In this document: piece by piece, positions 1 to 64,000 of the stretch
Layout: every line of letters begins with the position of its first letter
Position numbering within the stretch: position 1 is the first letter of the stretch
Source of the DNA: an uncultured Candidatus Poseidoniales archaeon
Lineage (GTDB): Archaea > Thermoplasmatota > Poseidoniia > Poseidoniales > Thalassarchaeaceae
Assembly (NCBI GenBank): GCA_963934015.1
Contig: CAWVWT010000001.1
Coordinates: forward strand, 120,574 to 184,573
Length of the DNA: 64,000 nt
Direction: 5' to 3'
The notes under the pieces: generated by a model
What the model was told of the DNA's origin: nothing
Seen by the model: the letters and a program-made list of their open reading frames with translations, nothing else
The model's database searches: none
Translations under genes and position numbers: made by a program

Positions 1-674
1 GGTTCAGGTTCGGTGTCAGCAATATCGACTGGGCCAAACAATACTCCACCGAGATCTGTATCCAACCAATTTTCACCGACGCGTTCACGCTTGACCAAGT
101 GCTGCGAAAAACGACCGCCGATTGGGGCGACTGTGAAACCACCATCACCCATTCTCGATTCGAGCCATTGTGGAAGGGAATCCAATGAACCTGTGACCAA
201 AACACGATCTAATGGCTCGGGGAGTTGAGGTGGACAGTGCGTGAGTTGCCGCATTTTCCGCACCCGTACTGTATGTGTTTCAGTGACTGAAGAAAGTCTC
301 TCGCGGACATGGTCGACGACTTCCCTTGAAGGATCGACGACTACGACTCCACCCTCTGGGCCAACAATATGTGCAATGAGTGCCGCAATATAGCCACCTT
401 TTGCCCCCAAAATTAGGACTTCTTGACCTAGAGCTAATTCGAGGTGGTGTAACATGGTCGCAATCATGTGTGGTGCTGAAATGGTCTTGACTCCGCCTTT
501 ATTGGTCTCCAAGAAGACGAGGGGGCGGTCATGCCAGAAAGGACTCAGTTCGTAATCGGTGTATTCCCCAATATCGACCGAGCGCATGGCCGCAGAAATA
601 CTGTCATTCATTGGAACGCCTGCATTTTCAAGTCGCTCTATTAGCCGGCGCGTGTGCCCCACGTACTCGACCAT
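1..674 (-). CDS. pcm: Protein-L-isoaspartate O-methyltransferase (PIMT). The 3' end runs off the window and the protein carries a C-terminal PE-rich extension.
   Basis: Minus-strand ATG at 674. Translation reads MVEYVGHTRRLIERLENAGVPMNDSISAAMRSVDIGEYTDYELSPFWHDRPLVFLETNKGGVKTISAPHMIATMLHHLELALGQEVLILGAKGGYIAALIAHIVG...VLVTGSLDSLPQWLESRMGDGGFTVAPIGG, which carries the PIMT hallmarks (ISAPHM, SAM-binding G-rich loop, GDG...AP). No stop before position 1. It is absent from the ORF track because it is incomplete. Confidence 0.75.
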   Translation of the reverse strand, partial: MVEYVGHTRRLIERLENAGVPMNDSISAAMRSVDIGEYTDYELSPFWHDRPLVFLETNKGGVKTISAPHMIATMLHHLELALGQEVLILGAKGGYIAALIAHIVGPEGGVVVVDPSREVVDHVRERLSSVTETHTVRVRKMRQLTHCPPQLPEPLDRVLVTGSLDSLPQWLESRMGDGGFTVAPIGGRFSQHLVKRERVGENWLDTDLGGVLFGPVDIADTEPE

Positions 675-753
675 GGAGCACCCATTTTGCCCCTCACTCA
701 AAAGGCTGCGGTGGGGTTCACCTCATATCCCCAAACCTCTCGCGCTAAATTGC

Positions 754-826
754 GGGTCCGTGGTCTAGCGGTTATGACGTCGCCCTTACAAGGCGAATAT
801 CACCAGTTCAAATCTGGTCGGTCCCA
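754..826 (+). tRNA. tRNA-Val (anticodon TAC)
   Basis: Cloverleaf: acceptor GGGTCCG/CGGTCCC with one U-U mismatch at 4-69. Anticodon stem TCGCC/GGCGA, loop CTTACAA. T-arm ACCAG-TTCAAAT-CTGGT. Discriminator A. TCATAT box about 27 nt upstream. Confidence 0.75.
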
Positions 827-828
827 CT

Positions 829-1518
829 TTACTGCTCTTCAACCCACTCAGCGTCATCACCGAGTGCAGTTTTGTCCAGTTCATCAAGGGTTGTTGCAAC
901 CTTTTCTGTGGTCCATACTGTGTTTTCTTTCCAAGTATCCAAATCTGGATTGATGGAGGAAAGTGCCTGTGTGAGGTTCAACGCAATGGTACCATCAGCG
1001 TCGACTTCCGCCTCGGCTGCAATGCGAACGGCTTCAATTCGTCCAAAGTGAGCATCCCATGCTTGGATGGCCTTCTGCATGGCGAAAATGACGAATGAAT
1101 GTTTATTCGATGCGCGATCACCTCCACCAAATTCACCACGCCTAACCAGATAGGATTCGCCGACACAAACTCCGACATAAACCGAGCCAATCGGTTTTCC
1201 AATGTCCCCTCCAGTGGGTCCTGCGACCCCGGTAACCGAAATGCTCAACCCACTACCGGAAGATAACTGTGCACCTTGCGCCATCCCAAGGGCGACTTCG
1301 TGACTGACTGCACCGCGTTTTTCCAATTTGGTTGGGTTAACACCCAATTGAGATATTTTTGATTCGTTGGAATATGTAACCCAACCCTGTGTGAACCAAG
1401 TTGAAGCACCAGATATATCGGTGAAACTACTGGCGAGTAAGCCGCCGGTGCATGATTCTGCCACAGACAGGCTCCACCCTTCCTTCTTCAGGCGGCGGAC
1501 GAGCCGTGCCGCGAGCAT
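829..1518 (-). CDS. CinA C-terminal domain protein (PncC-like NMN deamidase family) with acidic C-terminal tail. The longest ORF reaches 1746; the start was chosen at Met77, just before the CinA-C core.
   Basis: Motif LSVAESCTGGLLASSFTDISGASTWFTQGWVTYSNESKISQLGV...TGVAGPTGGDIGKPIGSVYVGV is typical of the CinA-C domain. A GAGGAAG purine-rich stretch precedes the Met at 1518. The alternative Met60 start is at 1569. Confidence 0.65.
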   Translation of the reverse strand: MLAARLVRRLKKEGWSLSVAESCTGGLLASSFTDISGASTWFTQGWVTYSNESKISQLGVNPTKLEKRGAVSHEVALGMAQGAQLSSGSGLSISVTGVAGPTGGDIGKPIGSVYVGVCVGESYLVRRGEFGGGDRASNKHSFVIFAMQKAIQAWDAHFGRIEAVRIAAEAEVDADGTIALNLTQALSSINPDLDTWKENTVWTTEKVATTLDELDKTALGDDAEWVEEQ

Positions 1519-1649
1519 GGAGGCTTCCTCACTCACAAACAGACGGCTTAAGCGGCTGTTCTTAGGCATGCCGACGGTATTCCTGGGGTCAAATACATCC
1601 CTCTGGGGCGCAGTAATGCCTTTGAACGGTCGCGTCGGGGTGGGGGCTT

Positions 1650-3194
1650 GTGAGCGATACTGAATGGGGCGAAATCTACCGAAAGGTGATGGCTGCAGGT
1701 CTAATTCCTGCACGTTCAGTGCGAGACCGCCTGCTAGCCTTGCCATCGATTGAACCCTTGTTACAAGCTGCTGAATCTACTGGGAGTAAAGGTATGCTGG
1801 ATGAGGTTATGCTGGACTCCTTGCTTACACAAAAAAACACACCCGTAGTTGCACGAACAATCGCCCCAATCACTCAGCCAAATCCAGTGGCACCCCCAAG
1901 AATACATGACCTTGACCATTACAAATTAGCAGATTTCCCAATGAATGCCAAAGATGTGGATGCTGATATTACAGTACATTTCGACATTACAGGTAAGAGT
2001 GTAACCGAAGGTAAAAAGGAAGATATTCAATCCTTTTTTAATGACAGACTCAAGCAAATTCGACGTTTGATCCTTGATCGAAACCTGCCCAATCGTCCCA
2101 TCGCTGTCAATGAAGCAGTCCGTCAGAAAAAACAACTAACAGGTCGCGATAATAGCTTCACCGTAATTGGCCTTGTCAAAGAATCGAATACCACGAAAAA
2201 AGGGCATTTGCGTTTTTCACTAGAAGATGCAACTGGAGAGGTCCGCTGTATGCTTATGCAACGAGATGAGGATGGGCCAAACCAAGAGATTGTCCATGCT
2301 GGATTGATGAATGATGATGTGATCGGAGTTAGTGGTACCTTCAATCAAACGGGGGATATCGTATTTGTCGATGATATTCATTTTCCATCTCTGACAAAAC
2401 ACGAACGGCGGACTGCAGGGGCAGATCAAGCGATTAGTGCTGCATTTATCTCTGATTTACATCTGGGGAGCAAAACCTTCCTTGAACCACAGTGGCAAAA
2501 AATGATCAAATGGTTTCATGATGACCCATTGGCTCAAACGGTACGCTACCTAGTCATCAGCGGAGATGGTGTAGATGGCGTTGGAATCTATCCAGGTCAA
2601 GATAAGCATCTGAACATCCCTGATTTATTCAATCAATATTCTCGCTTGGGAACCATGTTGCAAGAGTTACCCGATTGGGTCGAAGTGTTGCTCTTGCCCG
2701 GAAACCATGATGCTGTACGTCCAGCTGAACCCCAGCCAGCAATCGACCATGAATTGCAAACCGACTACAATAACACAATGTTTGTTGGAAATCCATGCGA
2801 TTTCAGCCTCAATGGTGTTCGTGTTCTTTCCTACCACGGCGTATCTATCATGGATTTTGTCTCTTCATTGCGTACTGTCACCTTTGAAACGCCTGAAGCT
2901 GCCATGCGGGCAATGATTGATCGACGACATCTCGCACCTTCATGGGGGGGGAAAACACCGCTTTCCCCTGAGCCAGAAGACCGATTGGTGATTCAAGAAA
3001 TACCTGATATTTTCGTTACCGGGCACGTTCACGGCCACCATATGGAGACTTACAAGGGTGTCAACTTGGTGCATAGTAGCACTTGGCAAGACCAAACCGA
3101 CTATCAGCGAATGCTCGGATTTCAACCCAAGCCTTGTATCCTGACCGTGGTTAATCTACACACACATGCAATGGCAGCTATTCCATTCGTTTAA
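1650..3194 (+). CDS. DNA polymerase II (PolD) small subunit DP1 (calcineurin-like phosphoesterase)
   Basis: Motifs FISDLHLGSK, VISGDGVDGVGIYPGQ, LLPGNHD and VTGHVHGH match the DP1 Mre11-like phosphoesterase. GTG start at 1650 is preceded by GGGTGGGGG. An alternative ATG lies at 1689. Confidence 0.88.
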   Translation: MSDTEWGEIYRKVMAAGLIPARSVRDRLLALPSIEPLLQAAESTGSKGMLDEVMLDSLLTQKNTPVVARTIAPITQPNPVAPPRIHDLDHYKLADFPMNAKDVDADITVHFDITGKSVTEGKKEDIQSFFNDRLKQIRRLILDRNLPNRPIAVNEAVRQKKQLTGRDNSFTVIGLVKESNTTKKGHLRFSLEDATGEVRCMLMQRDEDGPNQEIVHAGLMNDDVIGVSGTFNQTGDIVFVDDIHFPSLTKHERRTAGADQAISAAFISDLHLGSKTFLEPQWQKMIKWFHDDPLAQTVRYLVISGDGVDGVGIYPGQDKHLNIPDLFNQYSRLGTMLQELPDWVEVLLLPGNHDAVRPAEPQPAIDHELQTDYNNTMFVGNPCDFSLNGVRVLSYHGVSIMDFVSSLRTVTFETPEAAMRAMIDRRHLAPSWGGKTPLSPEPEDRLVIQEIPDIFVTGHVHGHHMETYKGVNLVHSSTWQDQTDYQRMLGFQPKPCILTVVNLHTHAMAAIPFV

Positions 3195-6100
3195 TCTTCG
3201 AAAAGATCATCTTCAATGGGCATCGAGTAGTCCAACTCATGCTTACGAGTTCGGATGAATGCAATGAGAATCATCACGACTATGGCCATAAGAGAAATCT
3301 GTACCACTGGGTCCCCAAGTAGGTCGCCAATATTCACTTTGTTATCGGAATCATCATCCGGCTCACTCTGATCAGACCCAGAGTCAGGCAGTGGCGATGC
3401 TGCATCCTCTTCCTCGATGACGAATTCTACACTAGAGGTGTTCATGTTGCCAGAAGCATCCGAAATGGTAACAGTCAGCGTGTAAGTCTCTAGCGCAGTG
3501 AGGTCAGGATAAGGGAAAATAGTCATGTCGTGGTTCTTGCGTAGGGCGACGGCATCGCCAGCGAAGGATTGGCCGGCGACCTCGATGGACTCTGTGGACC
3601 CCTCGCTTGTGTACCAAGTGACTCGTAACGAGCCACCCTCAATGACCTCAACGGCGAGATTCAGCAGGTCTGGCGGGGTGGTGTCAATCTCGTTGGAGGT
3701 GTTGAACGAAATGGCGACTGATGGGGCATCGCTTACGGTGATGGAACAAGAATAGGCTATACCTGCATCCAATCCCGTAACCTGCAGAGCCTGAGAGTAG
3801 AACATCATGGGTGTCGTGAAACTGTTGTTACTACAATTCACAACCCCAATGGCTGATTTGGTCGTAGACCATGAGATGATTGCCGAGGATGTGGTGATGC
3901 TGGATACACTGACGCCAAACACCTGCTGTGCGACCTCGGGGAGTTCAATGCCAGTCAGAACAGCATAGGTCTGTGTCTCAACATCATACGATCCGAGCAT
4001 TGCAGTTTGGCTGGTTGTGTTGTCGAGTACTATATCGATGATATTCGGATCGTAATTCCGCCCATCAGCAGTGCTAGGGTCTGCACCACCACCCAATCTC
4101 CAAGTCTTTGCATCAGTATCCACATCACGCCACTTTCCAGTACCAAATCCATCCTGCGAACCAGCGACTACGATGAATCTGTATTCGGGAATATTGGCGC
4201 CAATAACACTCTTGGCCACTGTGATGGTGATTGTATTGGAATCCTTGTCAGCAGAGACTTCGATTCCTTTAGCACTGGTTTCGCCGGTACTAGCGCTGAT
4301 TGATTTCACCGCACCTGGTTCACCTGTCACAGAGACGGCCACTTCCCATGCCCAATCGTTGTGCGTTACGGCATAGGCGCCGTCCAACAGTTCTGTTTCA
4401 CCATAGGTGGTATCACCTTGATCTACATAGATTTGCACAATCTGGTGACTGAATCCGTTGGCTAGTCCCCAATAATCTGTCATCTCTGCAAATGAAATTT
4501 CAAATCGAGCATTCCATTCACTCTGGCTGACTTTGAGGTGAGTGATATCGAACAGACCAGCGCCTGGTACGAAATCACCAGCCAATGGATAGGTGTAATC
4601 ACCATCTCCAGTTTCATCACCAACCGCATCATCGATATCGAGTAGAGTGACCCATTCTTCCAAATCCGGCATCACCATCTCCGCAGGTGCTGGTGGGGCG
4701 ATTTCGACATCGGTTCCATCCCCATATGCAAAGGAATTCTGCCAACTGGTGACAACCTTGACACGGGTTGAATATCGAGGGGCAAGGCCAAGATCAGACC
4801 ATGGTATCTGGAACTCAAATACCTCATCGGCAGCACATCCACCAAGGATGGATTGCCCCGCTAGATTCCAACGCTCTGAATCACCAATTTTACCCTTAGC
4901 TTCGAAAATATCGTACTTTGCTCGGCCATCTTCCCACAACTCACCGAAGTTAAATGAAATCATGTTCTTGGCAGGGAAACCCAAAACTGTATTGCCGTAA
5001 TATGTTCTGAAATTAGTCTCGACCTCATTGAAATTGATTGCATTAGGCTGCATGAAATAGATTGAGACATCGGGCATAGCATCCATATCCATTGATTCCC
5101 AATCCTCTGGAGTACTACCGAGATCCACACGAACGTATACATTTGAGGCATCATAACCAAGATGGAATGATTCGATATCTAACAACTCGTCATCGTCACC
5201 TGCATCATATTTTGCAGCCCCATCCCATTCTCCAGGTAGGGCAATGCCGTCAATCATTGGTTCAATGATACCACTGTAAGGAATTTCTGGCAAGGCGGGA
5301 TTGGTCCACAAATCAAGTAAATAGGGCGGTAGATCAAGGTTGACTGCCCGGTAGATATTGGAAAGATGGACCTTGAACAATACATCCCACATCTCATCAT
5401 AGCCACTGTCTTGATCCAGTCCATACCACCAGTACCAATCGCTACCCTCAGCGATGTACAAGCTTTCCCACGCATCATCTAAACCCGCATGGTTGGGGTT
5501 CCCTGCCTCAAAGGCAACCAAGGCTTGGCGGGCTTCGACTGTGCGCTGCCAAGCAAGGCTTTCCTCGGCTTCTCCAGCCCATGTCGAGAGTGTGCCATCA
5601 ATCCACGACCCTGTGCCAATGACATCGATTTCGGGTAAGGTTAGATTCTTCTCAAGGAATTCGCCAGGCGTCGTTGTCACCACGGTAGGATGAGTGCTCA
5701 ATCGACTGAACCATTCCTCTGTGAATGGACGACCGTTGTCATGATGTTGGAAATCTGACATGAACATCCAATTTTCACCATCGAGAGCCACAGTGAGCAA
5801 ATGTTCGCTCGGGTCTTTGCCCTCGTCGAGCAATTGCTGACGAATGTTGTCGCAATAAGCAAGGAAATCAGAGACTGCGGCCTCAGGTGTCATCGACCCA
5901 TATTGGAAGGCGATTCGGTCGCTAATCACACGATCTCGGAAGACGACTGCGACATCATCCGTCACCCAAGGTGTCGCTAAATTCGATGCGATGGATACAT
6001 CGATGGTTTGCCCACTCATATCGGTGGACTCCTCAAGATTGAGCTCGTCAGTAATCATCCATTCAATGCCAACATCTGCCACAGGTTGGACCATTGAGGG

Positions 6101-7666
6101 GGATACTGATTGTTCGCTCGGCCACATGCCTACGGGACGGAATCCCAACTCTTGTTCAAACAAATCCATGCCATTCTGCAAATGATTGGTAACATCTTCT
6201 GGCCACGAATCTTTGTCGACTCGAATACCATCCTCAAAAGTCCATCCATCCATCATCAATAATGGCATAATCGGATGGTAATACGGTGTTGTCGTTAACT
6301 CAATTTGTCCGCTGGCAGCCAGTTCAGAATACATGGGGAGGATGTTCGACATGTGCGCTTCTTGAGCATCAAGGACGTATGTGAGATCAGGTAACGTGTA
6401 TTGCCCATTCTGCATGAACAAGTCAATCAAACCTTGATCACGGTGACTGGAATTGTAGTCCCCTTGAACATAGGATGGGCTGAATTGATACAGATACCAC
6501 AGCACCTGTAAATCCAGAAAATCTTGTGAACCAAGAAGTGTATCATCCATGATTGTTGCAGGTTTCAGATTGTGCATCGTCATGCCATGCAATTCTGAAT
6601 AGCGTTGGCTGGAGGGGTAAACCCATCCGACACGCGAATCCTCAGTTGTGACATTGTAAATCCATCCTGAATTCCAGAATGATTGGAATTGCATCGTATG
6701 CAATTCAAGTGCAGTGGCATTGGGATAACCTTCTGAATTCCAAGAACGACGGGCAATATCTGTGTGTACATCAAGCACACCATTCTCAGAATAATCAAGT
6801 AATTGCTCAATGAAGGATGGCACCAGGTTGTACGTCACCTTGGTATCCGTTGTGGATAGAATACCAGGACTGTCCACATATTCAGTCATGGCATGAACTC
6901 GAACCCAAGGCATCTCGACCATTCCGGTCAACTTGTTTTTGTAATACGGTTGATGCTGGTGAAATACAATCGCTAGATTCAGTGCATCATCGACTTTCTC
7001 AATCGGGTTGTCCGAAGTTAGAATGGATACATTGGAACTGGATTGAGATGTTGACCTATTCTCAATTTGATACCAATGCGTGAACGCTTCAGCACCATTT
7101 TCTGAAGCCGGGTTCTCTTGCGGGAAAACGGTCCAAACATTACCCGCATCTTGCCATTGGGACCATGCGACAACACCGATATTCTCAGGGGAATCTATGC
7201 CATCCCATGGAATTGCAATTTCTGTGTTTTGATTGCCAGACCACCCAATCCACTCAGAGGGGGATGCGGCGCTGTCAACCCACCCAGTTCCATCATAAGT
7301 TTGCAAAGAAGAGTAGGAATTGTCCTCAAGCACAAATGCATGATCTGCTGCAAACGGAAGTGTCTGGGCCAGATTCCAGTTTTTTGACAATGGGCTTCCG
7401 CCTTCACTGGTGTTCAGATAAACAAACATATCCGCCCCTTCACTTTCACTGGCCCAATCGGTACCGGACCAACCAAGGAATAGATGCGTAGAATTCCAAG
7501 TCATTCGAAATGTCACAGCATTGGCATCAGAAGATTGGAATGAATCGTTAGGCCAATCACTCATATCCCCATCTAGTGTAATTTCGTCAGGGGTGGTGGC
7601 TGTAACCACACCTAACCAAGCCGGTGCCAGAAATAGTGCGACGAGTACGGCTGCGGTCCGATGCAT
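3191..7666 (-). CDS. Secreted, C-terminally membrane-anchored GH57-family alpha-glucan hydrolase (amylopullulanase-like) with large N- and C-terminal accessory domains
   Basis: Signal peptide MHRTAAVLVALFLAPAWLGVVTA. The GH57 signature LAIVFHQHQPYY is followed by a catalytic region. C-terminal TM (ISLMAIVVMILIAFI) is followed by RTRK and an acidic tail. Convergent 4-nt overlap with the PolD gene. Confidence 0.8.
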   Translation of the reverse strand: MHRTAAVLVALFLAPAWLGVVTATTPDEITLDGDMSDWPNDSFQSSDANAVTFRMTWNSTHLFLGWSGTDWASESEGADMFVYLNTSEGGSPLSKNWNLAQTLPFAADHAFVLEDNSYSSLQTYDGTGWVDSAASPSEWIGWSGNQNTEIAIPWDGIDSPENIGVVAWSQWQDAGNVWTVFPQENPASENGAEAFTHWYQIENRSTSQSSSNVSILTSDNPIEKVDDALNLAIVFHQHQPYYKNKLTGMVEMPWVRVHAMTEYVDSPGILSTTDTKVTYNLVPSFIEQLLDYSENGVLDVHTDIARRSWNSEGYPNATALELHTMQFQSFWNSGWIYNVTTEDSRVGWVYPSSQRYSELHGMTMHNLKPATIMDDTLLGSQDFLDLQVLWYLYQFSPSYVQGDYNSSHRDQGLIDLFMQNGQYTLPDLTYVLDAQEAHMSNILPMYSELAASGQIELTTTPYYHPIMPLLMMDGWTFEDGIRVDKDSWPEDVTNHLQNGMDLFEQELGFRPVGMWPSEQSVSPSMVQPVADVGIEWMITDELNLEESTDMSGQTIDVSIASNLATPWVTDDVAVVFRDRVISDRIAFQYGSMTPEAAVSDFLAYCDNIRQQLLDEGKDPSEHLLTVALDGENWMFMSDFQHHDNGRPFTEEWFSRLSTHPTVVTTTPGEFLEKNLTLPEIDVIGTGSWIDGTLSTWAGEAEESLAWQRTVEARQALVAFEAGNPNHAGLDDAWESLYIAEGSDWYWWYGLDQDSGYDEMWDVLFKVHLSNIYRAVNLDLPPYLLDLWTNPALPEIPYSGIIEPMIDGIALPGEWDGAAKYDAGDDDELLDIESFHLGYDASNVYVRVDLGSTPEDWESMDMDAMPDVSIYFMQPNAINFNEVETNFRTYYGNTVLGFPAKNMISFNFGELWEDGRAKYDIFEAKGKIGDSERWNLAGQSILGGCAADEVFEFQIPWSDLGLAPRYSTRVKVVTSWQNSFAYGDGTDVEIAPPAPAEMVMPDLEEWVTLLDIDDAVGDETGDGDYTYPLAGDFVPGAGLFDITHLKVSQSEWNARFEISFAEMTDYWGLANGFSHQIVQIYVDQGDTTYGETELLDGAYAVTHNDWAWEVAVSVTGEPGAVKSISASTGETSAKGIEVSADKDSNTITITVAKSVIGANIPEYRFIVVAGSQDGFGTGKWRDVDTDAKTWRLGGGADPSTADGRNYDPNIIDIVLDNTTSQTAMLGSYDVETQTYAVLTGIELPEVAQQVFGVSVSSITTSSAIISWSTTKSAIGVVNCSNNSFTTPMMFYSQALQVTGLDAGIAYSCSITVSDAPSVAISFNTSNEIDTTPPDLLNLAVEVIEGGSLRVTWYTSEGSTESIEVAGQSFAGDAVALRKNHDMTIFPYPDLTALETYTLTVTISDASGNMNTSSVEFVIEEEDAASPLPDSGSDQSEPDDDSDNKVNIGDLLGDPVVQISLMAIVVMILIAFIRTRKHELDYSMPIEDDLFED

Positions 7667-7725
7667 CGCTCCCGCGAGTCCGTTTCACATCAAAGGTTTT
7701 CCACCTCCCCTGCCGGAGGCCGGGT

Positions 7726-9015
7726 ATGCGCGAGGCGGGGATATTGTGTCACATCACATCCTTACCGTCTGGAAAGTTGGGTCCTGATGCCTTCACATTC
7801 ATCGATTTAATTGCCGAAGCTGGGATTTCCGTATGGCAAGTTTTGCCAATAACACCACCTGATGAACATCACAGTCCATATGCATCGACCAGCGCATTCG
7901 CAGGATGGGTCAAATTGTGCGACCCTTCCTTTGAGGATGACCCCGATCACGAATTGGTTCGAGATTGGCTCAGTGTCAATGCACACTGGGCATGGGATTG
8001 GGGACTGTATGATGTCCTCAAAGAAGCGCATGCCGAAAAACCGTGGTTTGAGTGGCCTGAACCACTGCGTGATCGGCATCCAGGTGCCATTGAAGAAGCC
8101 ATGCAGAGGTATATGCCGCAAATTCGAGGTCGAATTATGAATCAGGTTAGGTTCCAGCGGGACTGGATGATATTACGACATTATGCCACCCAAAAAGGTG
8201 TCAAAATGTTTGGTGATCTACCTATCTTCGTCGCCAGAGATTCTGTTGATGTTTGGGTCCGACCCCACTTGTTCCATCATGACGTAGTAGCTGGGGTACC
8301 ACCCGACTATTTCTCCGAGGATGGGCAGCGTTGGGGTACGATGCTATACGATTGGGATGCGCATCGTGAAGATGATTGGACATGGTGGAGAATGCGGATG
8401 GCTCGCATTTGCGGTCTGTTTGATATGATACGAATCGATCACTTCCGTGGCTTTGATTCTGCATGGACAATTCCCTTGGAGGAGGATACCGCGAGAAATG
8501 GACAATGGGTGAATGGACCGGGGGATGATATCCTCCAAGCCATCATCGATGTTTCCGGCGACACCCTGATTGTTGCTGAAGATCTTGGAATCATCCCCCA
8601 GAGTGTCACTGAGCTCCGAAAAAGACACAACCTTCCAGGAATGTCTGTACTCCACTTCGGATTTGGTGACGAAAATGACGATAATCCACACCGGCCCGAG
8701 AACCTCTCCAAAGATCGAATTGTTTACACTGGGACGCATGATAATGATTCGACCATGGGGTGGTGGGGTTCTGCAACACCCGAGCTCAAAGTACGCGTCA
8801 TTGAGGTTGGACTGGCTGGTGAAAATGCATGTGATACACTCATCAGATTGGCAATGGAATCTCCGGCACCTTTGGCAATTATCCCCCTTCAAGATATCTT
8901 ACAATTGGGTTCGGATTCACGAATGAATACACCAGGACAAGTTGCTGGAAATTGGGCCTGGAGATTTGATTGGCCTGAATTGGCCAATGGAAATTGGGAG
9001 AGCTTCAAACGCTGA
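7726..9015 (+). CDS. malQ: 4-alpha-glucanotransferase (amylomaltase, GH77)
   Basis: First in-frame ATG at 7726 (MREAGILCHITSLPSG...). GH77 motifs IDHFRGF, YTGTHDNDS and WVNGPGDD. The track ORF begins at an upstream GTG at 7624, giving a non-conserved extension. Confidence 0.88.
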   Translation: MREAGILCHITSLPSGKLGPDAFTFIDLIAEAGISVWQVLPITPPDEHHSPYASTSAFAGWVKLCDPSFEDDPDHELVRDWLSVNAHWAWDWGLYDVLKEAHAEKPWFEWPEPLRDRHPGAIEEAMQRYMPQIRGRIMNQVRFQRDWMILRHYATQKGVKMFGDLPIFVARDSVDVWVRPHLFHHDVVAGVPPDYFSEDGQRWGTMLYDWDAHREDDWTWWRMRMARICGLFDMIRIDHFRGFDSAWTIPLEEDTARNGQWVNGPGDDILQAIIDVSGDTLIVAEDLGIIPQSVTELRKRHNLPGMSVLHFGFGDENDDNPHRPENLSKDRIVYTGTHDNDSTMGWWGSATPELKVRVIEVGLAGENACDTLIRLAMESPAPLAIIPLQDILQLGSDSRMNTPGQVAGNWAWRFDWPELANGNWESFKR

Positions 9016-9069
9016 AAAGTGTCTAACCACTATGGGGTCAAATTCATAGGACTGTGGAAGCGGACCGAG

Positions 9070-10673
9070 ATGGTTGGAATGAGTATTGGCTACCTCTCTG
9101 CGGAAGTCGGTTTTGAAAGTGGCCTCCATACCTATTCAGGTGGACTAGGTGTACTCGCTGGAGATCACATCAAATCCGCGGCGGACGCTGGAATCGATCT
9201 TGTTGGCTGCACCCTATTGTACCGAGAGGGCTATGGTCGACAACACTTGGACGAGGATGGGAATCAGACTGAAACATTCGGCGAGATTGACCCGCTGGAG
9301 TATCTTTGTGACACTGGAGTGGAAATTTCACTCCCACTCGATGGGACCATACTGTATTCAAAAATTTGGAAATATCAAATCAAGGATTTGCCAACATACT
9401 TTCTCGACACCCGTCATCCAGATAATTCCCCTGCGCATGCAAATCTCGGAAATCGCCTCTATGGTGGTGATGATTCAACACGAATACGCCAAGAGTATCT
9501 GTTGGGGATCGGGGGTATTCGTGCTCTTCAAGCACTAGGGCACAAAATTACAGGTTTGCATCTAAACGAAGGTCACTGCACGTTTGCGATGCTCGAAATG
9601 TTACACCAAGGATGGACACGCGAAGAACTTCGACAGCGATGCCTCTTTACCACCCACACACCGGTTCCCGCGGGTCATGACCGATTTGGCTGGGATGCTG
9701 TGGAACATGTACTTGGAAAATTGCTGCCATCTGATGCAAGAAGACTTGTCAAGGACGACCAAAGTTGCTCGATGAGTCACCTCGCTGTAGCACTGGCGGG
9801 TCAGGTCAACGCTGTTTCAAATCTGAATGCCTATGTTGCGAGTGGAATGTTTGAGGATACACACATCCATCCGGTTACCAATGGTGTACATCACAAAACA
9901 TGGACCAGCCCTGCCATGGCTCGCCTTTTTGATATGCACCTCAAGGGTTGGAGATCTGACCCCACCACTTTAGCACACGCTGGACGAATTCCGGATGCTG
10001 ATTTGATAGATGCGAGACAAGAGGCACGCGCTGTGCTTCGGGATCTCGTCAAGATTTCAACGGGTGTCGAATTTCATGAAGACCGGTTGACAATTGGATT
10101 TGCGCGCCGTTTTGCGACATACAAACGGGCAAATCTCGTCTTTAGTGACTTAGAGAGGTTGCGTTCACTTGGAACGAAAAAAATTCAGTTTGTCTTCGCG
10201 GGAAAAGCGCATCCTCGTGACGAAGGCGGTAAACAACTCATCCGTGATATCTTCGAAGGTGCTTCACAGGTTGCAGATGAAATTCCGGTTGCTTTCCTCG
10301 AGGATTATTCGATGGACACAGGTCTAGCGATGACTAGTGGTGTCGACATTTGGTTAAACAATCCAATTCGACCCATGGAAGCGAGTGGAACTAGTGGGAT
10401 GAAGGCAGCCATGAATGGTGTACCCAACTGTAGTATTCTCGATGGATGGTGGCCTGAAGCCTGTCAGCATGGGGTCAATGGTTGGGGTATTGGAGAAGGT
10501 GAAGATGAACGAGATGATGACCGAGATGCAAAGTCCGTGTATGATACACTCGAACATGAAGTGCTGCCTGCTTGGAATGATGGCCCCGAACACTGGAATG
10601 ACCTGATGCGTGCATCCATCGCAACCAGTGCCCGATTTACAGGCGCTCGTATGATCAGTGATTATCTGCGGTT

Positions 10674-10701
<28 letters not shown>
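9070..10701 (+). CDS. glgP: Alpha-glucan (maltodextrin/glycogen) phosphorylase, archaeal short GT35 type
   Basis: YSGGLGVLAGDH near the N-terminus and the PLP-lysine motif EASGTSGMKAAMNGV. The track ORF starts at GTG 9019 and the first ATG is 9070. It follows malQ with a 3-55 nt gap and is probably co-transcribed. Confidence 0.85.
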
Positions 10702-13792
<3,091 letters not shown>

Positions 13793-13796
<4 letters not shown>

Positions 13797-14593
13797 TCCT
13801 TCGGGAAGAGGGTGTTCGCAGTTTCAACTATTTCGTCTATATGTTTACAGAGAAAACCCTTCACGAAATCATTCACAGGATTGTTATAAACGTCCAACGG
13901 CGCACCATGTTGTTGCAATTCACCGTCATTTAGAATAGCGATTCTATCTGCCAATGTCATCGCTTCAATCTGGTCGTGTGTGACATAGACAGTTGTGGTT
14001 CCAAGCGTATCGTGAATACGGCGAATCTCAGCGCGCATATGGTGACGGAGTTCGGCATCTAGATTGGAAAGTGGTTCGTCCATTAGCAAAACCTTTGGTC
14101 GGCGAATCAAAGCTCGACCCAGAGCCACACGCTGACGCTGACCACCAGAGAGTTGCTTGGGTTTTTTGTCGAGTTGGTCGGCTAGTTCCATCAATTTGGC
14201 CGTCTCCTGTACCCGCTTGACAATCTCTTCATCAGACAAACGATCTTCCCCTTTTGCCATGCGTAAACCGAAGGAAAGATTCTCTGAAATCGACATATGT
14301 GGATACAGTGCATACGATTGGAAAACCATGCCCAAACCACGTGCTCCAGGCGGTAAATCGTTCACTTTGGCACCGTCAATTCTGATATTTCCAGCACTTA
14401 CATCTTCAAGGCCGGCTAGCATGCGCAAAGTCGTTGATTTACCACAACCGCTGGGCCCTAAAAGAACAAGGAATTCGCCATCTTTAACCTCGAGATTGAG
14501 GTCTTTGACCGCCTCAAATCCGTTCTCATATCGCTTTGTTACACTTTCATATCGTACTTCGACCATAGTATCACCCTTTGACGCTCCCTGCAC
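13793..14593 (-). CDS. Sugar ABC transporter ATP-binding protein (MalK/MsmX-like) lacking the C-terminal regulatory domain (266 aa)
   Basis: Walker A GPSGCGKST, Q-loop, signature LSGGQRQRVALGRAL, Walker B LLMDEPLSNLD, H-loop. Start and stop overlap neighbouring genes (ATGA coupling). Confidence 0.88.
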
Positions 14594-15818
14594 TGAGTCC
14601 TTGAATCAAGAACTTCTGAAAAATGATGAATAATATCACTACTGGAATGCTCACCAAAAGGGAGGCGGCGGCAAAGTCACCCCATGCTTGACCTGTAGAA
14701 GAAATGAGGCTGGCCAGACCAACGGGGAGTGTGTACATGTCGTTTGAAGTATTGAATGTCAAAGCCAGAAGATATTCGTTCCATGCCGCTAGGAAACTGA
14801 ACAAGGCGGTTACTGCTACCGCTGGAAGTGAAAGTGGCAAGATCACCCGCCAGAATACTTCGAATTGATTGCACCCCTCCAGGAGAGCGGCCTCTTCCAA
14901 TTCCCTGGGAACTGTATCAAAGAAGCCCTTCAGCATCCAAACACAAAGTGGCAACGCGGTCACTGAATATGCGAGAATTAGGCCGAGACTTGTATTCAGT
15001 AACCCCAATGATTTCATGACCATGAAATAGGGAACTAGAATGATGATTCCAGGGAACATCTGTACTAGTAAGAAGGCAAACATCGATCCTTCGCGTCCAG
15101 AGAAACGGAACCGACTGAAGGCATAGGCTGCTGGCACTGCAAGGGCGAGACCCATCAGGGTTGTACCGATGCTAACAATCAGTGAATTGCGCATCCATAT
15201 CCAGAAACTCGAATCCCCACCGAGCATCTTGGAGAAGTGCTCTCCTGTCCAATCAGAGACACCAATGTCCCCCCCAAGGATATTGCCGGGTGACATCGCA
15301 ACATCAAGAATCCAGAGTACAGGAAAGAGGATGAGCATGACTGCATGTAGGAGTAAGATGTGAGAGCCGATTGCCCCCAAACGTGGCGCTATACGCTTGT
15401 TTCGAGCCAAACCATCCTCAGCACCCTGCACTGATAACAAGCCCTTGGCCCAAGCCGAAATGACAGGAGATGAAAGCCACCAAAGTGCAAGTATAGCGGG
15501 TCCGACCAGCCACAGTGTCGACCATATGTCGATGACCATCCGCATTCCAGCAGCATAGTGAATGACACCGATGATTAGGACAAGACCCGCTTTGCCTATG
15601 GCCACATCCCGCTTCCATGTCTGCTCACCATTTGGTAACACCAACCAGAGGACGAGTAATGCAAATGCGCCGAGCAATGAAAGTTGAAAGGCCAGTGAAT
15701 CTTCACGAATCCATTCAATACTCGAAAGTAGGATGTTGACGCCGACTGCGACGGGTAACCACAGACGAAGTGTCGCGATTTCCTGTGGTTCATACCACCG
15801 CTGTGAAAGGGACTTCAT
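14571..15818 (-). CDS. CUT1-family ABC sugar permease (MalG-like) with an extra N-terminal ~130-aa, 3-TM extension
   Basis: C-terminal two thirds match MalG/UgpE-type permeases, including the EAA-like loop ...LEEAALLEGC. N-terminal hydrophobic segments are LWLPVAVGVNILL, LSLLGAFALLVLWLVL and LVLIIGVIHYAAGMRMVIDIWSTLWLVGPAILALWW. Confidence 0.82.
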   Translation of the reverse strand: MKSLSQRWYEPQEIATLRLWLPVAVGVNILLSSIEWIREDSLAFQLSLLGAFALLVLWLVLPNGEQTWKRDVAIGKAGLVLIIGVIHYAAGMRMVIDIWSTLWLVGPAILALWWLSSPVISAWAKGLLSVQGAEDGLARNKRIAPRLGAIGSHILLLHAVMLILFPVLWILDVAMSPGNILGGDIGVSDWTGEHFSKMLGGDSSFWIWMRNSLIVSIGTTLMGLALAVPAAYAFSRFRFSGREGSMFAFLLVQMFPGIIILVPYFMVMKSLGLLNTSLGLILAYSVTALPLCVWMLKGFFDTVPRELEEAALLEGCNQFEVFWRVILPLSLPAVAVTALFSFLAAWNEYLLALTFNTSNDMYTLPVGLASLISSTGQAWGDFAAASLLVSIPVVILFIIFQKFLIQGLSAGSVKG

Positions 15819-18412
15819 GCACTCGCCTCCGTCGCATTACTTCGCTTCAGATATACCCATGAAAATACCACGAGCATGATGAAGATCACCACTGACCAAG
15901 CAGCAGCCACACCATAGGCACCATCTCGGAATGCAACATCATAGACGTATGTAATCAGAATATCTGTTTCACCGGGTTCTCCAAATCGCAGGTTGGGTCC
16001 ACCATCAGTCATCAAGTAGATGACATTGAACATATTGAATGTCCAAATGAATCCGAGAAGACTCAATGGGACCAGGGCACTCTTCAAATTAGGTAGTGTG
16101 AGGTGTCTAAATTGATACCAAGAACTGACACCATCAACCTCTGCCGCCTCATACATTTCGCTGGGTAGGGCTTGAATTGCACCACTCAATGACATCATCA
16201 TGAATGGGACACCCAGCCAGATATTGACGAGGATAACGAGGGTTTTCGCCCCAGTGGGATCCGCCAGCATCTCAAAGTCCGTACCCAATACTGAATCGAT
16301 GAGACCTTCCGGTTGTAGCATTCCTTTCCAGACGAGGACCGAAATGTATGATGGAATCGCCCACGGGAGTAGTAGAGCAGTCCGGTATGCGGTTCGCCCC
16401 TTAACGTGAGGGTTGTCTAGAACCAGAGCCAAACCAAGGCCGAGGCCGACATGTGCAACCACATTGGCAACAGTCCAAATCAATGTGAACAAGGTCACCC
16501 GTAGGAATCCAGCCGATGTGAGAACTGTGATGAAATTCTCCAATCCAACCCAAGTATTGTCGCCCAGATGACTTTGATCTGCGTTGGTAAATGATAACCA
16601 AATACCATAGATTACGGGATAGAATGTCAGTACAGCTAGAGCGATTAATGCCGGAGCGATGTAAGCGTGTGCAAGTTTACCTCGATGCTTTCCTGCCTTT
16701 GCATCACGCCATCTCAGAATGGCTAGTAAGGCAACCAAAGAGGCGACAATAGAACCGATGGCAAACAGGATTGGGCTTGTATCTGGAGAGGGCGGGAGAA
16801 TGTCACCGACTGATGTAGAGGCATTCATTGAGATGTGAAGAAATGGTTCTGCATTCCCCCCGTAGTCTACGAATACCTCAATGTGGTGAGTTCTGTCTGG
16901 AATCATTCCAGTAAGTCCACATGTCCAATTTACAGCTGATTGAGGCACAATGGCAACATCATTCACCCGCAGGAGTTCAACCCCTTCAGATGTACAAGAA
17001 TCATAACCCATACCGACTGTACCATTTCCATTGACCAACAATTCTGAATGGGATAAATTGTCAACATAAATATGGTAAGAAATTGCCAGCGAATCGGCTG
17101 GAACTGTGATGTCGATTGTTCTGTATCCAGGTGAGAGGGGGAACGGTTCCGAGGTCGAGTGTGAAGAGAGGATATTGTCCATCTCAGCATCAGCCCCACC
17201 TAGGGCATCCTGAGAACTTGCACTTCCACCATGGACTTGCTCAAAGGCGGTTCCAAGTGGACCGTAAACAATCGACATGGCACGTGTGGTAGGAGCCGGT
17301 GTTGCGAGTTCTGCTTGTGCGAGGAATCCAGATAGCACGGAATCAGCCTGGACTTCGGGGTCTGCCGCAGTCTCAATTGCAGTAGGCATTGTCATCGTAT
17401 CGAGTGCAAACGTCTTCTGCACAGAAGGTGATGAAAGATGCAGAGCAAGGTGGGTCGAGGATATTTTCTGCTCACTTTGTTTGGAAACAGACCACCCTTT
17501 GTAGGTGACAAGGGGCGATGCTCGCAATCCTGTTTCCTCAATAAGAGGGAGTAGTGTTTGCCCTACGTCGAGACGACCCGCCTCATATGTGGCCCAATTC
17601 CAAGGACCGTCAACAATCATGGCCGCTTCAGATTGGATAAATTGAGATTCCATGGTCTCACCAACAGTACCTGTACGTACAACCTCATGCTCTTGCTCAA
17701 GGGAAAGATACCAATCCAATGCTTCCGCACTCCCGTTTGAGTCAAGTGTTGGATTACCTTCCTCATCGAACAGACTGCCGCCAAATCCATTTTGGAAAGG
17801 GAACCACCAGTAAGCAACCTTGACTGGGATTGCCAAACCATACACATCACCTTGTGTGAGGTTTTCAGCAGCCCGAAGCATGTCCACTTGAGTCCAAGTC
17901 TCGTCAGGGTATGCAATGCCCTCAGCATCAAACAGTGCGCGATTGTAAAGTAATGATAGGCAATCTTGGCTGGCTGGAATACCATACAATGCGTCCCCAT
18001 ATCGCATTGCCTGCAATGCTTTGTTGTCATAGATGGCTCGTTCAGCAGGAGTAAGGTGGGGGCGAAGATCCTCTAGCAAGGGATATCCATCTACGCGGAC
18101 TTCACCGATTTCGCCCAATTGGTCACTGGAGAGGCGAACAAGGTCTGGTGCCTCCCCACCCTGCGCTGCGGTGAGATAAAGTTGATCGATGTCTCCAAAT
18201 GGAACTCCCGTAACTTCGATTTCCACATGTGGATTTGCTGCTTCAAATACATCAATTGCATCGAGGAAGGTGGCTTCTTCCTGACTTTCAGCCGCAAAGG
18301 AATGCCAAACTTCCAGTGAAATTTCAGAATCGTCAGCGGCAGCGACGAATGTTGTTGGTAATAGGAGAAGGAGAGCGAGTAATAGAGGAAAACTTCGCCT
18401 CTCCATTGACAT
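15815..18412 (-). CDS. In-frame fusion of a secreted maltose/maltodextrin-type substrate-binding protein, an Ig-like spacer, a TM anchor and a MalF-like ABC permease (865 aa)
   Basis: ATG start with signal peptide MSMERRSFPLLLALLLLLPTTFVAAADD. Residues ~30-430 are MalE-like SBP sequence. An Ig-like spacer follows. TM ILFAIGSIVASLVALLAIL is followed by RWRDAKAGKHRGK, then the MalF/UgpA-type permease (YPVIYGIWLSFTN... with an EAA loop). No in-frame stop lies between the modules. Confidence 0.78.
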   Translation of the reverse strand: MSMERRSFPLLLALLLLLPTTFVAAADDSEISLEVWHSFAAESQEEATFLDAIDVFEAANPHVEIEVTGVPFGDIDQLYLTAAQGGEAPDLVRLSSDQLGEIGEVRVDGYPLLEDLRPHLTPAERAIYDNKALQAMRYGDALYGIPASQDCLSLLYNRALFDAEGIAYPDETWTQVDMLRAAENLTQGDVYGLAIPVKVAYWWFPFQNGFGGSLFDEEGNPTLDSNGSAEALDWYLSLEQEHEVVRTGTVGETMESQFIQSEAAMIVDGPWNWATYEAGRLDVGQTLLPLIEETGLRASPLVTYKGWSVSKQSEQKISSTHLALHLSSPSVQKTFALDTMTMPTAIETAADPEVQADSVLSGFLAQAELATPAPTTRAMSIVYGPLGTAFEQVHGGSASSQDALGGADAEMDNILSSHSTSEPFPLSPGYRTIDITVPADSLAISYHIYVDNLSHSELLVNGNGTVGMGYDSCTSEGVELLRVNDVAIVPQSAVNWTCGLTGMIPDRTHHIEVFVDYGGNAEPFLHISMNASTSVGDILPPSPDTSPILFAIGSIVASLVALLAILRWRDAKAGKHRGKLAHAYIAPALIALAVLTFYPVIYGIWLSFTNADQSHLGDNTWVGLENFITVLTSAGFLRVTLFTLIWTVANVVAHVGLGLGLALVLDNPHVKGRTAYRTALLLPWAIPSYISVLVWKGMLQPEGLIDSVLGTDFEMLADPTGAKTLVILVNIWLGVPFMMMSLSGAIQALPSEMYEAAEVDGVSSWYQFRHLTLPNLKSALVPLSLLGFIWTFNMFNVIYLMTDGGPNLRFGEPGETDILITYVYDVAFRDGAYGVAAAWSVVIFIMLVVFSWVYLKRSNATEASA

Positions 18413-18437
18413 CTGACGCGACCATCTCGCCTTTCAC

Positions 18438-19124
18438 TCATTCCCCGCCTACGGCGGGGAATGGCTCACCTTCGAAGATATGCGGCCAAAGCAGCCGGCA
18501 ATCCTTTTCCTGAACGTGTACGACACCTGCTTGAGCAAATCCATCGATGGCAATTTGTTTCTGTCCATTAAATCCAATAAAACCTGAACCTGGAATTCTC
18601 ATACTCAAATCGGTATGGTTGTCGCCGATACTCACGATCTCAGCGGCGTCCAAGTTGTGAATTCTTGCCATTTTAGCGACCATTTCTTCCTTGTGATGGG
18701 CTGGAACTCTAACCTCACCATCATCCAACAAAAATCCATCATCATCATACTGAAACCCATTGGCGATCCAATCATCAACTTTGAGGATCTTCGCAATCGA
18801 ACCAATGAGAAGGTCGACACCAGCGCTAACAATGGCAACAAGAATACCACGTGACTGTAACGCTTCGACGAGTTCCCGCGCTCCAGTCATCAACTTAACG
18901 CCCTGATAACAGCGCATCAATTCATCTCGATGGATTTGAGGTTGCACACTCTTCCACAGGCCGATATCATCAGCCATGAATTCGGCGTCACTCACCTCTC
19001 CTCGAAGGAAGCGATCAAGCATTTCCCCACTATTCGTACCGAAATGCTCGTGAATAATTCGCCATGAGGAGATGGTATCGATCAACACACCATCACAGTC
19101 GAAACAAACAGCCTTGATTGACAT
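18438..19124 (-). CDS. HAD-superfamily hydrolase, phosphoserine phosphatase (SerB)-like
   Basis: ATG at 19124 (MSIKAVCFDCDGVLIDT, HAD motif I DxDG). ...AIVSAGVDLL..., K...GDNHTDLSM follow (motifs II-IV in SerB-like order). The track ORF starts 41 codons upstream with a non-conserved extension. Confidence 0.72.
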   Translation of the reverse strand: MSIKAVCFDCDGVLIDTISSWRIIHEHFGTNSGEMLDRFLRGEVSDAEFMADDIGLWKSVQPQIHRDELMRCYQGVKLMTGARELVEALQSRGILVAIVSAGVDLLIGSIAKILKVDDWIANGFQYDDDGFLLDDGEVRVPAHHKEEMVAKMARIHNLDAAEIVSIGDNHTDLSMRIPGSGFIGFNGQKQIAIDGFAQAGVVHVQEKDCRLLWPHIFEGEPFPAVGGE

Positions 19125-19182
19125 AGGAACACCGTATGTACCGACGAAAGGGTACCCGGTCAAGAAGGAATGGGAGCAAGGA

Positions 19183-19259
19183 CCCCACTCCGCCGAAGCG
19201 GAGTGGGGGCTCAGAGGGGGCACCCGAAGGGCGCCCCACACTGCCACCGTTCGGGTGGC
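19183..19259 (-). other. Three consecutive GC-rich stem-loops between the giant gene stop and the serB-like/ABC/amylase operon
   Basis: Stem-loop 1 (19183-19208): CCCCACTCCGC-CGAA-GCGGAGTGGGG, 11 bp perfect. Stem-loop 2 (19214-19237): GGGGCACCC-GAA-GGGCGCCCC, 9 bp with one A-C mismatch. Stem-loop 3 (19243-19259): GCCACC-GTTCG-GGTGGC, 6 bp. Confidence 0.6.
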
Positions 19260-19284
19260 CCCTGTGGTTATCTCTCAATTGTAC

Positions 19285-22200
19285 TCAGAACACTGCCTTC
19301 AAACTTGGCGGGTTGTACTGCGCTGCGAATGTCATCAAGATGACAGCGGTACCACCAGCTGGTGCGTACTGCAGTGTAACCTGTGCGTTCTCAATGGTCT
19401 CACCAGATGTTGGGTCAACCATGCGTATTCGGATCTCGTCAGAGGCTCCAAATCCTGCGGAACAATCTACGTTACAATCGATGCTATCCTTGTAGGTCAC
19501 CAACGCTGAGCTGCTGCTCGGAGCGAATCCGTACACGCCATCAGGGTTGGCCAAACTGGTACGCTCACTGTGAACTGTACCTGCTTCATCAGTCCATTGA
19601 ACAACAACATACACTGCCTGAGTGGCAAGTTCATTGTCGTGAGTTTGGACGTTGATGTTCCAATACAAGTTACCCTGTGGATCATCAATCACTGCTTCAG
19701 GACCAAAGGTCAAACGAGGAGTTGCCTTTCCGCCTGCATCTGAGGCTAGGCTGTTTGCCCAGACATAGATTACACCGGACAGGACCACAGTGATTGCAAC
19801 GAGTAGAATCGTTGCAATCACTGGGCTAACTGCCGCATCATCGTCGGAGAGGGACTCCATGAGTTCCTCTTCGTCTTCCTCTCGGCGGGAGCCCATGAGG
19901 AGAGCGCCAACAAAGGCGCCCACCAGACTCACTGCCATGAGGCCCGGGGCGAAGCTAGCAACCGAGGTTGCTGGGCGAAGACGTACCATCTGTGGTAGTT
20001 CCTGTGCCGTGTCGTCCGTGGTCATGTTGTTGTCCTCCCAGTTCTTCTCTTCAAGCACAGGTCGACGGATCGAGTTGTCGATGTAATCATCTGTGTGCGG
20101 GTTAATCGTTCGCACTTCGATGAAGGCTCGTACCTGCTCAGATGGGTTGTTCAGAGTCACGTATCCGTTGATTACTGTCGTCTCGCCAATACCTGGCACT
20201 TCACCAGCGTCCCAGGACAGTGTTATCTGTTCCTGAATCAGTGTTGGGTTGTCGTCCACGTAGAAGCGAACCTGCACATCGTGTCCGTAGTTGTACAGAC
20301 TTGGGTCATCACCAGTGTTGGTGATGATCACGTCGACTGGCACGCGCGTACCTGGTAGCACTGCATCAATGGTGTAGAAGTCAAATCCAGGTCGCTCGTT
20401 GTCAGGTTGCCCTGCGTTCAAGTTACAGTCACCAGCTTCTTCACAGAATTGGTAATCTGGTTTTGCTTCCTCAACATTCGTTACCTTGATGTGAATCGTC
20501 TCACGGATACTGCGCTGCTCGTAAACACCTGAGGGGCTCTGCGCGTAGTCGATGTGACTTGGCGCTGAAGCCGTATCGTGCATCCAAAGATAGACAGTAC
20601 AGTATTCACCACTCGCAGGTCGCGCCTGGTGTACACCACCATCGGCGACACCGTCACCGTCTGCATCCTGCAAGAAGTCAATCTCGGTGGTTGGAGCATT
20701 GGTTGCTGCATCATCAATCAGGTCGATTGAAATTGTGTCATCATCGTTGTCCACTGTAATCGAGAAGTAGTTCTCGTAAACACACAAGGATGTCTCTTCA
20801 ACTGACCACATCAACTGGTCAACCGGGTGATCGTTGTCAGCCATAAGGCGACTTAGATCCCAAGTCAAGTTGCTGGCGTCCTCATCGTCTTCCGTGACTT
20901 CCCACATCCAATCTAGTTCCATGTTGCCGTTAGCAACTTCAACGAATTGGTTGTTGTTAGCATCGAAGTCCAAGATTTGAGGCTGGTCGTTGACCGGGTT
21001 CACAATGAAGTTCACCGTTACATCCGATGCTTCCGCGTTAGCGTTTGCATTGTCTGTTAGACTGAGCACGATGTCACAGTCGCCACCGGCCTCGTTCAAG
21101 GTGTTTTCAGCAATCGTGAGTACGTTCGACCCAATGTCTGAAGCGAATGGCACACAAGTGCCCTCATCCTCAGTCCATGTGTAGATCTGTGGTACCGACT
21201 CTGTGTTCCAATCCGTCTGTGACTGCTCGTTCGCCATATCGACGACGTACGAGCGAGTTGCGTTGGACGTGTCACCAAGTTCCTTGGTGATGAGACCGTT
21301 GAAGTTCTCATCGTGGACGTTCAGGTTACCGTCACCGTCATCATAGAAGACTGGTTGACAGTCGAAGCGGTTCGTGTTACAGATCTCTGGTGCGTCGTTG
21401 ACGTTCCAGATACCGACTTCCATCGTCTGCGTTGCGCTGAGACCGTCACTGTCTGTGACAGTCAGCTGCAGGCGGTGGCCTCCGAACTGATTCTCGAGTG
21501 TATCAACACCCAATGTCTGACCAGCCAAGCTGTAATCATACGGTGTTGGGTAACTGTGAGAGTTCGTCGAAGCGTCTGTCACAGACCACATCAGACCCGA
21601 GGATGCATCCTGATAGTCGCTGCCCTTGTCGGTTAGCGTAATCGTATGCGATCCTGAATCTTCATCGTATGATACATCTACCAAGTTCTCGATGATTGGC
21701 TTGGCACGCATGATATCGATTGTGATATCCTGGTTCGTCGTCATCACCAGTGGTGCGACGGAGTCGTCCCAGTCCCAGTAGTCGCCTTCCGCGTTGCGGA
21801 CCTTGACCATGATCTGGTATGCGTGTGGGTCACCTGGAGCGCTACCTGTGCCAACGTAACTTCGCAATAGCAGCAGGTGGTCATCCAGTGTACCGTCAGC
21901 GAGGTCGCCTCCAACGAGGTTGAAGTTACCGAACTGACCGAAGGTCTGACCCGAGGTTGTTGTTGCATTGAATGGCTGTTCTGGGAACACGCCTGCAACT
22001 TGACCATCTTGGCCGAATGGGGAATCCCACTGTACCATTGCAATCCAGCGAACATCTTCAGTTGGGTTACCAAGGCAGTCCCATGGAACACGGAATTCAC
22101 TCACTGGAGTGGTCGTGTACGGGTTGCCCATGAAGATACTCGAGGTGATTTGCGGGCAACTTGAGGTCACATCGACCCAGTTACCTGTTGGCATGACCTT

Positions 22201-25200
22201 GCGCAGACCCCAGTTGTTGAGATCTTCCATCCACAGCATGTAGTCTGCCTTGATTGGCAGAGTGTGCTGTGAGTGCCAGTTGTCGCCAGTTGACGAACCA
22301 CCTGGAGCTGTGTCGAGGTAGAACAGACCATCCGTTGTCACGAAGGTTGGACCCACGAGTGCAACGAACATGTAGTTCGAATCCCATGTCACGCGCATGT
22401 GCGCCTGTGTGGTTGCGTTCACAGCAACTGCACCGGGCATCATGTCGTCGGCTTCGTTCAGCATGTTGGTACCGAGCCAATCCCAGAGGATACCATCAAC
22501 GGTGATGGTTCGGCCAGGGCTGCTTCGCCACGATGGGCTGACATACTCGGCGCGACCACCAGGCACAGCAACTTGCTCGCCTGTAGCGTAGTTGGTAGCC
22601 ATGGATAGGCTGCGGATGTACAATCCAACATCAGTGGCTGGGTTGCCCATGTGTAGAACGGTCAAGTCCAGGAGGTTGCCCTCGTGAACAATTGCGTCTG
22701 CATCGACAGTCAACTTGCTTGGCATCCACTGGCTAATCATGGAACCATTGTTGAGTACACCGTTACCGATACTGGTTACCGTTGAGAACGGACCTGCATT
22801 GATTTGTGTTGCAACGCCTCCACAGCTTCCCATGTTAGCTGCAATCCATGCTGGATCAGCTGAGTAACACGAGTAGGTGTCTTCCCACATGAGTGGGATT
22901 TCCATCAGACCATACAAGGGGTGATTGTAGTTGTGAATACCCGACATGTTCTCGATGGAGCCTGTAGCACCATTGATTGTCTTGAGGACTGTGTGTCCCT
23001 GAGCAAGACCGCCATTCCAACGGAAGTCGTCGTGGCCATCAGCAAGAACACCAACCGCAGCATTGACCGATAGTCCGGTCATGTCAAGGTCGTGGAATCC
23101 GCTCTCAGTCACAGCATTGAGACCTACACCGTAGGTTCCGTTGGCTACAACTGTTGCACCGTTCGTTGATACATCGACGTTTGTCACTTCAACAGCTGTT
23201 GCATCACCGAGGATGGTGGTGCCGCCTGCCATGTGCAGGTCACCGCCTTCCATAGCAAGACCAAGACCGTATCCAGTGACCATCACACCGTTCAGTGTGA
23301 TGTCGTCGCCGCTACCCAAGATATCGATACCAGTTGTCTGTAGGTTGTTACCTTGACAATCTGCGACATTCACTGAGCCAGTCATCGTCGTTACTGTCGA
23401 GCTGAAGTACGTGAAGTTGCCCGCATTCGTGAACTGATGCACGAAAGACGAACCGAGGTTCATCGTTCCGCTGTCCCAGCTCTCTGCTTGACCAGCATCA
23501 GATGTGGTCGTGTGTGGGGTGTTCGTACTACCATATGCACGAGATGTCCAGCGTACCGAGTCACCAGTACAGATACTGGTTAGGTGTGCTGGGCTGTAGG
23601 TACTCTGCTGGATGTCCACGTTGTGGATCCGACCTGCGCCGCCACCGAGACCGGTGTACACTGAGTTGTTGTCAGTAACCGTACATCCGTCGGAGTTGAC
23701 TGCGTTCATCACGGTCGATACCACGTTGTTTGCCATGAATACTTCATCCAAGCCACAGGCGTCTAGGTAGATACCAATAGCACTGGTTGGCAAACGGCCG
23801 GCTGAGAAGCCGATCGTGTTGTCATTGATGTAAACATCATTACCACTGGTAATACCACTAATTGCGATACCACCATCGGCATCCAGACAGGTATTACCCT
23901 CTATGGTTCCCGAACCTGCTAGCGCGTAGATACAAGCATGTGATGCATCTGAATCACCAGTAATATGGTTGTTCATGATGGCCCAATCTCGAGCACCGCG
24001 CATGTAGATTGGATTGTCAGAGGACAACGTGTTATTCTCGAGGTTGAGCCCGAAGACCGTGTAGTCCTGAGTGTATACCGTATATCCGCTCAGACTCGAC
24101 ATGGTGTTGCCGCTGACGATTGGATCGTGCGAGTTAGCATTGAGGTAGAACCACATGCAGAGGTTTGCACAATCTTCCATGCTGTTGTCACTAACTACCA
24201 GGTTTCGCTGACCGTTACCACCGTAGTAGGTGTTGGTCGCGTAGTAGTTGCTAGGTACGAATACACCAACACCACAGTTAACCATCGTGTTACCCGAGAT
24301 TACTACATCATCGTATCCAGCTGTCTGGATGCACATGTCATCGTAGTAAACCGAACTTGCACCGTTTGGAATGTTGGTTGCTGAGTCATAGTGGACCAAC
24401 AGACTGTTGGTCACTTCTAAGTCACCGTTGTTCTGGTAGTAACCACTGCCAGTTCCAATCGCTTCCAAACCGAGCAAATTGCTGTTGTTGATGTGGAAGT
24501 TACCGTAATTGGAGGTTCCAGAGTATCCTACACGGAAGTGACCCTTCACAGCACCCTTGTCACACATTGAGATGATTGTTGTGTCGTCCATGTATACGTG
24601 ACCCGTGTATGGGTATACTGTGTACATCTGGACCTGACCATTGGAACATCCCGTTGTGAAGACAGTGGAACCATTCAGCGAGACTGAACCTGATCCGATG
24701 TCGAAGTAATTGAACGGCGTGTCCATCTGAATGATCATGTTAGACATGTCATTTTCAGAGTTGTAGTAACCAATCTCATGAACATTGTCAACCGTGCGGT
24801 CACTTCGATAGTTCAAACCAGTACAAGCGGCCTGCAAATCGTAACTTGTCGTCGAATAGCTGTAACACGTACGCGCGTCAATCGATGCGGTCAATGCGGT
24901 GTTAGCCGTATTTCCTGGTGCGTCGCTTAGCGAGATTGTGTTCATTGCATATCGTATGTCAATGACCGAGCCTGATGTGTAGGCAATGGTTGCAATTGTG
25001 ACCAATTGGTAGCCTGCGAGGTTCGGTGATGTGATACCTGAACTGTCCTTCGACCATACGACGAAGGACATACCGATAATGTCACCATTGCTGTCAGTTC
25101 TACCAGAGTCAACTGCCATGTTGTCGGCATCCAGAATCTTAACTGGTGCATCGTCAACTCCGCTTCCATCAGCAGTGATTTGAATATCCAACGCACGTAG

Positions 25201-28200
25201 GCGAGTGAACTTCGACATGTCACTGGTCGTTACCTTGGATTCGGTGATATCACCTTCAAGGTAATCCATCCTTGCACTGCCACTCATGGCCACATCTTGC
25301 GCGTTACCAGTCATGGTTGTGTCAGACATCGACATCATACCTGAACCGTCGTGGGTAATACCCACGGCGTTATTGTTCAGATTCAATCCGTCAAAGCTCC
25401 AATCAGCATCGTTTGTAGCGAGGACCTTCAGACCACAGTAACCTGCGTTCTGGATGGTTCCACTCAAATCAAGATTCATCGACTTCGATAGAACAACACC
25501 GTCTTGCGACTGGTTGTCTAGGTCAACGTTGCTTAGAACCAACTTCCCACCTGCTGCACTGCCCATGCGGACACCGTAGCGGCCATCATCAACAGTGATC
25601 TGGTCCATGGTAGCACCTACGCTACCTGAGACGAGAATACCCTCATTCACCGGGTTGGTGATGGTGATATCACTGAAGGCACCGGATGCGATGTCGCCAC
25701 CGATATCAATACCAGTATCTGCACCGGTGATTTGGCCGTTACTGATATCTGCAGTACCGAAGTCACGACTGTAATCCTTACTCAATAGATCAGTAATCGT
25801 GCTGCCCGCGCGGACAGTGATGTCCAAGCGGTCTTGGTAGTAGTCTGCACCGTAGTGGACCATGTCCACGTACATGACAACCTGCTCGATGCTTGAGCTG
25901 CTGGTGTCAACAACCGGGTAAGTCATTCGATATCCTGCTGGCACTGGTGTTGCTGGACCGTATGCGTAACTCTGGCATACGTTGTAGCTACCCCACATTC
26001 CGTTGAATCCTTCAGGAGGAGCAAATGCTGTTCCTGCGTGGTAGAAGCTAGGCCAGTAACTACCCCAATACATGTATGGATAGTAGTTGGTGCTCGCCGT
26101 TACGCCAGGTACACTCTCGATTCGGAATCCGAATTCGTTCGGCTCGTTGTTGTAGTTACCATTCATTGTGTACGCTCCGCCGCCGTAGGCGACGAAGTAG
26201 TAGTAATACGAATACTGGTAGGAACCACCTGGGTTGTACTTGTAACCGTAAAGGTTGCAATCCCAAATCGGTGCACCACCGCGGGCGCCGCTCTCGTAAG
26301 TGGCGACACCGCCGGTACCCGATGCTGGGTCATTTGCGCTGTACGGATAGTAACCGGTTACACTCGAGTCAGTGACGTTGTTCAGGCCTGTGCCATCACC
26401 GTCATCGACTGCGATTCGCCAGCGATCTGTGGTCATGAAGTACTTACCGTAGTACGAACCGCGAGCTGGATCCGAGTTACCGCCACCATACACGATGTTG
26501 GTACCAAGTTGCACGTAGTTGTTGTTCTTCGCAAACGAAGTAATGTCAATTGCGTACGTGTTCCAACCTGCACTCTGACCGCTAAGGATGGTCGAGCGGT
26601 ACAGAGTTGGTAGACTCATACCACCATCGACGACCATACCGACTGTGTTGTCAGTCAGAGTAAATCCATCGATGGTTGGTGCTGCGTCAGTCACCTCAAT
26701 GCCCACTGCCGAGTTCTTGACAAGGACGTTTGAGAGGCTGCTCGCTGCCGTGTTCGTCATTCGAATACCGATACCCGAATTGACGTTTTGCACACCAGCA
26801 TTGTTGATAATCAACGTACCACCATCGACATCGATAGTTGCTGTGGATGCTGCAGCGTTTGGACTGCCATAGACAGTCGAACCGTTGCGCATCTCCACAA
26901 TGCCACCGTCGCCGACCGCAAGGCCGCCGTTCATGTCGCGGATTGAACCTGCATCAATGGTCAACTGACCATTGCTGGTTATGTCCATCTCCCACCCATA
27001 TACACTGGACTGAGCCTTGATGTGACCGAAGTCACCATCGTGCTCACTGATGAGCAACTCAGCACCATTTAGCAATGTGATGGTTGGATTGTTGGCTGAT
27101 GTAACGTTCATGCGTAGCGAAGTTCCCTGAAGGTGTACACTGCATCCGTCCAAGACCATGTCCGCGGACAAGGTGATGATTTGACGGGTGTAGGTGTAGT
27201 ATCCATTCAGTGACGATGCCGAATCGTTGTTGCTGAAGAACGTACAGTCCTTGGTTGCGCCACCGAAGTCCATCGGGAATGCCTCAAGCTGGAGGTAAAC
27301 GTGTGATCCAACCTCAAGAGGTAGGTCACTCGATGGGAAATCCGGGTTGTGGCTTGCTGTGTACCATAGGTCCGTTGGTGTCGTGACGTTCTGACCTGCA
27401 CCACCCGCTGCACGGAGGGTATGGTCAGTGTACGATGCCGAGGAACTGGTTGCACCAGTGTTGTCACGCTCGTAAAGGTCTGTGACTAGCCAAACGTTTG
27501 CTGCTCCAGCGCCATCAGTCCTGCTGGTGCCGATTTCGAACAATTCTGTGCCTGAGCTGTCGTGAACCGCTGCTGCAACGTTGTGGTTTGCCTGGAAGGC
27601 GTTACCACTGTTACCTGAACGATAAACTGAGACGGTTCCAACGCCACCGAAGTAAATCTTGGCGGAACTGGAGGCTGCGTCGACCCAGCAGACCGATGTG
27701 TCGGCTTCATTGTTGGAATCGAGACAATCGTTACCATCGAAGTTCACATCAATCAAGCGGATGTCACCGTTTGTTCCAGCGCTTGCAAGGTTATTGCCCC
27801 AGCTGGTCATACCTGTTATGGTCATCTCAGCGACTGTCAGAACACTGTTACGCGCGTACGCGTAGTTACTGTTGCTCGAGTCACCAGCCATTGTACCATC
27901 TGAAATGGTCACAACGTTGCTGCTAGCTGACGATGCGCAGTTTGCACTGACCCATGCGTCTTGAGAACCATCACCGAGATTTACATCACTGAGAGTTACC
28001 CTCCAACCACAACCATTGATTGTGATTCCGGATGCACCAACAGAGTCTCCAGAGACCATGTTTGAACTTGGTGCGGTACCCGACAGTTGTAGGGCGCCTC
28101 CAAGATCGACATTGTCCATGCTTGCTGGCTGTGTGCGTGCCATTGTAAGGCCGCCATCAGCGCTGACACCATCCATGGTCCATCCTGTTGCACCAATTGC

Positions 28201-31200
28201 TGGGCTGCTTGCGCCCGCAGGTGTTACAGTGTAACCATTCGAGTCACCCGTACTGTCGACTTCTTCCATGTGGAGGCTGTCGGTTGCGTGGGTTGTGGCT
28301 GCAGCAAGATAGTTGCTGATGTCTACATTGTATGCGTAGAAGTCAGTACCACTGGTTGCAGTTCCAGTCTGGGCGACGCCCGTACCGGTCTGCTGCCATG
28401 AGAATCCACTGCTAGCATCCACGGTGACGTTGGACAGCCATAGGCTGTCTGCCTCGCCGATGATACCGTTGACGGCTGCATTGGTAATGTCGACGTTTTC
28501 CATCACGATTGTTGAACCATCGCCCGTATTGACTGCGCCTTGGCCAGCGTATCCGTGCGTGTTACAATTAGTGGCGGAGCCACCAACCCAAGTTAGTGTT
28601 GCGTCATCTGGTAGATCGACACAGGAGTCAGCACTGTTTGAGATGCTGACACCGGATAGGTCGAATCCTGTACCTTGACCACTGCCGTGCTTGATTGCCG
28701 TTCCAACATTGTTGAAGGTAACATCACTCATTGTGAAGTTCCCAGCATTGCCGTTGTAGTGAGGGGCTGCGCCGTTGCGGCTGCCCGCACTGATGGCAGT
28801 TGTCAGGTTTTCGAAGTTCACGTGGGTGAACGTGTGGCGGTCATCATTGCCAGCACTGCATCCACCGTTGGTGAATGCTAGGCCCTGTGCATAGTTGGTA
28901 CCCATGTTGGTAATTGTAACCGGGTTGGTTGAGTTTCCATCAACCATCAACTTGTTGCACGCACCAGTAAACGCGATACCCTTGCCCTCAGCAATCTGGA
29001 CTTCAACACCAGGCATGATCGTTAGATCTGCACTGACGGATAGCCAGTCGCCGCTGGATGGGTTCACACGGATTGGGCTCTGTTCGATATCCCAAATCGT
29101 TGGTGTGGTAATGTCCGAGGTTACGTCCATACCTGATCCATCGAATGGAATCAGCTTCGAGCGGATACTGCACTCTGAACCAGAGTTGTAGTAGCAGTAG
29201 TATGCTGCGTAGTAGCCCCACCATGGTGCAAGATCGACGTTATTCACATACGTACCTGAACTTGGCAGGGTTGGCATGGTCGTTCCCCAGTTTGAGCTCA
29301 TCATCTGTGCACTGTTGGTTGAACTCGAAGTACTGAACTGCATTGCACCGTGGCGGATTGCGTGGATCTTGTGACCCTGCGTACCGTTGAAGGTGCTACC
29401 AAAGTATTCGAACTCGAAATCGTTTGGTAGGTCAATGACCGTACTGCAGTCACCGCGATACTGTGTGAAGTAACGTGTGCAGTAGTACGTGTATGGGTTG
29501 CCGTTGCTGCTGCCGGTAAATTCTTCGTTGTAGTTAAACAACTCAGTCATTCCTGCAGAGTACGTCTCGTAGCCATAGTCGTTGCCATCAGTAGCAATAC
29601 GGAAGTTATTGGCAAATGGATTTTGGCCACCAATGTATCCTGCTCCGCGCGTACGTAGTTGCTCACCAACATTGGCTGCCGGGTTTTGGAAGCCAATGTA
29701 CTGGTAATCGTAGTACGCGCTACTGCTCGTGTCATACTCGAATTCGACCTCGTTGGTGACATCATACAGGCGGACCTGATAATTGACATTGTAACCGGAG
29801 TTGAATCCAGCTGTCATGTCGTGCCACTCAAGAACGAAGATCTTGGTCGGTGTTGCGATGTCGTAGGTGAAGGAACTGGTGTTTTCCCAGTTGCCATTGT
29901 TGTCCACAGCGCTGATTGTGTATTCGACGGAGTTTCCACGGTCTGTACCGGGGATACTTGTCGACCACTTACAAGCAGTCATCACACAAGCACTGCGGGA
30001 TGAATCTGGTGTCATGGAACGTGTTGTCCATGCTGACCAAGAGCCCGCATCTGCATCGTAGATTCGATAGTCCATGGATGGACCGACTAGGCCGTCACCA
30101 TTGTCTGTTGTATTGGTATTCAGACCTACTGGTGGGTCGCCCGGATCGCCGATTGTCATCGACAACATACGGTCTTCATCAACATAGGTGTCCATCATAC
30201 CAGGGTGGTCAATTTCCGGTGGGAAAGTGTCCGGTGCTGGCTTGATTGAACTGACCTTGGAATTGACTTGCCATCCAGTGTTGACCTTGCCGTCCCATCC
30301 TGGGTTGGACCAACCGTTCCATGCGTAGTTGTACTGGTAGTAGTAGTACGTACCATAGCATGGGTTGGTGTATGTCGAACCTGAATAGGTCGAACGAACG
30401 AACATAATTGGGTTGTTGTTCGTGTTGATACAGAACAAGTTGCGGTTTGCGCTGTTCAGGTTGTATGTTGCGTTCCATGAGAACGCACCGAAGTAACCGG
30501 TGATGTCACCAGGGATTGCAACCTTAACGTAGCCGTCATCTGTGCTGCCGTAGTCTAGACTGGTGTAAACTGTACCTGCACCTTGTGGTTGCTCGATACC
30601 GTTGCCACTCGAAGCCTCATAGCCCATGACGCCCCATCCACCGGATGCGGTGCCATCATGGTACCAGATTACGTCGTGACCGGGACCATCCTTGGCATTC
30701 ATAGCCATGCCAGGGACGTTTACCTTGTCCAAGTTTGCTTGGCAGGTCGTCGATGTGCATACACGTGTTGTGCCTGGGTAGTATCGTAGATCAAGTTGTG
30801 CACTCGTAGAGAAGCAGGACAGAGAGCCCATGCCACAATCCGTTGTGTCGTATTCCATGTGATACTCACGGCTTGGCTCGTAGTAGGTCAACTGCCAGTC
30901 GTAATAGCGCTGTGCACTGTAATACGAGTAGGAGTTCCATCCACTTGCCTTCACTTGCCACTTGCTGTCGCCATCGGCTGCATTGTCGATGGATTCAATC
31001 TCGTAGATCCAAGGTGAACTTGGGTGTGTCTGCATGTTGCTTGGGATACCTGTTCCACCGGCTGGTGTTGTGCCAGTAGTACCCGATACACCACCGTTAG
31101 GTGGGGCTGGGGAGTCACGGTATGCCCAGTAGTATTCCACTTCCGTTGTACCAGTCGCCGGAGCAGACTGGGCTGGGATTGTGGCCTTGAAGTTGCAGGT

Positions 31201-33090
31201 AAGACCTGCTGTGCAGGTACCGAGCGTAGTTGCACTAACGCCGTTCCATGAACCGCCATCAACACGGTAGTACAGGTGGGGTGCTCCTGCACTTGTGGTG
31301 TTGACACCGCTTGCATCGACTGCGCTCATGTACATTGTTCGTGCACCATCGAGGTAGGTGGTCTTACCATCGAACCCAACAGCGTCTGCAATTGGAGCCG
31401 TGGTGTCTGATCCACCTGTGTATGTAATCTCAAGATGAGGCTTGTACGCTGCGCTGGACTGGCAACCGTAGTAGGTGTAGGTGTTCTGAGTACACCAATA
31501 CCACATTGGAGAGTTTCCAGAGGAACGGACAGCGAGACCGAGAATGTTACCGCTGCTGCCTGCACCATTACCGTCAACCGCATCCTGAACATCGGACTCA
31601 CCATTCGAATTCATTGAAATCGATTTGATGCTTCCTGCGTTGTAACCGTAGTAGTAACCAGGGTCACTGATTGTGGTTGAAGCAGATGATGCTGCAGAGT
31701 TTACTGCATATCGGTGGATGTACATACCGGAGCTGTAGGTGTAACTTGCAGGGTCAATCATTGTGCTGCTCTGTGAGTTGCCGCTCTTCATGACTGCAAC
31801 TGTGAAGCTGCGTGAACCAGTTCGGTAACGACCGACGTGGTTCTCAAAATCGACACCTGTCACTGTTGCACCGGATGGCATGGTGTTTGCCAAGTTGAAT
31901 CGGTGAACTGCTGTGCGCTCATAGTGCGAGTACGAAGTCGAACTCGTGCATGTGCTAGCACCGCCACTACCGGTTCCCTTGCAAGTATAGGTGATGAACG
32001 AAGTTGAGTAAGCTCGCTCATAACTGTAAGAAGTCCAACCGTAGTTGACCGTGTACTTGTAGGAGTAATAGGTCGTTGCAGCTGTTACATCGATTGTTGG
32101 GTCGATCATAATCGGGTAAGTACGGTTCTCATCCATCAGCCACTCCGAATCAATCGAAGTGGTGATTTGGACGTGTTCGCCGATTTGCATAATGAAATAT
32201 TGACCAATACCTGGTAGAGCATCTGCATCGGATTCGTAAACCAGAGGAGCTGGAACTGTTACAAGCAGTTCTCCAGTCTCCACGTTTCGAATTTCAAACT
32301 GCTCATCTGTCTTCAGCACTGCACCCTCTTGTAGAGGACTTGTGCCTTCGAAGACGGAATATCCGTGTGGAAGAAGCATTTCTTCCTGCAGACCAAGCCA
32401 GCCATCAAATTCCTGACCGAAGAACGGCTGGTCACGAATGACCAAGTTCTGCTTGACTTGTGTGCTGGTCACCGTGTAATCCAGAGCAATGCCCTGGCCC
32501 ATCGGATAGCGTAGCACATTGCCAGCTGACTGTACAGGCTCTTCTGTTTCGTCGAGTTCATACATCATCGGATTTGACATGTCGCTCTGCATTTGCACAA
32601 CGACAGGGTTGATACCCATACGGATGGCATCGATGTTGTCATCGACTTGAATTACCACACCGTTATTCATATCAGCCTCGAAGTAAGTGTCGAAGGTGTT
32701 TTCAGTCACCGACCAACCATTTGCTTCCGATTCGATGTTCAGGTCGATCTCTTGCCACGACCCATCATCACCAAGGTAGTGGATTGGATCAGTGGTTACA
32801 ACTGCAACCTTACCCTCGTCCGTCACGTACGTCTTGGAGGTCGCAGTTCGACTTCCGACGAGTTCATTTTCGTCAGCATAGCCAAACTCGGTGAAATCCA
32901 CCGCTGCATATTCCTCCACGTTGAGAGCAAACATATCCACCGCATCATTTGCTTCTGCTTCATCAACCGATGTGGCTGATACAGCGTCGCCTGCAGGTGG
33001 TACCGCTTGGGCCCAACTCATTCCTATCATCAATAGCGTGAGCAACAGCCAACTGCCGCCCAACACCTTCTTGTTTTGTTTTGTCACCAT
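19285..33090 (-). CDS. Giant (~4600 aa) secreted cell-surface protein with parallel beta-helix-type repeats, Tyr/Asn/Thr/Gly-rich regions and C-terminal cadherin-like (VNDxP) repeats. A TM anchor with acidic tail runs on into the pilin-like module.
   Basis: A single stop-free frame spans 13.9 kb. The likely start is ATG 33090 (MVTKQNKKVLGGSWLLLTLLMIGMSWAQA signal peptide); the track start at 33261 is a TTG with a non-signal extension. Beta-helix-like repeats include NAVGITHDGSGMM. Cadherin-like hallmarks are LTVTDSDGLSATQTMEVGIWNVNDAPE and VNPVNDQPQI. The C-terminus has ..FAPGLMAVSLVGAFVGALLMGSRREEDEEEL.., then pilin. Confidence 0.8.
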   Translation of the reverse strand: MVTKQNKKVLGGSWLLLTLLMIGMSWAQAVPPAGDAVSATSVDEAEANDAVDMFALNVEEYAAVDFTEFGYADENELVGSRTATSKTYVTDEGKVAVVTTDPIHYLGDDGSWQEIDLNIESEANGWSVTENTFDTYFEADMNNGVVIQVDDNIDAIRMGINPVVVQMQSDMSNPMMYELDETEEPVQSAGNVLRYPMGQGIALDYTVTSTQVKQNLVIRDQPFFGQEFDGWLGLQEEMLLPHGYSVFEGTSPLQEGAVLKTDEQFEIRNVETGELLVTVPAPLVYESDADALPGIGQYFIMQIGEHVQITTSIDSEWLMDENRTYPIMIDPTIDVTAATTYYSYKYTVNYGWTSYSYERAYSTSFITYTCKGTGSGGASTCTSSTSYSHYERTAVHRFNLANTMPSGATVTGVDFENHVGRYRTGSRSFTVAVMKSGNSQSSTMIDPASYTYSSGMYIHRYAVNSAASSASTTISDPGYYYGYNAGSIKSISMNSNGESDVQDAVDGNGAGSSGNILGLAVRSSGNSPMWYWCTQNTYTYYGCQSSAAYKPHLEITYTGGSDTTAPIADAVGFDGKTTYLDGARTMYMSAVDASGVNTTSAGAPHLYYRVDGGSWNGVSATTLGTCTAGLTCNFKATIPAQSAPATGTTEVEYYWAYRDSPAPPNGGVSGTTGTTPAGGTGIPSNMQTHPSSPWIYEIESIDNAADGDSKWQVKASGWNSYSYYSAQRYYDWQLTYYEPSREYHMEYDTTDCGMGSLSCFSTSAQLDLRYYPGTTRVCTSTTCQANLDKVNVPGMAMNAKDGPGHDVIWYHDGTASGGWGVMGYEASSGNGIEQPQGAGTVYTSLDYGSTDDGYVKVAIPGDITGYFGAFSWNATYNLNSANRNLFCINTNNNPIMFVRSTYSGSTYTNPCYGTYYYYQYNYAWNGWSNPGWDGKVNTGWQVNSKVSSIKPAPDTFPPEIDHPGMMDTYVDEDRMLSMTIGDPGDPPVGLNTNTTDNGDGLVGPSMDYRIYDADAGSWSAWTTRSMTPDSSRSACVMTACKWSTSIPGTDRGNSVEYTISAVDNNGNWENTSSFTYDIATPTKIFVLEWHDMTAGFNSGYNVNYQVRLYDVTNEVEFEYDTSSSAYYDYQYIGFQNPAANVGEQLRTRGAGYIGGQNPFANNFRIATDGNDYGYETYSAGMTELFNYNEEFTGSSNGNPYTYYCTRYFTQYRGDCSTVIDLPNDFEFEYFGSTFNGTQGHKIHAIRHGAMQFSTSSSTNSAQMMSSNWGTTMPTLPSSGTYVNNVDLAPWWGYYAAYYCYYNSGSECSIRSKLIPFDGSGMDVTSDITTPTIWDIEQSPIRVNPSSGDWLSVSADLTIMPGVEVQIAEGKGIAFTGACNKLMVDGNSTNPVTITNMGTNYAQGLAFTNGGCSAGNDDRHTFTHVNFENLTTAISAGSRNGAAPHYNGNAGNFTMSDVTFNNVGTAIKHGSGQGTGFDLSGVSISNSADSCVDLPDDATLTWVGGSATNCNTHGYAGQGAVNTGDGSTIVMENVDITNAAVNGIIGEADSLWLSNVTVDASSGFSWQQTGTGVAQTGTATSGTDFYAYNVDISNYLAAATTHATDSLHMEEVDSTGDSNGYTVTPAGASSPAIGATGWTMDGVSADGGLTMARTQPASMDNVDLGGALQLSGTAPSSNMVSGDSVGASGITINGCGWRVTLSDVNLGDGSQDAWVSANCASSASSNVVTISDGTMAGDSSNSNYAYARNSVLTVAEMTITGMTSWGNNLASAGTNGDIRLIDVNFDGNDCLDSNNEADTSVCWVDAASSSAKIYFGGVGTVSVYRSGNSGNAFQANHNVAAAVHDSSGTELFEIGTSRTDGAGAANVWLVTDLYERDNTGATSSSASYTDHTLRAAGGAGQNVTTPTDLWYTASHNPDFPSSDLPLEVGSHVYLQLEAFPMDFGGATKDCTFFSNNDSASSLNGYYTYTRQIITLSADMVLDGCSVHLQGTSLRMNVTSANNPTITLLNGAELLISEHDGDFGHIKAQSSVYGWEMDITSNGQLTIDAGSIRDMNGGLAVGDGGIVEMRNGSTVYGSPNAAASTATIDVDGGTLIINNAGVQNVNSGIGIRMTNTAASSLSNVLVKNSAVGIEVTDAAPTIDGFTLTDNTVGMVVDGGMSLPTLYRSTILSGQSAGWNTYAIDITSFAKNNNYVQLGTNIVYGGGNSDPARGSYYGKYFMTTDRWRIAVDDGDGTGLNNVTDSSVTGYYPYSANDPASGTGGVATYESGARGGAPIWDCNLYGYKYNPGGSYQYSYYYYFVAYGGGAYTMNGNYNNEPNEFGFRIESVPGVTASTNYYPYMYWGSYWPSFYHAGTAFAPPEGFNGMWGSYNVCQSYAYGPATPVPAGYRMTYPVVDTSSSSIEQVVMYVDMVHYGADYYQDRLDITVRAGSTITDLLSKDYSRDFGTADISNGQITGADTGIDIGGDIASGAFSDITITNPVNEGILVSGSVGATMDQITVDDGRYGVRMGSAAGGKLVLSNVDLDNQSQDGVVLSKSMNLDLSGTIQNAGYCGLKVLATNDADWSFDGLNLNNNAVGITHDGSGMMSMSDTTMTGNAQDVAMSGSARMDYLEGDITESKVTTSDMSKFTRLRALDIQITADGSGVDDAPVKILDADNMAVDSGRTDSNGDIIGMSFVVWSKDSSGITSPNLAGYQLVTIATIAYTSGSVIDIRYAMNTISLSDAPGNTANTALTASIDARTCYSYSTTSYDLQAACTGLNYRSDRTVDNVHEIGYYNSENDMSNMIIQMDTPFNYFDIGSGSVSLNGSTVFTTGCSNGQVQMYTVYPYTGHVYMDDTTIISMCDKGAVKGHFRVGYSGTSNYGNFHINNSNLLGLEAIGTGSGYYQNNGDLEVTNSLLVHYDSATNIPNGASSVYYDDMCIQTAGYDDVVISGNTMVNCGVGVFVPSNYYATNTYYGGNGQRNLVVSDNSMEDCANLCMWFYLNANSHDPIVSGNTMSSLSGYTVYTQDYTVFGLNLENNTLSSDNPIYMRGARDWAIMNNHITGDSDASHACIYALAGSGTIEGNTCLDADGGIAISGITSGNDVYINDNTIGFSAGRLPTSAIGIYLDACGLDEVFMANNVVSTVMNAVNSDGCTVTDNNSVYTGLGGGAGRIHNVDIQQSTYSPAHLTSICTGDSVRWTSRAYGSTNTPHTTTSDAGQAESWDSGTMNLGSSFVHQFTNAGNFTYFSSTVTTMTGSVNVADCQGNNLQTTGIDILGSGDDITLNGVMVTGYGLGLAMEGGDLHMAGGTTILGDATAVEVTNVDVSTNGATVVANGTYGVGLNAVTESGFHDLDMTGLSVNAAVGVLADGHDDFRWNGGLAQGHTVLKTINGATGSIENMSGIHNYNHPLYGLMEIPLMWEDTYSCYSADPAWIAANMGSCGGVATQINAGPFSTVTSIGNGVLNNGSMISQWMPSKLTVDADAIVHEGNLLDLTVLHMGNPATDVGLYIRSLSMATNYATGEQVAVPGGRAEYVSPSWRSSPGRTITVDGILWDWLGTNMLNEADDMMPGAVAVNATTQAHMRVTWDSNYMFVALVGPTFVTTDGLFYLDTAPGGSSTGDNWHSQHTLPIKADYMLWMEDLNNWGLRKVMPTGNWVDVTSSCPQITSSIFMGNPYTTTPVSEFRVPWDCLGNPTEDVRWIAMVQWDSPFGQDGQVAGVFPEQPFNATTTSGQTFGQFGNFNLVGGDLADGTLDDHLLLLRSYVGTGSAPGDPHAYQIMVKVRNAEGDYWDWDDSVAPLVMTTNQDITIDIMRAKPIIENLVDVSYDEDSGSHTITLTDKGSDYQDASSGLMWSVTDASTNSHSYPTPYDYSLAGQTLGVDTLENQFGGHRLQLTVTDSDGLSATQTMEVGIWNVNDAPEICNTNRFDCQPVFYDDGDGNLNVHDENFNGLITKELGDTSNATRSYVVDMANEQSQTDWNTESVPQIYTWTEDEGTCVPFASDIGSNVLTIAENTLNEAGGDCDIVLSLTDNANANAEASDVTVNFIVNPVNDQPQILDFDANNNQFVEVANGNMELDWMWEVTEDDEDASNLTWDLSRLMADNDHPVDQLMWSVEETSLCVYENYFSITVDNDDDTISIDLIDDAATNAPTTEIDFLQDADGDGVADGGVHQARPASGEYCTVYLWMHDTASAPSHIDYAQSPSGVYEQRSIRETIHIKVTNVEEAKPDYQFCEEAGDCNLNAGQPDNERPGFDFYTIDAVLPGTRVPVDVIITNTGDDPSLYNYGHDVQVRFYVDDNPTLIQEQITLSWDAGEVPGIGETTVINGYVTLNNPSEQVRAFIEVRTINPHTDDYIDNSIRRPVLEEKNWEDNNMTTDDTAQELPQMVRLRPATSVASFAPGLMAVSLVGAFVGALLMGSRREEDEEELMESLSDDDAAVSPVIATILLVAITVVLSGVIYVWANSLASDAGGKATPRLTFGPEAVIDDPQGNLYWNINVQTHDNELATQAVYVVVQWTDEAGTVHSERTSLANPDGVYGFAPSSSSALVTYKDSIDCNVDCSAGFGASDEIRIRMVDPTSGETIENAQVTLQYAPAGGTAVILMTFAAQYNPPSLKAVF
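19288..19860 (-). CDS. PilA-type archaeal type IV pilin-like module (191 aa), in frame with and read through from the giant upstream ORF
   Basis: Internal ATG at 19860 preceded by purine-rich GAGGAAGACGAAGAGGAACTC. The sequence MESLSDDDAAVSPVIATILLVAITVVLSGVIYVWANSL closely matches Haloferax PilA prepilin N-termini (..[32 protein letters not shown]..). A ~150-aa beta-rich domain follows. Confidence 0.5.
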
Positions 33091-33423
33091 TCTAGATACC
33101 CCAGAGTGTCCTATGAACAGATGTTCGACGTTCTGACGCAGATATAACCGTATGGGTGCAAACTCTTTGATTATCCAATTCTGTTCGGTAAACTGCGTAG
33201 GAATTATTGAGTGCCTGAAATGCCCAATAATTAGTGGTACAAACAATTTGTAACAATCCAAAAGATGAGGGGGGTTTCCAATGGCAATTACAAAATAAAT
33301 GATGATTTGAACGAATTAGAGGGAATTAAATTAATCACTAATCCGGCTCGCAGTAAGCCAGATTACCTCGCGAATAATGTCGGAGCTTCGGGTTTTCCAG
33401 ATCATATTCGAATTACCTGAAAC

Positions 33424-33461
33424 GAAAAAAAGGACCGGGCCCCCGTAGGGGGCCCGGTCCA
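33424..33461 (-). terminator. Intrinsic-terminator-like element: a perfect 13-bp GC hairpin followed by T7 on the minus strand, about 50 nt downstream of the 33512 gene stop
   Basis: Plus strand reads AAAAAAA-GGACCGGGCCCCC-GTA-GGGGGCCCGGTCC. On the coding (minus) strand the hairpin is followed by TTTTTTTCG. Confidence 0.6.
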
Positions 33462-33511
33462 GGTCACCGTCTCAAGGACGGGTCATGTTTTCTTTCGAGG
33501 TTCTAGGGATT

Positions 33512-36500
33512 TCAGTAATCCCACTCTTTCTCGTCACCATCGCCTTCTGCGCCACGGGTAAGGATGAAAGCGCCACCGATAACAGCAAGAACAACCAATC
33601 CAATGATTGCGTAAATTGCGTTACCAATACCTCCATCGTCTGCAGCACCAGGATCGTTTGCATCAATCACGCCAGGCTCTTCGAGGCCAGCACTCATGTC
33701 TGCATACATGTCAACACCAGGGTCGGCAACGTTGCCAACAGTGTCTTTGCCTGCAATACCGAAGTACATGTCTGTGGTACAGGTTGTACCACACATGTCC
33801 GCCTCAGTCACTGTGATCGAGGTGGTTGTGTCTTCAGTAGTTGCACAACTGTTGCCAAGCAAACTGTCGAAATCGTCGTTGACGATGGACTGTGTACCTG
33901 CCCAGCAGAGAACCCAAGCCGATACATCATCGGTACCTGTAGCATCCCATGTGAAGGTTAGTCCGTCATCTGTTGAGGTCTTGGTCGCTGCTGCGTTACT
34001 GAGGCTTGGCGCCGGTGAGACGCTACCATCTGCAGTCACGGTAACTGACATAGAACCGCCAGTGAGTTTTACACCTGTTGCAGCATTGGTATTACCATTC
34101 TCAGTCTGAACCGTGATGGTGTACATTGTACCATCAGTTCCGATGAGAGTGTGCGTACCGTCGCTGGTAGGCACAGTTCCTGCGATTGCAGTTCCATCCT
34201 CTCCCAATGCATCACAGTTTTCGCCTGCGCACCAGTAAACGTTCACTGTGTCACCGGTTGCAAATTGCGGGTTCTCTCCGTAGTCCCAAGATACCTGAAC
34301 ACCAGCATCGGGTTGCAATGCTGCCGTTAGTCCTTCGACGCCGGTTGCGGGTGGCTGTGCACCTGAAGTTGCGATGTCGAAGATGGCGTAAGTTCCGCCA
34401 CCAAGGTTGCCTTCCATACCACCATCATGAGTGAAGGTGAGTGTTGTACCACCATTTGCACCAGCAGTAGCAGTAACGTGGTTGACTGCAGTCCACGGAG
34501 TTTCTGTGGTACGCTTGTACCATAGACCCCAAGAGGTTTCTGCGTCTCCAGCGAAATCGATGGTGAGCGTCTCTGTGCCCATATCAGCAGGCATCATCAG
34601 ATTGGTCACGGTTAGATCGAATGCTACTACGCTGCTGAATGCGTTTGCATTGTTACCAAGTTGCTGGTCAGTGAATGCGTCAGCATCAGCTGCGGATACA
34701 TTGTACTGAACCATTGGTCCATAGACAATGGAGTAACTCATTGTCGCTCCTGTCACAGTCATGTCGGTGGAATATGTATTCCAGATCGATATGAGCATGC
34801 TGTCGGATGAACTGGCGCCTTGTGCATCGGTTACGGTAGCCGTAACCATGTGCTCGCCAATCCACGACATGTCAGTCTCGACCATGCAAATTGATTGGTC
34901 GCACTCAAACATGTCCATGAGTTCACTGTTTGCTGTTACTCGCTTCCACGAGTAAGCCAGTTCATTATCGGCCGTCTCTGTGTCCATTCCTCGCGCACGC
35001 ATAGTAATCCAATCACCAACGATGATTGGAGCTTCCACACTGGCACCATCTCGAGAGATGTCATCCAGTGTCATGAACACTGTTGGGTTGTCGTTGATAA
35101 CCTCGTAGAAGGTTGCTCGAACGTTGTTACCCGAGTTCATGTCGGTTGCATCAGTAGGATCGCTGGTTGCACTGAGCATGTTGATAGTTGCAGTGACCGT
35201 GTATCGACCAGCTTGCAAATCAACATCCAAGCAGGCCTTGCCTTCAGGGAAGGCCCCTGGAGCAACCTCGCTGAGTGTTGTGTGCGTGTAAGCGTCCTCG
35301 GTCTCATCCAAACATTCGTTGGAGATACCCGGATTGCCCATGAGGGCGTCTGCACCGTTCTCGTCAATGACGGTGAACGTGACATCCCAGTCGTAGTAAT
35401 TCTCTCCAGCTGAACCACCGAAGATAACATTTGCAGCAAGAGTCGTGACACCAACATTCAGAGTGCCTTCGGTCGCTTCGTTGTCACCGGCTGTGAGTGA
35501 GGTTACACCGATGTCGTGGAAGACTGTGAAGAATCCGCTGAGGACTCCAGCATTGTTGCCCGCGCGGTCATCATAAGTCAATACATTCTCCGACATAATT
35601 TGCGAAGGTGCGGATTCTGCTTCACCAGGTCCACCACTAGCAGTTGCGTCAGGTTCGTATGAATTGAAAGACGCAAGCATTGCAGTAATTGAAAAGCTAA
35701 CTGGAGCAGATGCTGCACCAGATGCACCAGTATCGCCCACGATTTGACCATGGAAGACGTATGCTTGCTGGAAGGTCATCACTGTACGGTCTTGTGTACA
35801 AGGGTTGTCGCCTCCATTGCATGGGTTATCCTGCAAGTCATTGGTATCAGTTACCGGATCATCCAGTGTTGACATGTTCTGCCAAACGTGGACTGCGGTC
35901 GTGTCACCGACGACAAGGGACATTGTGTCTCCACCCGCTGCGGCGTTAACTGGTTGGTTTGAACCTGCACCATCAGTGTCCAGATTGGTTGGATTCATTG
36001 GGTCCGTGTCATATGCACCTGCGAACTCAACCGATACGGTTGTTTCACGAGGGGCCCATGCTTCGGAACCATCTGCAGTAACCGTTACCGCGAAAGTGTG
36101 TGGGCCTGCGCCTTGTGTATTACCATACGGTCCTGTACCAGCGCCTTCTTCAAGACAGTCGCCACCGGCGCCATCTGTCCAGCAAAGGTCGACAATGATG
36201 TCACGGTAGTGTTGGACAACAACTGTGTATGTTCGGTCGTTGTTGGTTAGATCGGTATCCATGCCACCGTATCCTTCAAGTGAAATTGTTACAGTATATT
36301 CACCAGGAATAGTTGGGGACCACGATAGGTCACCGCCACTTTCTGCTTGGACACGGTAGTTTCCGCCACCCAAGAAGTCACCAGATGCCAGCGTATTGTA
36401 GCTGCAACCAGTTACAGTGGTGGTACCGGGACAAACTGCGTCATCGAGGTTGTCGATTACGGCAGTTTGACCATCTCCAGCCGGAGTAACGGACACGCGA

Positions 36501-36772
36501 ATGTTGAATTCTTCGTGTGCGTTGTCACCATCATTGATGATGATCGGCCGGAAATAGACGATTTCACCAATGTCTATTCCATTCCGAGTGTTACCGCCTT
36601 GGTCCACGAATGTTTCTCGTGGTTGCAAGACGTCGTGCAGGTTCAATTCGTAGTCCGCACGGCCACCCGTTTCCATTTCGTTCGTATCTTTCAGTTCATC
36701 AGCGAAGTCGATTCCAGCAAACAAGCTGGTCAACATCAACGCCGTGAGTACAATAGGTACAATTTGCTTCAA
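33512..36772 (-). CDS. Secreted Thr/Gly/Asp-rich cell-surface protein (Ig-like/CARDB-like repeats) with a C-terminal TM anchor
   Basis: Probable TTG start at 36772 (MKQIVPIVLTALMLTSLFAG signal peptide) preceded by the SD-like GGGAGGA. The track ORF begins at GTG 36790. C-terminus is AIYAIIGLVVLAVIGGAFIL followed by TRGAEGDGDEKEWDY. Confidence 0.7.
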   Translation of the reverse strand: MKQIVPIVLTALMLTSLFAGIDFADELKDTNEMETGGRADYELNLHDVLQPRETFVDQGGNTRNGIDIGEIVYFRPIIINDGDNAHEEFNIRVSVTPAGDGQTAVIDNLDDAVCPGTTTVTGCSYNTLASGDFLGGGNYRVQAESGGDLSWSPTIPGEYTVTISLEGYGGMDTDLTNNDRTYTVVVQHYRDIIVDLCWTDGAGGDCLEEGAGTGPYGNTQGAGPHTFAVTVTADGSEAWAPRETTVSVEFAGAYDTDPMNPTNLDTDGAGSNQPVNAAAGGDTMSLVVGDTTAVHVWQNMSTLDDPVTDTNDLQDNPCNGGDNPCTQDRTVMTFQQAYVFHGQIVGDTGASGAASAPVSFSITAMLASFNSYEPDATASGGPGEAESAPSQIMSENVLTYDDRAGNNAGVLSGFFTVFHDIGVTSLTAGDNEATEGTLNVGVTTLAANVIFGGSAGENYYDWDVTFTVIDENGADALMGNPGISNECLDETEDAYTHTTLSEVAPGAFPEGKACLDVDLQAGRYTVTATINMLSATSDPTDATDMNSGNNVRATFYEVINDNPTVFMTLDDISRDGASVEAPIIVGDWITMRARGMDTETADNELAYSWKRVTANSELMDMFECDQSICMVETDMSWIGEHMVTATVTDAQGASSSDSMLISIWNTYSTDMTVTGATMSYSIVYGPMVQYNVSAADADAFTDQQLGNNANAFSSVVAFDLTVTNLMMPADMGTETLTIDFAGDAETSWGLWYKRTTETPWTAVNHVTATAGANGGTTLTFTHDGGMEGNLGGGTYAIFDIATSGAQPPATGVEGLTAALQPDAGVQVSWDYGENPQFATGDTVNVYWCAGENCDALGEDGTAIAGTVPTSDGTHTLIGTDGTMYTITVQTENGNTNAATGVKLTGGSMSVTVTADGSVSPAPSLSNAAATKTSTDDGLTFTWDATGTDDVSAWVLCWAGTQSIVNDDFDSLLGNSCATTEDTTTSITVTEADMCGTTCTTDMYFGIAGKDTVGNVADPGVDMYADMSAGLEEPGVIDANDPGAADDGGIGNAIYAIIGLVVLAVIGGAFILTRGAEGDGDEKEWDY

Positions 36773-36819
36773 TTTACAGTCCTCCCTCACAGTGGGTGCT
36801 TCGCCACAGAAAAACTTTG

Positions 36820-36828
36820 TATTTATAG
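36820..36828 (-). promoter_or_regulatory. TATA box (TATAAATA on the minus strand) for the 33512-36772 surface-protein gene
   Basis: Plus strand reads atttatag. It lies about 25-30 nt upstream of the predicted leader, which carries the GGGAGGA SD and the TTG start. Confidence 0.4.
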
Positions 36829-36904
36829 TGACCGCCGGCCCAAGTTACTTTTAGTGGCTTAAATCTGCATTTCTTTATTAATTCTAGAACGAACTATTTG
36901 TAAT

Positions 36905-39900
36905 TTAATTTACATCCCGCAGGGCTTCTGCCGGTCGGATGGATGCGGCCTTTCGAACAGGCCATAGTGTTGCAAACAACGTCAAAATGTACGCTCCGAT
37001 GACAATCATGTAAATCTCATTCCATGGCATGATAAATTCCGCACCATCTTCTTTGAGGAATCGATCATACAGCGCATAGTGGAAGCCAACGCCGACCAGT
37101 GCACCATTGAGGATACCCAAGAAAGACACCCAAGATAACTCGACAAGGAAGGTGGCAACCACCATACTCCTCTGGAATCCAAGTGCCCTCAAGATGCCAA
37201 TTTGATGGCGACGTTCGCTAACATTGCGAATTGTAACAACCGCCAAACCAGCAATTCCCACAACCAAGCCAAGTCCAAGGAAGGCTTTCAAAAGCCCAAA
37301 TATGGAGAGGACGAATGAATTGATTTTATTCCAAGCGACCTCGATGACAAACACACCAACTCCATCCTCAATCATCCCTCGTTCGATTTCATCTGCAGCG
37401 TATTCTTGATCAGCAACATTCGTACCATTCGGTAAACTGAACCAAACAATCTGTGGTTTGGCATCAAACCGTTCTTCAGCGAAATCCGACTGAATGTAAA
37501 TCCCTGGTATGAAGACTGAGGCTTCCTGTTTGAGAATGCCCCCCACAAATACCGTTCGATTGACTCCGGAGTTACTCGGGTCGCTAATCAGAATTCGATC
37601 TCCAATTCCCAAGTCGAGAGAAGGAGGAGCATTCTCCCAACCTTCGGGTGTCGGTGTGAGGCTGAAATCGATGATGACGAGGCTTTCATCGGCTAGAACC
37701 GCAGCCCATGCTTCCTCTTCTGTTTCACCGAGTTCTGTGGCCCAAAGCTCCAAACTCAAAGCACCATGTTCTGAGAAGTTTGAGTCAAAACCCTGTAAAC
37801 CTACATTCAATTTGTCACCATTACCATCGAATCGTTCAGCTTTGACGACCCCTGTATGAATGGTCGCAATCGAATCGAAATCTGAAACGTTCATCTGTCC
37901 TAAATCCCAATTGCCAACATCTGGGTCTAATTCACTGCTGCTGTATGCAAGAATTTCGTAATTACCACCCGACTCATCACCCATTTCTTCGAGATTATTC
38001 GCTGTAATCGCCGAAGTTCCTGAAAGAATGACCACTGCAAAAATGACCAAGGAAAACATGCCCATCGTCATCGATGTGCGGAAAGGCGTCGCCATCGGAT
38101 AGGCCAGACTGGTTGGTAAAACGGAGGCGATTTTCCCCGATAGAGGGGCCAACATACGAGATAAGAAACGTGTCACCAACGGTGCAAGACTGGTCAATAA
38201 CAAGACACCAGCAGCGACCATGAAGATCCCTAATATGATGAAAGAAAAGGGGCCTTGCTCCCATGGTTCACTAATTGGGTCACCTTTCCAACCCCAGAAA
38301 ATCATCGATAAACTCAGGATGGATAAAATCAGTTTTGGGAGCACGACGGGACGATGGAATCGCATCCCGCGAATCGTGATATCTTCCGGTAGAACTCGGC
38401 CTAGAACCAAAAATGCAGGCGGGACCAAGGCAAGCATGAGTGTGAACCCACCCAACAGCCACCAAGCATGCCGGATGCCGTCCTCGGGTTCTCCAAGGAA
38501 GAAAGCGAGTGCAAAACTACCGAGTGAAGAGAAGCCGAGGAATAGCGTGACAAGAATCGACCACCATGGCAGCCCGTTGCCGTAACGCGTTGGAATACTA
38601 CGAATGGCGGCGACAACATTGAGGCGACTAATCCAAACCGAGGTTGTCCATAACGTCGACCAAGTGACCAAGAAGCCTGCTGTGAATCCGGCGAGGACAC
38701 TTTGGAATGTCCAATCAAAGATTACAGTCCAAGAAAATGTATCTTGGAAGGCTGTCCCCATGAATTTCATCAAAACCCAAGCGACACCGATGCCAACAAA
38801 AGCACCGACTGCGCTTGAAATCAAACCGAGTAAGGCACCTTCCTGAACGAATAGTACACGTAAATCGCTACGGTGCATACCGATGGCGCGAGCCATGCCC
38901 ATCTCCGGTTTTCGTTCATCAGCCAACATGACGAAGATATTCATTACAAGAAGAATTCCTGAAAAGACGACGAACGACCCAAAGATGAGGAATAGCATAG
39001 AGAATGTCTCACCGAAATCAGCGGTTGCTTCAATCATTCTGAGCTTGATAGGAGTGACATTCAAATCGGCAGAATCGAGATCTGCCTGCTCATCAGCCCA
39101 GGCTTCAATGCTTACCAATACAGCCTCGTATACAGCGGGATTAATCAAACCAGGTCCAACGATTATGACCATGCTGCGAGCACCGTTACTGCCACCTGCC
39201 AATAATTCAGCATCAGGAATTGATACCAGACCAAAGGTCATGTCTGCAAACGATGGTTGGCCAGGGGGGGAGGGAAGGCTTAGATTTGCATCTTCAACGA
39301 GAAGACGTTCGCCATCCCACTGACCACGAATTGCAGGTAAATAGCCGCGCAGTCTGACAGATTCCCCCGTATCAAGATCGAGCGTTTCTCCTGCCCAATC
39401 CGATACATGGATGTTGCCGCTTGTAACCGAAGGGAAACCCATTGTATCACAACCGTCGCAACCGACAACCGTGAGGGGTACACGGTTCACAGAATCGATA
39501 CGAATACGAGAAGGAAGGCGCCCAGACAGATTGCCTTCATCAGCAATCGCGACGCCAACTCCCGTGGTTACAATCAGGCGATTTGATTCGAAACTCAGTG
39601 CTGCATCATTGGTGTTTGCTGCCGGCGGCAATTGAATTGAAAGTGAGTTGAAAGCAGTCCCATTCCAAGCCCAGAGCCCCTCACCTTCAACCCAAATCGA
39701 ATTCAATGAATAAGCCACCAGTGTGCCATTTGGAAGTCCGTGTTCCCATGCTGCAGTCGCGTTACCGTCATCGAGGTGATACAGGGATTGGCCTTCAACA
39801 ACCCATGTTGAATTTGAGTGCTCAAACAAGTCACGACGTTCTGTTGTATCTTGGGAACAAATCAGAGATTCGACATTGCCCCCTGAACAAGTCTGACTAC

Positions 39901-41536
39901 CGAGTATGCCCCCGATACGAACAACAATCTCATCACCATCCACGGCGAGATCGACACCCAATGCAGAGCCATCGGCAACCAGAGAGGTGACAGTCCATGT
40001 TTCAAGTCCCCCCGTAGAGGAATGCAACCAAACGTTGCCTTCGTTCTCCTCGAGTGCAAGTGTTGTAGGTTGGTTGCCCTGACAATCATTGATACAGAAC
40101 GAAGCGAGGGCATCGATAGAGTGTGATTCAAGATAATCCATATCTGGGGCATCGGGGGCCAAATCGATGTGCCGAACGCCATCTACATGTGCGATTAACC
40201 CGGATTCATTACTGGTCAACAGGATATCACGGATAGACTCATCATCGACATCATCGGGAGTCCAAATCCACCATTGACCATCTGAATCTTGCAACGATAA
40301 TCCAGAACCTGTTGCATACCAATCCCAACCATCGGTTTGCTCAATTGAAGATATAGATGCGGATGCTAAACCGGATACATTGAGCCATTGCTGCGCGATA
40401 TTATACAATGGAACTTGCAACAATTCAACCGAATCAAGAGTGAATTCTGATTCATTAACGAGTGTCGTGAGATTGTAGACCTCATTTTCGCGCAGTTGCC
40501 CGATTCCCGTGGTACGCGCTACTGCGATTAGACCTGATTCCGCATCGGATTCGATGGTGAATCCCGCATCTTCTGCGATCAAATGCTCATTGACCAATGA
40601 CTTGATTTCACTTCGGAGTGCATCACTACCATCACCTTTGACAGCGATAGCAATGTGAGAAATAATCTCCTCCTTTTCAGTGATTTCTTGAGCCTGATAC
40701 AATGTTGTGAATAATAATGGTTGACGGCTATTTTGATGCCCAGTATTAGCATCTGAAACAATGTATTGTACGGTGAGATTTGTTGTACTGCGGACAAGGC
40801 CCACCTGTAAATCAATATCGACCCAGTGAATTTCAATCGTATCGCCAACAGATGCAGATACACTGTCAGCTAGTTCTTCGTTAATGACGACATTTCCGTC
40901 GTCAATTTCAGCATAACGAATACCATTCTCGCCACCGATGGGCCCAAATCCGCCCGCATTTGAATAATTTTCATCAAATGCATACCATGTTGCAATGGGT
41001 TCACCCAAACCATCGAATTGGATCGATGCACTCATCCGCACCCCTGGGCGCACACCGTCAACATCTGACCAACTGAGGAGTTCGTCAGAAATATCGTTTG
41101 CACGAGTTTGATTCCATTCTGTCCACAACCCTGTTGTTTTGTCATTGCCTTTGATGTAGTAATCCGTGTCACCGAGAGGTGCTAAGAATTGTTCCTCCAT
41201 GGTCGCATCCAAACTATCACCAATCACCAAAGAAGAGGTTACGATTGCCGAACCAACAAGTAAACCGATGACAACAAGTGCGGTGTTTCGCTTGCGGCGA
41301 ACCAAATTATTACGCGCCATGACGGATAAAATACGATGTCGACTGGAAAGCAGCCACTGCATCGTTGACCAAACAATAAGGCCGGTGATTAAAGATAGGC
41401 CGAAGAGTGTGAATGTACGCCCCAAACCCCAATCATAATCGTCCCACTGCACTGCAGTGGTGAGTGTGGCAGCGAGAATGCTGACTACCGCCGTAACTAC
41501 CCGGCGTTCGGGCGTCCACGGACCGGCCAGAGACAT
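36905..41536 (-). CDS. MacB/FtsX-family ABC transporter permease, 1543 aa, with two FtsX-type 4-TM modules and very large extracellular domains
   Basis: Two FtsX/DUF214-like TM blocks: ...MARAIGMHRSDLRVLFVQEGALLGLISSAVGAFVGIGVAW... and ...LRALGFQRSMVVATFLVELSWVSFLGILNGALVGVGF.... An N-terminal TM is followed by an ~800-aa extracellular region. The stop lies 12 nt downstream of the ATPase gene. Confidence 0.82.
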   Translation of the reverse strand: MSLAGPWTPERRVVTAVVSILAATLTTAVQWDDYDWGLGRTFTLFGLSLITGLIVWSTMQWLLSSRHRILSVMARNNLVRRKRNTALVVIGLLVGSAIVTSSLVIGDSLDATMEEQFLAPLGDTDYYIKGNDKTTGLWTEWNQTRANDISDELLSWSDVDGVRPGVRMSASIQFDGLGEPIATWYAFDENYSNAGGFGPIGGENGIRYAEIDDGNVVINEELADSVSASVGDTIEIHWVDIDLQVGLVRSTTNLTVQYIVSDANTGHQNSRQPLLFTTLYQAQEITEKEEIISHIAIAVKGDGSDALRSEIKSLVNEHLIAEDAGFTIESDAESGLIAVARTTGIGQLRENEVYNLTTLVNESEFTLDSVELLQVPLYNIAQQWLNVSGLASASISSIEQTDGWDWYATGSGLSLQDSDGQWWIWTPDDVDDESIRDILLTSNESGLIAHVDGVRHIDLAPDAPDMDYLESHSIDALASFCINDCQGNQPTTLALEENEGNVWLHSSTGGLETWTVTSLVADGSALGVDLAVDGDEIVVRIGGILGSQTCSGGNVESLICSQDTTERRDLFEHSNSTWVVEGQSLYHLDDGNATAAWEHGLPNGTLVAYSLNSIWVEGEGLWAWNGTAFNSLSIQLPPAANTNDAALSFESNRLIVTTGVGVAIADEGNLSGRLPSRIRIDSVNRVPLTVVGCDGCDTMGFPSVTSGNIHVSDWAGETLDLDTGESVRLRGYLPAIRGQWDGERLLVEDANLSLPSPPGQPSFADMTFGLVSIPDAELLAGGSNGARSMVIIVGPGLINPAVYEAVLVSIEAWADEQADLDSADLNVTPIKLRMIEATADFGETFSMLFLIFGSFVVFSGILLVMNIFVMLADERKPEMGMARAIGMHRSDLRVLFVQEGALLGLISSAVGAFVGIGVAWVLMKFMGTAFQDTFSWTVIFDWTFQSVLAGFTAGFLVTWSTLWTTSVWISRLNVVAAIRSIPTRYGNGLPWWSILVTLFLGFSSLGSFALAFFLGEPEDGIRHAWWLLGGFTLMLALVPPAFLVLGRVLPEDITIRGMRFHRPVVLPKLILSILSLSMIFWGWKGDPISEPWEQGPFSFIILGIFMVAAGVLLLTSLAPLVTRFLSRMLAPLSGKIASVLPTSLAYPMATPFRTSMTMGMFSLVIFAVVILSGTSAITANNLEEMGDESGGNYEILAYSSSELDPDVGNWDLGQMNVSDFDSIATIHTGVVKAERFDGNGDKLNVGLQGFDSNFSEHGALSLELWATELGETEEEAWAAVLADESLVIIDFSLTPTPEGWENAPPSLDLGIGDRILISDPSNSGVNRTVFVGGILKQEASVFIPGIYIQSDFAEERFDAKPQIVWFSLPNGTNVADQEYAADEIERGMIEDGVGVFVIEVAWNKINSFVLSIFGLLKAFLGLGLVVGIAGLAVVTIRNVSERRHQIGILRALGFQRSMVVATFLVELSWVSFLGILNGALVGVGFHYALYDRFLKEDGAEFIMPWNEIYMIVIGAYILTLFATLWPVRKAASIRPAEALRDVN

Positions 41537-41548
41537 CGGAAAAACCCC

Positions 41549-42247
41549 CTATTCCTCTTCTCCAATACGACGATCTTCAGTGATTCGACCGTCGTGCATG
41601 ACCAGTACCCGAGAGCAACGATCAGCAATCTCAGAATCGTGTGTCACGAGGAGTAACGTAACCCCGTGTTCAGCATTCAAACTCAACAATAAATCAATAA
41701 TTTCATCGCTGGTTTGTGAATCGAGGTTTCCGGTCGCCTCATCAGCAAAAATCACAGCAGGGTCATGCACAAATGAACGGGCAATCGTGACACGCTGCTG
41801 CTGTCCACCGGACAACTCAGAGGGTAAATGCCCCTCTCGATCTGCCAACCCAACCGCATCTAGAGCAGAAAGGGCGCGTTCACGGGCCTCACGAGGGGAG
41901 CATCCAGCCATCAATAGTGGTAATTCGACATTCTCCACTGCAGTCAATACTGGTAAGAGATTGAATGACTGGAAGATGAAACCCAATTGTGATCCACGCA
42001 ATGCTGTGAGTTCATAGTCGGACATCTGTGACAATGCCTGACCGTGAATAAAAACATCTCCTGCCGAAATTTCATCTAGCCCTGAAAGGCAATTGAGCAG
42101 TGTTGTCTTTCCACAACCACTGGGACCCATGACAGCAACCATTTCGCCGGGTTTCAGTGATACGCTAACCTTGCGAAGAGCTTCAACCCGGTTTGTACCG
42201 GTTTCGTATACCTTCCACAATTCACGTGCTTCGAGTACAGTCGTCAT
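41549..42247 (-). CDS. ABC transporter ATP-binding protein, MacB/LolD type
   Basis: Start at ATG 42247 (MTTVLEARELWKVYETG...). Walker A GPSGCGKTT, signature LSGGQQQRVTIARS, Walker B IFADEATGNLD. The track ORF has a 55-codon non-conserved upstream extension. Confidence 0.88.
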   Translation of the reverse strand: MTTVLEARELWKVYETGTNRVEALRKVSVSLKPGEMVAVMGPSGCGKTTLLNCLSGLDEISAGDVFIHGQALSQMSDYELTALRGSQLGFIFQSFNLLPVLTAVENVELPLLMAGCSPREARERALSALDAVGLADREGHLPSELSGGQQQRVTIARSFVHDPAVIFADEATGNLDSQTSDEIIDLLLSLNAEHGVTLLLVTHDSEIADRCSRVLVMHDGRITEDRRIGEEE

Positions 42248-42301
42248 GACTTCCTGTGGGTGGAGCAGGGATATAACACTCCGTCTTGCAGCAGACCGCT
42301 G

Positions 42302-42529
42302 ATGAATTCCCACACAGTCCTCTTTTTCGGCCCACTGCGCGATGTATTTGAAACAAAGTCGATGGAAATTGAAATGCCAGAAAACTGTTCGGTAGATGAT
42401 GTACTCAACCACCTGGGGGTTGACCAGAATCTCGTCAAAACAGCCGTAAATGGGGAAATCGTCCCCGCGTCTACACGATTGGGGGTGGCTTCTGAAATCG
42501 CTCTACTTCCGCCGGTTTCAGGCGGTTGA
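42302..42529 (+). CDS. MoaD/ThiS-family ubiquitin-like small protein (SAMP-like) ending in Gly-Gly
   Basis: MNSHTVLFFGPLRDVFETKSMEIEMPENCSVDDVLNHLGV...NGEIVPASTRLGVASEIALLPPVSGG. The C-terminal EIALLPPVSGG is the MoaD/SAMP consensus. Start was set at ATG 42302; the track start 42260 lies 13 nt from the divergent ATPase start. Confidence 0.72.
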   Translation: MNSHTVLFFGPLRDVFETKSMEIEMPENCSVDDVLNHLGVDQNLVKTAVNGEIVPASTRLGVASEIALLPPVSGG

Positions 42530-42580
42530 ACAGGCGGAATCTTGAATGGGGGCATTCAACCAGCAGGGTTCGGTAAGCAC

Positions 42581-42859
42581 ATGGCATTCGGTACTCAAGA
42601 ACTCGTAATCGTCCTCATCGCCTTCTTTATTCTCTTCGGCGCAGAACGGTTACCCAAACTCGCTAGATCAATGGGCCAGGCCAAGGGGGAATTCCACGAA
42701 GGTTTGGCTGATGTCAAGAAAGCTGGCGATACAACGGAAGATGATCTGGATCGAGGTGGTCGTACCGAAGCAGCTGAATTATCGGAACAGGCTCAAGATT
42801 CCGGCGTTGATGTCGAGGGGAAAACGCCTGAAGAAGTTGAAGACGAAATGTCAGATTAA
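42581..42859 (+). CDS. tatA: Twin-arginine translocase subunit TatA/E
   Basis: MAFGTQELVIVLIAFFILFGAERLPKLARSMGQAKGEF is a classic TatA TM plus amphipathic helix, followed by an acidic tail. Confidence 0.85.
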   Translation: MAFGTQELVIVLIAFFILFGAERLPKLARSMGQAKGEFHEGLADVKKAGDTTEDDLDRGGRTEAAELSEQAQDSGVDVEGKTPEEVEDEMSD

Positions 42860-42890
42860 TCAATTGGGAAATTAAATTTTCAATTGGGAT

Positions 42891-43373
42891 TTATATCCTT
42901 TTTACGCCAAGTGGAGATCCACAATCTGGGCATGTTTCCCCTTGCTGTTGTACCGCACCACAACCCACACACACCAACGCATGTGTACGCACTTCCCTAA
43001 CACCATCTTGGATGACCCCTCGCCAAGGATGTCCATGGTGTTGGCACACGTTTTGCATACGATAATCATCTGTAACCAATGGGAAACCTGTAGAAAATGC
43101 AAGTGCTAGGACTTCTAAATCCACGCTTGAAAGGCCACTGAAGTCACCCGTTTCTTGGCTAGCCTGAGTTGCGACCTCAATTGCAGACTGATTTGGCGTT
43201 TCGAAACAGGGGCCTTGCGATTCTAACATGAGGTGGCGAGACGGGGACAACCGCTGAACTTCGTCCAACTGACTGCTTGCACAAATCCCTTGCATGAGTG
43301 ACTCTAGCGGCCAAGAGAGTAACGCAGCCGTATCAAGAACCTCCATGGCGGTTAGGCAGCATCGGTGTAACAT
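42891..43373 (-). CDS. Nob1-like PIN-domain endonuclease with C-terminal zinc ribbon
   Basis: N-terminal VLDTAAL (PIN Asp), LVTDDYRMQNV, and a C-terminal CVGCGAVQQQGETCPDCGSPL zinc ribbon. This is the Nob1 architecture. Pre-rRNA D-site endonuclease activity is inferred from family. Confidence 0.6.
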   Translation of the reverse strand: MLHRCCLTAMEVLDTAALLSWPLESLMQGICASSQLDEVQRLSPSRHLMLESQGPCFETPNQSAIEVATQASQETGDFSGLSSVDLEVLALAFSTGFPLVTDDYRMQNVCQHHGHPWRGVIQDGVREVRTHALVCVGCGAVQQQGETCPDCGSPLGVKRI

Positions 43374-43408
43374 CAGCCTTCCGCACCTGACGATGATGGG
43401 AAAGGGTC

Positions 43409-44047
43409 ATGCCTTCCACCAGCCGCCTTGAGCACATGGGCTTGCTTCCTACTGGCTTCTGGGGTGCCGTAGATTCCTTTGTAGGGTGGGCAACAGATCT
43501 CGGTTTACCTGGACTTGCAATCCTCTCATTTACCGAGGCATTTATCCAACCCGTGCCACCTGAAGCTCTGACATTGCCTATGTTTATCGCAGCACAGGGC
43601 AACCCTGTGATGATTTTTCTCATCTGGGTGGTTGTTACACTCACCAGTGTTGCAGGGGCAATGTTCGGGTGGTGGTTGGGTAAATCGATTGGCCGGCCCT
43701 TTGCAGATCGGTACATCAAGCCAAAACACATTGCTAGGTTGGATGGATTGATTGCCAGATATGGTGATGCAGGGATTTTTATCGCAGCAATTTCGCCCCT
43801 CCCGTACAAAGTACTCGCTTGGATTGCTGGCATGGGTGAAATGGACTACCGACGATTCATCATCGCTGGCCTATGGGGTCGTGGTCTTCGCTTTGGCATC
43901 CAAGCTCTACTGATTGGGATTTGGGGTGATGAATTGCTTACAGCAATGAAAAGTCCATTGGTCTGGATTGTGTTGTGTATCGCCTTCGTCCTTGTTGCCG
44001 TCCCTTCCAAAAGATGGTGGGATGGCCTACTTGATGAGGAAGAATGA
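43409..44047 (+). CDS. DedA/VTT-family membrane protein
   Basis: ..GLPGLAILSFTEAFIQPVPPEAL.., GWWLGKSIGRPFADRYI and FIAAISPLPYKVLAWIAGM match the DedA consensus (G[YW]WLGRxxGRP, RFxPxxR region). Confidence 0.72.
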   Translation: MPSTSRLEHMGLLPTGFWGAVDSFVGWATDLGLPGLAILSFTEAFIQPVPPEALTLPMFIAAQGNPVMIFLIWVVVTLTSVAGAMFGWWLGKSIGRPFADRYIKPKHIARLDGLIARYGDAGIFIAAISPLPYKVLAWIAGMGEMDYRRFIIAGLWGRGLRFGIQALLIGIWGDELLTAMKSPLVWIVLCIAFVLVAVPSKRWWDGLLDEEE

Positions 44048-44088
44048 CCGAACCCCTCATCAACCCGATTGACTGCGGGAAGATTGTT

Positions 44089-44163
44089 GCTCGCGTGGTG
44101 TAGCTAGGCCCATCATGGTGGGTTTTCATCCCGCTGACTCGGGTTCGAATCCCGACGCGAGCA
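44089..44163 (+). tRNA. tRNA-Glu (anticodon TTC)
   Basis: Acceptor GCTCGCG/CGCGAGC is perfect. D-arm region TGGTGTAGCTAGGCCCATCAT. Anticodon stem GTGGG/CCCGC, loop TTTTCAT. T-arm TCGGG-TTCGAAT-CCCGA. Discriminator A. The architecture closely parallels Haloferax tRNA-Glu(UUC). Confidence 0.85.
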
Positions 44164-44269
44164 CCTAAACGTACCACCGAAAGCTGATACACCCCCTGGA
44201 ATAGGTCCTTTTTTCGATGCGAAGGGGCTAAACAGAGCACTTTTCAACCTCCTCGAACACACCCCGCAC

Positions 44270-44407
44270 ATGGTGGACTATTGTGAGGCGATTACCTGTC
44301 ATTGTGGATTCAAAGGGATGGCCGTACCTCGTCGACAACATATGGAATGCCCACAATGTGGTCACGTCATCGAAGCATGTTGTGAAGGTGCACCACTTTG
44401 GGAATAG
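44270..44407 (+). CDS. Small (45 aa) cysteine-rich putative zinc-finger/zinc-ribbon protein, not in the ORF track
   Basis: ATG 44270 to TAG 44407 gives MVDYCEAITCHCGFKGMAVPRRQHMECPQCGHVIEACCEGAPLWE. It has 8 Cys, including a CPQCGH knuckle and CxxxxCxC. Confidence 0.35.
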   Translation: MVDYCEAITCHCGFKGMAVPRRQHMECPQCGHVIEACCEGAPLWE

Positions 44408-45346
44408 TCACTGACGCTCTCTGTATGATGCAAGTAAGCCACTCAATAAAATACCCAATACAATGCCTACTTTCACCCCTTGAGTGTGGGCACCCTCGCC
44501 GGCTAAATCACGAAACGCAAATGCGAAGGCGATTGTGATTGGTCCACCCAAGAAAATGAATCTGAGAAACCATTTGATTACCGTCGGCGCATCGCCAATT
44601 GGACGCAATGTGACTGAACCTTTCTTCAGTAACAATTCCCAATTCAATTCACTTGTGACCTGTCGTAGCCTTTCAATCGTCATCGGACGTATTTTTGGGA
44701 CGGATTTTGAGTGTAACCCCCGGCCCGTGATTATTCGGACCCGTCCGAGCCAAGCACGTGAACCAATGATAAGTTCGAGAATGGTTTTTGATTGGTTCAA
44801 ATCCAAATCATGCAAATCAACGCTCAATACACCGCGATCTCGACGGACGTGGCTAGATATTGTCCAAGGGCGTTCATCGGCCCACGGCAGTGACGTCGCT
44901 GATTCCTCAATTGGGTGGAGGAGCATTTGCAATCGGTCTAATGGGTCGATATCGACGGTGTCTTCCGCTAATCTTCGATTGCGTTCAACATATCGCACCG
45001 ATGTGTAACTCAGGATGACAACCGTCGTTGAAACACCAACCATTCCACCGATACGTACCGATTGTTCAAGATTGGAAACATCCATCCCATTCGCAAAGAT
45101 GTGCATGAAGAAGGACATCGTACCAACCATGAGGCCCAATACTGTGGATAGAGAGAACAAGTCCCGCACCCTGAGGTCGGTCATTGACCACGCCGCTGTG
45201 TTGCCGGCTATGAATGGGGCGGCAGGGAAAACAATAGGAAGCACATTAGGTGCAATTGAGAGTCGAGCCGATATGGAGCCCCCCTTTCGTAATGGATTGG
45301 ATGGTCGAGACCGGGAAGTAAAGGTCAGCCGTTGGGTTTTCGGCAT
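44408..45346 (-). CDS. Polytopic membrane protein with a central Smr (MutS2-related small) domain
   Basis: ..RGVLSVDLHDLDLNQSKTILELIIGSRAWLGRVRIITGRGLHSKSVPKIRPMTIERLRQ.. matches the Smr consensus (DLHG..., ..IHGKG..S). It is flanked by TM segments on both sides (FSLSTVLGLMVGTMSFFMHIF, IGGMVGVSTTVVILSY, WFLRFIFLGGPITIAFAFAF, VGIVLGILLSGLLASY). The start may instead be Met55 at 45184. Confidence 0.55.
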   Translation of the reverse strand: MPKTQRLTFTSRSRPSNPLRKGGSISARLSIAPNVLPIVFPAAPFIAGNTAAWSMTDLRVRDLFSLSTVLGLMVGTMSFFMHIFANGMDVSNLEQSVRIGGMVGVSTTVVILSYTSVRYVERNRRLAEDTVDIDPLDRLQMLLHPIEESATSLPWADERPWTISSHVRRDRGVLSVDLHDLDLNQSKTILELIIGSRAWLGRVRIITGRGLHSKSVPKIRPMTIERLRQVTSELNWELLLKKGSVTLRPIGDAPTVIKWFLRFIFLGGPITIAFAFAFRDLAGEGAHTQGVKVGIVLGILLSGLLASYRERQ

Positions 45347-45368
45347 TGCTGGTTTCTATTGTATTTCG

Positions 45369-46049
45369 ATGTTTTTGGTTCCATTGATGATGCCTACTGA
45401 TTCAGTCCCTGAGCTTTCAGGGAGAGCGAATATGATGGATTATGCATCAGGGGACTCTTGGGGGAATCATGACCATTTTGATGACGGTGAAATGGGTCAT
45501 AATCAAAGCGCCCACGGTGGAACGTTCGCTTGGTCCGACCTAAATCCATACTATGCCTTCATCTATGCTTTTGGCGACCTGAATTGCCATCAAAAACATG
45601 AGAGATCTTGGACAATAAATGGAAACCAGATGCCTGTTTGCACCCGTGACGTTGGCATCTTTCTCGGACTTGCACTCGGTGGATGGTGGTTCTCCAGACG
45701 TGGCCTCAATAGATGGACCATACGTGACTCATTTTTGACTCTATTTCCCGATACAATGATTGCCCCACTCTACAAAAGTGATCGGCGATTGTCTGCAATG
45801 GTTGGAACCTGTTTGCTGTTTTGTTTACCTGTCGTTCTCGATGGTGGAATCCAAGCGATCACTGCATACGAATCCATCAACCCGGTGCGCATAACCACCG
45901 GCATCCCATTCGGCTTTATCATCGGGTGGTACCTGTGTGCAAGTTTGTCATCTAGACCCGAAAAATTCAACCTCGATGCTACAATAGTTCAACTTCCCGC
46001 AGGTGCACGTTTGTCGATTGCAGAGCCTACCAGGGATGAGAGCGAATAA
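45369..46049 (+). CDS. DUF2085-family metal-binding integral membrane protein
   Basis: YAFIYAFGDLNCHQKHERSWTINGNQMPVCTRDVGIFLGLALGGWW matches the DUF2085 core (CHQ...RS...PvC.R..GI). The track ORF starts at 45015 and its first ~118 codons are antisense to the Smr gene, so it was trimmed to ATG 45369. Alternatives are 45273 and 45435. Confidence 0.55.
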   Translation: MFLVPLMMPTDSVPELSGRANMMDYASGDSWGNHDHFDDGEMGHNQSAHGGTFAWSDLNPYYAFIYAFGDLNCHQKHERSWTINGNQMPVCTRDVGIFLGLALGGWWFSRRGLNRWTIRDSFLTLFPDTMIAPLYKSDRRLSAMVGTCLLFCLPVVLDGGIQAITAYESINPVRITTGIPFGFIIGWYLCASLSSRPEKFNLDATIVQLPAGARLSIAEPTRDESE

Positions 46050-47390
46050 TCAAACAGCGCCATTCTGCCACCAAGCAAGAAGTTCTTCACGAGTACTCGG
46101 TGGTGATACATCTGCTTTACCCGAACCAAGTATAGCCAAGCGGGCAATGCAGGAATCCGCTGCGCTGGGATTGGATGACAATGCAGCACTGAGCCCATGT
46201 TTCCAAGATGACCTGGCATGGGTACGTCGCCATTCTGAGAGAGTTTCTTTCAACGGCCATAGTGCAATACCAATTCGACCGAATGCTTGCCAATCAGATC
46301 GCAATTCAGAGCGTGAGGCATCACTACCCACAAGTGAACGATATACCCTGACCCAACCAGATTGTTCGTGAAAAATTTTCACCATGCGCCGAGTGTGCCG
46401 TTCCGTGACCATTCGAACCGGACCAAGCCATGCGCGTAATTCATGAATTTCAACACTGGGTAGCAAGGAAAGGGTTCCGACAATTGCGAGTACAGGGTGA
46501 CTCAGAGGATCAAGTGGAGCATCAAGTCTAGAGGGGGCATCGGATGCTTGAATCGCACCGATGTAAATTTGTGTTGAATCCCTCACAATTTCCCACGGTT
46601 TACTTGAGTCAAGCCAATCTAAATTACTGCGAGCAGGCCGAGATTCAACAACATCAAGAGTTGTTTGCCCACGTTGTGAGGACAAAGCGCGCCCCAACAT
46701 ATGCAGCTCAACTTCTTCAGTTGAGACATTGATTGGCGGTGGACGCTCATGGAGAAATCGCCTAATTTCAAATTGTAACTTCTTACGCAAATCATCTTTC
46801 GTACCATCATTAACAATTGGTCCAACAACGCGTCCCAAATCAAACGGTTTTGGCATTGGGACAACGCCACCTAACAAATCGTGGTACCCTTGGCGGATTC
46901 TGACTTGATATTCATCGGTTTCAAAATATTCAGTTTTATCAAGCGTAAGCCGGAGTGTGTCGTGTTTAATTCGACGCAACGCTGCACCAGGATCGCAATC
47001 GACCCAGATGCATAAGTCTGGAATCATTGCAGCCGCATTCATTTGAGCCACCTCCTCTATTCCAAGGTCGCCCACTACACCTTGATAGACCAAAGAAGAG
47101 TGGATATTTCGCTCACTGACAACCACACGGCCTTGCCCCAAGCGTGGACGAATCCAAGTGTGGGAATGGTCCATTCGATCGGCTGCAAAATATACCGCTT
47201 CACGGGTTGGACCTGCATCGCCGGTACGAACGGCTTCAACTGCCATCAATCCGAGTTCAGCATTCCTGCGAGGTTCGGCAGTCACATCGACGCCGGCAAA
47301 GGTGAATTCTTTTTGCAGAATTTCTGCAATCATTTTGGTAGCCAGCCCTTTGCCCGAACCATCGCCGCCCTCTACGGTAATCAGGTACAT
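46050..47390 (-). CDS. Thymidylate kinase-like N-domain (degenerate P-loop) fused to a ~230-aa basic C-terminal domain of unknown function
   Basis: N-terminus MYLITVEGGDGSGKGLATK.. resembles the dTMP kinase P-loop, but GKG replaces GK[ST]. The FAADRMDH (DR motif) and LID-like region are present. The C-terminal half is R/W/H-rich and basic, with no recognisable motif. Confidence 0.7.
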   Translation of the reverse strand: MYLITVEGGDGSGKGLATKMIAEILQKEFTFAGVDVTAEPRRNAELGLMAVEAVRTGDAGPTREAVYFAADRMDHSHTWIRPRLGQGRVVVSERNIHSSLVYQGVVGDLGIEEVAQMNAAAMIPDLCIWVDCDPGAALRRIKHDTLRLTLDKTEYFETDEYQVRIRQGYHDLLGGVVPMPKPFDLGRVVGPIVNDGTKDDLRKKLQFEIRRFLHERPPPINVSTEEVELHMLGRALSSQRGQTTLDVVESRPARSNLDWLDSSKPWEIVRDSTQIYIGAIQASDAPSRLDAPLDPLSHPVLAIVGTLSLLPSVEIHELRAWLGPVRMVTERHTRRMVKIFHEQSGWVRVYRSLVGSDASRSELRSDWQAFGRIGIALWPLKETLSEWRRTHARSSWKHGLSAALSSNPSAADSCIARLAILGSGKADVSPPSTREELLAWWQNGAV

Positions 47391-47399
47391 CTTCGCACC

Positions 47400-48179
47400 T
47401 CAATTCTCGTCTTCTTCGGAATCTTCGAAATGTTTCTTGGTGGCTGAAAGCATTCCCATACCTGCTAAAATTAACATTGGACCGATGAAAATTCCACCAC
47501 GGCTGAACAATGCGATTCCGCATAGATACTGAGTCCTGCGGTAATGCTTCCCGCGCCTGGCTTCAGCCGCACCAGCTAGGCCGAATAAGGCAGAGATGAC
47601 TGTCAATGATGCAACCACAGATGCCAGTAAAACTGCACTCTCAAGATGGGAATCTCGTCGCAAATCTTCTTCGATGACACCTTCGCCGGGAGTCATGGTA
47701 AGTGAAATATCAGCTTGTTCGCCAGGATTGAACGTAATGCGGAGGGTTTTGTTGCCGGAATGTGCCACCTTGAGAATGTATGATTCTTCTTGGGGTACCT
47801 CTAACATCGAAAAACGGCCATCCCTATTGGTGTAAGCGCTATGGCCGGTGGGTTCATCATCAATATTCAGCAAAATGACTTGTATACCTTCAATCGGATC
47901 CCCGCCTGTGAGGTTAGCCTCATCGACTGCAGACAATAATTGACCATTGACTGTCGCAGTATTTTGATCAATGAATAGAGGGTTTTCAAGGACATCTTGG
48001 GGGTCCGCTGCAAACAGTAAGGCACCGAACCAGAGGCCCATTAGTGAGCCGACAATAATCAGGCTTACTGCAACATTTCCGGACCACTCAAGTGCATCAT
48101 CCTGAGAGCCGCGTCGGGCTGCTGCTTCGACTTCATCATCGATATCCAAACGGACAACAAGATCTTCATCGTCACTCAT
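47400..48179 (-). CDS. Membrane protein with an extracellular carboxypeptidase-regulatory-like (CarbopepD_reg) beta-sandwich
   Basis: Acidic N-terminus, then TM (VAVSLIIVGSLMGLWFGALLF). The extracellular segment ..GIQVILLNIDDEPTGHSAYTNRDGRFSMLEVPQEESYILKV.. is CarbopepD_reg-like. Two or three C-terminal TMs follow. ATGA-type overlaps link it to both neighbours. Confidence 0.5.
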   Translation of the reverse strand: MSDDEDLVVRLDIDDEVEAAARRGSQDDALEWSGNVAVSLIIVGSLMGLWFGALLFAADPQDVLENPLFIDQNTATVNGQLLSAVDEANLTGGDPIEGIQVILLNIDDEPTGHSAYTNRDGRFSMLEVPQEESYILKVAHSGNKTLRITFNPGEQADISLTMTPGEGVIEEDLRRDSHLESAVLLASVVASLTVISALFGLAGAAEARRGKHYRRTQYLCGIALFSRGGIFIGPMLILAGMGMLSATKKHFEDSEEDEN

Positions 48180-49159
48180 TTTGGTGGCCCCCCATTACGT
48201 GGGTTGCGTCCGCCGTCCTTCAAGGTCATGGTGATTAGAATCACGACTGCAATCAGCAAGATGGCTAGAATGATTTCTGAATAAATTGGATCTACACTAC
48301 TTGCCGTAGATTCAGGAGACCCAACTTCTGGTTCGGGTTCAGGAAGTGGGGGGTGTTCAGGCACTGTGAAAGTTACATTGTACATGTTCGACCAGTATTT
48401 ACCTGTAATCCACAATGATTGTGTTGTAGAATCAAAGGCGATGCCATTCAGAACGCCTCCCCCTTCAGGTTTCAAACCACTTGCATCAATATGTTCTACA
48501 ACCACACCCGAAACCAAATCGATGGTTACAATCTCCTCTGTCTGGTAGATGTTTGCCATCAACAATCCATTCACGATTTCAAGTTCATTGATACGGCTGA
48601 TTGATTCATTGTTTAGCGTGACATTGAGTGTAGACTCCAATTCAAATGTTGAAGCGTTTCTAAATTGTAGAACATTGGAACCATTGGACATGATGAGGTG
48701 GGTGCCATCGTAGGCCAGACCCCAACCTTCACCGCCATAGGAATAATTCGCGATAACTTCGAACGTTTCCATATCGTACCGATAGGCGATACCCTCTTTC
48801 CAAGTGAGTTGGATAATTTCATCCCCTACAAATGTCATACCCTCGCCAAATTCGCTGGCATCCAAATTGATTGAGCGGATGATTTCGCCGGTTGAATGAT
48901 TCACTTCGCGCAGTGTCGAATTACCGTACTTTCCGGTTGATTCAAACAATCGATCACCGTAAAATTCCAATCCTTGTGTATATGCGGTTGAATCATGCGA
49001 AACATTGTCTTGTTCAACAACCACATATGACTCGGCTCGGACATACGCTGAATCGCCGTCTTGTGCCCCCATAATAGGGGTTGAAGATAGCAAAAATAGG
49101 GTGGTGCACAAGACCGCCAATACACCCCGCCCCCCGAGCATGTATGAACAATGCTCCAC
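48176..49159 (-). CDS. Glutaminyl-peptide cyclotransferase (plant/bacterial beta-propeller type, PF05096-like), secreted and anchored by a C-terminal PE linker and TM
   Basis: YTQGLEFYGDRLFESTGKYGNSTLREVNHSTGEI...FGEGMTFVGDEIIQLTWKEGIAYRYD...YGGEGWGLAYDGTHLIMSNGSNVLQF...VLNGIAFDSTTQSLWITGKYW is near-colinear with plant-type glutaminyl cyclase. Signal peptide present. C-terminus is PEPEPEV...IILAILLIAVVILITMTLK followed by a basic tail. Confidence 0.78.
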   Translation of the reverse strand: MEHCSYMLGGRGVLAVLCTTLFLLSSTPIMGAQDGDSAYVRAESYVVVEQDNVSHDSTAYTQGLEFYGDRLFESTGKYGNSTLREVNHSTGEIIRSINLDASEFGEGMTFVGDEIIQLTWKEGIAYRYDMETFEVIANYSYGGEGWGLAYDGTHLIMSNGSNVLQFRNASTFELESTLNVTLNNESISRINELEIVNGLLMANIYQTEEIVTIDLVSGVVVEHIDASGLKPEGGGVLNGIAFDSTTQSLWITGKYWSNMYNVTFTVPEHPPLPEPEPEVGSPESTASSVDPIYSEIILAILLIAVVILITMTLKDGGRNPRNGGPPK

Positions 49160-49165
49160 CTTGTG

Positions 49166-49173
49166 TTAAATAC
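49166..49173 (+). promoter_or_regulatory. TATA-like box (GTTAAATA) for the PKD-metalloprotease gene
   Basis: It lies about 54 nt upstream of ATG 49227. AGGTGA (SD-like) sits at 49217-49222. Confidence 0.35.
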
Positions 49174-49192
49174 CTGCTCGGGTCAAAGTCAA

Positions 49193-49216
49193 CGCGGAAC
49201 ACGTAGTGTTCCCGCG
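49193..49216. promoter_or_regulatory. Imperfect palindrome CGCGGAACAC-GTA-GTGTTCCCGCG between the TATA box and the start codon (operator-like)
   Basis: Core GGAACAC-gta-GTGTTCC is a perfect 7-bp inverted repeat. CGC/GCG extensions flank it around one bulged C. Confidence 0.35.
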
Positions 49217-49226
49217 AGGTGACTAA

Positions 49227-52200
49227 ATGTCCGCTGGCAACCGCTCCCAATGTCTATTCTTGGTTTCACTGATGATTCTGGTATCTTGGGTACCTTTTGC
49301 CGCTGCAAACGATGGAGATTCAAACCCTGAATACACCTCAGCGGGTGGGCTTTTCTACAATCTAGATGAATTTGACCCGATGGCCAATGGAAAGCCGTAC
49401 CTCTTTGCTGGTGGCGAAGATGAACTCATATTCAGTGCCACCCGGCACCTCAAGCAACAATGGGCTGATGAGGGCTATCCTGGGCTTGTATTACCCTTTG
49501 AAGAAACGGCCACAAGTGCAAGAACAGCTGGACGTGCTTGTGAGAATGCGTGGACGGCAGGGGAAACCGGAACAGTACAAACCACAGCTGGTCAAATCCA
49601 GATTTCGGCCATGCATGTGACGGCAAATGCTGCAATCCTCATCGAAAATGGGCAATCGGTCTCATCAACTACATTGAATAACATCGGTTCGACTTGGGAA
49701 ACCACCATTTTCCCAACGAATACAAACTACTTCGGAAACCCCCCTGATGTTGACAACAATTGCCAGATTGAAATCGTCATCTACGCGATTGATGGCGGGG
49801 CAAACATTGGAGGATATTTCATGCCCAGTATGTCATCTACACGTGAAATAATCTACGTTGACATCGATGATCTGTCATGGCGAAATACAATCCTTGCACA
49901 CGAATTTCAGCACCTTCTTCACAACGCCCGTGATCCTTTCGAATACATCTGGATTGACGAAGGGAATGCAGATATGGCGGCTTTCCTCTGTTTTGGTGCC
50001 TCTAATGCAGTCATCGGACACGCCAATGCGTGGACGCAGAATGCCAGCGCTTCCGTTCGATGGTGGAATCAGCGCATTGGTGACTACGGCGCCGGCTTCA
50101 TGTTCATGCTCTTCCTGGCTGACAATCTCGGCGGTGGTTCTGCCATCCGCCAATTGGTTTCAGATACACTAACAGGTGGACAAGGTATTGAAGATTTAGC
50201 CCAAACTTTGGGTCCAAGTGGGACCCCTATTGGAACCACGATGACAGATATTTTCGCTAACTTTACCGCGTCGGTCACCCTTGACCATGGAACTCAAGCT
50301 GAATTTGGTCTCGACAATATCGACATGTATGAAACCTGCGGGAATAATCAATTCTGCCGGATACAACTTTCAGGATCAAATCTGAATTGGGCAGGAATAT
50401 GGCAAAGTGGAACCCAAGATATTGAAGGATGGGGGGTGCATGCATTCCGATTCTTGGATGGTACAGGTACACCACTGAACATCATGATTCAACCCAGTGA
50501 ATTGGGTTTTGCTGCAACAGTATTGACGCATGATGCAGCGGCTGGAACTTGGTCGATGGAGCAATTACGCTTCGACGAATTAACTGGGATTGGTACCGCA
50601 TTAATCCCTAGTTTTGGCAATGCAACTGATGACGTCTACCTCATTGTTTGGTACGAGAGTGGAGTCGACGATTGCGATTATACCAGCCCTAATTGCGCAT
50701 TCCCAGGGGGTGCTGAATATCCAATCGCCACTTTTGATGTGACGGCAGGAATCATCAGCCAACCCGCTGAAATTACAGTGACACAAGAAATCAAAACCGA
50801 TCGTGACGAGGACGGGGATGTCGACACTGTCGAAGCAACTGTTGATGTGATATCATCCGCTTTCTACGAAGTTCTGGACATCGAGGTCAAGGCTTACGAA
50901 AACAATACCCTACATGATTCATCAGAATTCTCTATTGAGGCAGGCGATACAGTTCCAGTTGGGTCAACAAACCAAACGATTTGGTACACCCCACCTTGGG
51001 ATGGTGATTGGACACTGCATTTCACGATGCGGAATCAAATCGGGGAAATTGTCGACGAGGCCCTTACCCTACCCATTACATTGGCAAACATGGCACCTGT
51101 CGCTGAAGGGAGTGCCGCTGCGAATGCAACCCAAACATGGTTGCCACTGCAGTTCTTTGGTGCGGGTTACGACCTTTGGGGATTAGGGCTAACCAATGAA
51201 TCATTTTCCCACAACGAAACACCAGTTGGTTACAATTGGAATTTCGGGGACAACTTACCTGGCTCTGGACTCAAGGACCCCATGCGTTCTTGGCAGAATC
51301 CAGGCATGTACAATGTCACCCTCACGGTTGTTGATCAAGGAGGCGCTATTAGTGCAATCCAAACCTGGGAAATTAGTGTCAACGACACCGAGCCACCAAC
51401 CCCCCGGATCGATGTAGGCTCCCCTCCTGCCGCAATTTCCGACCCCTATACACTCCTCACATCGCAGCGTGTACAATTCTCAGCAGCTAGAAGTGAAGAC
51501 AATGTTCCACTCAATCAATTGACATTTACATGGGACTTTGGTGACGGGACCATCCTCAGTGGCCAAGGCCTCTATGATGTGTCACATGAATGGGACATCG
51601 GCTCATCGAATGGGACCCCCTACAATCTCACATTGCATGTAGACGATGGCACACATGTGGCAAATATGTCGGTTACCATTTTGATTATGAATCGTGTACC
51701 ACGACAGGTTTGGTTTGAGGATTTGCAAACCTCAACCCTGACACCATTGGATCTACCAACGGTGTTTACCGATGATGATGGTGCAATCATGGCAACAGAT
51801 TGGTGGTTTGATGAAAACGTCAATTTCGATGGTGGAATCGTAACGATGTCTTCGCCTTTTGTTGACAATCATTCCACAGACACCAACCCCGTGCCCGCTT
51901 GGGCAACACCCGGTTGGAAAAATGTCACAATCTTTGCGACTGATGATTCAGGTGATGTGAGTTGGACTGTGTTACACATTGAAGTCCTAAACCAGCGACC
52001 TGTAGCAATTTTCCCTCGCCCAGATGATGGGGCGACCAATACGATGTACACATTCCTATCCTCGTCGTTCGACCCCGATGGAAATTCAGGAAACATGAGT
52101 CACAACTGGACCATCTCTGGAATCCAAGACCCAATTACAAACAACCAAGTCAATCACATGTTCACTGAACCGGGCGTCTACAGCGTGACCTTAATCGTGA

Positions 52201-53384
52201 CCGATGAAAGGGGATTGGAATCGCTGCCCAAGAGTTACACAATCCATATCGCCAACCCACTTCCAATGCCCGTTCTGTCTACACACGAAGCTTGGCTTAA
52301 CGGGACTGTTGTAACTGTACCTGGATCTGATTTATCAGTCTACAATTGGCGACGGACCTTCACAGACACAGGAGATATTTTCGTTGCACCAGGAACTGTT
52401 TTGCGATTTTCTTCGGCCGGTTCACGGGATATGGATACGACCTTTGATGGGATGCTAAACCCAAATCAAGGAGCAGCTGATTGGAATGGAATTGTAGATA
52501 CCACATGGAACTGGGGAGATGCTTCCCCACCATCACATGAATACGATGCGTGGCATATTTTTGAACAGCCAGGATATTACACCGTGACTCTTACTGTCAG
52601 AGATGGCTACGGGACAGGGGATAGCAATTCAACAACGATTGGAATCTGGGTTTCAAGTGCCCCAACCATTTATCCTGATCACGTTATTGTCGATGGAATC
52701 GCTTTCAGTGGATACCTGAATGTTATCGAAGCCTATGCCGATGATTTCGACATGGTGTCTGGAATGATTGCTTGGCGCGATGATGATGCAATGACCGATA
52801 GCGACAGTGATGGCATTACGGACAATGATCAAGATACACCACTCAATACAGACCTCACCTACTGGTGGGACCTAGACGATAGCATAGATGACGATGGGAA
52901 TGGTAATTTCAATGATGATTGGACAACCAACCCCGTTGTCCGTGAAGGGCGAGGAAATGATGTGCAATGGAATGAATCCGGTGAATATGTCATCCGGTTG
53001 AAAATCTGTGACGACACTGATGTCTGCACCATTGAAACCTATGATGTCATCGTTCGAAACCCAGATGATTCCGATGATGTATTGGGTGATTTGTCATGGA
53101 AGGATTTGCTTCCTTCGACTGATTCTAGTAGTTTGTACATCATCATCCTCATCGCTTTGGTACTAACCCTCGGATGGTTGGTCATGCGAGAACCAGAGGA
53201 AATCGAAGTCGAAGCCGAGCATGCCGCCAGTACTTACGATGTTGCTGAAGTCCACACCGAAGGTGGTATTTTGGGTATGGACCAGCATACACCTCCCCCA
53301 AAACCAACTCATTTGACCAAAGATGATCGGCGCAGCAAGGATTCGGGTTATGTACGACCTGTCACCAGCAGACGTCGGCGGTGA
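49227..53384 (+). CDS. Secreted HExxH zinc metalloprotease with multiple PKD domains and a C-terminal TM anchor (1385 aa)
   Basis: Signal peptide MSAGNRSQCLFLVSLMILVSWVPFAAA. Zinc-binding site ILAHEFQHLLHN...IWIDEGNADMAAF (HExxH plus downstream Glu). At least four PKD-like repeats (YNWNFGDN..YNVTLTVVDQGG; FTWDFGDGT..YNLTLHVDDG; ..GVYSVTLIVTDERG; WNWGDAS..YTVTLTVRDGYG). C-terminal LYIIILIALVLTLGWLVM is followed by a charged tail. Confidence 0.75.
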   Translation: MSAGNRSQCLFLVSLMILVSWVPFAAANDGDSNPEYTSAGGLFYNLDEFDPMANGKPYLFAGGEDELIFSATRHLKQQWADEGYPGLVLPFEETATSARTAGRACENAWTAGETGTVQTTAGQIQISAMHVTANAAILIENGQSVSSTTLNNIGSTWETTIFPTNTNYFGNPPDVDNNCQIEIVIYAIDGGANIGGYFMPSMSSTREIIYVDIDDLSWRNTILAHEFQHLLHNARDPFEYIWIDEGNADMAAFLCFGASNAVIGHANAWTQNASASVRWWNQRIGDYGAGFMFMLFLADNLGGGSAIRQLVSDTLTGGQGIEDLAQTLGPSGTPIGTTMTDIFANFTASVTLDHGTQAEFGLDNIDMYETCGNNQFCRIQLSGSNLNWAGIWQSGTQDIEGWGVHAFRFLDGTGTPLNIMIQPSELGFAATVLTHDAAAGTWSMEQLRFDELTGIGTALIPSFGNATDDVYLIVWYESGVDDCDYTSPNCAFPGGAEYPIATFDVTAGIISQPAEITVTQEIKTDRDEDGDVDTVEATVDVISSAFYEVLDIEVKAYENNTLHDSSEFSIEAGDTVPVGSTNQTIWYTPPWDGDWTLHFTMRNQIGEIVDEALTLPITLANMAPVAEGSAAANATQTWLPLQFFGAGYDLWGLGLTNESFSHNETPVGYNWNFGDNLPGSGLKDPMRSWQNPGMYNVTLTVVDQGGAISAIQTWEISVNDTEPPTPRIDVGSPPAAISDPYTLLTSQRVQFSAARSEDNVPLNQLTFTWDFGDGTILSGQGLYDVSHEWDIGSSNGTPYNLTLHVDDGTHVANMSVTILIMNRVPRQVWFEDLQTSTLTPLDLPTVFTDDDGAIMATDWWFDENVNFDGGIVTMSSPFVDNHSTDTNPVPAWATPGWKNVTIFATDDSGDVSWTVLHIEVLNQRPVAIFPRPDDGATNTMYTFLSSSFDPDGNSGNMSHNWTISGIQDPITNNQVNHMFTEPGVYSVTLIVTDERGLESLPKSYTIHIANPLPMPVLSTHEAWLNGTVVTVPGSDLSVYNWRRTFTDTGDIFVAPGTVLRFSSAGSRDMDTTFDGMLNPNQGAADWNGIVDTTWNWGDASPPSHEYDAWHIFEQPGYYTVTLTVRDGYGTGDSNSTTIGIWVSSAPTIYPDHVIVDGIAFSGYLNVIEAYADDFDMVSGMIAWRDDDAMTDSDSDGITDNDQDTPLNTDLTYWWDLDDSIDDDGNGNFNDDWTTNPVVREGRGNDVQWNESGEYVIRLKICDDTDVCTIETYDVIVRNPDDSDDVLGDLSWKDLLPSTDSSSLYIIILIALVLTLGWLVMREPEEIEVEAEHAASTYDVAEVHTEGGILGMDQHTPPPKPTHLTKDDRRSKDSGYVRPVTSRRRR

Positions 53385-53388
53385 GATT

Positions 53389-54348
53389 GTGGTAAGAAAT
53401 ACGAGACTTAGCGTGACCGTTGTAGTCACACTACTGCTTCTACCATTGTTATCCGTGATTTCTTACGAAACAGGTATCGAAATCGCATCCGTTGCATCAG
53501 CCCAAGACCGCCCCCCCTGCAAAATTGGGATGCCCATCGATGAATGGTCAGTTGAACAATTCAGCTTGACTGGAAATGGAATGGCTGGTGAAGAGGGGCA
53601 ATGGTGGGAGGGTGATTCGGGCCCAACATATGAATATGAACATTGTCCACTTCAATCATCATTCAGCACCTCATTTGTGCTAAACAATGATTCCGCTGTT
53701 GGCCTAAGGATGCACCTGACCACGGGCTGGAAATACACATTTTCAGTCAATCTACAAAACCTCAATGAATCCGATGAAAAACCTATTGCAGATGTGTATT
53801 TACTTCAACAAAATCATTTCGAACGATATGAATTTGATTTTGATTCGCGACATAACGAATGGGATGGAATGCGTGACGATATTGCTCATTCTGCACCTTG
53901 GTTACAGAACCTGATTATTTGGAAACCATTCAGAGATGTCCATTCCTATGAGAAATTGCATGAAGTTGATTTTGCCGTAGCACTCGATCACGAAGAACGA
54001 AGTTACTCACTGTGGGATGATTCCGCTGAAATTGAGGAAATGTTTCTTCTCGTTGAATCATGGAACAATATTCGTGATTATGACGCCAAGTCACAAGCGG
54101 TCAACTATAGCGTCGATGTGACCGTTCAAGTCGAAGAACGATTCTCACTTCCTAACTGGACGGTGTCATTGGCCTGTTGCAGTGGGTTGATTGGTATCCT
54201 CGCAGCACCTTTCCTTGTTCACAGTCGCTACATGAAAGCGGGATTGGATGTTATCGAATCCGGTGGTGGGGATATGATGCCACATCTCGATACTGAACCA
54301 GAGAGAGCGCCGACTATACAGGATCAGTCTCAACCACCCACAGGGTGA
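53389..54348 (+). CDS. Unknown secreted/membrane protein (N-terminal signal/TM and C-terminal TM), probably co-transcribed with the metalloprotease
   Basis: GTG 53389 (MVRNTRLSVTVVVTLLLLPLLSVISYE) follows GGTGAG and lies 4 nt after the protease stop. C-terminal TM LACCSGLIGILAAPFLV. No recognised motif. The track ORF starts at 53323, inside the protease gene. Confidence 0.45.
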   Translation: MVRNTRLSVTVVVTLLLLPLLSVISYETGIEIASVASAQDRPPCKIGMPIDEWSVEQFSLTGNGMAGEEGQWWEGDSGPTYEYEHCPLQSSFSTSFVLNNDSAVGLRMHLTTGWKYTFSVNLQNLNESDEKPIADVYLLQQNHFERYEFDFDSRHNEWDGMRDDIAHSAPWLQNLIIWKPFRDVHSYEKLHEVDFAVALDHEERSYSLWDDSAEIEEMFLLVESWNNIRDYDAKSQAVNYSVDVTVQVEERFSLPNWTVSLACCSGLIGILAAPFLVHSRYMKAGLDVIESGGGDMMPHLDTEPERAPTIQDQSQPPTG

Positions 54349-55179
54349 TTATTCGTATTCTAGAACGCTCCAAGCGGTTCGTAAGTCATTGATGTTGACC
54401 TGTCCTTGCTTGACCAGAGAATAATCTCGGTCAAGGGTAGTGTAAACCAGCGCCTGTTTGAGTAGAGGGGCGTGGATTCGCGTCCAATCCCCACCAGGGC
54501 CTGTGCCCATCAGTGCGACCTTAGTATCTCCACCAGAAAGAAGGTGGGCGGCCTCAAAGATGTGTAAGCTATGAGCATGCTGAACCCTCTGATAGCAACA
54601 CTTTATGATTGAACCTGCCTCAGAATTGGCATTGACGAAATCGACAATTTCTTTGGATGAAGATACAGCGGGTTGGTGACTAGACGCGATGATTTGAGTT
54701 GCGTCACCACAGGCCTTAACCAAGGCCTTGCGAGCCTTTGCAGCCATGGAAATTTCAATGTCAATCCACGACACCCCACTTTCTATTGCAGTATTTAATA
54801 TCGCCACACGGGTATCCTCATCACCATGGAAGAAGCCATCTTCAGCAGTAGAACGGCAAGTGAAAATAACTGGGATTTGGATACCATCTTTGAGGTTTTT
54901 AATCGATGACTCGACATCGATGTCGTCGACGGGTCGATTTTCCATAATTGGAGGTTGCTTTTCGGTAGACTCTTCACCATTTGCCTTCTTGATGATGATA
55001 GGTTCGACTTCGATTCGAGTGACATAGAGGTTGTCGAAGCGAACCTCGACAATATCGGCACCAGCTGCTGTCGCTCTGCTAGCATCTCGAATCATGTCAC
55101 CTACGCTGTGACCACGCAAGGAAACGCAGATGTCTGGCTCTGTCATCGACGCGGGGACCCACACACCCTGTTTAATCAT
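54349..55179 (-). CDS. aroD: 3-dehydroquinate dehydratase type I (AroD) with a ~50-aa insertion
   Basis: Colinear with E. coli AroD: PDICVSLRG, AGADIVEVRFD, IPVIFTCRSTAEDG, DIEI, IASSHQ, TKVALMGTG, QGQVNINDLRTAW. Insert NLYVTRIEVEPIIIKKANGEESTEKQPPIMENRPVDDIDVESSIKNLKDG. ATG at 55179 was chosen; a TAATTATG TATA-like box on the minus strand at 55207-55215 fits a leaderless transcript. The track start is GTG 55203. Confidence 0.7.
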   Translation of the reverse strand: MIKQGVWVPASMTEPDICVSLRGHSVGDMIRDASRATAAGADIVEVRFDNLYVTRIEVEPIIIKKANGEESTEKQPPIMENRPVDDIDVESSIKNLKDGIQIPVIFTCRSTAEDGFFHGDEDTRVAILNTAIESGVSWIDIEISMAAKARKALVKACGDATQIIASSHQPAVSSSKEIVDFVNANSEAGSIIKCCYQRVQHAHSLHIFEAAHLLSGGDTKVALMGTGPGGDWTRIHAPLLKQALVYTTLDRDYSLVKQGQVNINDLRTAWSVLEYE

Positions 55180-55344
55180 ATTGCGACCACACCGCACATA
55201 CACTTACCATAATTATCGCACCCGATATCCCCTCCTTGGATCAAGTGATTTGATGTATTTTAGCGGCGCAATAAAGGTGCTAAAATGGGGCGATTATCGG
55301 TGCATTAAGCGAATCATTCAATAACCTCGGCGGGCCACAAATGA

Positions 55345-57396
<2,052 letters not shown>

Positions 57397-57402
57397 GGTG
57401 AT

Positions 57403-60138
57403 TTGATGAGCGATGAAGAATTACCAGCAAACCCAACCGACAATCAAGTTCGACACACAGTCGACCAAGAAATGCAAACGTCATACATTAACTATGCAAT
57501 GTCTGTGATTATTGGACGTGCACTGCCTGAAGTTCGTGATGGATTGAAACCAGTTCACCGCCGCGTTTTATTTGGCATGTACGAAGCAGGACATACATCT
57601 GACCGCTCGTACTCCAAATCAGCCCGCTCAGTGGGTGAAGTCATGGGTAAGTTTCACCCGCATGGTGACCAATCCATCTACGACACAATGGTTCGCATGG
57701 CTCAAGATTTCAGTTTGCGATATCCATTGATTGATGGGCAGGGGAATTTCGGAAGTATCGATGGTGACAAGGCAGCTGCCATGCGCTACACTGAAAGTCG
57801 ACTCGATCGCTTGGCTAAGCACATGTTGGATGACATCAAGAAAGATACTGTCGATTTTCAACCGAACTTTGATGATTCAGAACAAGAACCCCAGGTATTA
57901 CCAGCTCGATTGCCTAACCTACTCCTCAATGGAAGCGATGGGATTGCTGTTGGTATGGCGACAAAAATTCCACCACATAATCTCACGGAAGTGGCTGCTG
58001 CAGTCCATTTACACGTCGGTAGGATTATGGAAGAGGGTGAAGAAAACGGAGACCCTGAAAACCCACCTGCAATCGATGTGGGCGAATATATGCAACATAT
58101 GAAGGGCCCCGATTTCCCCACAGGTGCAACCATCCATGGCATTGATGGAATTCGCGACATGTATGAAACTGGACATGGCCGATTCCATGTTCGGGCTCAT
58201 TGCGAAGTGTTCGACGATGACAAAGGAAAACGTATTGTTGTTCACGAAATCCCCTACCAAGTGAAAAAAGCAGGGATGCTAATAGCCATCGCTGACCTGG
58301 TGAGAAAGGAAACCGTCAAGGGAATCCGAGATATTCGGGATGAATCGAGTAAAGAGGGTATTCGCGTAGTCATAGAAATCAAACAGAATGCAGACCCACA
58401 TGCCGTACTGAATCAATTGTATCGCTCTAGTCGCCTCCAAGAATCATACTCTGCCAACATGATGGGAATCATCAACAAACAACCAGTCCAACTGACACTC
58501 CCTGTGATACTGCATGCATACGTGCGACATCGGGAAGAAGTCATTCGGCGCCGCACACAATTTGATCTTGCAAAGGCCGAGGCACGCGCACATATTCTTG
58601 AAGGGCTTGTCAAGGCAAAAACACGTATTGACGATGTTATAACTGCTGGCAAGGGTGCTGATAGTCGTGAACATTTCGAGCAAGTATTACGTGGTGACGT
58701 CAAATTTGGAAAAATAGCAGTCTTTGATTTCTCTGAACCACAGGCCAAAGCAATTGCAGAACGTCGACTCTACCAACTATCAAAGGTGGATACCAAGAAG
58801 GTCGATGATGAATTCAACGAACTCAAAACTGACATTGCTGAATACAACTCGATTCTAGCAAGTCGGAGTCGACAACTGGATATCCTGTTAACCGAATTGG
58901 ATGAAATGGTCGAGAAGCATGGTGATGAACGCCGTACTAATGTCGACCCAATGCCACTTTCAATGGACCGTGAAGATCTGGTTGAAGAACGCGCAATCGT
59001 CATATCTCTTTCTGAAGACAATTACATCCGTCACCTTCCGGTTGAAGCATTCCGTGTCCAAAACCGTGGCGGTAAAGGTCTCAAAGGAGTCGCTACAAAG
59101 GATGAGGATTTTCCCAAATCGATTCTTACATGCTTCAGTAAAGATCGGCTACTTATTTTCACCGACCAGGGGCGAGTCTACGGTCTAAAGGCATGGGAAA
59201 CCCCGCAAGGAAGTCGACATAGCCGTGGAAGCCATATTCGAAACCTAATCGAGAGATTGCGTGAAGATGAAAAAGTTGTTACAATTCTGCCAATATCCAA
59301 GGATTTACAGGAAAACCCAGATGGGCATTACTTGATATTTGCAACACATGAAGGCATCGTAAAGCGTTCCAAACTTGGAGATTATACCAGAATCAATCGA
59401 AATGGAAAGTACGCATTGAACTTCAAAACTGAAACTGATACACTTGTTGCGGTTCGTGAAGCTACTGATGAAGACCATGTAGTCTTAGTCTCCCGAAATG
59501 GTCGAGCATGCAGATTCAAACCCAGTGAAACGAAGATAAAAGACGACGGAACCACTGTATTTACTGTCAAGGTCCAAGGAAGAGTGACCGCAGGTGTCCG
59601 CGGTATGAGTCTGAAAGAAGGAGATCACGTTGTTGGGATGATTGCCACCTCAAATGAAGAAACACATGTCCTCACACTTTCGAAGTTTGGAATGGCCAAG
59701 CGTAGCCGTCTAGGTGATGGTGATATGCATGATGTGTTGGATGCCAATGGTGAGAAGGTGTGGGATGATCGCACTGGAAAATTCAAGCAAGAACGCGATG
59801 GCTATCGGAAAACCAGTCGGGGTGCGGGTGGTGTTGGTACCATGAAACTGAATGAAGAACCTCGCGATGAAATTGTGCGAGTTCACACCATTCCAGATTT
59901 GGGTGACCAACTATTCCTACTGACTACCAAAGGCATGATGATTCGAGTCAGAGCCGACCAAACAAAAGAGACAACCGGAAAGTCGACCAAAGGCACACGT
60001 GTAATGGAATTGCGTGACCGCGAAAAAGGTGGTTTTGTTGATGAAATTATCTTCTCTGCACGCCTACCTGCCGAACTTATCGATGAAGATGATTCGGAAC
60101 CCGTTTCAGAACCTGTTGTTGATGGCGAAGACGAGTGA
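57403..60138 (+). CDS. gyrA: DNA gyrase subunit A
   Basis: AMSVIIGRALPEVRDGLKPVHRRVLFGM, HPHGDQSIYDT, AAMRYTE (active-site Tyr), and GyrA-box/beta-pinwheel C-terminal domain. The GAGGTGA SD sits 5 nt upstream and the gap to gyrB is 6 nt. Confidence 0.95.
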   Translation: MMSDEELPANPTDNQVRHTVDQEMQTSYINYAMSVIIGRALPEVRDGLKPVHRRVLFGMYEAGHTSDRSYSKSARSVGEVMGKFHPHGDQSIYDTMVRMAQDFSLRYPLIDGQGNFGSIDGDKAAAMRYTESRLDRLAKHMLDDIKKDTVDFQPNFDDSEQEPQVLPARLPNLLLNGSDGIAVGMATKIPPHNLTEVAAAVHLHVGRIMEEGEENGDPENPPAIDVGEYMQHMKGPDFPTGATIHGIDGIRDMYETGHGRFHVRAHCEVFDDDKGKRIVVHEIPYQVKKAGMLIAIADLVRKETVKGIRDIRDESSKEGIRVVIEIKQNADPHAVLNQLYRSSRLQESYSANMMGIINKQPVQLTLPVILHAYVRHREEVIRRRTQFDLAKAEARAHILEGLVKAKTRIDDVITAGKGADSREHFEQVLRGDVKFGKIAVFDFSEPQAKAIAERRLYQLSKVDTKKVDDEFNELKTDIAEYNSILASRSRQLDILLTELDEMVEKHGDERRTNVDPMPLSMDREDLVEERAIVISLSEDNYIRHLPVEAFRVQNRGGKGLKGVATKDEDFPKSILTCFSKDRLLIFTDQGRVYGLKAWETPQGSRHSRGSHIRNLIERLREDEKVVTILPISKDLQENPDGHYLIFATHEGIVKRSKLGDYTRINRNGKYALNFKTETDTLVAVREATDEDHVVLVSRNGRACRFKPSETKIKDDGTTVFTVKVQGRVTAGVRGMSLKEGDHVVGMIATSNEETHVLTLSKFGMAKRSRLGDGDMHDVLDANGEKVWDDRTGKFKQERDGYRKTSRGAGGVGTMKLNEEPRDEIVRVHTIPDLGDQLFLLTTKGMMIRVRADQTKETTGKSTKGTRVMELRDREKGGFVDEIIFSARLPAELIDEDDSEPVSEPVVDGEDE

Positions 60139-60151
60139 GTAAACCACTCGG

Positions 60152-60159
60152 CTTAAATC
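60152..60159 (+). promoter_or_regulatory. TATA box (CTTAAATC) about 28 nt upstream of tRNA-Ser
   Basis: Position and sequence are consistent with an archaeal tRNA promoter. Confidence 0.4.
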
Positions 60160-60183
60160 AAAAATGCAGGTCGTGCGGCTACT

Positions 60184-60270
60184 GCGACGTTCGCATAGCC
60201 TGGCCATCGCGCTGGATTGCTAATCCAGTGGGTTTTACCCTCGGGAGTTCAAATCTCCCACGTCGCGCCA
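60184..60270 (+). tRNA. tRNA-Ser (anticodon GCT), type II with long variable arm and encoded CCA
   Basis: Acceptor GCGACGT/ACGTCGC is perfect. Anticodon stem CTGGA/TCCAG, loop TTGCTAA. Variable arm GGGT-TTTA-CCC. T-arm GGGAG-TTCAAAT-CTCCC. Discriminator G plus CCA. The D-arm is irregular (CGC/GCG with a 14-nt loop, or a 2-bp stem). Confidence 0.7.
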
Positions 60271-63200
60271 TCACTCGAAGAAGTCTTCGAGGTCATCTGC
60301 GAATTCATCTGCGTCTGAAAAACGACGCGCGCGGGCTCGCTTTTTCTTGAGTTTCACTTTCTGTTCCTTGAATTTGTTAATCAACATTGGAATCAGCAGG
60401 ATATTCATAACACCCAATGCAATGCAGACGATTCCAGCTTGCTGGAATGCGCCTGATGCCAGATCATTTTGAAGTCGACCATCCCATGGGTAAGTGCAAG
60501 AACCATCTTCAATCAGTGCATCGGGATTGTGATTTTCTGCAGTTTGATCCCTGCAGCCCTCAACTGGCGGCTGGTTGTGAGGGTAATCCCAGAACATATC
60601 GTCCACTTCAATTCCGATTGCGTTACCATTCCTGACAAGATAATCACTATTCTCAACTGAATCGAATGGGATGAGGACGTAGTAGTAAAATTGCTCAACC
60701 TTAATTGATTCACGTAGGCCACTCTCAGTTTCATTGAACCATGATGTTTCACCTGGGTCACCTTGTAATCCGATTTGTAATGGCTCCATGAAAGTAACAC
60801 TGGGGAGAATGACTTGGGAACGGTAGAGATTCCAAGTAAGTGGGCCCTCGTCATCGACTTCAGGCCAGGTCCAACTTACATGCACTGAATGTCGCTTGGA
60901 ACCCGTACTATTATCGAAGGAGATTGTTGCCGCCATGTCTTCAACAGTGGTTTCAGGATTGGAATTGTCGACACATACTTCGTTGACAATCATACGCTCC
61001 TCAACAGAATCCCATACACCATTGGATACATTTCCGAATCTCCAATCGATCGAACCTGCCCGTGTATGTGACATCACAAGATAAGACAGGCAGGTACCTT
61101 GCTCCCAGAAGTTGGGATCTTGCCAAGATTCAGTATCCCCTGATACATTGGTAACTGAGTAGCCACCAGTCGATGAACTGAAATGTGTTGCAGAATCATA
61201 GGGGAATATGAACCGGAAGACGTCTTTTCTAAAAATCCGCCAACCACCGAAATATGGGTTCTCATAATCTCCTTCATTGTCCCACGTAATTTTTACTTGG
61301 CCATCTTTTTGCAGAATCATTGTTAGATTAGCAGGATTTACTTCAACCGGATTCAGCTCACCGATGATCATGAATGACCCCCCGTTATTCTCTGTCGCCA
61401 TCAAATGAAGAGTTCCATTATTGACGACTGTATAACTTTCTGAGCCACTCAACTCGGTTGTAACAACATCATCCCAACTAGATAGTCGTAACAACTCCAC
61501 AGTTGATTGATCGATTGAGGAGGGGAGGAATTGACCTAAATCCAACCAAGCCTCAATACTGTCAACATTGATGTCAACCCCGTATGGCGAATCCATGGTT
61601 AGGTTAAACAAAACCAACGGTTCCTTGCCTTTGTTATATGCAGCAGGATAGAAAACGCCTGCCGGTGGTAATTGAGGTTCATCAAACACAAGTTCCATGG
61701 AATATGTTGAGATAGAAATACCACTGATGACATGTGGCATCGATTGAATCTCAACTCGGTTGAGAATGCGGATGGGTTGGGTCGCAATCTCTAGGTTTCC
61801 GGCTTCATCTGTAACATAGAGGGTTAGAACCCACTCCCCCATAGGTAGTGTGACATTCGTGACGGCACCATAACCCAATATTTCCATGAAATTCATCCTC
61901 CATGTGTAGTTCAATGGCATCGGTGCCTGTGGATCAACAGCAGCTACAGCGAGTATGCTCTCTCCGGTTTCGTATACAGCGGAGGGACTTGGATTCGCAA
62001 CCGTTGGATTAATGGCTCCAAAGTCAACGATGATGGCCTGTTCAAACCAATTGTCACTTGGTAGTGTGTCGATGTGCCCATCAGTTGTTGTAATCGAAAC
62101 ATTGAGGCTGTAAAGGCCGGTGGAAGCAAAATCAAAGTCACAATTGGTTTCTTCCCCTGGGGTTAATGTCACATCGCAATTATAGGGGCCGGCTGCAAGT
62201 TCACCAGTAGCTAAATTGTAGAGGTTGACTTCAACACGAGATGTTGCAGTGACCCAACCAATGTTGCCTGAAACAACTCGAATGGATTGTTCCCCATACG
62301 GGTATCTGACTAGATATTCGCCCCCTTGTAGAACATACGAGGTGGTACCACGTGCAGGTACGACTTCACGTATCCACACGTCCGTAGTATCATTCACTGT
62401 GATTTCGAAAATGATCATATCATTGTGTGGATTCGAATCCAAAAATGACCCATTCACCCATGCGCGGACTTCAAAGTCTCCAGCAAAGGGTGCAACAAGG
62501 TCAGGCAGTGGGATGGCTGCTGAACTGAAAGTCCCACTATAATCACCTAATTCATGATTATCTTCGGCAACCAGAATTTCAGATACAGTCATATCAACTG
62601 TAAAGCAAATTGTGCCATTTTCAATATCTGTATTGTACTGCCTATTTTGAACCGTTCCATCACCAGTAAATTCCCAATATTCTGTGTAAATTTCACTTCC
62701 ATTGAGGGTTGCTATCACTTGTACTGTATGATCCACCCCATATTCGGAACCGGAGACTGCGATATTCCCTAGAATCTTTGTCGATGTATTGCTAATGCCG
62801 ACCTGAATGTCAAACGGTGAGTGGTAGACACTGGATGTCGTGTCGTAGTGAGTTGCCGTATGAATAATCAATTCACCCGTCCCCTCTGAGTTCCCCATAC
62901 CTGTGTGATTCTTTTCCCAATCAACACAATCCTGCGAGTCGGCAACTAATGGGGTGACCAAATGCATTGACCAATGGCTTGAGAAATTCTGTGTCGCAGG
63001 CCAAGAGCGGCTACGAACATCGAGATTTGCGGGGATTGGGGAATTGCTATTGTAAACGGTTGATGTGTCAACGTCATGTCCATTGACAATTAAATCGACC
63101 AAGTTTTCTTCGATTATGACTGTATATCTAATGTGGTCATTAGTTGGATTATTGTCTTCAATGGCAAAATGGAACATGACTGTGAAAACACCTGAATACG

Positions 63201-63630
63201 TCGCTATATCGTTCGAATCAATGAACCAAAAGAATGAGTGAAATGAAACAATAGCTGAATCTCCATCGACGCCTGAACGATTGAGGTTAGGGGATTGTGC
63301 TGAACTCTCTTTGATGATATGCGGTGTTGGACAGTTCGCAAACCCAGTATAATCTCCTCCGCAAATTTCGAGAGAGATTGTGCGTGCATCGGCGTTGAAA
63401 TCATATTGATTTTCAATTAAAACCGAGGGTGTCCAATCGATGAGGTCGTTCGAGTCAAAATGAATTTCAGGTGTAGGTTCAATGGCTGCTGTGATGGCTA
63501 CATCATCGGTGGCTATACTCGCCTGAACGGGGCTCAAAAATGCCACGAAAGTGCTCAAAATCATGAGGGAAACAAGGGCCCCAGCACGGTGTTGATTACG
63601 CGCCCTACGGGCGCGCTGAACTGAACCCAT
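60271..63630 (-). CDS. Secreted 1119-aa cell-surface protein (CARDB/Ig-like repeats) with a C-terminal TM anchor and basic-then-acidic tail
   Basis: Signal peptide ..AGALVSLMILSTFVAFLSPVQA. C-terminal IVCIALGVMNILLIPMLI is followed by KFKEQKVKLKKKRARARRFSDADEFADDLEDFFE. The stop codon directly abuts the 3' end of tRNA-Ser. Confidence 0.68.
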   Translation of the reverse strand: MGSVQRARRARNQHRAGALVSLMILSTFVAFLSPVQASIATDDVAITAAIEPTPEIHFDSNDLIDWTPSVLIENQYDFNADARTISLEICGGDYTGFANCPTPHIIKESSAQSPNLNRSGVDGDSAIVSFHSFFWFIDSNDIATYSGVFTVMFHFAIEDNNPTNDHIRYTVIIEENLVDLIVNGHDVDTSTVYNSNSPIPANLDVRSRSWPATQNFSSHWSMHLVTPLVADSQDCVDWEKNHTGMGNSEGTGELIIHTATHYDTTSSVYHSPFDIQVGISNTSTKILGNIAVSGSEYGVDHTVQVIATLNGSEIYTEYWEFTGDGTVQNRQYNTDIENGTICFTVDMTVSEILVAEDNHELGDYSGTFSSAAIPLPDLVAPFAGDFEVRAWVNGSFLDSNPHNDMIIFEITVNDTTDVWIREVVPARGTTSYVLQGGEYLVRYPYGEQSIRVVSGNIGWVTATSRVEVNLYNLATGELAAGPYNCDVTLTPGEETNCDFDFASTGLYSLNVSITTTDGHIDTLPSDNWFEQAIIVDFGAINPTVANPSPSAVYETGESILAVAAVDPQAPMPLNYTWRMNFMEILGYGAVTNVTLPMGEWVLTLYVTDEAGNLEIATQPIRILNRVEIQSMPHVISGISISTYSMELVFDEPQLPPAGVFYPAAYNKGKEPLVLFNLTMDSPYGVDINVDSIEAWLDLGQFLPSSIDQSTVELLRLSSWDDVVTTELSGSESYTVVNNGTLHLMATENNGGSFMIIGELNPVEVNPANLTMILQKDGQVKITWDNEGDYENPYFGGWRIFRKDVFRFIFPYDSATHFSSSTGGYSVTNVSGDTESWQDPNFWEQGTCLSYLVMSHTRAGSIDWRFGNVSNGVWDSVEERMIVNEVCVDNSNPETTVEDMAATISFDNSTGSKRHSVHVSWTWPEVDDEGPLTWNLYRSQVILPSVTFMEPLQIGLQGDPGETSWFNETESGLRESIKVEQFYYYVLIPFDSVENSDYLVRNGNAIGIEVDDMFWDYPHNQPPVEGCRDQTAENHNPDALIEDGSCTYPWDGRLQNDLASGAFQQAGIVCIALGVMNILLIPMLINKFKEQKVKLKKKRARARRFSDADEFADDLEDFFE

Positions 63631-63751
63631 TGAACCGACGACCCCAAACGGCCCGTAAATACCCCTCGGCGAACTGACACTGTGTCAGAAGGATTGTGTC
63701 ATGCTAGGAAATGGGCCACAGGGTTGATGGATGCGACCTTTATGGCCACCT

Positions 63752-64000
63752 GATGATGCGGGGTGGGGGCGAGGTCGCCAGTGCACGAAAAGTGCGTGAT
63801 GAACAAGGGGTGACTGCAGTTGTTGAGTTCCTTTCTGCCTTTGTTCTGTTTCTAGTCATTGTCAGTGCTTTTCTCGCACTCAGCCAACTGAAACTTGGCA
63901 GCAATATCGCCGATGTTGATCGCATGGATCAAATGGCAATTGATGGCCTTGAAAAACTAACCGATTCCAAGGGGCATGTCGTCCTAAGAAATGCAGGTAT
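63752..64000 (+). CDS. Partial (5' part only) archaeal pilin-like/class III signal peptide protein
   Basis: MMRGGGEVASARKVRDEQGVTAVVEFLSAFVLFLVIVSAFLALSQ... has a charged N-region followed by a hydrophobic stretch, resembling haloarchaeal prepilin-like N-termini. The ORF runs off the window end. Confidence 0.35.

Follow-up and report, generated by a model that had tools for sequence, protein, structure and literature searches.

The closest described systems are fused or tethered importers and the classical maltose transporter. A natural MalE-MalF fusion of Bdellovibrio bacteriovorus was studied by biochemistry and structure (Licht et al. 2019, Res Microbiol 170:1-12, summarised in PMC6906923). 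The transporter is active as a fusion (PMC6906923), and PDB entry 6FFL is the MalE domain of the fused protein. For Escherichia coli, the P2 loop of MalF was described as an Ig-like extracytoplasmic domain which contacts MalE (PMC6906923). In importers of the OpuA/GlnPQ type (Lactococcus lactis), covalent attachment of the binding domain fixes the stoichiometry and keeps the receptor at a high local concentration (PMC3971661; PMC8276074). The locus described here, located in a stretch of 64,000 nucleotides of archaeal DNA (the window), likewise encodes a binding domain covalently joined to a transmembrane domain. OpuA and GlnPQ, members of the amino-acid and osmoprotectant families, are homodimers with two or four small cluster-F binding domains; the importer of the window is predicted to be a heterodimer whose single binding domain is large and of the sugar type (Pfam SBP_bac_1/8). 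As in MalEFGK2 of E. coli and Salmonella, a MalE-type binding protein and a MalK-type ATPase are here combined with homologous membrane cores of the MalF and MalG types, which have EAA loops; in either system, the MalF-type subunit bears an Ig-like ectodomain. In E. coli, the maltose-binding protein is free in the periplasm, and MalF has eight helices, with the Ig-like P2 domain lying between TM3 and TM4. In the window, the Ig-like domain is N-terminal and precedes one extra helix and a six-helix core. Further differences from E. coli are four extra N-terminal helices in the MalG-type subunit and an ATPase without the C-terminal regulatory domain.

Positions 15815-18412 (minus strand, as for all features of the transporter operon) form one stop-free ORF of 865 codons. 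The 865-aa product consists of a signal peptide, a MalE-like binding protein, an Ig-like beta-sandwich, an anchor helix and a six-helix MalF-type permease, in this order; an earlier note on this DNA had claimed such an in-frame fusion, and the domain matches bear it out. Pfam models cover residues 42-357 (SBP_bac_8/SBP_bac_1) and 658-852 (BPD_transp_1), and NCBIfam models cover residues 28-413 (GanS/MalE) and 617-859 (MalF). The MalF model PRK10999 aligned only at model positions 260-516, and the core has no enterobacterial P2 loop. In the hydropathy profile, the signal peptide spans residues 6-28, one anchor helix lies at about 544-569, and six core helices follow.

The signal peptide (residues 1-29, 18326..18412) precedes the MalE-like substrate-binding domain (residues 30-415, 17168..18325), which is predicted to be extracellular. 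The top PDB match of this part is 6FFL (E 1.5e-30), followed by Thermotoga MalE1/2 and other maltodextrin-binding proteins. The flexible linker SSHSTSEPFPLSPG (residues 416-429, 17126..17167) was delimited by its low pLDDT and by alignment of the junction with the unfused relatives L083 and L081. It leads into the Ig-like ectodomain (residues 430-535, 16808..17125) and the extra anchor helix TM0 (residues ~546-569, 16706..16777), which is predicted to run from outside to inside and is conserved in fused and unfused relatives. The permease core (15815..16675) carries an EAA loop (YEAAEVDG...LP) and matches MalF (2R6G_F) and SugA (7CAD_A) in the PDB. Since the loop directly after TM0, RWRDAKAGKHRGK, is rich in K/R, the binding protein and the spacer are predicted by hydropathy and charge rules to sit outside the cell, which is the topology the earlier note expected.

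The spacer and its anchor were also recovered as proposed. Residues 430-535 modelled alone (AlphaFold) gave a nine-strand beta-sandwich with a pLDDT of 88.5, for which Foldseek returned Ig V-set-like domains on top (TM-score about 0.5-0.56). Cys473 and Cys498 are invariant, the domain bears N-x-S/T sequons, and its homologue in the unfused permeases is their N-terminal ectodomain. The AlphaFold model of the full-length fusion was poor (mean pLDDT 49); it predicted TM0 as a helix at 546-572 and gave a pLDDT below 50 for linker residues 417-425.

The partner genes follow downstream. The MalG-like gene encodes an N-terminal extension of about 145 aa (15384..15818) and a MalG-type core with an EAA loop (14571..15383; NCBIfam MalG 146-415, Pfam BPD_transp_1 224-407), the latter with PDB matches to SugB and MalG. 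For the extension, a block of three transmembrane helices had been proposed; its existence was confirmed, but four helices are predicted. Hydropathy averaged over 71 orthologues placed them at 16-35, 43-59, 74-90 and 98-118, and the K/R-rich loops in these orthologues (1-18, 61-70 and 121-148) put the N-terminus inside by the positive-inside rule. The extension had no Pfam match, and homologous extensions were found in L083 and in the MalG of the bacterial contig L081 (E 6.5e-29). The MalK/UgpC-type ATPase (257 aa, 13793..14566) most likely starts with the ATG at 14566, not with the GTG at 14593. Of the about 360 positions in the UgpC/MalK models, it matches only 1-236; the OB/TOBE regulatory domain at the C-terminus is therefore absent, as the earlier note had stated. 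The protein ends in a short conserved tail, which is kept in L083. In almost all related loci with a complete gene, the ATPase match spans about 250-257 residues and is followed by the GH13 gene, leaving no space for a C-terminal domain. Overlaps of the ATGA type had been suggested for all four genes. Two of the three junctions do overlap: the MalG start codon overlaps the fusion stop in a true ATGA, and ATPase and GH13 overlap in GTGATG. MalG and ATPase are separated by a 4-nt gap, given the ATG start.

An error of assembly, sequencing or gene calling, for instance a stop codon lost or a frame shifted in a single metagenome-assembled genome, might mimic such a fusion, because the source is uncultured and the two genes of the closest unfused operons, with an overlap of just 4 nt, could in principle be joined by one indel. 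This is extremely improbable. Full-length proteins, 100% identical and near-identical, occur in independent assemblies (P0001-P0004), and among the 120 best homologues, 117 exceed 840 aa. Nearly all matches listed have both Pfam domains and bear the names Thalassarchaeaceae, Poseidoniales or Thermoplasmatota. A scan of GTDB genomes yielded 216 related stretches, and the best 80 of these 216 loci were examined, all named for, or closely matching, Poseidoniales (Marine Group II). In 80/80, which are species-level genomes of two families, binding protein, spacer and permease lie in one stop-free frame. Moreover, fused and unfused forms differ by the loss of a signal peptide of about 30 aa, not by one base. 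The artefact reading is thus refuted. The gene order of the 80 loci is fusion, MalG with extension, short ATPase and GH13, then GH77, phosphorylase and GH57, i.e., the same alpha-glucan utilisation operon throughout. The fused form is the standard for this transporter across Marine Group II archaea.

A further possibility is that the fusion is a precursor, which a protease cuts in the linker (~416-429) or near the membrane, so that the binding protein becomes a separate, lipid-anchored or free protein like those of ordinary archaeal and Gram-positive importers. The Ig-like domain is indeed flanked by two low-confidence, poorly conserved linkers (417-425 and 536-545). The signal peptide carries a lipobox (PGC/SGC) in MGIIa orthologues, which could keep a released binding protein at the membrane. 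In addition, the summary of the Bdellovibrio work reports that the fused transporter is further stimulated by added soluble MalE (PMC6906923), so a free binding protein can serve a fused system. However, the operon showed neither a conserved protease site nor a gene for a dedicated protease, and the single frame in 80/80 loci of two families argues for selection on the covalent link. The lipobox cysteine is lost in MGIIb, including the window. To our knowledge, Marine Group II archaea have no outer membrane, and a cleaved binding protein of MGIIb would therefore diffuse into the seawater. Cleavage is thus regarded as unlikely. The loss of the cysteine is consistent with the fusion having assumed the anchoring role, and the predicted 92-kDa fusion polypeptide would remain intact.

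The unfused state is kept in a few Poseidoniales contigs (L083-L085) and in one bacterial contig (L081), which holds a TonB-dependent receptor and an AraC regulator. Their gene order corresponds to that of the window, i.e., (HAD), binding protein, MalF with Ig-like ectodomain, MalG with extension, ATPase and GH13. Amino acid identity to the window is 66% for the permease and 45-53% for the binding protein (66% and 53% for L083). Unlike in the window, binding protein (423-434 aa) and permease (494-498 aa) are encoded by two genes whose stop and start overlap in ATGA. The permease of these operons starts with a signal peptide of its own, ahead of the Ig-like ectodomain and the anchor helix. The unfused archaeal binding proteins carry a lipobox, which the window's lacks; the ATPase of L081 has 354 aa and retains OB_MalK/CysA_C_terminal, whereas that of the window is without a regulatory domain. 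In the junction alignment of fused proteins with L083 and L081, the permease signal peptide of about 30 aa is replaced by a short linker.

Simple neighbour-joining trees without support values were calculated for the binding-protein part, the permease part and MalG plus ATPase. In the first two, the Marine Group II fusion lies among unfused relatives, apart from the bacterial fused clades, which indicates that it is independent of the bacterial fusions. In the third, the unfused L083 lies outside a monophyletic fused clade, rooting on L081 being an assumption. Judged from these sequences, the fusion appears to be a single event predating the divergence of the fused Poseidoniales operons and to have been retained since; fission in the L083 lineage is the less parsimonious alternative. 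In the ancestral operon, the gene for a binding protein of the lipoprotein type would have ended in a stop codon overlapping the permease start, and the permease would already have borne a signal peptide, the Ig-like ectodomain and the anchor helix. Loss of the stop and of the signal peptide would then have produced the fusion.

The earlier note regarded a tethered-binding-protein importer as uncharacterised for the maltose family. This claim of novelty fails, as this kind of fusion is already known from Bdellovibrio. The rarity it implied does not hold either, considering the distribution in Marine Group II and the 786 matches to a profile of bacterial fused proteins. The 120 of these listed all have about 700-760 aa and both domains, and their names include Myxococcota, Oligoflexia and isolates such as Pyxidicoccus fallax. 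Myxococcota account for the main part of the bacterial fused homologues. Like the window's protein, the Bdellovibrio MalE-MalF is a CUT1 importer of the maltose family with one MalE-like domain N-terminal to, and in frame with, a MalF-type subunit, a heterodimeric MalF/MalG core and a 1:1 ratio of binding domain to transporter. Its host is a bacterium with a periplasm, whereas the window's host is an archaeon. The Bdellovibrio MalE domain is only 25% identical to the window's binding protein and belongs to another fused clade (46% identity to P0136), in which the anchor helix follows about 20 residues past the binding protein and the Ig-like ectodomain is absent.

The neighbourhood of the transporter supports the starch/maltodextrin context proposed earlier. 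The GH13 alpha-amylase (10674..13793, minus strand) is a cell-surface enzyme with signal peptide, CBM48-like glycogen-binding module (Pfam AMPK1_CBM 37-117), catalytic domain (Alpha-amylase 213-582), (PE)n linker and C-terminal transmembrane anchor (1004-1032); its gene is syntenic in related loci. Convergent to the operon on the plus strand, a cytoplasmic GH77 4-alpha-glucanotransferase (7624-9015; Pfam Glyco_hydro_77, E 1e-126) and a cytoplasmic alpha-glucan phosphorylase-like protein (9019-10701; Pfam Phosphorylase) are encoded, and synteny of this pair (7624..10701) holds in almost all loci that reach across the region. The large GH57 enzyme encoded at 3191..7666 (minus strand; Pfam Glyco_hydro_57, Glucodextran_C) bears an SLH-like Glucodextran_C module and is probably located at the cell surface; a GH57 gene flanks the transporter locus in many relatives. 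Directly upstream of the fusion gene, at a spacing of about 25 nt, lies a HAD-family hydrolase (maximal ORF 18438..19247, minus strand; Pfam HAD/Hydrolase; likely start near 19124), which is found upstream of the transporter in MGIIb loci, some MGIIa loci and the unfused L083-L085.

Given only 25% identity to the Bdellovibrio domain and the KEGG annotation 'arabinogalactan oligomer/maltooligosaccharide', substrate specificity has to be deduced mainly from the gene context, which suggests maltodextrin. A real fused transporter for another substrate, e.g. arabinogalactan or galacto-oligosaccharides, cyclodextrins or trehalose, is unlikely. The NCBIfam model that fits the binding-protein part best is GanS, a galacto-oligosaccharide binder (E 3.9e-29, far below the cut-off of the model), ahead of MalE; the IMG family name is 'arabinogalactan oligomer/maltooligosaccharide transport system', and similarity of the permease cores extends to SugA/SugB, subunits of the trehalose transporter. 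On the other hand, translational coupling links the operon to the gene of a GH13 amylase bearing a glycogen-binding module, and in essentially every relative GH57, GH77 and alpha-glucan phosphorylase genes lie on its flanks. The solved binding proteins nearest to the window's are maltose/maltodextrin binders, and the ten best matches bind maltose, maltodextrin, cyclodextrin or acarbose. For Poseidoniales, a 'maltose transporter and associated glucanotransferase' was reported by Rinke et al. (PMC6461757).

With a probability of about 0.85, we consider the fusion to be a CUT1 type I importer of maltodextrin and alpha-glucan oligosaccharides of Thalassarchaeaceae (MGIIb), in which the binding protein is permanently tethered to the MalF-type subunit. 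The signal peptide would export the chain, leaving the MalE-like and Ig-like domains outside, and TM0 would return it to the cytoplasm ahead of the six-helix core. The complex would comprise the fusion, the MalG-type subunit with its four extra N-terminal helices and two short MalK-type ATPases; because the membrane subunits would form a heterodimer, one binding domain per transporter (1:1) is predicted. Surface-anchored GH13 and GH57 would cleave alpha-glucans at the cell surface, the tethered receptor would bind the oligosaccharides and dock on MalFG, import would be powered by ATP hydrolysis, and GH77 and phosphorylase would act on the sugars in the cytoplasm. Based on sequence comparison, the archaeal fusion is an event separate from the bacterial ones; it adds an independently fused importer with a different linker architecture, namely an Ig-like ectodomain.

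On the minus strand of the window, a tightly packed series of ORFs runs from a HAD hydrolase gene (18438-19247, 269 aa) through the fusion protein (15815-18412, 865 aa), a MalG-like permease (14571-15818, 415 aa) and an ATPase ORF (13793-14593, 266 aa) to a GH13 amylase (10674-13796, 1040 aa). Residues 28-413 of the fusion protein match binding-protein models (Pfam SBP_bac_8/SBP_bac_1 and NCBIfam GanS/MalE; E-values for the Pfam class SBP_bac_1/SBP_bac_8 were 7e-23 and 9e-21), and the best PDB matches of this part are maltose/maltodextrin-binding proteins. Permease matches (BPD_transp_1, MalF) cover roughly residues 580-860, with the MalF model aligned solely over its positions 260-516, i.e., the portion after the enterobacterial P2 loop. 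The ORF therefore contains both domains in frame, as the earlier note had claimed. Two different membrane subunits are encoded, a MalF-type and a MalG-type, each with BPD_transp_1 and an EAA coupling loop, read in the sequence as YEAAEVDG and EEAALLEG, respectively. The best models were NCBIfam MalF (E 5.7e-58) and MalG (E 1.1e-53), both scoring below the equivalog cut-offs. The ATPase matches ABC_tran (E 1.3e-35), has UgpC and MalK as best models and contains the Walker A (GPSGCGKST), signature (LSGGQRQR) and Walker B (LLMDEPLS) motifs. Judged by binding protein, membrane subunits and ATPase, the importer is classed from its sequence as a type I ABC transporter of the CUT1, maltose-maltodextrin type; operon context alone suggests maltose/maltodextrin as the transported substrate.

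In the hydropathy profile, the fusion protein has a signal peptide (6-28) and, much further on, an isolated helix (544-569) ahead of the six core helices. The isolated helix is followed by a K/R-rich loop, RWRDAKAGKHRGK, and preceded by a region with N-x-S/T sequons and two invariant cysteines. Together, these features predict the topology required to link an exported binding protein with a permease core of N-in orientation, in agreement with the placement outside the cell expected for the binding protein. Export via the Tat pathway was considered and rejected; the window has ERRSF, but a twin arginine is found in just 20 of 117 orthologues. The full-length AlphaFold model was poor (pLDDT 49) and, the spacer excepted, unfit for docking or fold search, and the linkers 416-429 and 536-545 both had low confidence in it. 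Since the Ig-like spacer (residues 430-535) was the sole usable part, it was predicted again alone, which gave a confident 9-strand beta-sandwich (pLDDT 88.5). The best structural neighbours of the spacer are Ig V-set-like domains, a likeness at the fold-class level only (TM-score ~0.5-0.56, E 7e-3 or worse). The Ig-like spacer and the TM anchor (the isolated helix) described from the sequence were thus both recovered.

A search of a large protein collection with the fusion protein returned 407 matches, and 117 of the best 120 were longer than 840 aa. Nearly all matches listed contained both Pfam domains, at 61-100% identity, and their source names (Thalassarchaeaceae, Poseidoniales, Thermoplasmatota) point to Marine Group II (MGII) archaea. 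When GTDB was scanned with one genome per species, 216 related stretches emerged, and the best 80 loci were examined. All 80 either carry Poseidoniales names or are close matches to Poseidoniales, with both families represented. In 80/80 of these loci, a single frame without stops spans binding protein, spacer and permease and is followed by MalG with the same N-terminal extension, the short ATPase and GH13, with GH77, a phosphorylase-like gene and GH57 nearby. An assembly artefact or a frameshift, either of which could mimic a fused frame, was ruled out by independent assemblies and by the single frame in all 80 loci. The fusion is genuine, it is strongly conserved and the way it arose can be traced; the earlier note had staked its claim on frame continuity and on the fusion not being absent from every related genome, and both held. 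Two records titled as alphaproteobacterial MAGs, L037 (Salipiger bermudensis) and L047 (Rhodobiaceae bacterium), carry a complete MGII operon with 64% identity to the window; their titles are probably due to binning contamination in public records. No paper dealing specifically with this MGII fusion came up in the literature searches. Rinke et al. list for Poseidoniales a 'maltose transporter and associated glucanotransferase' without comment on fusion (PMC6461757).

Among solved structures, PDB entry 6FFL ('Maltose/maltodextrin transport permease homologue') matches the binding-protein part best. It is the MalE domain of a natural MalE-MalF fusion of Bdellovibrio bacteriovorus, which was characterised by Licht et al. 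2019 (PMID 30193862) and is described here according to a review (PMC6906923). This fusion sets the ratio of binding protein to transporter at 1:1, and the ATPase activity of the fused transporter is further stimulated by added soluble MalE (PMC6906923). Similar proteins are widespread: in the top 150 representatives, the order binding protein, then MalF-type permease recurs in at least 25 further clusters at 50% identity. A profile built from those clusters recovered 786 proteins, and the 120 listed are all ~700-760 aa long, contain both domains and bear names that include Myxococcota, Oligoflexia and Alphaproteobacteria MAGs and isolates such as Pyxidicoccus fallax. The statement of the earlier note that a tethered importer had not been characterised for the maltose family is therefore incorrect.

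The Bdellovibrio type and the window protein share an N-terminal MalE-like domain in frame with a MalF-type permease and an odd number of extra helices (one or three in the bacterial fused proteins). Despite this likeness, common descent with the fused proteins of Bdellovibrio and Myxococcota was not borne out: the window protein and 6FFL are 25% identical, whereas 6FFL, which falls in one of the bacterial fused clades, is 46% identical to the homologous protein P0136, and neighbour-joining, without support values, groups the window protein with unfused relatives. In the bacterial fused clades, the anchor helix follows almost directly after the binding protein and there is no Ig-like domain, unlike in the window. 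Given the low identity, the trees and this Ig-less arrangement, the archaeal fusion is judged to have arisen independently and to differ in linker architecture; a MalG extension and a truncated ATPase go along with it. Fused importers of the OpuA/GlnPQ type have homodimeric membrane subunits with two or four binding domains and belong to the amino-acid or osmoprotectant family. In contrast, the window has separate MalF-type and MalG-type genes, which imply a heterodimer with one binding domain, and this domain is of the sugar type (SBP_bac_1/8). Further unusual architectures were observed among the homologous proteins. P0137, P0142, P0147, P0150 and P0155 each combine an Ig/FN3-like ectodomain, a MalF core and a MalG core in one polypeptide (832-1127 aa). 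In P0140, a binding protein is inserted after the first helix of the permease, and P0256 has two binding-protein domains in tandem. P0146, P0167, P0182 and about 60 others are MalF-type permeases of 500-680 aa with N-terminal extensions of 200-370 aa, which have no detectable similarity to the binding protein of the window.

An exhaustive search of cluster representatives revealed unfused relatives closer to the MGII fusion than any other fused protein. Their separate binding proteins are 419-434 aa long (46-54% identity). Their permeases (480-545 aa, 44-60% identity) start with a signal peptide of their own, continue with a ~150-aa ectodomain that is homologous to the spacer and end in an anchor helix and a 6-helix core. 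The loci L083-L085, on contigs with Poseidoniales-named proteins, encode HAD, a binding protein of 431-434 aa, a 494 aa permease, a 419 aa MalG, a 257 aa ATPase and GH13, with a GH77::phosphorylase gene convergent. L081, on a 128-kb contig (GCA_021773055.1, JAJFKV010000012.1), encodes a 423 aa binding protein, a 498 aa permease, a 415 aa MalG, a 354 aa ATPase and two GH13; it is bacterial, since its contig carries a TonB-dependent receptor and an AraC regulator. These two genes and an FG-GAP/ASPIC protein adjoin the operon. In L083-L085 and L081, the stop codon of the binding protein overlaps the permease start (ATGA). Alignment of the junction showed that in the fused form this stop and the ~30-aa permease signal peptide are gone and the linker SSHSTSEPF is present instead. 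In neighbour-joining trees of the binding-protein part and the permease part, the MGII fusion falls inside the unfused clade. In a tree of MalG plus ATPase, rooted by assumption on the bacterial operon, unfused L083 lies outside a single clade of all fused operons. The latter tree is consistent with one fusion event; all trees are without support values. In the unfused archaeal binding proteins, a lipobox (IIPGC) precedes a Gly/Asp-rich linker; the lipobox is kept in fused MGIIa orthologues, and its cysteine is lost in the MGIIb clade of the window. This pattern fits an anchoring role taken over by the fusion. The permease cores of L081 and the archaea share 66% identity, and this operon points to a putative transfer of fairly recent date between marine bacteria and MGII.

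The ATPase covers only positions 1-236 of ~360 in the UgpC/MalK models and stops ~20 residues past the nucleotide-binding domain; the C-terminal OB/TOBE regulatory domain is absent, as had been noted. The bacterial ATPase of L081 retains OB_MalK/CysA_C_terminal. A short ATPase with the conserved tail CKHIDEIVETANTLFPKE also occurs in L083 and thus predates the fusion. The start of the window's ATPase is likely the ATG at 14566, giving 257 aa, and the GTG at 14593 was rejected because orthologues and profile alignments begin at this ATG. For the MalG-like protein, an unusual N-terminal block had been reported correctly, the MalG model match starting only at residue 146, but not its proposed three TM segments, as hydropathy averaged over 71 orthologues shows four hydrophobic segments. 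With the K/R-rich stretches 1-18, 61-70 and 121-148 taken into account, four helices and an inside N-terminus are predicted; the topology of the MalG core can be preserved only if the number of helices is even. The extension is homologous in the L081 MalG (E 6.5e-29) and is, hence, older still than the short ATPase. ATGA-type overlaps had been proposed for all four genes. They were found for fusion/MalG (ATGA) and ATPase/GH13 (GTGATG), but MalG and ATPase are separated by a 4-nt gap with an ATG start.

The GH13 amylase has a CBM48-like module, a (PE)n linker and a C-terminal helix. At residues ~948-980, ~15 Pro-Glu repeats and an acidic Ser-rich stretch precede the C-terminal transmembrane anchor, an arrangement that looks like a stalk keeping the enzyme off the membrane. 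Nearby are GH77 (7624-9015), the phosphorylase-like gene (9019-10701, plus strand, 560 aa), GH57 (3191-7666, 1491 aa) and a PolD small-subunit-like gene (1650-3194), which also speaks for the window being archaeal. Of the 713 positions in the Pfam Phosphorylase model, the phosphorylase-like protein aligns with 315-579 only; this short form keeps a length of ~550-570 aa across loci. GH77 and phosphorylase-like gene are adjacent in the window (7624-10701) and other loci and form a single 1046-aa gene in the unfused Poseidoniales lineage (L083 13052-15485, L084 10598-12236, L085 10259-11897), a second fusion/fission polymorphism at the locus, opposite in direction to that of the transporter. Directly upstream of the HAD gene and the transporter operon lies a giant ORF of 4658 aa (19285-33261, minus strand), whose sole Pfam match, an archaeal type IV pilin N-terminal motif, oddly lies close to the C-terminus (residues 4477-4519). 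Upstream of the operon, very large ORFs are also present in L012 (2217 aa) and L083 (3247 aa), the latter with an additional 1401-aa protein with Pilin_N. Further minus-strand ORFs are a 1092-aa ORF without Pfam match (33512-36790) and, adjoining it, a 1543-aa MacB/FtsX-type permease (36905-41536) whose extracytoplasmic region is very large.

From this architecture and established knowledge on type I importers, a mechanism can be proposed. Binding domain and Ig-like domain would be outside the cell, held by the two flexible linkers (416-429, 536-545) and the anchor helix. The binding domain would capture maltodextrins freed by the membrane-anchored GH13 and by GH57 and would then dock on the MalF/MalG heterodimer, leading to ATP hydrolysis by the dimer of the short ATPase. 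With a heterodimer of membrane subunits, each complex would have one binding domain. The P2 loop of E. coli MalF, which is Ig-like, stays bound to MalE for the whole of the transport cycle (PMC6906923); by analogy, the N-terminal Ig-like ectodomain may play this role. Taken as a whole, MGII and a small set of related bacteria might possess a structurally distinct, uncharacterised sub-class of maltose-family ABC importer, a reading to which we assign a probability of roughly 0.45. It would comprise an N-terminal Ig-like ectodomain plus extra helix on the MalF-type subunit, as functional counterpart of the P2 loop docking the binding protein, a conserved 4-helix N-terminal MalG module, an archaeal ATPase without regulatory domain, and a binding protein independently welded onto the ectodomain, replacing lipid anchoring.

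The archaeal, independently evolved variant is new; the kind itself is already known and experimentally studied. Nothing is overturned, as the architecture has a studied precedent and is widespread in databases, and a specialist will not be surprised. For research on ABC transporters, a second, independently evolved natural MalE-MalF fusion becomes available. Its fused and unfused sister operons with a precisely defined junction are suited to testing tethering and 1:1 stoichiometry against transport kinetics. In the surface ocean, Marine Group II counts among the most abundant groups of archaea, and its members are still uncultured; to our knowledge, their carbohydrate capture has been known from gene lists only. 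The locus represents a complete, strongly conserved predicted alpha-glucan route of surface amylases, tethered-receptor importer and cytoplasmic processing enzymes, which is useful for understanding the carbohydrate ecology of the group. If the sub-class reading is true, welding the binding protein onto the ectodomain would adapt planktonic cells that lack a periplasm to very dilute substrate.

Follow-up and report, generated by a model that had tools for sequence, protein, structure and literature searches.

Two questions are raised by the minus-strand gene described here: whether the reading frame of a giant surface protein truly runs through its own membrane anchor into a complete type IV pilin, and, if so, what becomes of a prepilin signal that lies thousands of residues from the N-terminus. 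The window, by which we mean the whole 64,000-nucleotide stretch of DNA analyzed, was thought in the original prediction to be haloarchaeal, with Haloquadratum strains as relatives. It instead belongs to Marine Group II (MGII)/Poseidoniales, family Thalassarchaeaceae, within the MGIIb lineage. Poseidoniales are the dominant and most abundant planktonic archaea of the sunlit surface ocean.

Layout of the giant gene

A mechanical listing of the open reading frames in the window gave a minus-strand frame at 19285..33261, with 4,658 codons counted from a TTG. The true start is probably the ATG given in Table 1, which leads into a Sec-type signal peptide (MVTKQNKKVLGGSWLLLTLLMIGMSWAQA↓V, the arrow marking a cleavage site here and below), and the N-terminus of the homologue P0125 begins likewise. 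Translation of 19285-20400(-) produced 371 aa (...SVASFAPGLMAVSLVGAFVGALLMGSRREEDEEELMESLSDDDAAVSPVIATILLVAITVVLSGVIYVWANSLA...KAVF and the stop) that were stop-free throughout, confirming the proposed read-through from the anchor into a complete pilin. The order in frame is a transmembrane (TM) helix, RR and an acidic loop, and then a 181-aa archaeal type IV pilin; the ATG at 19860 encodes Met181 of the translated stretch, and the 191-aa tail agrees with its original description. A hydrophobicity scan of the giant protein showed only three hydrophobic segments, namely the signal peptide, the helix before the loop (TM1) and the pilin helix. No Pfam domain was matched in the ectodomain when the whole protein and 900-aa pieces of it were searched, and no internal repeats were found in the protein. 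The last ~145 aa of the ectodomain, a beta-sandwich with a conserved RRPxLE..NW.NN motif, are a constant companion of the pilin module. An Rfam search with the hairpins 3' of the stop codon returned a sub-threshold match only.

Table 1. Features of the giant surface-protein gene in window coordinates
Feature	Position	Strand	Remarks
Whole giant surface-protein gene with C-terminal pilin module	19285..33090	-	4,601 aa from probable ATG 33090
Sec-type N-terminal signal peptide MVTKQNKKVLGGSWLLLTLLMIGMSWAQA	33004..33090	-	Hydrophobicity scan; shared N-terminus in P0125
Ectodomain	19963..33003	-	About 4,350-4,400 aa; no Pfam match, no internal repeats
Juxtamembrane motif V-A-S-F-A-P	19945..19962	-	V, S, F, P invariant in homologues
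TM1 GLMAVSLVGAFVGALLMG	19891..19944	-	Putative stop-transfer helix; small-xxx-small residues
Predicted cytoplasmic loop SRREEDEEELMESLSDDDAA	19831..19890	-	RR start, strongly acidic, D-D-x-A end (-4 to -1)
Loop ATG	19858-19860	-	Not conserved
Predicted class III cleavage site A↓V	between 19831 and 19830	-	
Pilin alpha1 helix VSPVIATILLVAITVVLSGVIYVWANSLAS	19741..19830	-	
Pilin globular domain	19288..19740	-	151 aa; Ig-like beta-sandwich
Stop codon	19285-19287	-	

Conservation of the fusion in Poseidoniales

The fusion was intact in 80/80 species-representative Poseidoniales genomes, a set of GTDB species loci covering both MGIIa and MGIIb, and in none of the 80 species did a stop codon lie between the giant part and the pilin. 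Upstream of AVSPVIATI, the open frame either reached the edge of the locus, over as many as ~3,580 codons, or ended at stops 1,640-2,348 aa away. There were 534 matching stretches in the species-representative genomes, and intact gene calls of 4,372-5,559 aa were present in independent assemblies; an exact look-up of the window protein in the contig index gave no entry. These data show a single real gene that is conserved throughout the order Poseidoniales. It encodes the largest protein in these streamlined genomes and appears to be nearly universal in the order. Gene fission, with the giant part and the pilin separated, was found in no case, an argument that the covalent link is important in the precursor.

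It was suggested originally that a stop-loss mutation might have merged two genes, and the same junction could in principle be an assembly or sequencing artefact. Among the gene calls there are indeed many “flagellin-like” fragments of 200-650 aa, which public records name “flagellin-like protein” or “type IV pilin”, and the giant gene is in pieces on two contigs, both nanopore+pilon assemblies and the only ones in which it is fragmented. These short calls are contig-end fragments or come from frameshifted nanopore assemblies. The junction has one and the same architecture in all 80 species genomes, which come from many laboratories and assemblers; an independent assembly with 93% identity (P0001) also has the fusion intact, and five cluster entries, drawn from JGI and ENA assemblies, carry one identical 5,559-aa homologue. 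These loci and entries refute an artefact or a recent, strain-specific stop loss, the probability of which we regard as negligible.

Identity of the C-terminal tail and its relatives

The tail scored 37.7 bits against Pfam Pilin_N (PF07790; cut-off 25.2, E 3.9e-9) and 40.8 bits against TIGR02537 (cut-off 20). Both scores are far beyond chance, and the assignment of a Pilin_N prepilin N-terminus to the 191-aa module in the original prediction is upheld. Sequence matches of the tail in the PDB were Natrinema PilA2 and a Haloferax pilin, and pilin-like motifs in the six frames of the window were confined to this tail. As in solved archaeal pili, the tail combines an N-terminal alpha-helix with an Ig-like beta-sandwich, and it has a small residue (A/G/S) at -1, acidic residues at -3/-4 and a hydrophobic helix of ~25-30 residues. 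The pilins of Haloferax volcanii (PilA1-6; 8fj5) and Natrinema (PilA1/PilA2) belong to the same HMM family, Pilin_N (DUF1628), and share the ..DDxA↓VSPVI(G/A).IL(M/L)VAITV.L helix and the fold. They differ in that their signal directly follows an N-terminal basic leader of 7-37 aa, whereas that of the giant protein is preceded by ~4,410 residues of a Sec-exported protein. The giant protein has no N-terminal class III signal with a short positively charged leader; its pilin motif begins at residue ~4,419 of 4,601, behind the Sec signal peptide, ectodomain and TM1. All hairpin-type matches were similarly located 170-195 aa from the C-terminus, compared with residues 5-45 for canonical matches.

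Canonical prepilins are also encoded in the clade (P0140, P0181, P0120 and about 100 more). Their cleavage context and helix, MKNEMKNDEA↓VSPVIATILMVAITVVLAGVLYVWA, are nearly identical to those of the fused module, but they are free-standing genes, with products of 160-830 aa that have a Met and basic residues of their own. The helices differ at diagnostic positions (LAGVLYVWA in the canonical prepilins versus LSGVIYVWA in the fused module), and outside the helix no similarity was detectable between the fused globular domain and the small canonical pilins. The same module also closes unrelated proteins, namely one beta-helix protein of 2,785 aa and proteins of 1,816-2,410 aa with a short basic loop (SRRRKKGRGKDDDA↓VSPVIA). 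Based on marker genes, two contigs with such unrelated carriers are from non-Poseidoniales Thermoplasmatota.

Other systems join pilin modules covalently to large functional domains at the surface, such as Streptococcus sanguinis PilB/PilC and, with class III signals, the sugar-binding proteins of the Sulfolobus bindosome, but there, as generally understood and on bioRxiv 10.64898/2026.04.22.720090, the pilin helix comes first and the functional domain behind it is retained after processing. In the giant protein the order of these modular type IV pilins, an N-terminal pilin helix with the extra domain C-terminal to it, is reversed: the ectodomain lies ahead of the helix, and processing would cut it off. 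In the chaperone-usher tip adhesins FimH and PapG a single polypeptide does carry the adhesin at its N-terminus and a pilin domain at its C-terminus, although the resemblance is of architecture only: their assembly system is unrelated, works by donor-strand exchange and involves neither a hydrophobic helix nor a prepilin peptidase. The non-filament archaellin-like proteins FlaF/FlaG had no sequence-level match to the module, and FlaF differs in being a separate small protein of archaellum operons.

The module can be summarized as V-x-SFAP, TM1, R/K, a charged loop of 17-23 aa, D-[DE]-x-A↓VSPVIATIL(M/L)VAITVVLSGV(I)YVWA and an Ig-like pilin domain of ~150 aa. Across 81 sequences, position -1 was invariably Ala, -3 was D/E in 79 and -4 was D in 72; the loop kept its length range throughout, and SFAP was spaced 42 +/- 1 aa from the cleavage site. 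Residues +1 to +17 were invariant apart from M/L at +10. Constraint at the RNA or DNA level is ruled out as the cause because the synonymous codons of the invariant helix vary freely. Column identity was 0.92 in the pilin helix and 0.85 in V-x-SFAP, versus 0.56 in TM1. Among 109 canonical N-terminal prepilins, -1 was A in 96, G in 10 and S in three, and -3 was E/D in 101. Classical class III signals usually have K/R at -2, a position that was variable both in the fused module and in the canonical pilins of the clade. In 8fj5, the chain sequence has 145 aa and 133 residues were modelled, a gap that would fit the loss of 12 residues ending ..NDDSA ahead of VSPVIG.

The anchor had been likened to a PGF-CTERM archaeosortase signal. 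Such signals, like PEP-CTERM and LPXTG, have a short invariant motif just outside a TM helix followed by basic residues, and they are portable among unrelated surface proteins. In PGF-CTERM (TIGR04126) substrates, PGF and a TM helix come with a short basic tail that closes the protein; here, however, the motif is V-x-SFAP, ~200 further residues follow the helix, and an NCBIfam scan at E up to 1 gave no CTERM match. The archaeosortase reading was rejected on these grounds. The related claim that all other exoenzymes in the window use the same anchor held in part, as TM helices with basic and acidic tails are present in them; V-x-SFAP itself adjoined the pilin module in every one of its occurrences (83/83).

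Proposed processing of the hairpin and competing explanations

The true in-frame adhesin-pilin fusion, with the pilin helix as a second TM segment forming a hairpin, was the first of the readings offered originally and is supported by these data. On the strength of the sequences compared, we cautiously favor, with somewhat more credence than doubt, internal class III cleavage of this hairpin precursor, the products being a giant protein anchored by its TM helix and a pilin-like subunit. TM1 would act as a stop-transfer helix, leaving RR and the acidic loop in the cytoplasm, and the pilin helix would re-insert N-in/C-out and return the pilin domain to the outside. PibD/FlaK-type aspartyl peptidases act at the cytoplasmic face of the membrane, and the helical hairpin would bring a canonical class III (prepilin) cleavage site to that face; the giant protein and TM1 would take the place that a short basic leader has in ordinary prepilins. 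Cleavage behind the invariant Ala by a class III signal peptidase could then yield (i) the giant surface protein as a type I protein anchored by TM1, with an acidic cytoplasmic tail of ~20 aa, and (ii) a mature pilin-like subunit with the N-terminus VSPVI. Because the pilin is without a basic leader of its own, the fusion would supply its membrane targeting and orientation; it would also fix a 1:1 ratio of the two products and co-localize them. Their fate would probably be a membrane-proximal complex, or the subunit may serve as a minor (non-major) pilin. Any role in a filament must be minor because a 4,400-aa leader for each major-pilin subunit is implausible.

The genes for such processing and assembly were sought nearby. 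No class III peptidase and no type IV filament ATPase or platform genes turned up in Pfam scans of the window or in the +/-10 kb flanks examined; neither Peptidase A24 nor type IV filament machinery was present in the flanks of the loci L001/L002 or around the canonical pilin genes, and loci totalling 1.44 Mb yielded nothing in a crude GxGD scan. FlaHIJ loci are described in all MGIIa and in only a few MGIIb subclades (PMC6336850, PMC6864105, PMC6461757). The helix is equally invariant in MGIIb, so polymerization by FlaHIJ cannot explain its conservation in all lineages.

The reported absence of FlaHIJ from most MGIIb (PMC6336850, PMC6864105), set beside the full conservation of the module in the MGIIb loci L003-L037, is a point for a hairpin that is never cut. 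The two helices would then be a permanent anchor, with neither cleavage nor polymerization, and the pilin-like Ig domain, next to the membrane at the base of the giant protein, would bind the envelope or dock in the manner of FlaF. The small-xxx-small residues in TM1 suit helix packing, and the 371-aa AF2 model (pTM 0.73) agrees, weakly, with the pilin domain and the last ectodomain being packed together, both on one side of the membrane; confidence was low for both helices and the loop (pLDDT 49-82). What this leaves unexplained is the invariant Ala at -1 with D/E at -3 and -4, as in canonical prepilin sites, and the near-identity of the second helix to free pilins while TM1 drifts. We consider a permanent anchor unlikely, if the most serious of the alternatives. 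It is clearly less probable still that the pilin is made also, or mainly, alone, through initiation within the loop or from an internal transcript, with the read-through incidental; indeed we think this very unlikely. A Met is present in the loop in 74% of the 81 sequences, which are not independent, compared with about 41% expected from composition; GAGG lies ~8 nt ahead of the loop ATG in the window, and an abundant transcription start site has been reported at some MGII DUF1628 gene (PMC5069720). However, the Met shifts in position (-7 in 35 sequences, -2 in 16, others elsewhere) and is missing in 26%, and no TATA-like hexamer or AT-rich peak occurs within 450 nt upstream in 81 loci, which speaks against a conserved internal start or promoter. 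The purine run, read originally as SD-like, is accounted for by the Glu/Asp codons of the conserved acidic loop. A product begun in the loop would moreover have a purely acidic leader, whereas the 109 canonical prepilins average three basic residues, and the absence of a separating stop codon in all 80 species also tells against independent initiation.

A more specific version of the favored cleavage reading has the released subunit stay on the membrane-proximal domain of the giant protein and join a filament of small canonical pilins as a minor or tip pilin, the module serving as a sorting signal by which the pilus receives a giant adhesin. The fused helix is about 90% identical to those of the small (160-180 aa) canonical pilins and so compatible with co-assembly, and the layout parallels FimH-type tip adhesins. 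The MGII “flagella” loci are without chemotaxis genes and have been proposed to act in adhesion (PMC6461757), and high transcription of an MGII DUF1628 pilin gene is on record (PMC5069720), although this gene was not found in the supplement of that paper. After cleavage, however, the giant protein would remain held by TM1; the assembly genes, reportedly absent from most MGIIb, were not seen nearby, and a persistent complex would have to be postulated. We view this version as rather improbable. A little less doubtful, though still speculative, is the broader proposal that V-x-SFAP, TM1, the charged loop, the class III site and the pilin make up a new, portable C-terminal sorting module that couples Sec-exported giant proteins to the type IV filament system. 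The released subunit, retained on the membrane-proximal adhesin domain, would enter a pilus or short pseudopilus, by which the giant protein would be carried or positioned.

To our knowledge, class III (prepilin) signals are regarded as strictly N-terminal, and prediction tools and surveys of archaeal filaments look for them only there. A literature search outside subscription journals found no description of a C-terminal in-frame class III signal or of such a fusion, in agreement with the architectural novelty first claimed for it. An internal class III site that is order-wide, under strong purifying selection and reached via a TM hairpin would widen the substrate range of prepilin peptidases and would mean that the family has been overlooked or mis-annotated. 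If the sorting-module proposal is true, MGII would display their largest surface protein via a mechanism not seen in any cultured organism. The module itself is short and self-contained.

A single gene for a giant ectodomain and a pilin

The giant protein, Sec-type signal peptide included, is encoded by a single gene. Translation of 19285-20400(-) (...SVASFAPGLMAVSLVGAFVGALLMGSRREEDEEELMESLSDDDAAVSPVIATILLVAITVVLSGVIYVWANSLASDAGG...KAVF-stop) is stop-free throughout, and translation probably begins at the ATG at 33090, which gives a protein of 4,601 aa opening with MVTKQNKKVLGGSWLLLTLLMIGMSWAQA↓V. A hydrophobicity scan of the whole protein revealed three hydrophobic segments only: the signal peptide, the membrane helix before the loop (TM1) and the pilin helix. 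The tail scored 37.7 bits against Pilin_N of Pfam (cut-off 25.2) and 40.8 bits against TIGR02537 (cut-off 20), and no other pilin-like motif occurs in any of the window's six frames. The ORF listing, the translation and these family matches confirm the original prediction that the surface-protein frame runs without a stop into a pilin. The haloarchaeal origin that had also been assumed is incorrect. The G+C content is ~49%, the homologues bear the names Candidatus Poseidoniales, Poseidoniaceae or Thalassarchaeaceae, i.e., Marine Group II (MGII), and the nearest genomes are MGIIb 'Thalassarchaeum' MAGs (L005, L006). The ectodomain is conserved and syntenic across Poseidoniales, with a HAD hydrolase and an ABC transporter coming next. 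It had zero Pfam matches, whole or as 900-aa pieces, and self-BLASTP found no internal repeats, which is unusual for a giant adhesin-like ectodomain.

Coordinates of the features (window positions unless a locus from another genome is named)
Feature	Coordinates	Remarks
Giant gene, ORF	19285..33261(-)	4,658 codons counted from TTG
Ectodomain	19963-33003(-)	~4,350 aa
Three tandem G+C-rich hairpins	19170-19262(-)	between giant-gene stop and HAD hydrolase gene
Solute-binding protein (SBP_bac_8/SBP_bac_1) + ABC permease domain (BPD_transp_1)	15815-18412(-)	one 865-aa ORF
Same fusion	L001 12410-15010	
MacB/FtsX-type permease	36905-41536(-)	1,543 aa
ABC ATPase	41549-42412(-)	
Proteins ending in TM helix, basic residues, acidic tail	3191-7666(-), 10674-13796(-), 33512-36790(-), 60271-63630(-)	
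Beta_helix/NosD protein with module	L085 1134-9491	2,785 aa
Tandem paralogues with module	L086 2579-9811, 10001-17029	2,410 and 2,342 aa
Regions with large canonical Pilin_N proteins	L083 979-5843, L087 10001-15027	

Two explanations that would remove the fusion, an assembly artefact and a recent stop loss merging two genes, are excluded by the relatives of the tail. With the last 371 aa as query, 165 relatives were found, dozens of which cover 93-100% of it at 33-93% identity, that is, the last ectodomain, TM1, loop and pilin together. One genome per GTDB species was scanned for stretches encoding relatives, which yielded 534, the best 80 loci including both MGII families. In 80/80 of these Poseidoniales loci there was no stop between anchor and pilin; 5' of AVSPVIATI the frame continues as far as the locus edge (≤ ~3,580 codons) or a stop 1,640, 2,303 or 2,348 codons away, and the tail runs 172-208 aa to its stop. 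When the 82-aa hairpin was searched exhaustively with HMMER, the hits fell into two classes. The whole hairpin was matched 170-195 aa from the C-terminal end in proteins of 4,372, 4,539, 4,572, 4,595, 4,640 and 5,559 aa; the helix only was matched in ordinary pilins, at residues ~5-45. Five cluster entries, drawn from JGI and ENA assemblies, carry one and the same 5,559-aa sequence. Taken together, these open frames and full-length homologues from independent assemblies therefore rule out both explanations. The giant gene lies in adjacent same-strand ORF pieces in only two contigs, both nanopore+pilon, probably through frameshift errors. One MAG, CALBIL01, carries two differing versions of the fusion gene (L043 and L061); either each genome has two paralogues or the bin is mixed.

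Internal initiation within the loop is not supported. The ATG at 19860 proposed as a separate pilin start is present, as Met181 of the translated stretch; across 81 sequences a loop Met has no fixed position and is missing in 26%. The supposed SD-like purines are Glu/Asp codons, and no TATA-like hexamer or AT-rich peak was found within 450 nt upstream at 81 loci. An abundant transcription start site is reported at an MGII DUF1628 gene (PMC5069720), which may or may not be the giant gene.

Module anatomy and likeness to free pilins

A short charged loop lies between the two helices, RR follows TM1 directly, and the tail has a pilin fold; AF2 predicted helix 152-183 (TM1), a loop, helix 193-220 and a confident beta-sandwich. 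In 81 sequences, the SF motif lies 42 +/- 1 residues from Ala(-1). Each invariant residue uses several synonymous codons, and the constraint is therefore at the protein level. In 1.44 Mb of MGII DNA, the SFAP+TM motif was accompanied by a pilin in 83/83 occurrences and never stood alone. The anchor had been described as shared with the other exoenzymes of the window. This holds for the TM/basic/acidic tails of four other large exported proteins; V-x-SFAP and the pilin were found in none of the four. In one of them (10674-13796), the anchor is preceded by a long (PE)n linker.

Anatomy and conservation of the module in 81 sequences
Element	Composition	Mean column identity
Last ectodomain		0.48
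V-x-S-F-A-P	V, S, F, P invariant	0.85
TM1	18 aa; small-xxx-small pattern	0.56
R/K	directly after TM1	
Loop	17-23 aa; ~9.5 acidic, ~2.3 basic residues	0.50
Cleavage context	-4 D 72/81; -3 D/E 79/81; -2 variable; -1 Ala 81/81	
Pilin helix	V-S-P-V-I-A-T-I-L-(M/L)-V-A-I-T-V-V-L-(S/A)-G, essentially invariant	0.92
Globular domain		0.47

The cleavage context is not distinguishable from that of free prepilins. The 109 canonical N-terminal prepilins from the hairpin search read M(K/N)NE(M/N)(K/R)N(D/E)EA↓VSPVIATILMVAITVVLAGVLYVWA and obey the same rules (-1 A 96, G 10, S 3; -3 E/D 101/109). Sequence matches in the PDB were PilA2 of Natrinema (..SDEERAVSPVIG) and 8fj5, a pilin of Haloferax volcanii (..NDDSAVSPVIG). 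Of the 145 residues in the 8fj5 chain sequence, 133 are modelled, a difference that fits the loss of 12 residues ending DDSA and hints at actual processing at DDxA↓VSPVI. Canonical N-terminal Pilin_N proteins of the clade, some with an LTD domain, often reach 350-830 aa; their genes neighbor those of other secreted proteins, not assembly genes, which suggests that class III signals are widely used by surface proteins.

Proposed topology and processing

TM1 would halt transfer, leaving the loop in the cytoplasm, and the pilin helix would insert N-in/C-out, so that the class III site would face the cytoplasm. PibD/FlaK-type peptidases cut on that side. Cleavage is predicted to yield a giant protein still anchored by TM1, together with a mature pilin-like subunit; a major-pilin role is implausible with a 4,400-aa leader. 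The main rival is that the hairpin stays uncleaved and the pilin serves as a FlaF-like foot domain. Against this, cleavage is best supported by the tight conservation of Ala(-1), the acidic -3/-4 and the helix, which equals that in free pilins, alongside the drift of TM1. The importance of linkage is best argued from two points: the gene is split in no species, and a loop-initiated product would lack a basic leader. No peptidase or assembly gene was found near the giant gene in the window, the L001/L002 flanks or the 1.44-Mb loci scan, or around canonical pilin genes. Published surveys report FlaHIJ from every MGIIa but from few MGIIb (PMC6336850, PMC6864105; also PMC6461757), and module conservation in MGIIb therefore cannot depend on it.

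A portable module and the neighboring genes

On other contigs, unrelated proteins terminate in this module, and the SFAP-TM1-loop-pilin unit is therefore portable. The protein built of Beta_helix/NosD repeats ends in ..TPGFVPS-TM-QRRREPEAAPVRLDEDDEA↓VSPVVATILLVAVTLVL; its contig has 68% G+C and an S12 protein closest to Thermoplasmatota MAGs. Further proteins, of 1,228 (possibly partial) to 2,410 aa, have a short, basic loop (SRRRKKGRGKDDDA↓VSPVIAIILMVAITIVLAG), which by its residues looks exactly like a normal prepilin leader joined to TM1. The tandem paralogues among them, with a glycine-rich ALK_LTK_GRD-type domain, both end in SFAP-TM-basic loop-pilin, on a contig of 46% G+C that is Thermoplasmatota-like and non-Poseidoniales by PGK similarity. 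The tail is a bona fide Pilin_N pilin in a position without precedent, as a portable C-terminal module. In the literature searched and in the reviews consulted on MGII genomics and on type IV filament systems of archaea, neither the giant protein nor a class III signal at an internal or C-terminal position is mentioned, in agreement with the novelty originally proposed. Public annotation calls fragments 'flagellin-like protein' or 'type IV pilin'.

The three hairpins downstream (loops of 4-5 nt: CGAAC, UUCG, UUCG; MFE -67.7 kcal/mol; z -3.4 vs shuffles) matched no Rfam family at gathering score; they may act as a terminator or stabilise the mRNA. From its mechanical GTG start (19247) the HAD ORF runs through them, and translation probably starts in reality at the ATG near 19125 (MSIKAVCFDCDGV). 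The unusually long MacB/FtsX-type permease, which adjoins the ABC ATPase, lies two genes upstream of the giant gene, with ORF 33512-36790 between.

Follow-up and report, generated by a model that had tools for sequence, protein, structure and literature searches.

The window, a stretch of 64,000 nucleotides, contains a single open frame of 13.9 kb, 19285..33261 (-), which ORF analysis counts as 4,658 codons from a TTG. The frame is genuine and without interruption; since the DNA has ~50% GC, a chance origin of so long a stop-free frame is ruled out. The true start is the ATG at 33088-33090 (-), giving a product of 4,601 aa with a computed mass of 493 kDa and a pI of 4.1. The single frame and the internal signal peptide, both proposed in a preliminary description of this DNA, were thus borne out: the signal is of Sec type, start and signal peptide are also kept in the orthologs of loci L071 and L072, and the proteins of L090-L095, L111 and L112 share 52-59% identity with the giant protein across aa 1-49. 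The composition is rich in Thr, Ser, Gly, Asn and Tyr as described (G 10.3%, T 9.6%, S 9.4%, N 7.3%, Y 5.4%), but the statement that the protein is not acidic proved weak, as its pI and its K+R content of 3.8% resemble those of every other secreted protein of the window. No DNA tandem repeats were found in the gene. All features are listed in Table 1.

Table 1. Features of the giant gene, its product and the neighbouring genes (positions in the window)
Feature	Position	Strand	Basis
HAD-IB phosphoserine-phosphatase-like hydrolase, directly downstream	18438..19247	-	Pfam HAD
Pilin head domain, all-beta, aa 4452-4601	19288..19737	-	AF2 pLDDT >90
Type IV pilin alpha1 helix, aa 4421-4451 (VSPVIATILLVAITVVLSGVIYVWANSLASD)	19738..19830	-	Pfam, NCBIfam, PDB pilins
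Cytoplasmic loop, predicted internal class III leader, aa 4401-4420 (SRREEDEEELMESLSDDDAA)	19831..19890	-	Cleavage-site conservation
TM1, aa 4377-4400 (VASFAPGLMAVSLVGAFVGALLMG)	19891..19962	-	Hydropathy, AF2 helix 304-323
Juxtamembrane beta-sandwich (Ig/CARDB-like) domains, aa ~4101-4376	19963..20790	-	AF2 model m48516d69f8c5
Cadherin-like units (at least 2), aa ~3790-4100	20791..21723	-	Ortholog profile A5
Conserved region without assigned fold, aa 3420-3790	21721..22833	-	Alignment A6
Cupredoxin (plastocyanin/amicyanin-like), degenerate copy, aa ~3155-3250	23341..23628	-	Ortholog profile
PbH1/NosD-like beta-helix block 3, aa ~2911-3140	23671..24360	-	Ortholog NosD matches
Right-handed beta-helix block 2, aa ~1945-2170	26581..27258	-	AF2 model m909d9bcbcdfe
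Right-handed beta-helix block 1, aa ~1401-1785	27736..28890	-	AF2 model m909d9bcbcdfe
Best-conserved ectodomain block, aromatic-/Cys-rich, NIDO-like module, aa 1010-1400	28891..30063	-	Alignment A7
N-terminal conserved region, aa 30-1009	30064..33003	-	Collinear in at least 20 marine loci
Start codon and Sec-type signal peptide, aa 1-29 (MVTKQNKKVLGGSWLLLTLLMIGMSWAQA)	33004..33090	-	Translation, ortholog N-termini
GC-rich hairpin followed by T7, terminator-like	33425..33460	-	Direct reading
p1092, secreted protein of 1,092 aa with C-terminal TM anchor	33512..36790	-	Directly upstream of giant gene
Duplicated FtsX/MacB-type ABC permease, 1,543 aa, large extracytoplasmic domains	36905..41536	-	Pfam FtsX x2, MacB_PCD
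LolD/MacB/FtsE-type ABC ATPase	41549..42412	-	Pfam ABC_tran

Marine Group II (MGII) archaea are abundant in the ocean, and the host is a marine MGIIb archaeon (Thalassarchaeaceae), not a halophilic archaeon as had been supposed. All homologs of the C-terminus (280/280) and all 80 kept loci, drawn from at least 529 GTDB relatives, belong to Marine Group II/Poseidoniales, and the cytoplasmic proteins of the window, with pI values of 5.2-6.5, are not halophile-like. The giant protein is the window's copy of one collinear ortholog, present throughout Ca. Poseidoniales in what appears to be one copy per genome. In both MGII families its identity stays at ~33-50% from end to end: aa 1000-4601 are ~40% identical in 80 GTDB species, and the likewise collinear aa 1-1000 are 33-47% identical in at least 20 marine loci or contigs. 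Because the protein is an ortholog conserved order-wide, rarity is the wrong frame for it. Its suggested kinship with halomucins or SPEARE-like proteins of halophilic archaea, which draws on size and Thr/Ser-rich composition only, was rejected and deserves practically no credence. In addition to the host, the lack of mucin-like tandem repetition and of SPEARE-type protease or nuclease domains in Pfam/NCBIfam searches sets the protein apart; none of the homology searches run returned a haloarchaeal homolog.

The gene belongs to a conserved cluster encoding a LolD/MacB-type ABC ATPase, a giant FtsX permease, an anchored protein of ~1,090 aa, the giant protein and a HAD phosphatase. The ATPase matches NCBIfam YbbA and LolD with 240-246 bits, below the equivalog cut-offs, and is syntenic in 6/6 loci extending that far; the permease, with weak NCBIfam LolC/E and ADOP matches, is syntenic in 12 loci and in L088. 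In 19 marine loci, as well as in L071, L072, L088 and L089, the gene immediately before the giant one encodes a p1092 homolog. The window's p1092 has no Pfam or NCBIfam match and is weakly cadherin-like (BLAST E=6e-4 to giant protein aa 3817-3896). As the terminator-like hairpin separates p1092 from the giant gene, the sequence suggests that the latter may have its own promoter within the AT-rich 330-nt spacer. The HAD hydrolase (TIGR01488, 88.7 bits vs cut-off 45), probably starting at Met42 (nt 19124), directly follows the giant gene in 84 loci.

Behind the signal peptide lies an ectodomain of about 4,350 aa, whose N-terminal region comprises a 'DPIHY..GSWxEIDL' sub-domain and Tyr/Ser/Thr-rich segments; its mean column identity is 61% (alignment A9), and no Pfam or PDB match was obtained, the ortholog profile included. 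The following block (57% in alignment A7) is matched by Pfam NIDO (PF06119) in 8/23 orthologs, with a best E of 8e-5, the window copy not being among them. The region at aa 3420-3790 (49% in alignment A6) gave no PDB match and no meaningful Pfam match.

Beta-helix repeats had been reported for this protein, but neither Pfam nor NCBIfam detected any at E<=1, whether the window protein was scanned in full or as 600-aa tiles. The evidence in the window copy comes from a moderate-confidence AlphaFold2 model of aa 1401-2200 built on a 6-sequence MSA (overall pLDDT 63, two blocks at about 65-89), in which residues 1-385 form regular short strands (block 1, pLDDT ~55-87) and residues 545-770 make up block 2 (pLDDT 60-89). 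With this model, all 50 of the top 50 Foldseek matches in the PDB were right-handed beta-helix proteins, and the PL6 alginate lyase 5gkd headed the list (E=5e-5). Block 3, with limits set by hhalign, carries repeated 'I.GNT/NN.I' units; Pfam NosD matches 3/18 orthologs there at 1e-8, and the profile weakly matches the beta-helix lyase 7o79 (E=0.008). The ectodomain is thus predicted to hold at least three right-handed beta-helix blocks. Pfam on the window sequence, read by itself, speaks against the reported domains; ortholog profiles and structure prediction overturn that reading.

The cadherin-like repeats near the C-terminus, also reported before, stand as at least two units with '..VTDSDGL...V.V.NVNDAP' motifs. 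The ortholog profile A5 (aa 3760-4100) matched CDHR3 (7e-6), protocadherin (2e-4) and cadherin-1 (E-cadherin, 1e-3) in the PDB, the unit at aa 3855-3960 is homologous to the copy at 3961-4100 (hhalign 93%, E=3e-7), and the region has a weak NCBIfam tandem-95 match. Between these units and the membrane, residues 15-250 of model m48516d69f8c5 reach a pLDDT partly above 90 and match generic multi-Ig structures in Foldseek. The earlier picture of one giant, secreted envelope protein of non-catalytic appearance, with beta-helix and cadherin-like modules, is supported.

The most unusual feature, absent from the preliminary description, is the C-terminal cassette: the last 225 aa are a TM anchor, a class III signal and a complete type IV pilin precursor. 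In the literature we found no description of a surface protein ending in this way. TM1 has a PGF-CTERM-like pattern, with an 'SFAP' motif, a hydrophobic helix and then Arg-Arg, and PGF(V/L)PS variants of the motif occur in the proteins P0139 and P0141; known CTERM sorting-signal models (NCBIfam) did not match TM1, and no terminal SFAP signal was found at the end of MGII proteins in the examined flanks. The pilin module of the window protein exceeds the cut-offs of Pfam Pilin_N (30.9 vs 25.2 bits) and TIGR02537 (34.6 vs 20 bits), its PDB sequence matches are only solved archaeal pilins (8gi2, 8fj5, 9myg, 5kyh), and its head resembles, with Foldseek probability 1.00, a pilus subunit of Cuniculiplasma (8rey) and an archaellin of M. 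maripaludis (5z1l). The cassette is invariant across 80 species and its alpha1 helix (VSPVIATIL...) in 110 homologs; helix and VxSFAP motif are invariant vs ~40% identity in the rest of the protein, and so is the Arg that follows the V.SFAP motif.

The ~20-aa loop closes with D-D/E-x-Ala. A prepilin-peptidase site is predicted after Ala4420, where position -1 is Ala in 80/80 loci, -3 is D/E in 78/80 and -4 is D in 75/80. The solved precursors 8gi2, 8fj5 and 9myg share its 'SD(E/D)(E/D)xA↓VSPVI' context, residue 1 of mature Iho670 (VSPVIAT...) aligns exactly to Val4421, and in the free MGII pilin P0120 the leader/helix junction reads '..NDEA↓VSPVIATILMVAITVVLAG'. The loop is without a conserved Met, so the pilin module has no conserved independent start.

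We consider it practically impossible that the ORF or the pilin fusion is a neutral accident or an artefact of mis-assembly, a lost stop or frame errors. The giant gene is indeed broken into many pieces in long-read, pilon-polished contigs, but these contigs also fragment housekeeping genes. Of the 80 short-read MAG loci, 73 have a frame that stays open in the upstream direction as far as the locus edge, the pilin module stands at the extreme C-terminus of several full-length gene calls made independently (4,372-5,559 aa), and the TM1-pilin junction is the best-conserved part of the protein; together with the orthology, this refutes an artefact.

The cassette appears to be portable, judged from its occurrence at the end of unrelated, shorter proteins (816-2,785 aa), where the leaders are basic and of textbook type. 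The protein P0141 has clear Pfam Beta_helix and NosD matches. At locus L169, the gene after that of the cassette-bearing P0223 encodes a free, paralogous pilin, whose leader and helix mirror the P0223 loop and helix and whose head is 36% identical to that of P0223 (E=6e-22); the gene after it ends in a terminal PGFAPS-TM-RRRR signal.

From these features we propose an envelope or adhesin giant with an internal class III signal that is cut to release a low-copy pilin, a proposal that in our estimate is evenly poised between right and wrong. The N-terminus and the ectodomain would lie outside, TM1 would cross inwards, the loop would be cytoplasmic, and the pilin helix would cross outwards and expose the head. 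Prepilin peptidase would recognize the loop as an internal class III signal and cut after Ala4420 at the cytoplasmic face, so that each giant protein would yield its ectodomain and a single mature pilin of 181 aa. The separated ectodomain would be held by TM1, or by a lipid anchor should the PGF-like signal of TM1 be the target of an archaeosortase. Free-standing MGII pilins have the identical helix, so the cleaved pilin could become part of their type IV filament, prime it or cap it; since a 0.5-MDa protein is made for each pilin, its copy number would have to be low, as for a minor, tip or base subunit. If so, filament and envelope protein would be coupled in space and number. The set of beta-helix, cadherin-like, Ig-like and NIDO-like modules argues for a glycan- or particle-binding adhesin or an envelope matrix protein rather than an enzyme.

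Alternatively, the pilin module might never be processed and form an uncleaved two-helix hairpin, in which it merely adds a second membrane span and a small external beta domain and docks the giant protein permanently to a filament base or platform, ArlF/ArlG-like, or to the neighbouring FtsX permease. An archaellin-like helix is retained at the N-terminus of ArlF/ArlG, which are archaellum stator proteins, and JGI pipelines label members of the cassette family 'FlaG/FlaF family'. To our knowledge, the class III signal is N-terminal in every known prepilin peptidase substrate and internal in none. With a net charge of -7 the MGII loop is strongly acidic, and the basic residues that many archaeal prepilins have at -2/-3 are missing from it, which counts against cleavage; yet it resembles the leader of the free pilin beside P0223 and the acidic 'SDEERA↓VSPVIG' of solved haloarchaeal precursors. 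This likeness, like the invariant context of Ala at -1 and VSP at +1 to +3, would be needless for a mere anchor, and although TM1 would be an anchor helix of the same kind, its conservation falls far short of that of the pilin helix. No type IV pilus genes (pilus ATPase, platform protein, A24 peptidase) were found nearby in 1.7 Mb of flanks, again in line with a hairpin; according to published surveys, most MGIIb are without archaellum loci (PMC6864105, PMC6461757). Anchoring of ArlF/G in an unidentified glycoprotein layer has been proposed for S-layer-less Thermoplasmatota (PMC12448462), which also fits. On balance, permanent non-cleavage seems unlikely to us.

Whether cleaved or not, the cassette could simply install the giant protein in the membrane, where it would be no specific adhesin but the main matrix protein of the MGII envelope or a substitute for an S-layer. 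Fast-evolving adhesins do not show such collinear conservation, which spans the order at ~40% identity in an apparently single-copy protein; the protein is membrane-anchored, acidic and very large, and the S-layer-less Thermoplasmatales, relatives of MGII in the phylum, have an unidentified surface glycoprotein layer (PMC12448462). Its modules, however, are typical of binding proteins, N-x-S/T sequons reach about half of the composition-based expectation, odd for a glycoprotein coat, and a 0.5-MDa monomer is expensive for an organism with a 1.4-2 Mb genome; a mainly structural role is possible but somewhat doubtful. A surface polysaccharide-degrading enzyme, with the tandem beta-helices acting as a PL6-like lyase or GH55-like hydrolase together with the adjacent alpha-glucan utilisation genes (GH57, GH13, GH77, phosphorylase, sugar ABC transporter), is very improbable. 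Two-domain PL6 alginate lyases and GH55 glucanases are the best Foldseek matches, a mannuronate lyase matches weakly by profile, and for ~2,000 aa of the ectodomain no relatives were detected, which leaves room for an enzymatic activity. The fold matches nevertheless have low TM-scores and include the non-enzymatic adhesins Ag43 and pertactin, neither the window protein nor full orthologs match a CAZyme family at the sequence level, no catalytic residues were identified, and synteny of the glycan genes extends to only ~25-31 loci, against 84 for the HAD gene.

Like the NIDO-like domain and the conserved ABC/FtsX neighbourhood, a cupredoxin domain behind beta-helix block 3 was absent from the preliminary description. 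The ortholog profile of aa ~3155-3250 matched amicyanin in the PDB (E=4e-12), and Pfam Copper-bind matches 9/18 orthologs. Cys and His are gone in the window copy and in L005-L009, so that the domain has lost its copper ligands in this clade; the set His..Cys-x2-His-x2-Met is intact in most orthologs.

The noteworthy feature of the giant protein, the 4,601-aa minus-strand product, is its C-terminus, where a conserved and portable cassette, composed of a PGF-like anchor and an internal prepilin, ends an envelope protein found throughout the order Ca. Poseidoniales (Marine Group II, MGII). The ORF scan and translation of the window showed that the minus-strand frame 19285..33261 is open throughout, and the single giant frame of the preliminary description was thus confirmed as uninterrupted. 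TTG 33261 is only the earliest possible start downstream of a stop; the true start is ATG 33090, as proposed before, which opens a Sec-type signal peptide (MVTKQNKKVLGGSWLLLTLLMIGMSWAQA) that is kept at the N-terminus of complete orthologs (L071/L072, L090-L095, L111, L112). The product has a mass of 493 kDa and a pI of 4.1 and is rich in G, T, S, N and Y. An exact-sequence look-up of the window protein returned no database record, and TRF detected 0 DNA tandem repeats in the gene. An AT-rich 330-nt spacer precedes the gene, with a GC-rich hairpin and T7 upstream of the spacer. Only 29 N-x-S/T sequons were counted in the giant protein (19288-33090, minus strand), compared to ~64 expected by composition alone, a shortage of about two-fold, which is surprising for a surface protein of an archaeon.

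All homologs of the C-terminal 330 aa (280/280) came from marine metagenomes or MAGs of MGII (Poseidoniaceae, Thalassarchaeaceae). Relatives were encoded in at least 529 loci of GTDB species-representative genomes, and the best 80 of these, all MGII and from 80 different assemblies, were kept; the data are consistent with one copy of the giant gene per genome. Across these 80 species of both MGII families, aa 1000-4601 were collinear and ~40% identical, and aa 1-1000 showed 33-47% identity in marine contigs. In the nearest relatives, MED-G33 and Thalassarchaeum (MGIIb), the tail was 80% identical and neighbouring genes up to 92%. A HMMER search of 1.84 billion representatives yielded independent full-length calls of 4,372-5,559 aa with the same C-terminus, and searches by word index gave at least 5 matches for the central 800 aa and at least 1 for an 18-sequence profile. 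In pilon-polished long-read contigs the giant gene was in pieces, and housekeeping genes were fragmented there, too. Judged from these alignments, the giant gene is a slowly evolving, collinear, apparently single-copy ortholog rather than a fast-evolving repeat adhesin.

A shorter, complete version of ~2,500 aa is found in two MGII species (L071:3125-10696, L072:3251-10723); it shares signal peptide and cassette with the giant protein and differs in the N-terminal half. In the L071 version, Pfam recognizes a 'Lipoprotein_15' secreted repeat and there is a weak match to thrombospondin type 3, and in both loci a homolog of p1092, the 1,092-aa secreted, anchored upstream neighbour, is still present upstream. 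Three near-identical giant paralogs of 4,371-4,377 aa (P0139, P0274, P0275; at least 90% identity), with a PGFLPS-type TM1 and pilin cassette, are all recorded on one ENA contig (3,002,195 bp); P0139 aligns collinearly with the window protein, with 33-36% of residues identical.

The preliminary description had assumed a halophilic archaeon and had likened the protein to halomucins and SPEARE-like proteins. That premise was wrong: the homologs are all MGII, and the cytoplasmic proteins of the window have a pI of 5.2-6.5, strong acidity being confined to secreted proteins. Halomucin (Haloquadratum), SPEARE (Nanohaloarchaeota) and the giant protein have in common that they are very large archaeal envelope-associated proteins. 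The halomucin reading was rejected because MGII is not haloarchaeal, the gene lacks TRF repeats and no haloarchaeal homolog was among the search matches, the SPEARE reading because Pfam/NCBIfam detected no protease or nuclease domain and organism and habitat are unrelated; none of the searches showed homology to either family. Hence, the comparison families fell on organism, repeats and domains, together with the assumed organism; what stood was the giant size, the surface location and the beta-helix and cadherin-like modules.

With Pfam/NCBIfam, the only above-threshold family match in the whole window protein was the archaeal type IV pilin/archaellin N-terminal domain ~180 aa before the C-terminus, with ~4,400 aa otherwise blank. 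Nine overlapping 600-aa tiles, searched at E<=1, likewise revealed only Pilin_N, and full orthologs gave little more. Modules of the ectodomain were recognized by ortholog profiles and structure prediction and are compiled in the following table.

Features of the giant protein and of its surroundings in the window
Feature	Residues (giant protein)	Window position	Strand	Remarks
Giant gene	1-4601	19288-33090	-	
NIDO-like module	1010-1400			lies within this most conserved, aromatic-/Cys-rich block; NIDO in 8/23 orthologs, best E=8e-5
Right-handed beta-helix block 1	~1401-1785			AlphaFold2 (AF2) + Foldseek
Right-handed beta-helix block 2	~1945-2170			AF2 + Foldseek
PbH1/NosD-like block	~2911-3140			NosD in 3/18 orthologs at 1e-8; weak match to lyase 7o79
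Cupredoxin domain	~3155-3250	23341-23628		ortholog profile vs amicyanin E=4e-12; Pfam Copper-bind in 9/18 orthologs
Cadherin-like units, at least 2	~3790-4100			A5 (ortholog profile of aa 3760-4100) vs CDHR3 7e-6, protocadherin 2e-4, cadherin-1 1e-3
Juxtamembrane beta-sandwich domains	before TM1			AF2 + Foldseek
TM1 of cassette	4377-4400			
Loop of cassette	4401-4420			
Pilin helix and head of cassette	4421-4601			
Perfect GC-rich hairpin (GGACCGGGCCCC...GGGGGCCCGGTCC) + T7		33425-33460		directly after p1092 stop codon
HAD-IB phosphoserine-phosphatase-like gene		18438-19247	-	directly downstream of giant gene in 84 loci, both MGII families
Complete alpha-glucan utilisation locus		3191-18412	both	
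1,385-aa PKD-repeat envelope protein		49227-53384	+	
1,119-aa envelope protein		60271-63630	-	signal peptide + C-terminal TM anchor, no family match

The AF2 model of aa 1401-2200, built from a shallow MSA, reached a pLDDT of 63, and its best 50 Foldseek PDB matches were all right-handed beta-helices (best E=5e-5), including PL6 lyases, GH55, Ag43, pertactin, pectate lyases and tailspikes. In P0141, a cassette-sharing relative, Pfam clearly identified three Beta_helix and two NosD domains. That the beta-helix-looking stretches are paralogous repeats of one unit was not upheld, as hhalign gave <=10% probability outside the PbH1 block. The A5 similarity to cadherins takes in the terminal strand and the D.ND.P Ca-linker motif. 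The second cadherin-like unit was homologous to the first (93% by hhalign); Pfam cadherin was negative on the window copy. Thus, of the beta-helix and cadherin-like domains claimed in the preliminary description, the fold calls hold by AF2/Foldseek and NosD matches in orthologs for the former and by the two units of A5 for the latter, while Pfam is blank on the window copy, whole or tiled; the profile searches proposed there as a check failed literally in Pfam, and the module calls were right in substance. The conserved regions aa 30-1009 and 3420-3790 gave no match in PDB profile searches (aa 1-1000, 3420-3790) and nothing useful from ortholog Pfam, and a PDB profile search of aa 1010-1400 found no match.

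The type 1 copper ligands (His, Cys, His, Met) of the cupredoxin domain are intact in most of the Poseidoniales orthologs at loci L005-L082. The full set is absent from the window copy, which reads Y-F-S-S-T-V-T-T-M in place of Y-H-C-x2-H-x2-M; the Cys and His ligands are gone in the window clade (window, L005-L009), and L011 lost the site independently. A small N-terminal sub-domain (aa ~188-274, window 32269-32529, around RYPMGQGIALDYTVTSTQVKQNLVIRD) has weak relatives (L113-L168) on many human-gut bacterial metagenome contigs, at ~30% identity and E~1e-4, which hints at a widespread unnamed domain.

At the C-terminus the local sequence runs ...VASFAPGLMAVSLVGAFVGALLMG-SRR-EEDEEELMESLSDDDAA-VSPVIATILLVAITVVLSGVIYVWANSLASD..., followed by a ~150-aa domain. 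The pilin N-terminal domain (aa ~4420-4463) scored 30.9 bits with PF07790 (cut-off 25.2) and 34.6 bits with TIGR02537 (cut-off 20), and PDB sequence searches with the tail matched solved archaeal filament subunits only. In the AF2 prediction, a helix of 29 residues leads into an all-beta head with pLDDT >90; Foldseek related the head with probability 1.0 to the pilus subunit 8rey of Cuniculiplasma, a Thermoplasmatota relative, and to archaellin 5z1l, at low TM-scores (0.38-0.42 on target). The mature Iho670 N-terminus (VSPVIATLLL...) aligns residue for residue with the start of the pilin helix. The precursors of Natrinema PilA2 and of two further Pilin_N pilins possess an acidic leader like that of the giant protein, ending SDEERA↓VSPVIG, FNDDSA↓VSPVIG and SDNERA↓VSPVIG (arrow, class III site). 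P0120, an MGII pilin that stands free, agrees with the giant protein in leader end and helix. In the 80 loci, position -1 was always Ala (80/80), -3 and -4 were acidic (78/80 and 75/80), and +1 to +3 were always VSP. The helix is invariant across the 80 species, compared with ~40% identity elsewhere in the protein, and TM1 is conserved only at its V.SFAP start and the following Arg. The tail of the giant protein is therefore a complete pilin with its leader.

The last 181 aa share the leader context D-D/E-x-A↓VSPVIA, the ~30-residue alpha1 and the all-beta head with archaeal type IV pilins (PilA2 8gi2, 8rey, Iho670 5kyh). In contrast to Pilin_N pilins, the class III leader-like loop lies 4,400 residues into the protein, at aa 4401-4420 of 4,601, right behind a TM helix that follows a Sec-exported ectodomain, and assembly genes are not adjacent. 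To our knowledge, the class III signal of described pilins is always N-terminal in a small precursor. Since no stop interrupts the frame upstream as far as the locus edge in 73/80 loci and no Met is conserved in the loop, the fusion of giant protein and pilin is genuine; separate translation of the pilin from an internal Met was dropped for the latter reason. The P0120 locus (L084-L087) adjoins three glycosyltransferases and a polysaccharide-synthesis flippase-like gene; a link of P0120 to pilus machinery was dropped, as no pilus assembly genes lie beside it.

TM1 was tripartite in all loci, with V.SFAP(G/S), ~20 hydrophobic residues and (S)RR. The TM-loop-pilin tail was also detected by HMMER among the 1.84 billion representatives on shorter, unrelated proteins (816-2,785 aa), whose loops are basic and textbook class III-like (SRRRKKGRGKDDDA↓VSPVIAIILMV, RRLREEKEA↓VSPVIATILLV) and whose TM1 in some cases starts with PGF(V/L)PS and ends with RRR; PGF(V/L)PS variants of TM1 occur in P0139 and P0141 as well. 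In loci L169 and L170, a free 182-aa pilin is encoded behind cassette-bearing P0223; the leader and helix of this pilin (MKRFMSREKRA↓VSPVIATILLVSITVV) mirror the internal loop and helix of P0223, and its head is 36% identical to the P0223 tail (E=6e-22). The gene after the pilin has a terminal PGFAPS-TM-RRRR signal. This arrangement and the PGF variants suggest that the cassette combines a sorting signal of PGF-CTERM type with a prepilin behind it. In the MGII flanks, a pilin followed SFAP-TM at each of 85 occurrences (85/85), and no terminal SFAP signal was found in other MGII flank proteins. Like substrates of PGF-CTERM/archaeosortase A such as the Haloferax S-layer glycoprotein, the giant protein has a (P/S)(G/S)F(A/V/L)P motif, a hydrophobic helix and an Arg cluster closing a very large surface protein; unlike in these, the signal is not C-terminal, ~200 residues (loop and pilin) come after it, and the MGII motif is SFAP instead of PGF.

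The giant protein and its cassette belong to a conserved gene cluster that includes an ABC system of MacB type, in the same-strand order ABC ATPase, FtsX/MacB_PCD permease, p1092, giant gene, HAD-IB. The LolD/MacB/FtsE-type ATPase was present in 6/6 loci extending that far, the duplicated permease of 1,400-1,540 aa (window copy 1,543 aa) in 12 loci and L088, and a ~1,050-1,090-aa secreted, C-terminally anchored p1092-type protein without family match in 19 loci and in L071, L072, L088 and L089. HAD-IB is far steadier than all other downstream neighbours, and a functional link with the giant protein is not apparent; the sugar ABC transporter and alpha-amylase farther downstream were syntenic in only ~25-31 loci. 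The hairpin and T7 ahead of the giant gene argue against simple co-transcription with the ABC genes, and because of this terminator-like structure the cluster is probably not one operon. An adjacent ATPase and a duplicated FtsX permease with a MacB periplasmic core domain place the ABC genes in the same class as the LolCDE/MacB/FtsEX 'mechanotransmission' systems, members of which act beyond the membrane, on envelope proteins or lipoproteins. In comparison to these, the window proteins score far under the equivalog cut-offs and the permease has very large external domains. It is the synteny that suggests a functional tie to the giant protein.

From the cassette anatomy we infer a topology in which the N-terminus would be outside, TM1 would run inwards, the loop would be cytoplasmic and the pilin helix would run outwards, so that the cleavage site would lie on the cytoplasmic side of the membrane, the side on which prepilin peptidases cut. 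A cut after Ala4420 would free one minor pilin per giant protein, which could enter filaments of free MGII pilins that share its helix. The chief alternative is a hairpin that stays uncleaved and serves as a docking module in the manner of ArlF/G. Cleavage has the likeness of the invariant cassette to processed pilins on its side; against the mechanism count the internal position of the signal, the acidic MGII loop and the result that no T4P ATPase, platform or peptidase genes were found in the window or, by motif, in 1.7 Mb of flanks of any lineage. Reports that most MGIIb are devoid of archaellum loci (PMC6864105, PMC6461757) were also counted against the mechanism. TM1 may in addition be processed in an archaeosortase-type manner, although no curated CTERM sorting-signal model of NCBIfam matched the giant protein at E<=0.1; an archaeosortase gene was not found within the window.

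A joint reading, which we consider improbable, takes the cassette as an unrecognised dual sorting device and the adjacent ABC/FtsX/~1,090-aa protein genes as its dedicated machine. The archaeosortase-type signal and the internal prepilin would then turn one translation product into a lipid- or TM-anchored giant envelope protein and one pilin; the LolCDE/MacB-type ATPase, the giant FtsX permease and the ~1,090-aa protein would extract or install the pilin helix (or TM1), and a canonical type IV pilus ATPase would not be needed. Such a device would explain the invariant cassette in MGIIb lineages reported without archaellum loci. As for the ectodomain, a structural 'coat' is compatible with a cleaved as well as an uncleaved cassette, and an enzymatic, PL6-like function, for which the fold matches include PL6 lyases, is unsupported at the sequence level.

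Among known systems, the modular type IV pilins PilB/PilC of Streptococcus sanguinis resemble the giant protein in that a pilin module is covalently joined to a large module (PMC8179133). In these, the extra module is grafted at the pilin C-terminus and is still attached after processing, and an adhesive module lets the filament display a binding function (PMC8179133); in the giant protein the large module lies ahead of the class III site and is predicted to be severed from the pilin. Giant bacterial adhesins (passengers of the autotransporters Ag43 and pertactin; RTX/Bap-type) are similar in size class, surface display and beta-helix/cadherin-like/Ig-like modules without recognisable catalytic domains. 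Unlike these, the giant protein relies on Sec and a TM/pilin cassette, not on type V or type I secretion, and is a slowly evolving collinear ortholog without tandem sequence repeats.

MGII archaea are uncultured, and knowledge of their cell surface is essentially nil. An order-wide 0.5-MDa envelope protein is an obvious candidate for contact with particles, algae or viruses. Published MGII genomics ascribes adhesion to archaella, flotillin and thrombospondin-like genes. Neither the giant protein nor an internal class III signal or a polyprotein pilin was found in genomics and transcriptomics papers on MGII (Tully 2019, Rinke 2018, Orellana 2019, Damashek 2021), in the archaeal T4P census (Makarova et al. 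2016) or by targeted full-text searches; the absence of a precedent is provisional, as the literature covered lies largely outside subscription journals. Public records of relatives carry only automatic names ('type IV pilin', 'flagellin-like', 'FlaG/FlaF family'), and our analysis corrects those of full-length members, which were called 'type IV pilin' or 'FlaG/FlaF flagellin' from 1% of their length. We know of no other case of a class III (prepilin) signal acting inside a polypeptide; the cassette, if true, would be the first, and a new coupling of a filament subunit to a giant surface protein. The hypothesis lends itself to direct testing, the cassette being short (~225 aa), portable and invariant; Haloferax strains suited to genetics are available both with and without PibD or ArtA.

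The alpha-glucan utilisation locus next to this cluster encodes a secreted 1,491-aa GH57 protein with a glucodextranase-type binding module, a GH77 enzyme, a glycogen-phosphorylase-like gene product, a secreted 1,040-aa GH13 amylase with AMPK-type CBM and Pro/acidic repeat, and a sugar ABC transporter with a solute-binding protein fused to the permease (865 aa). Oligosaccharide degradation was described as mostly an MGIIa trait (Tully 2019), whereas the locus found here belongs to an MGIIb genome.
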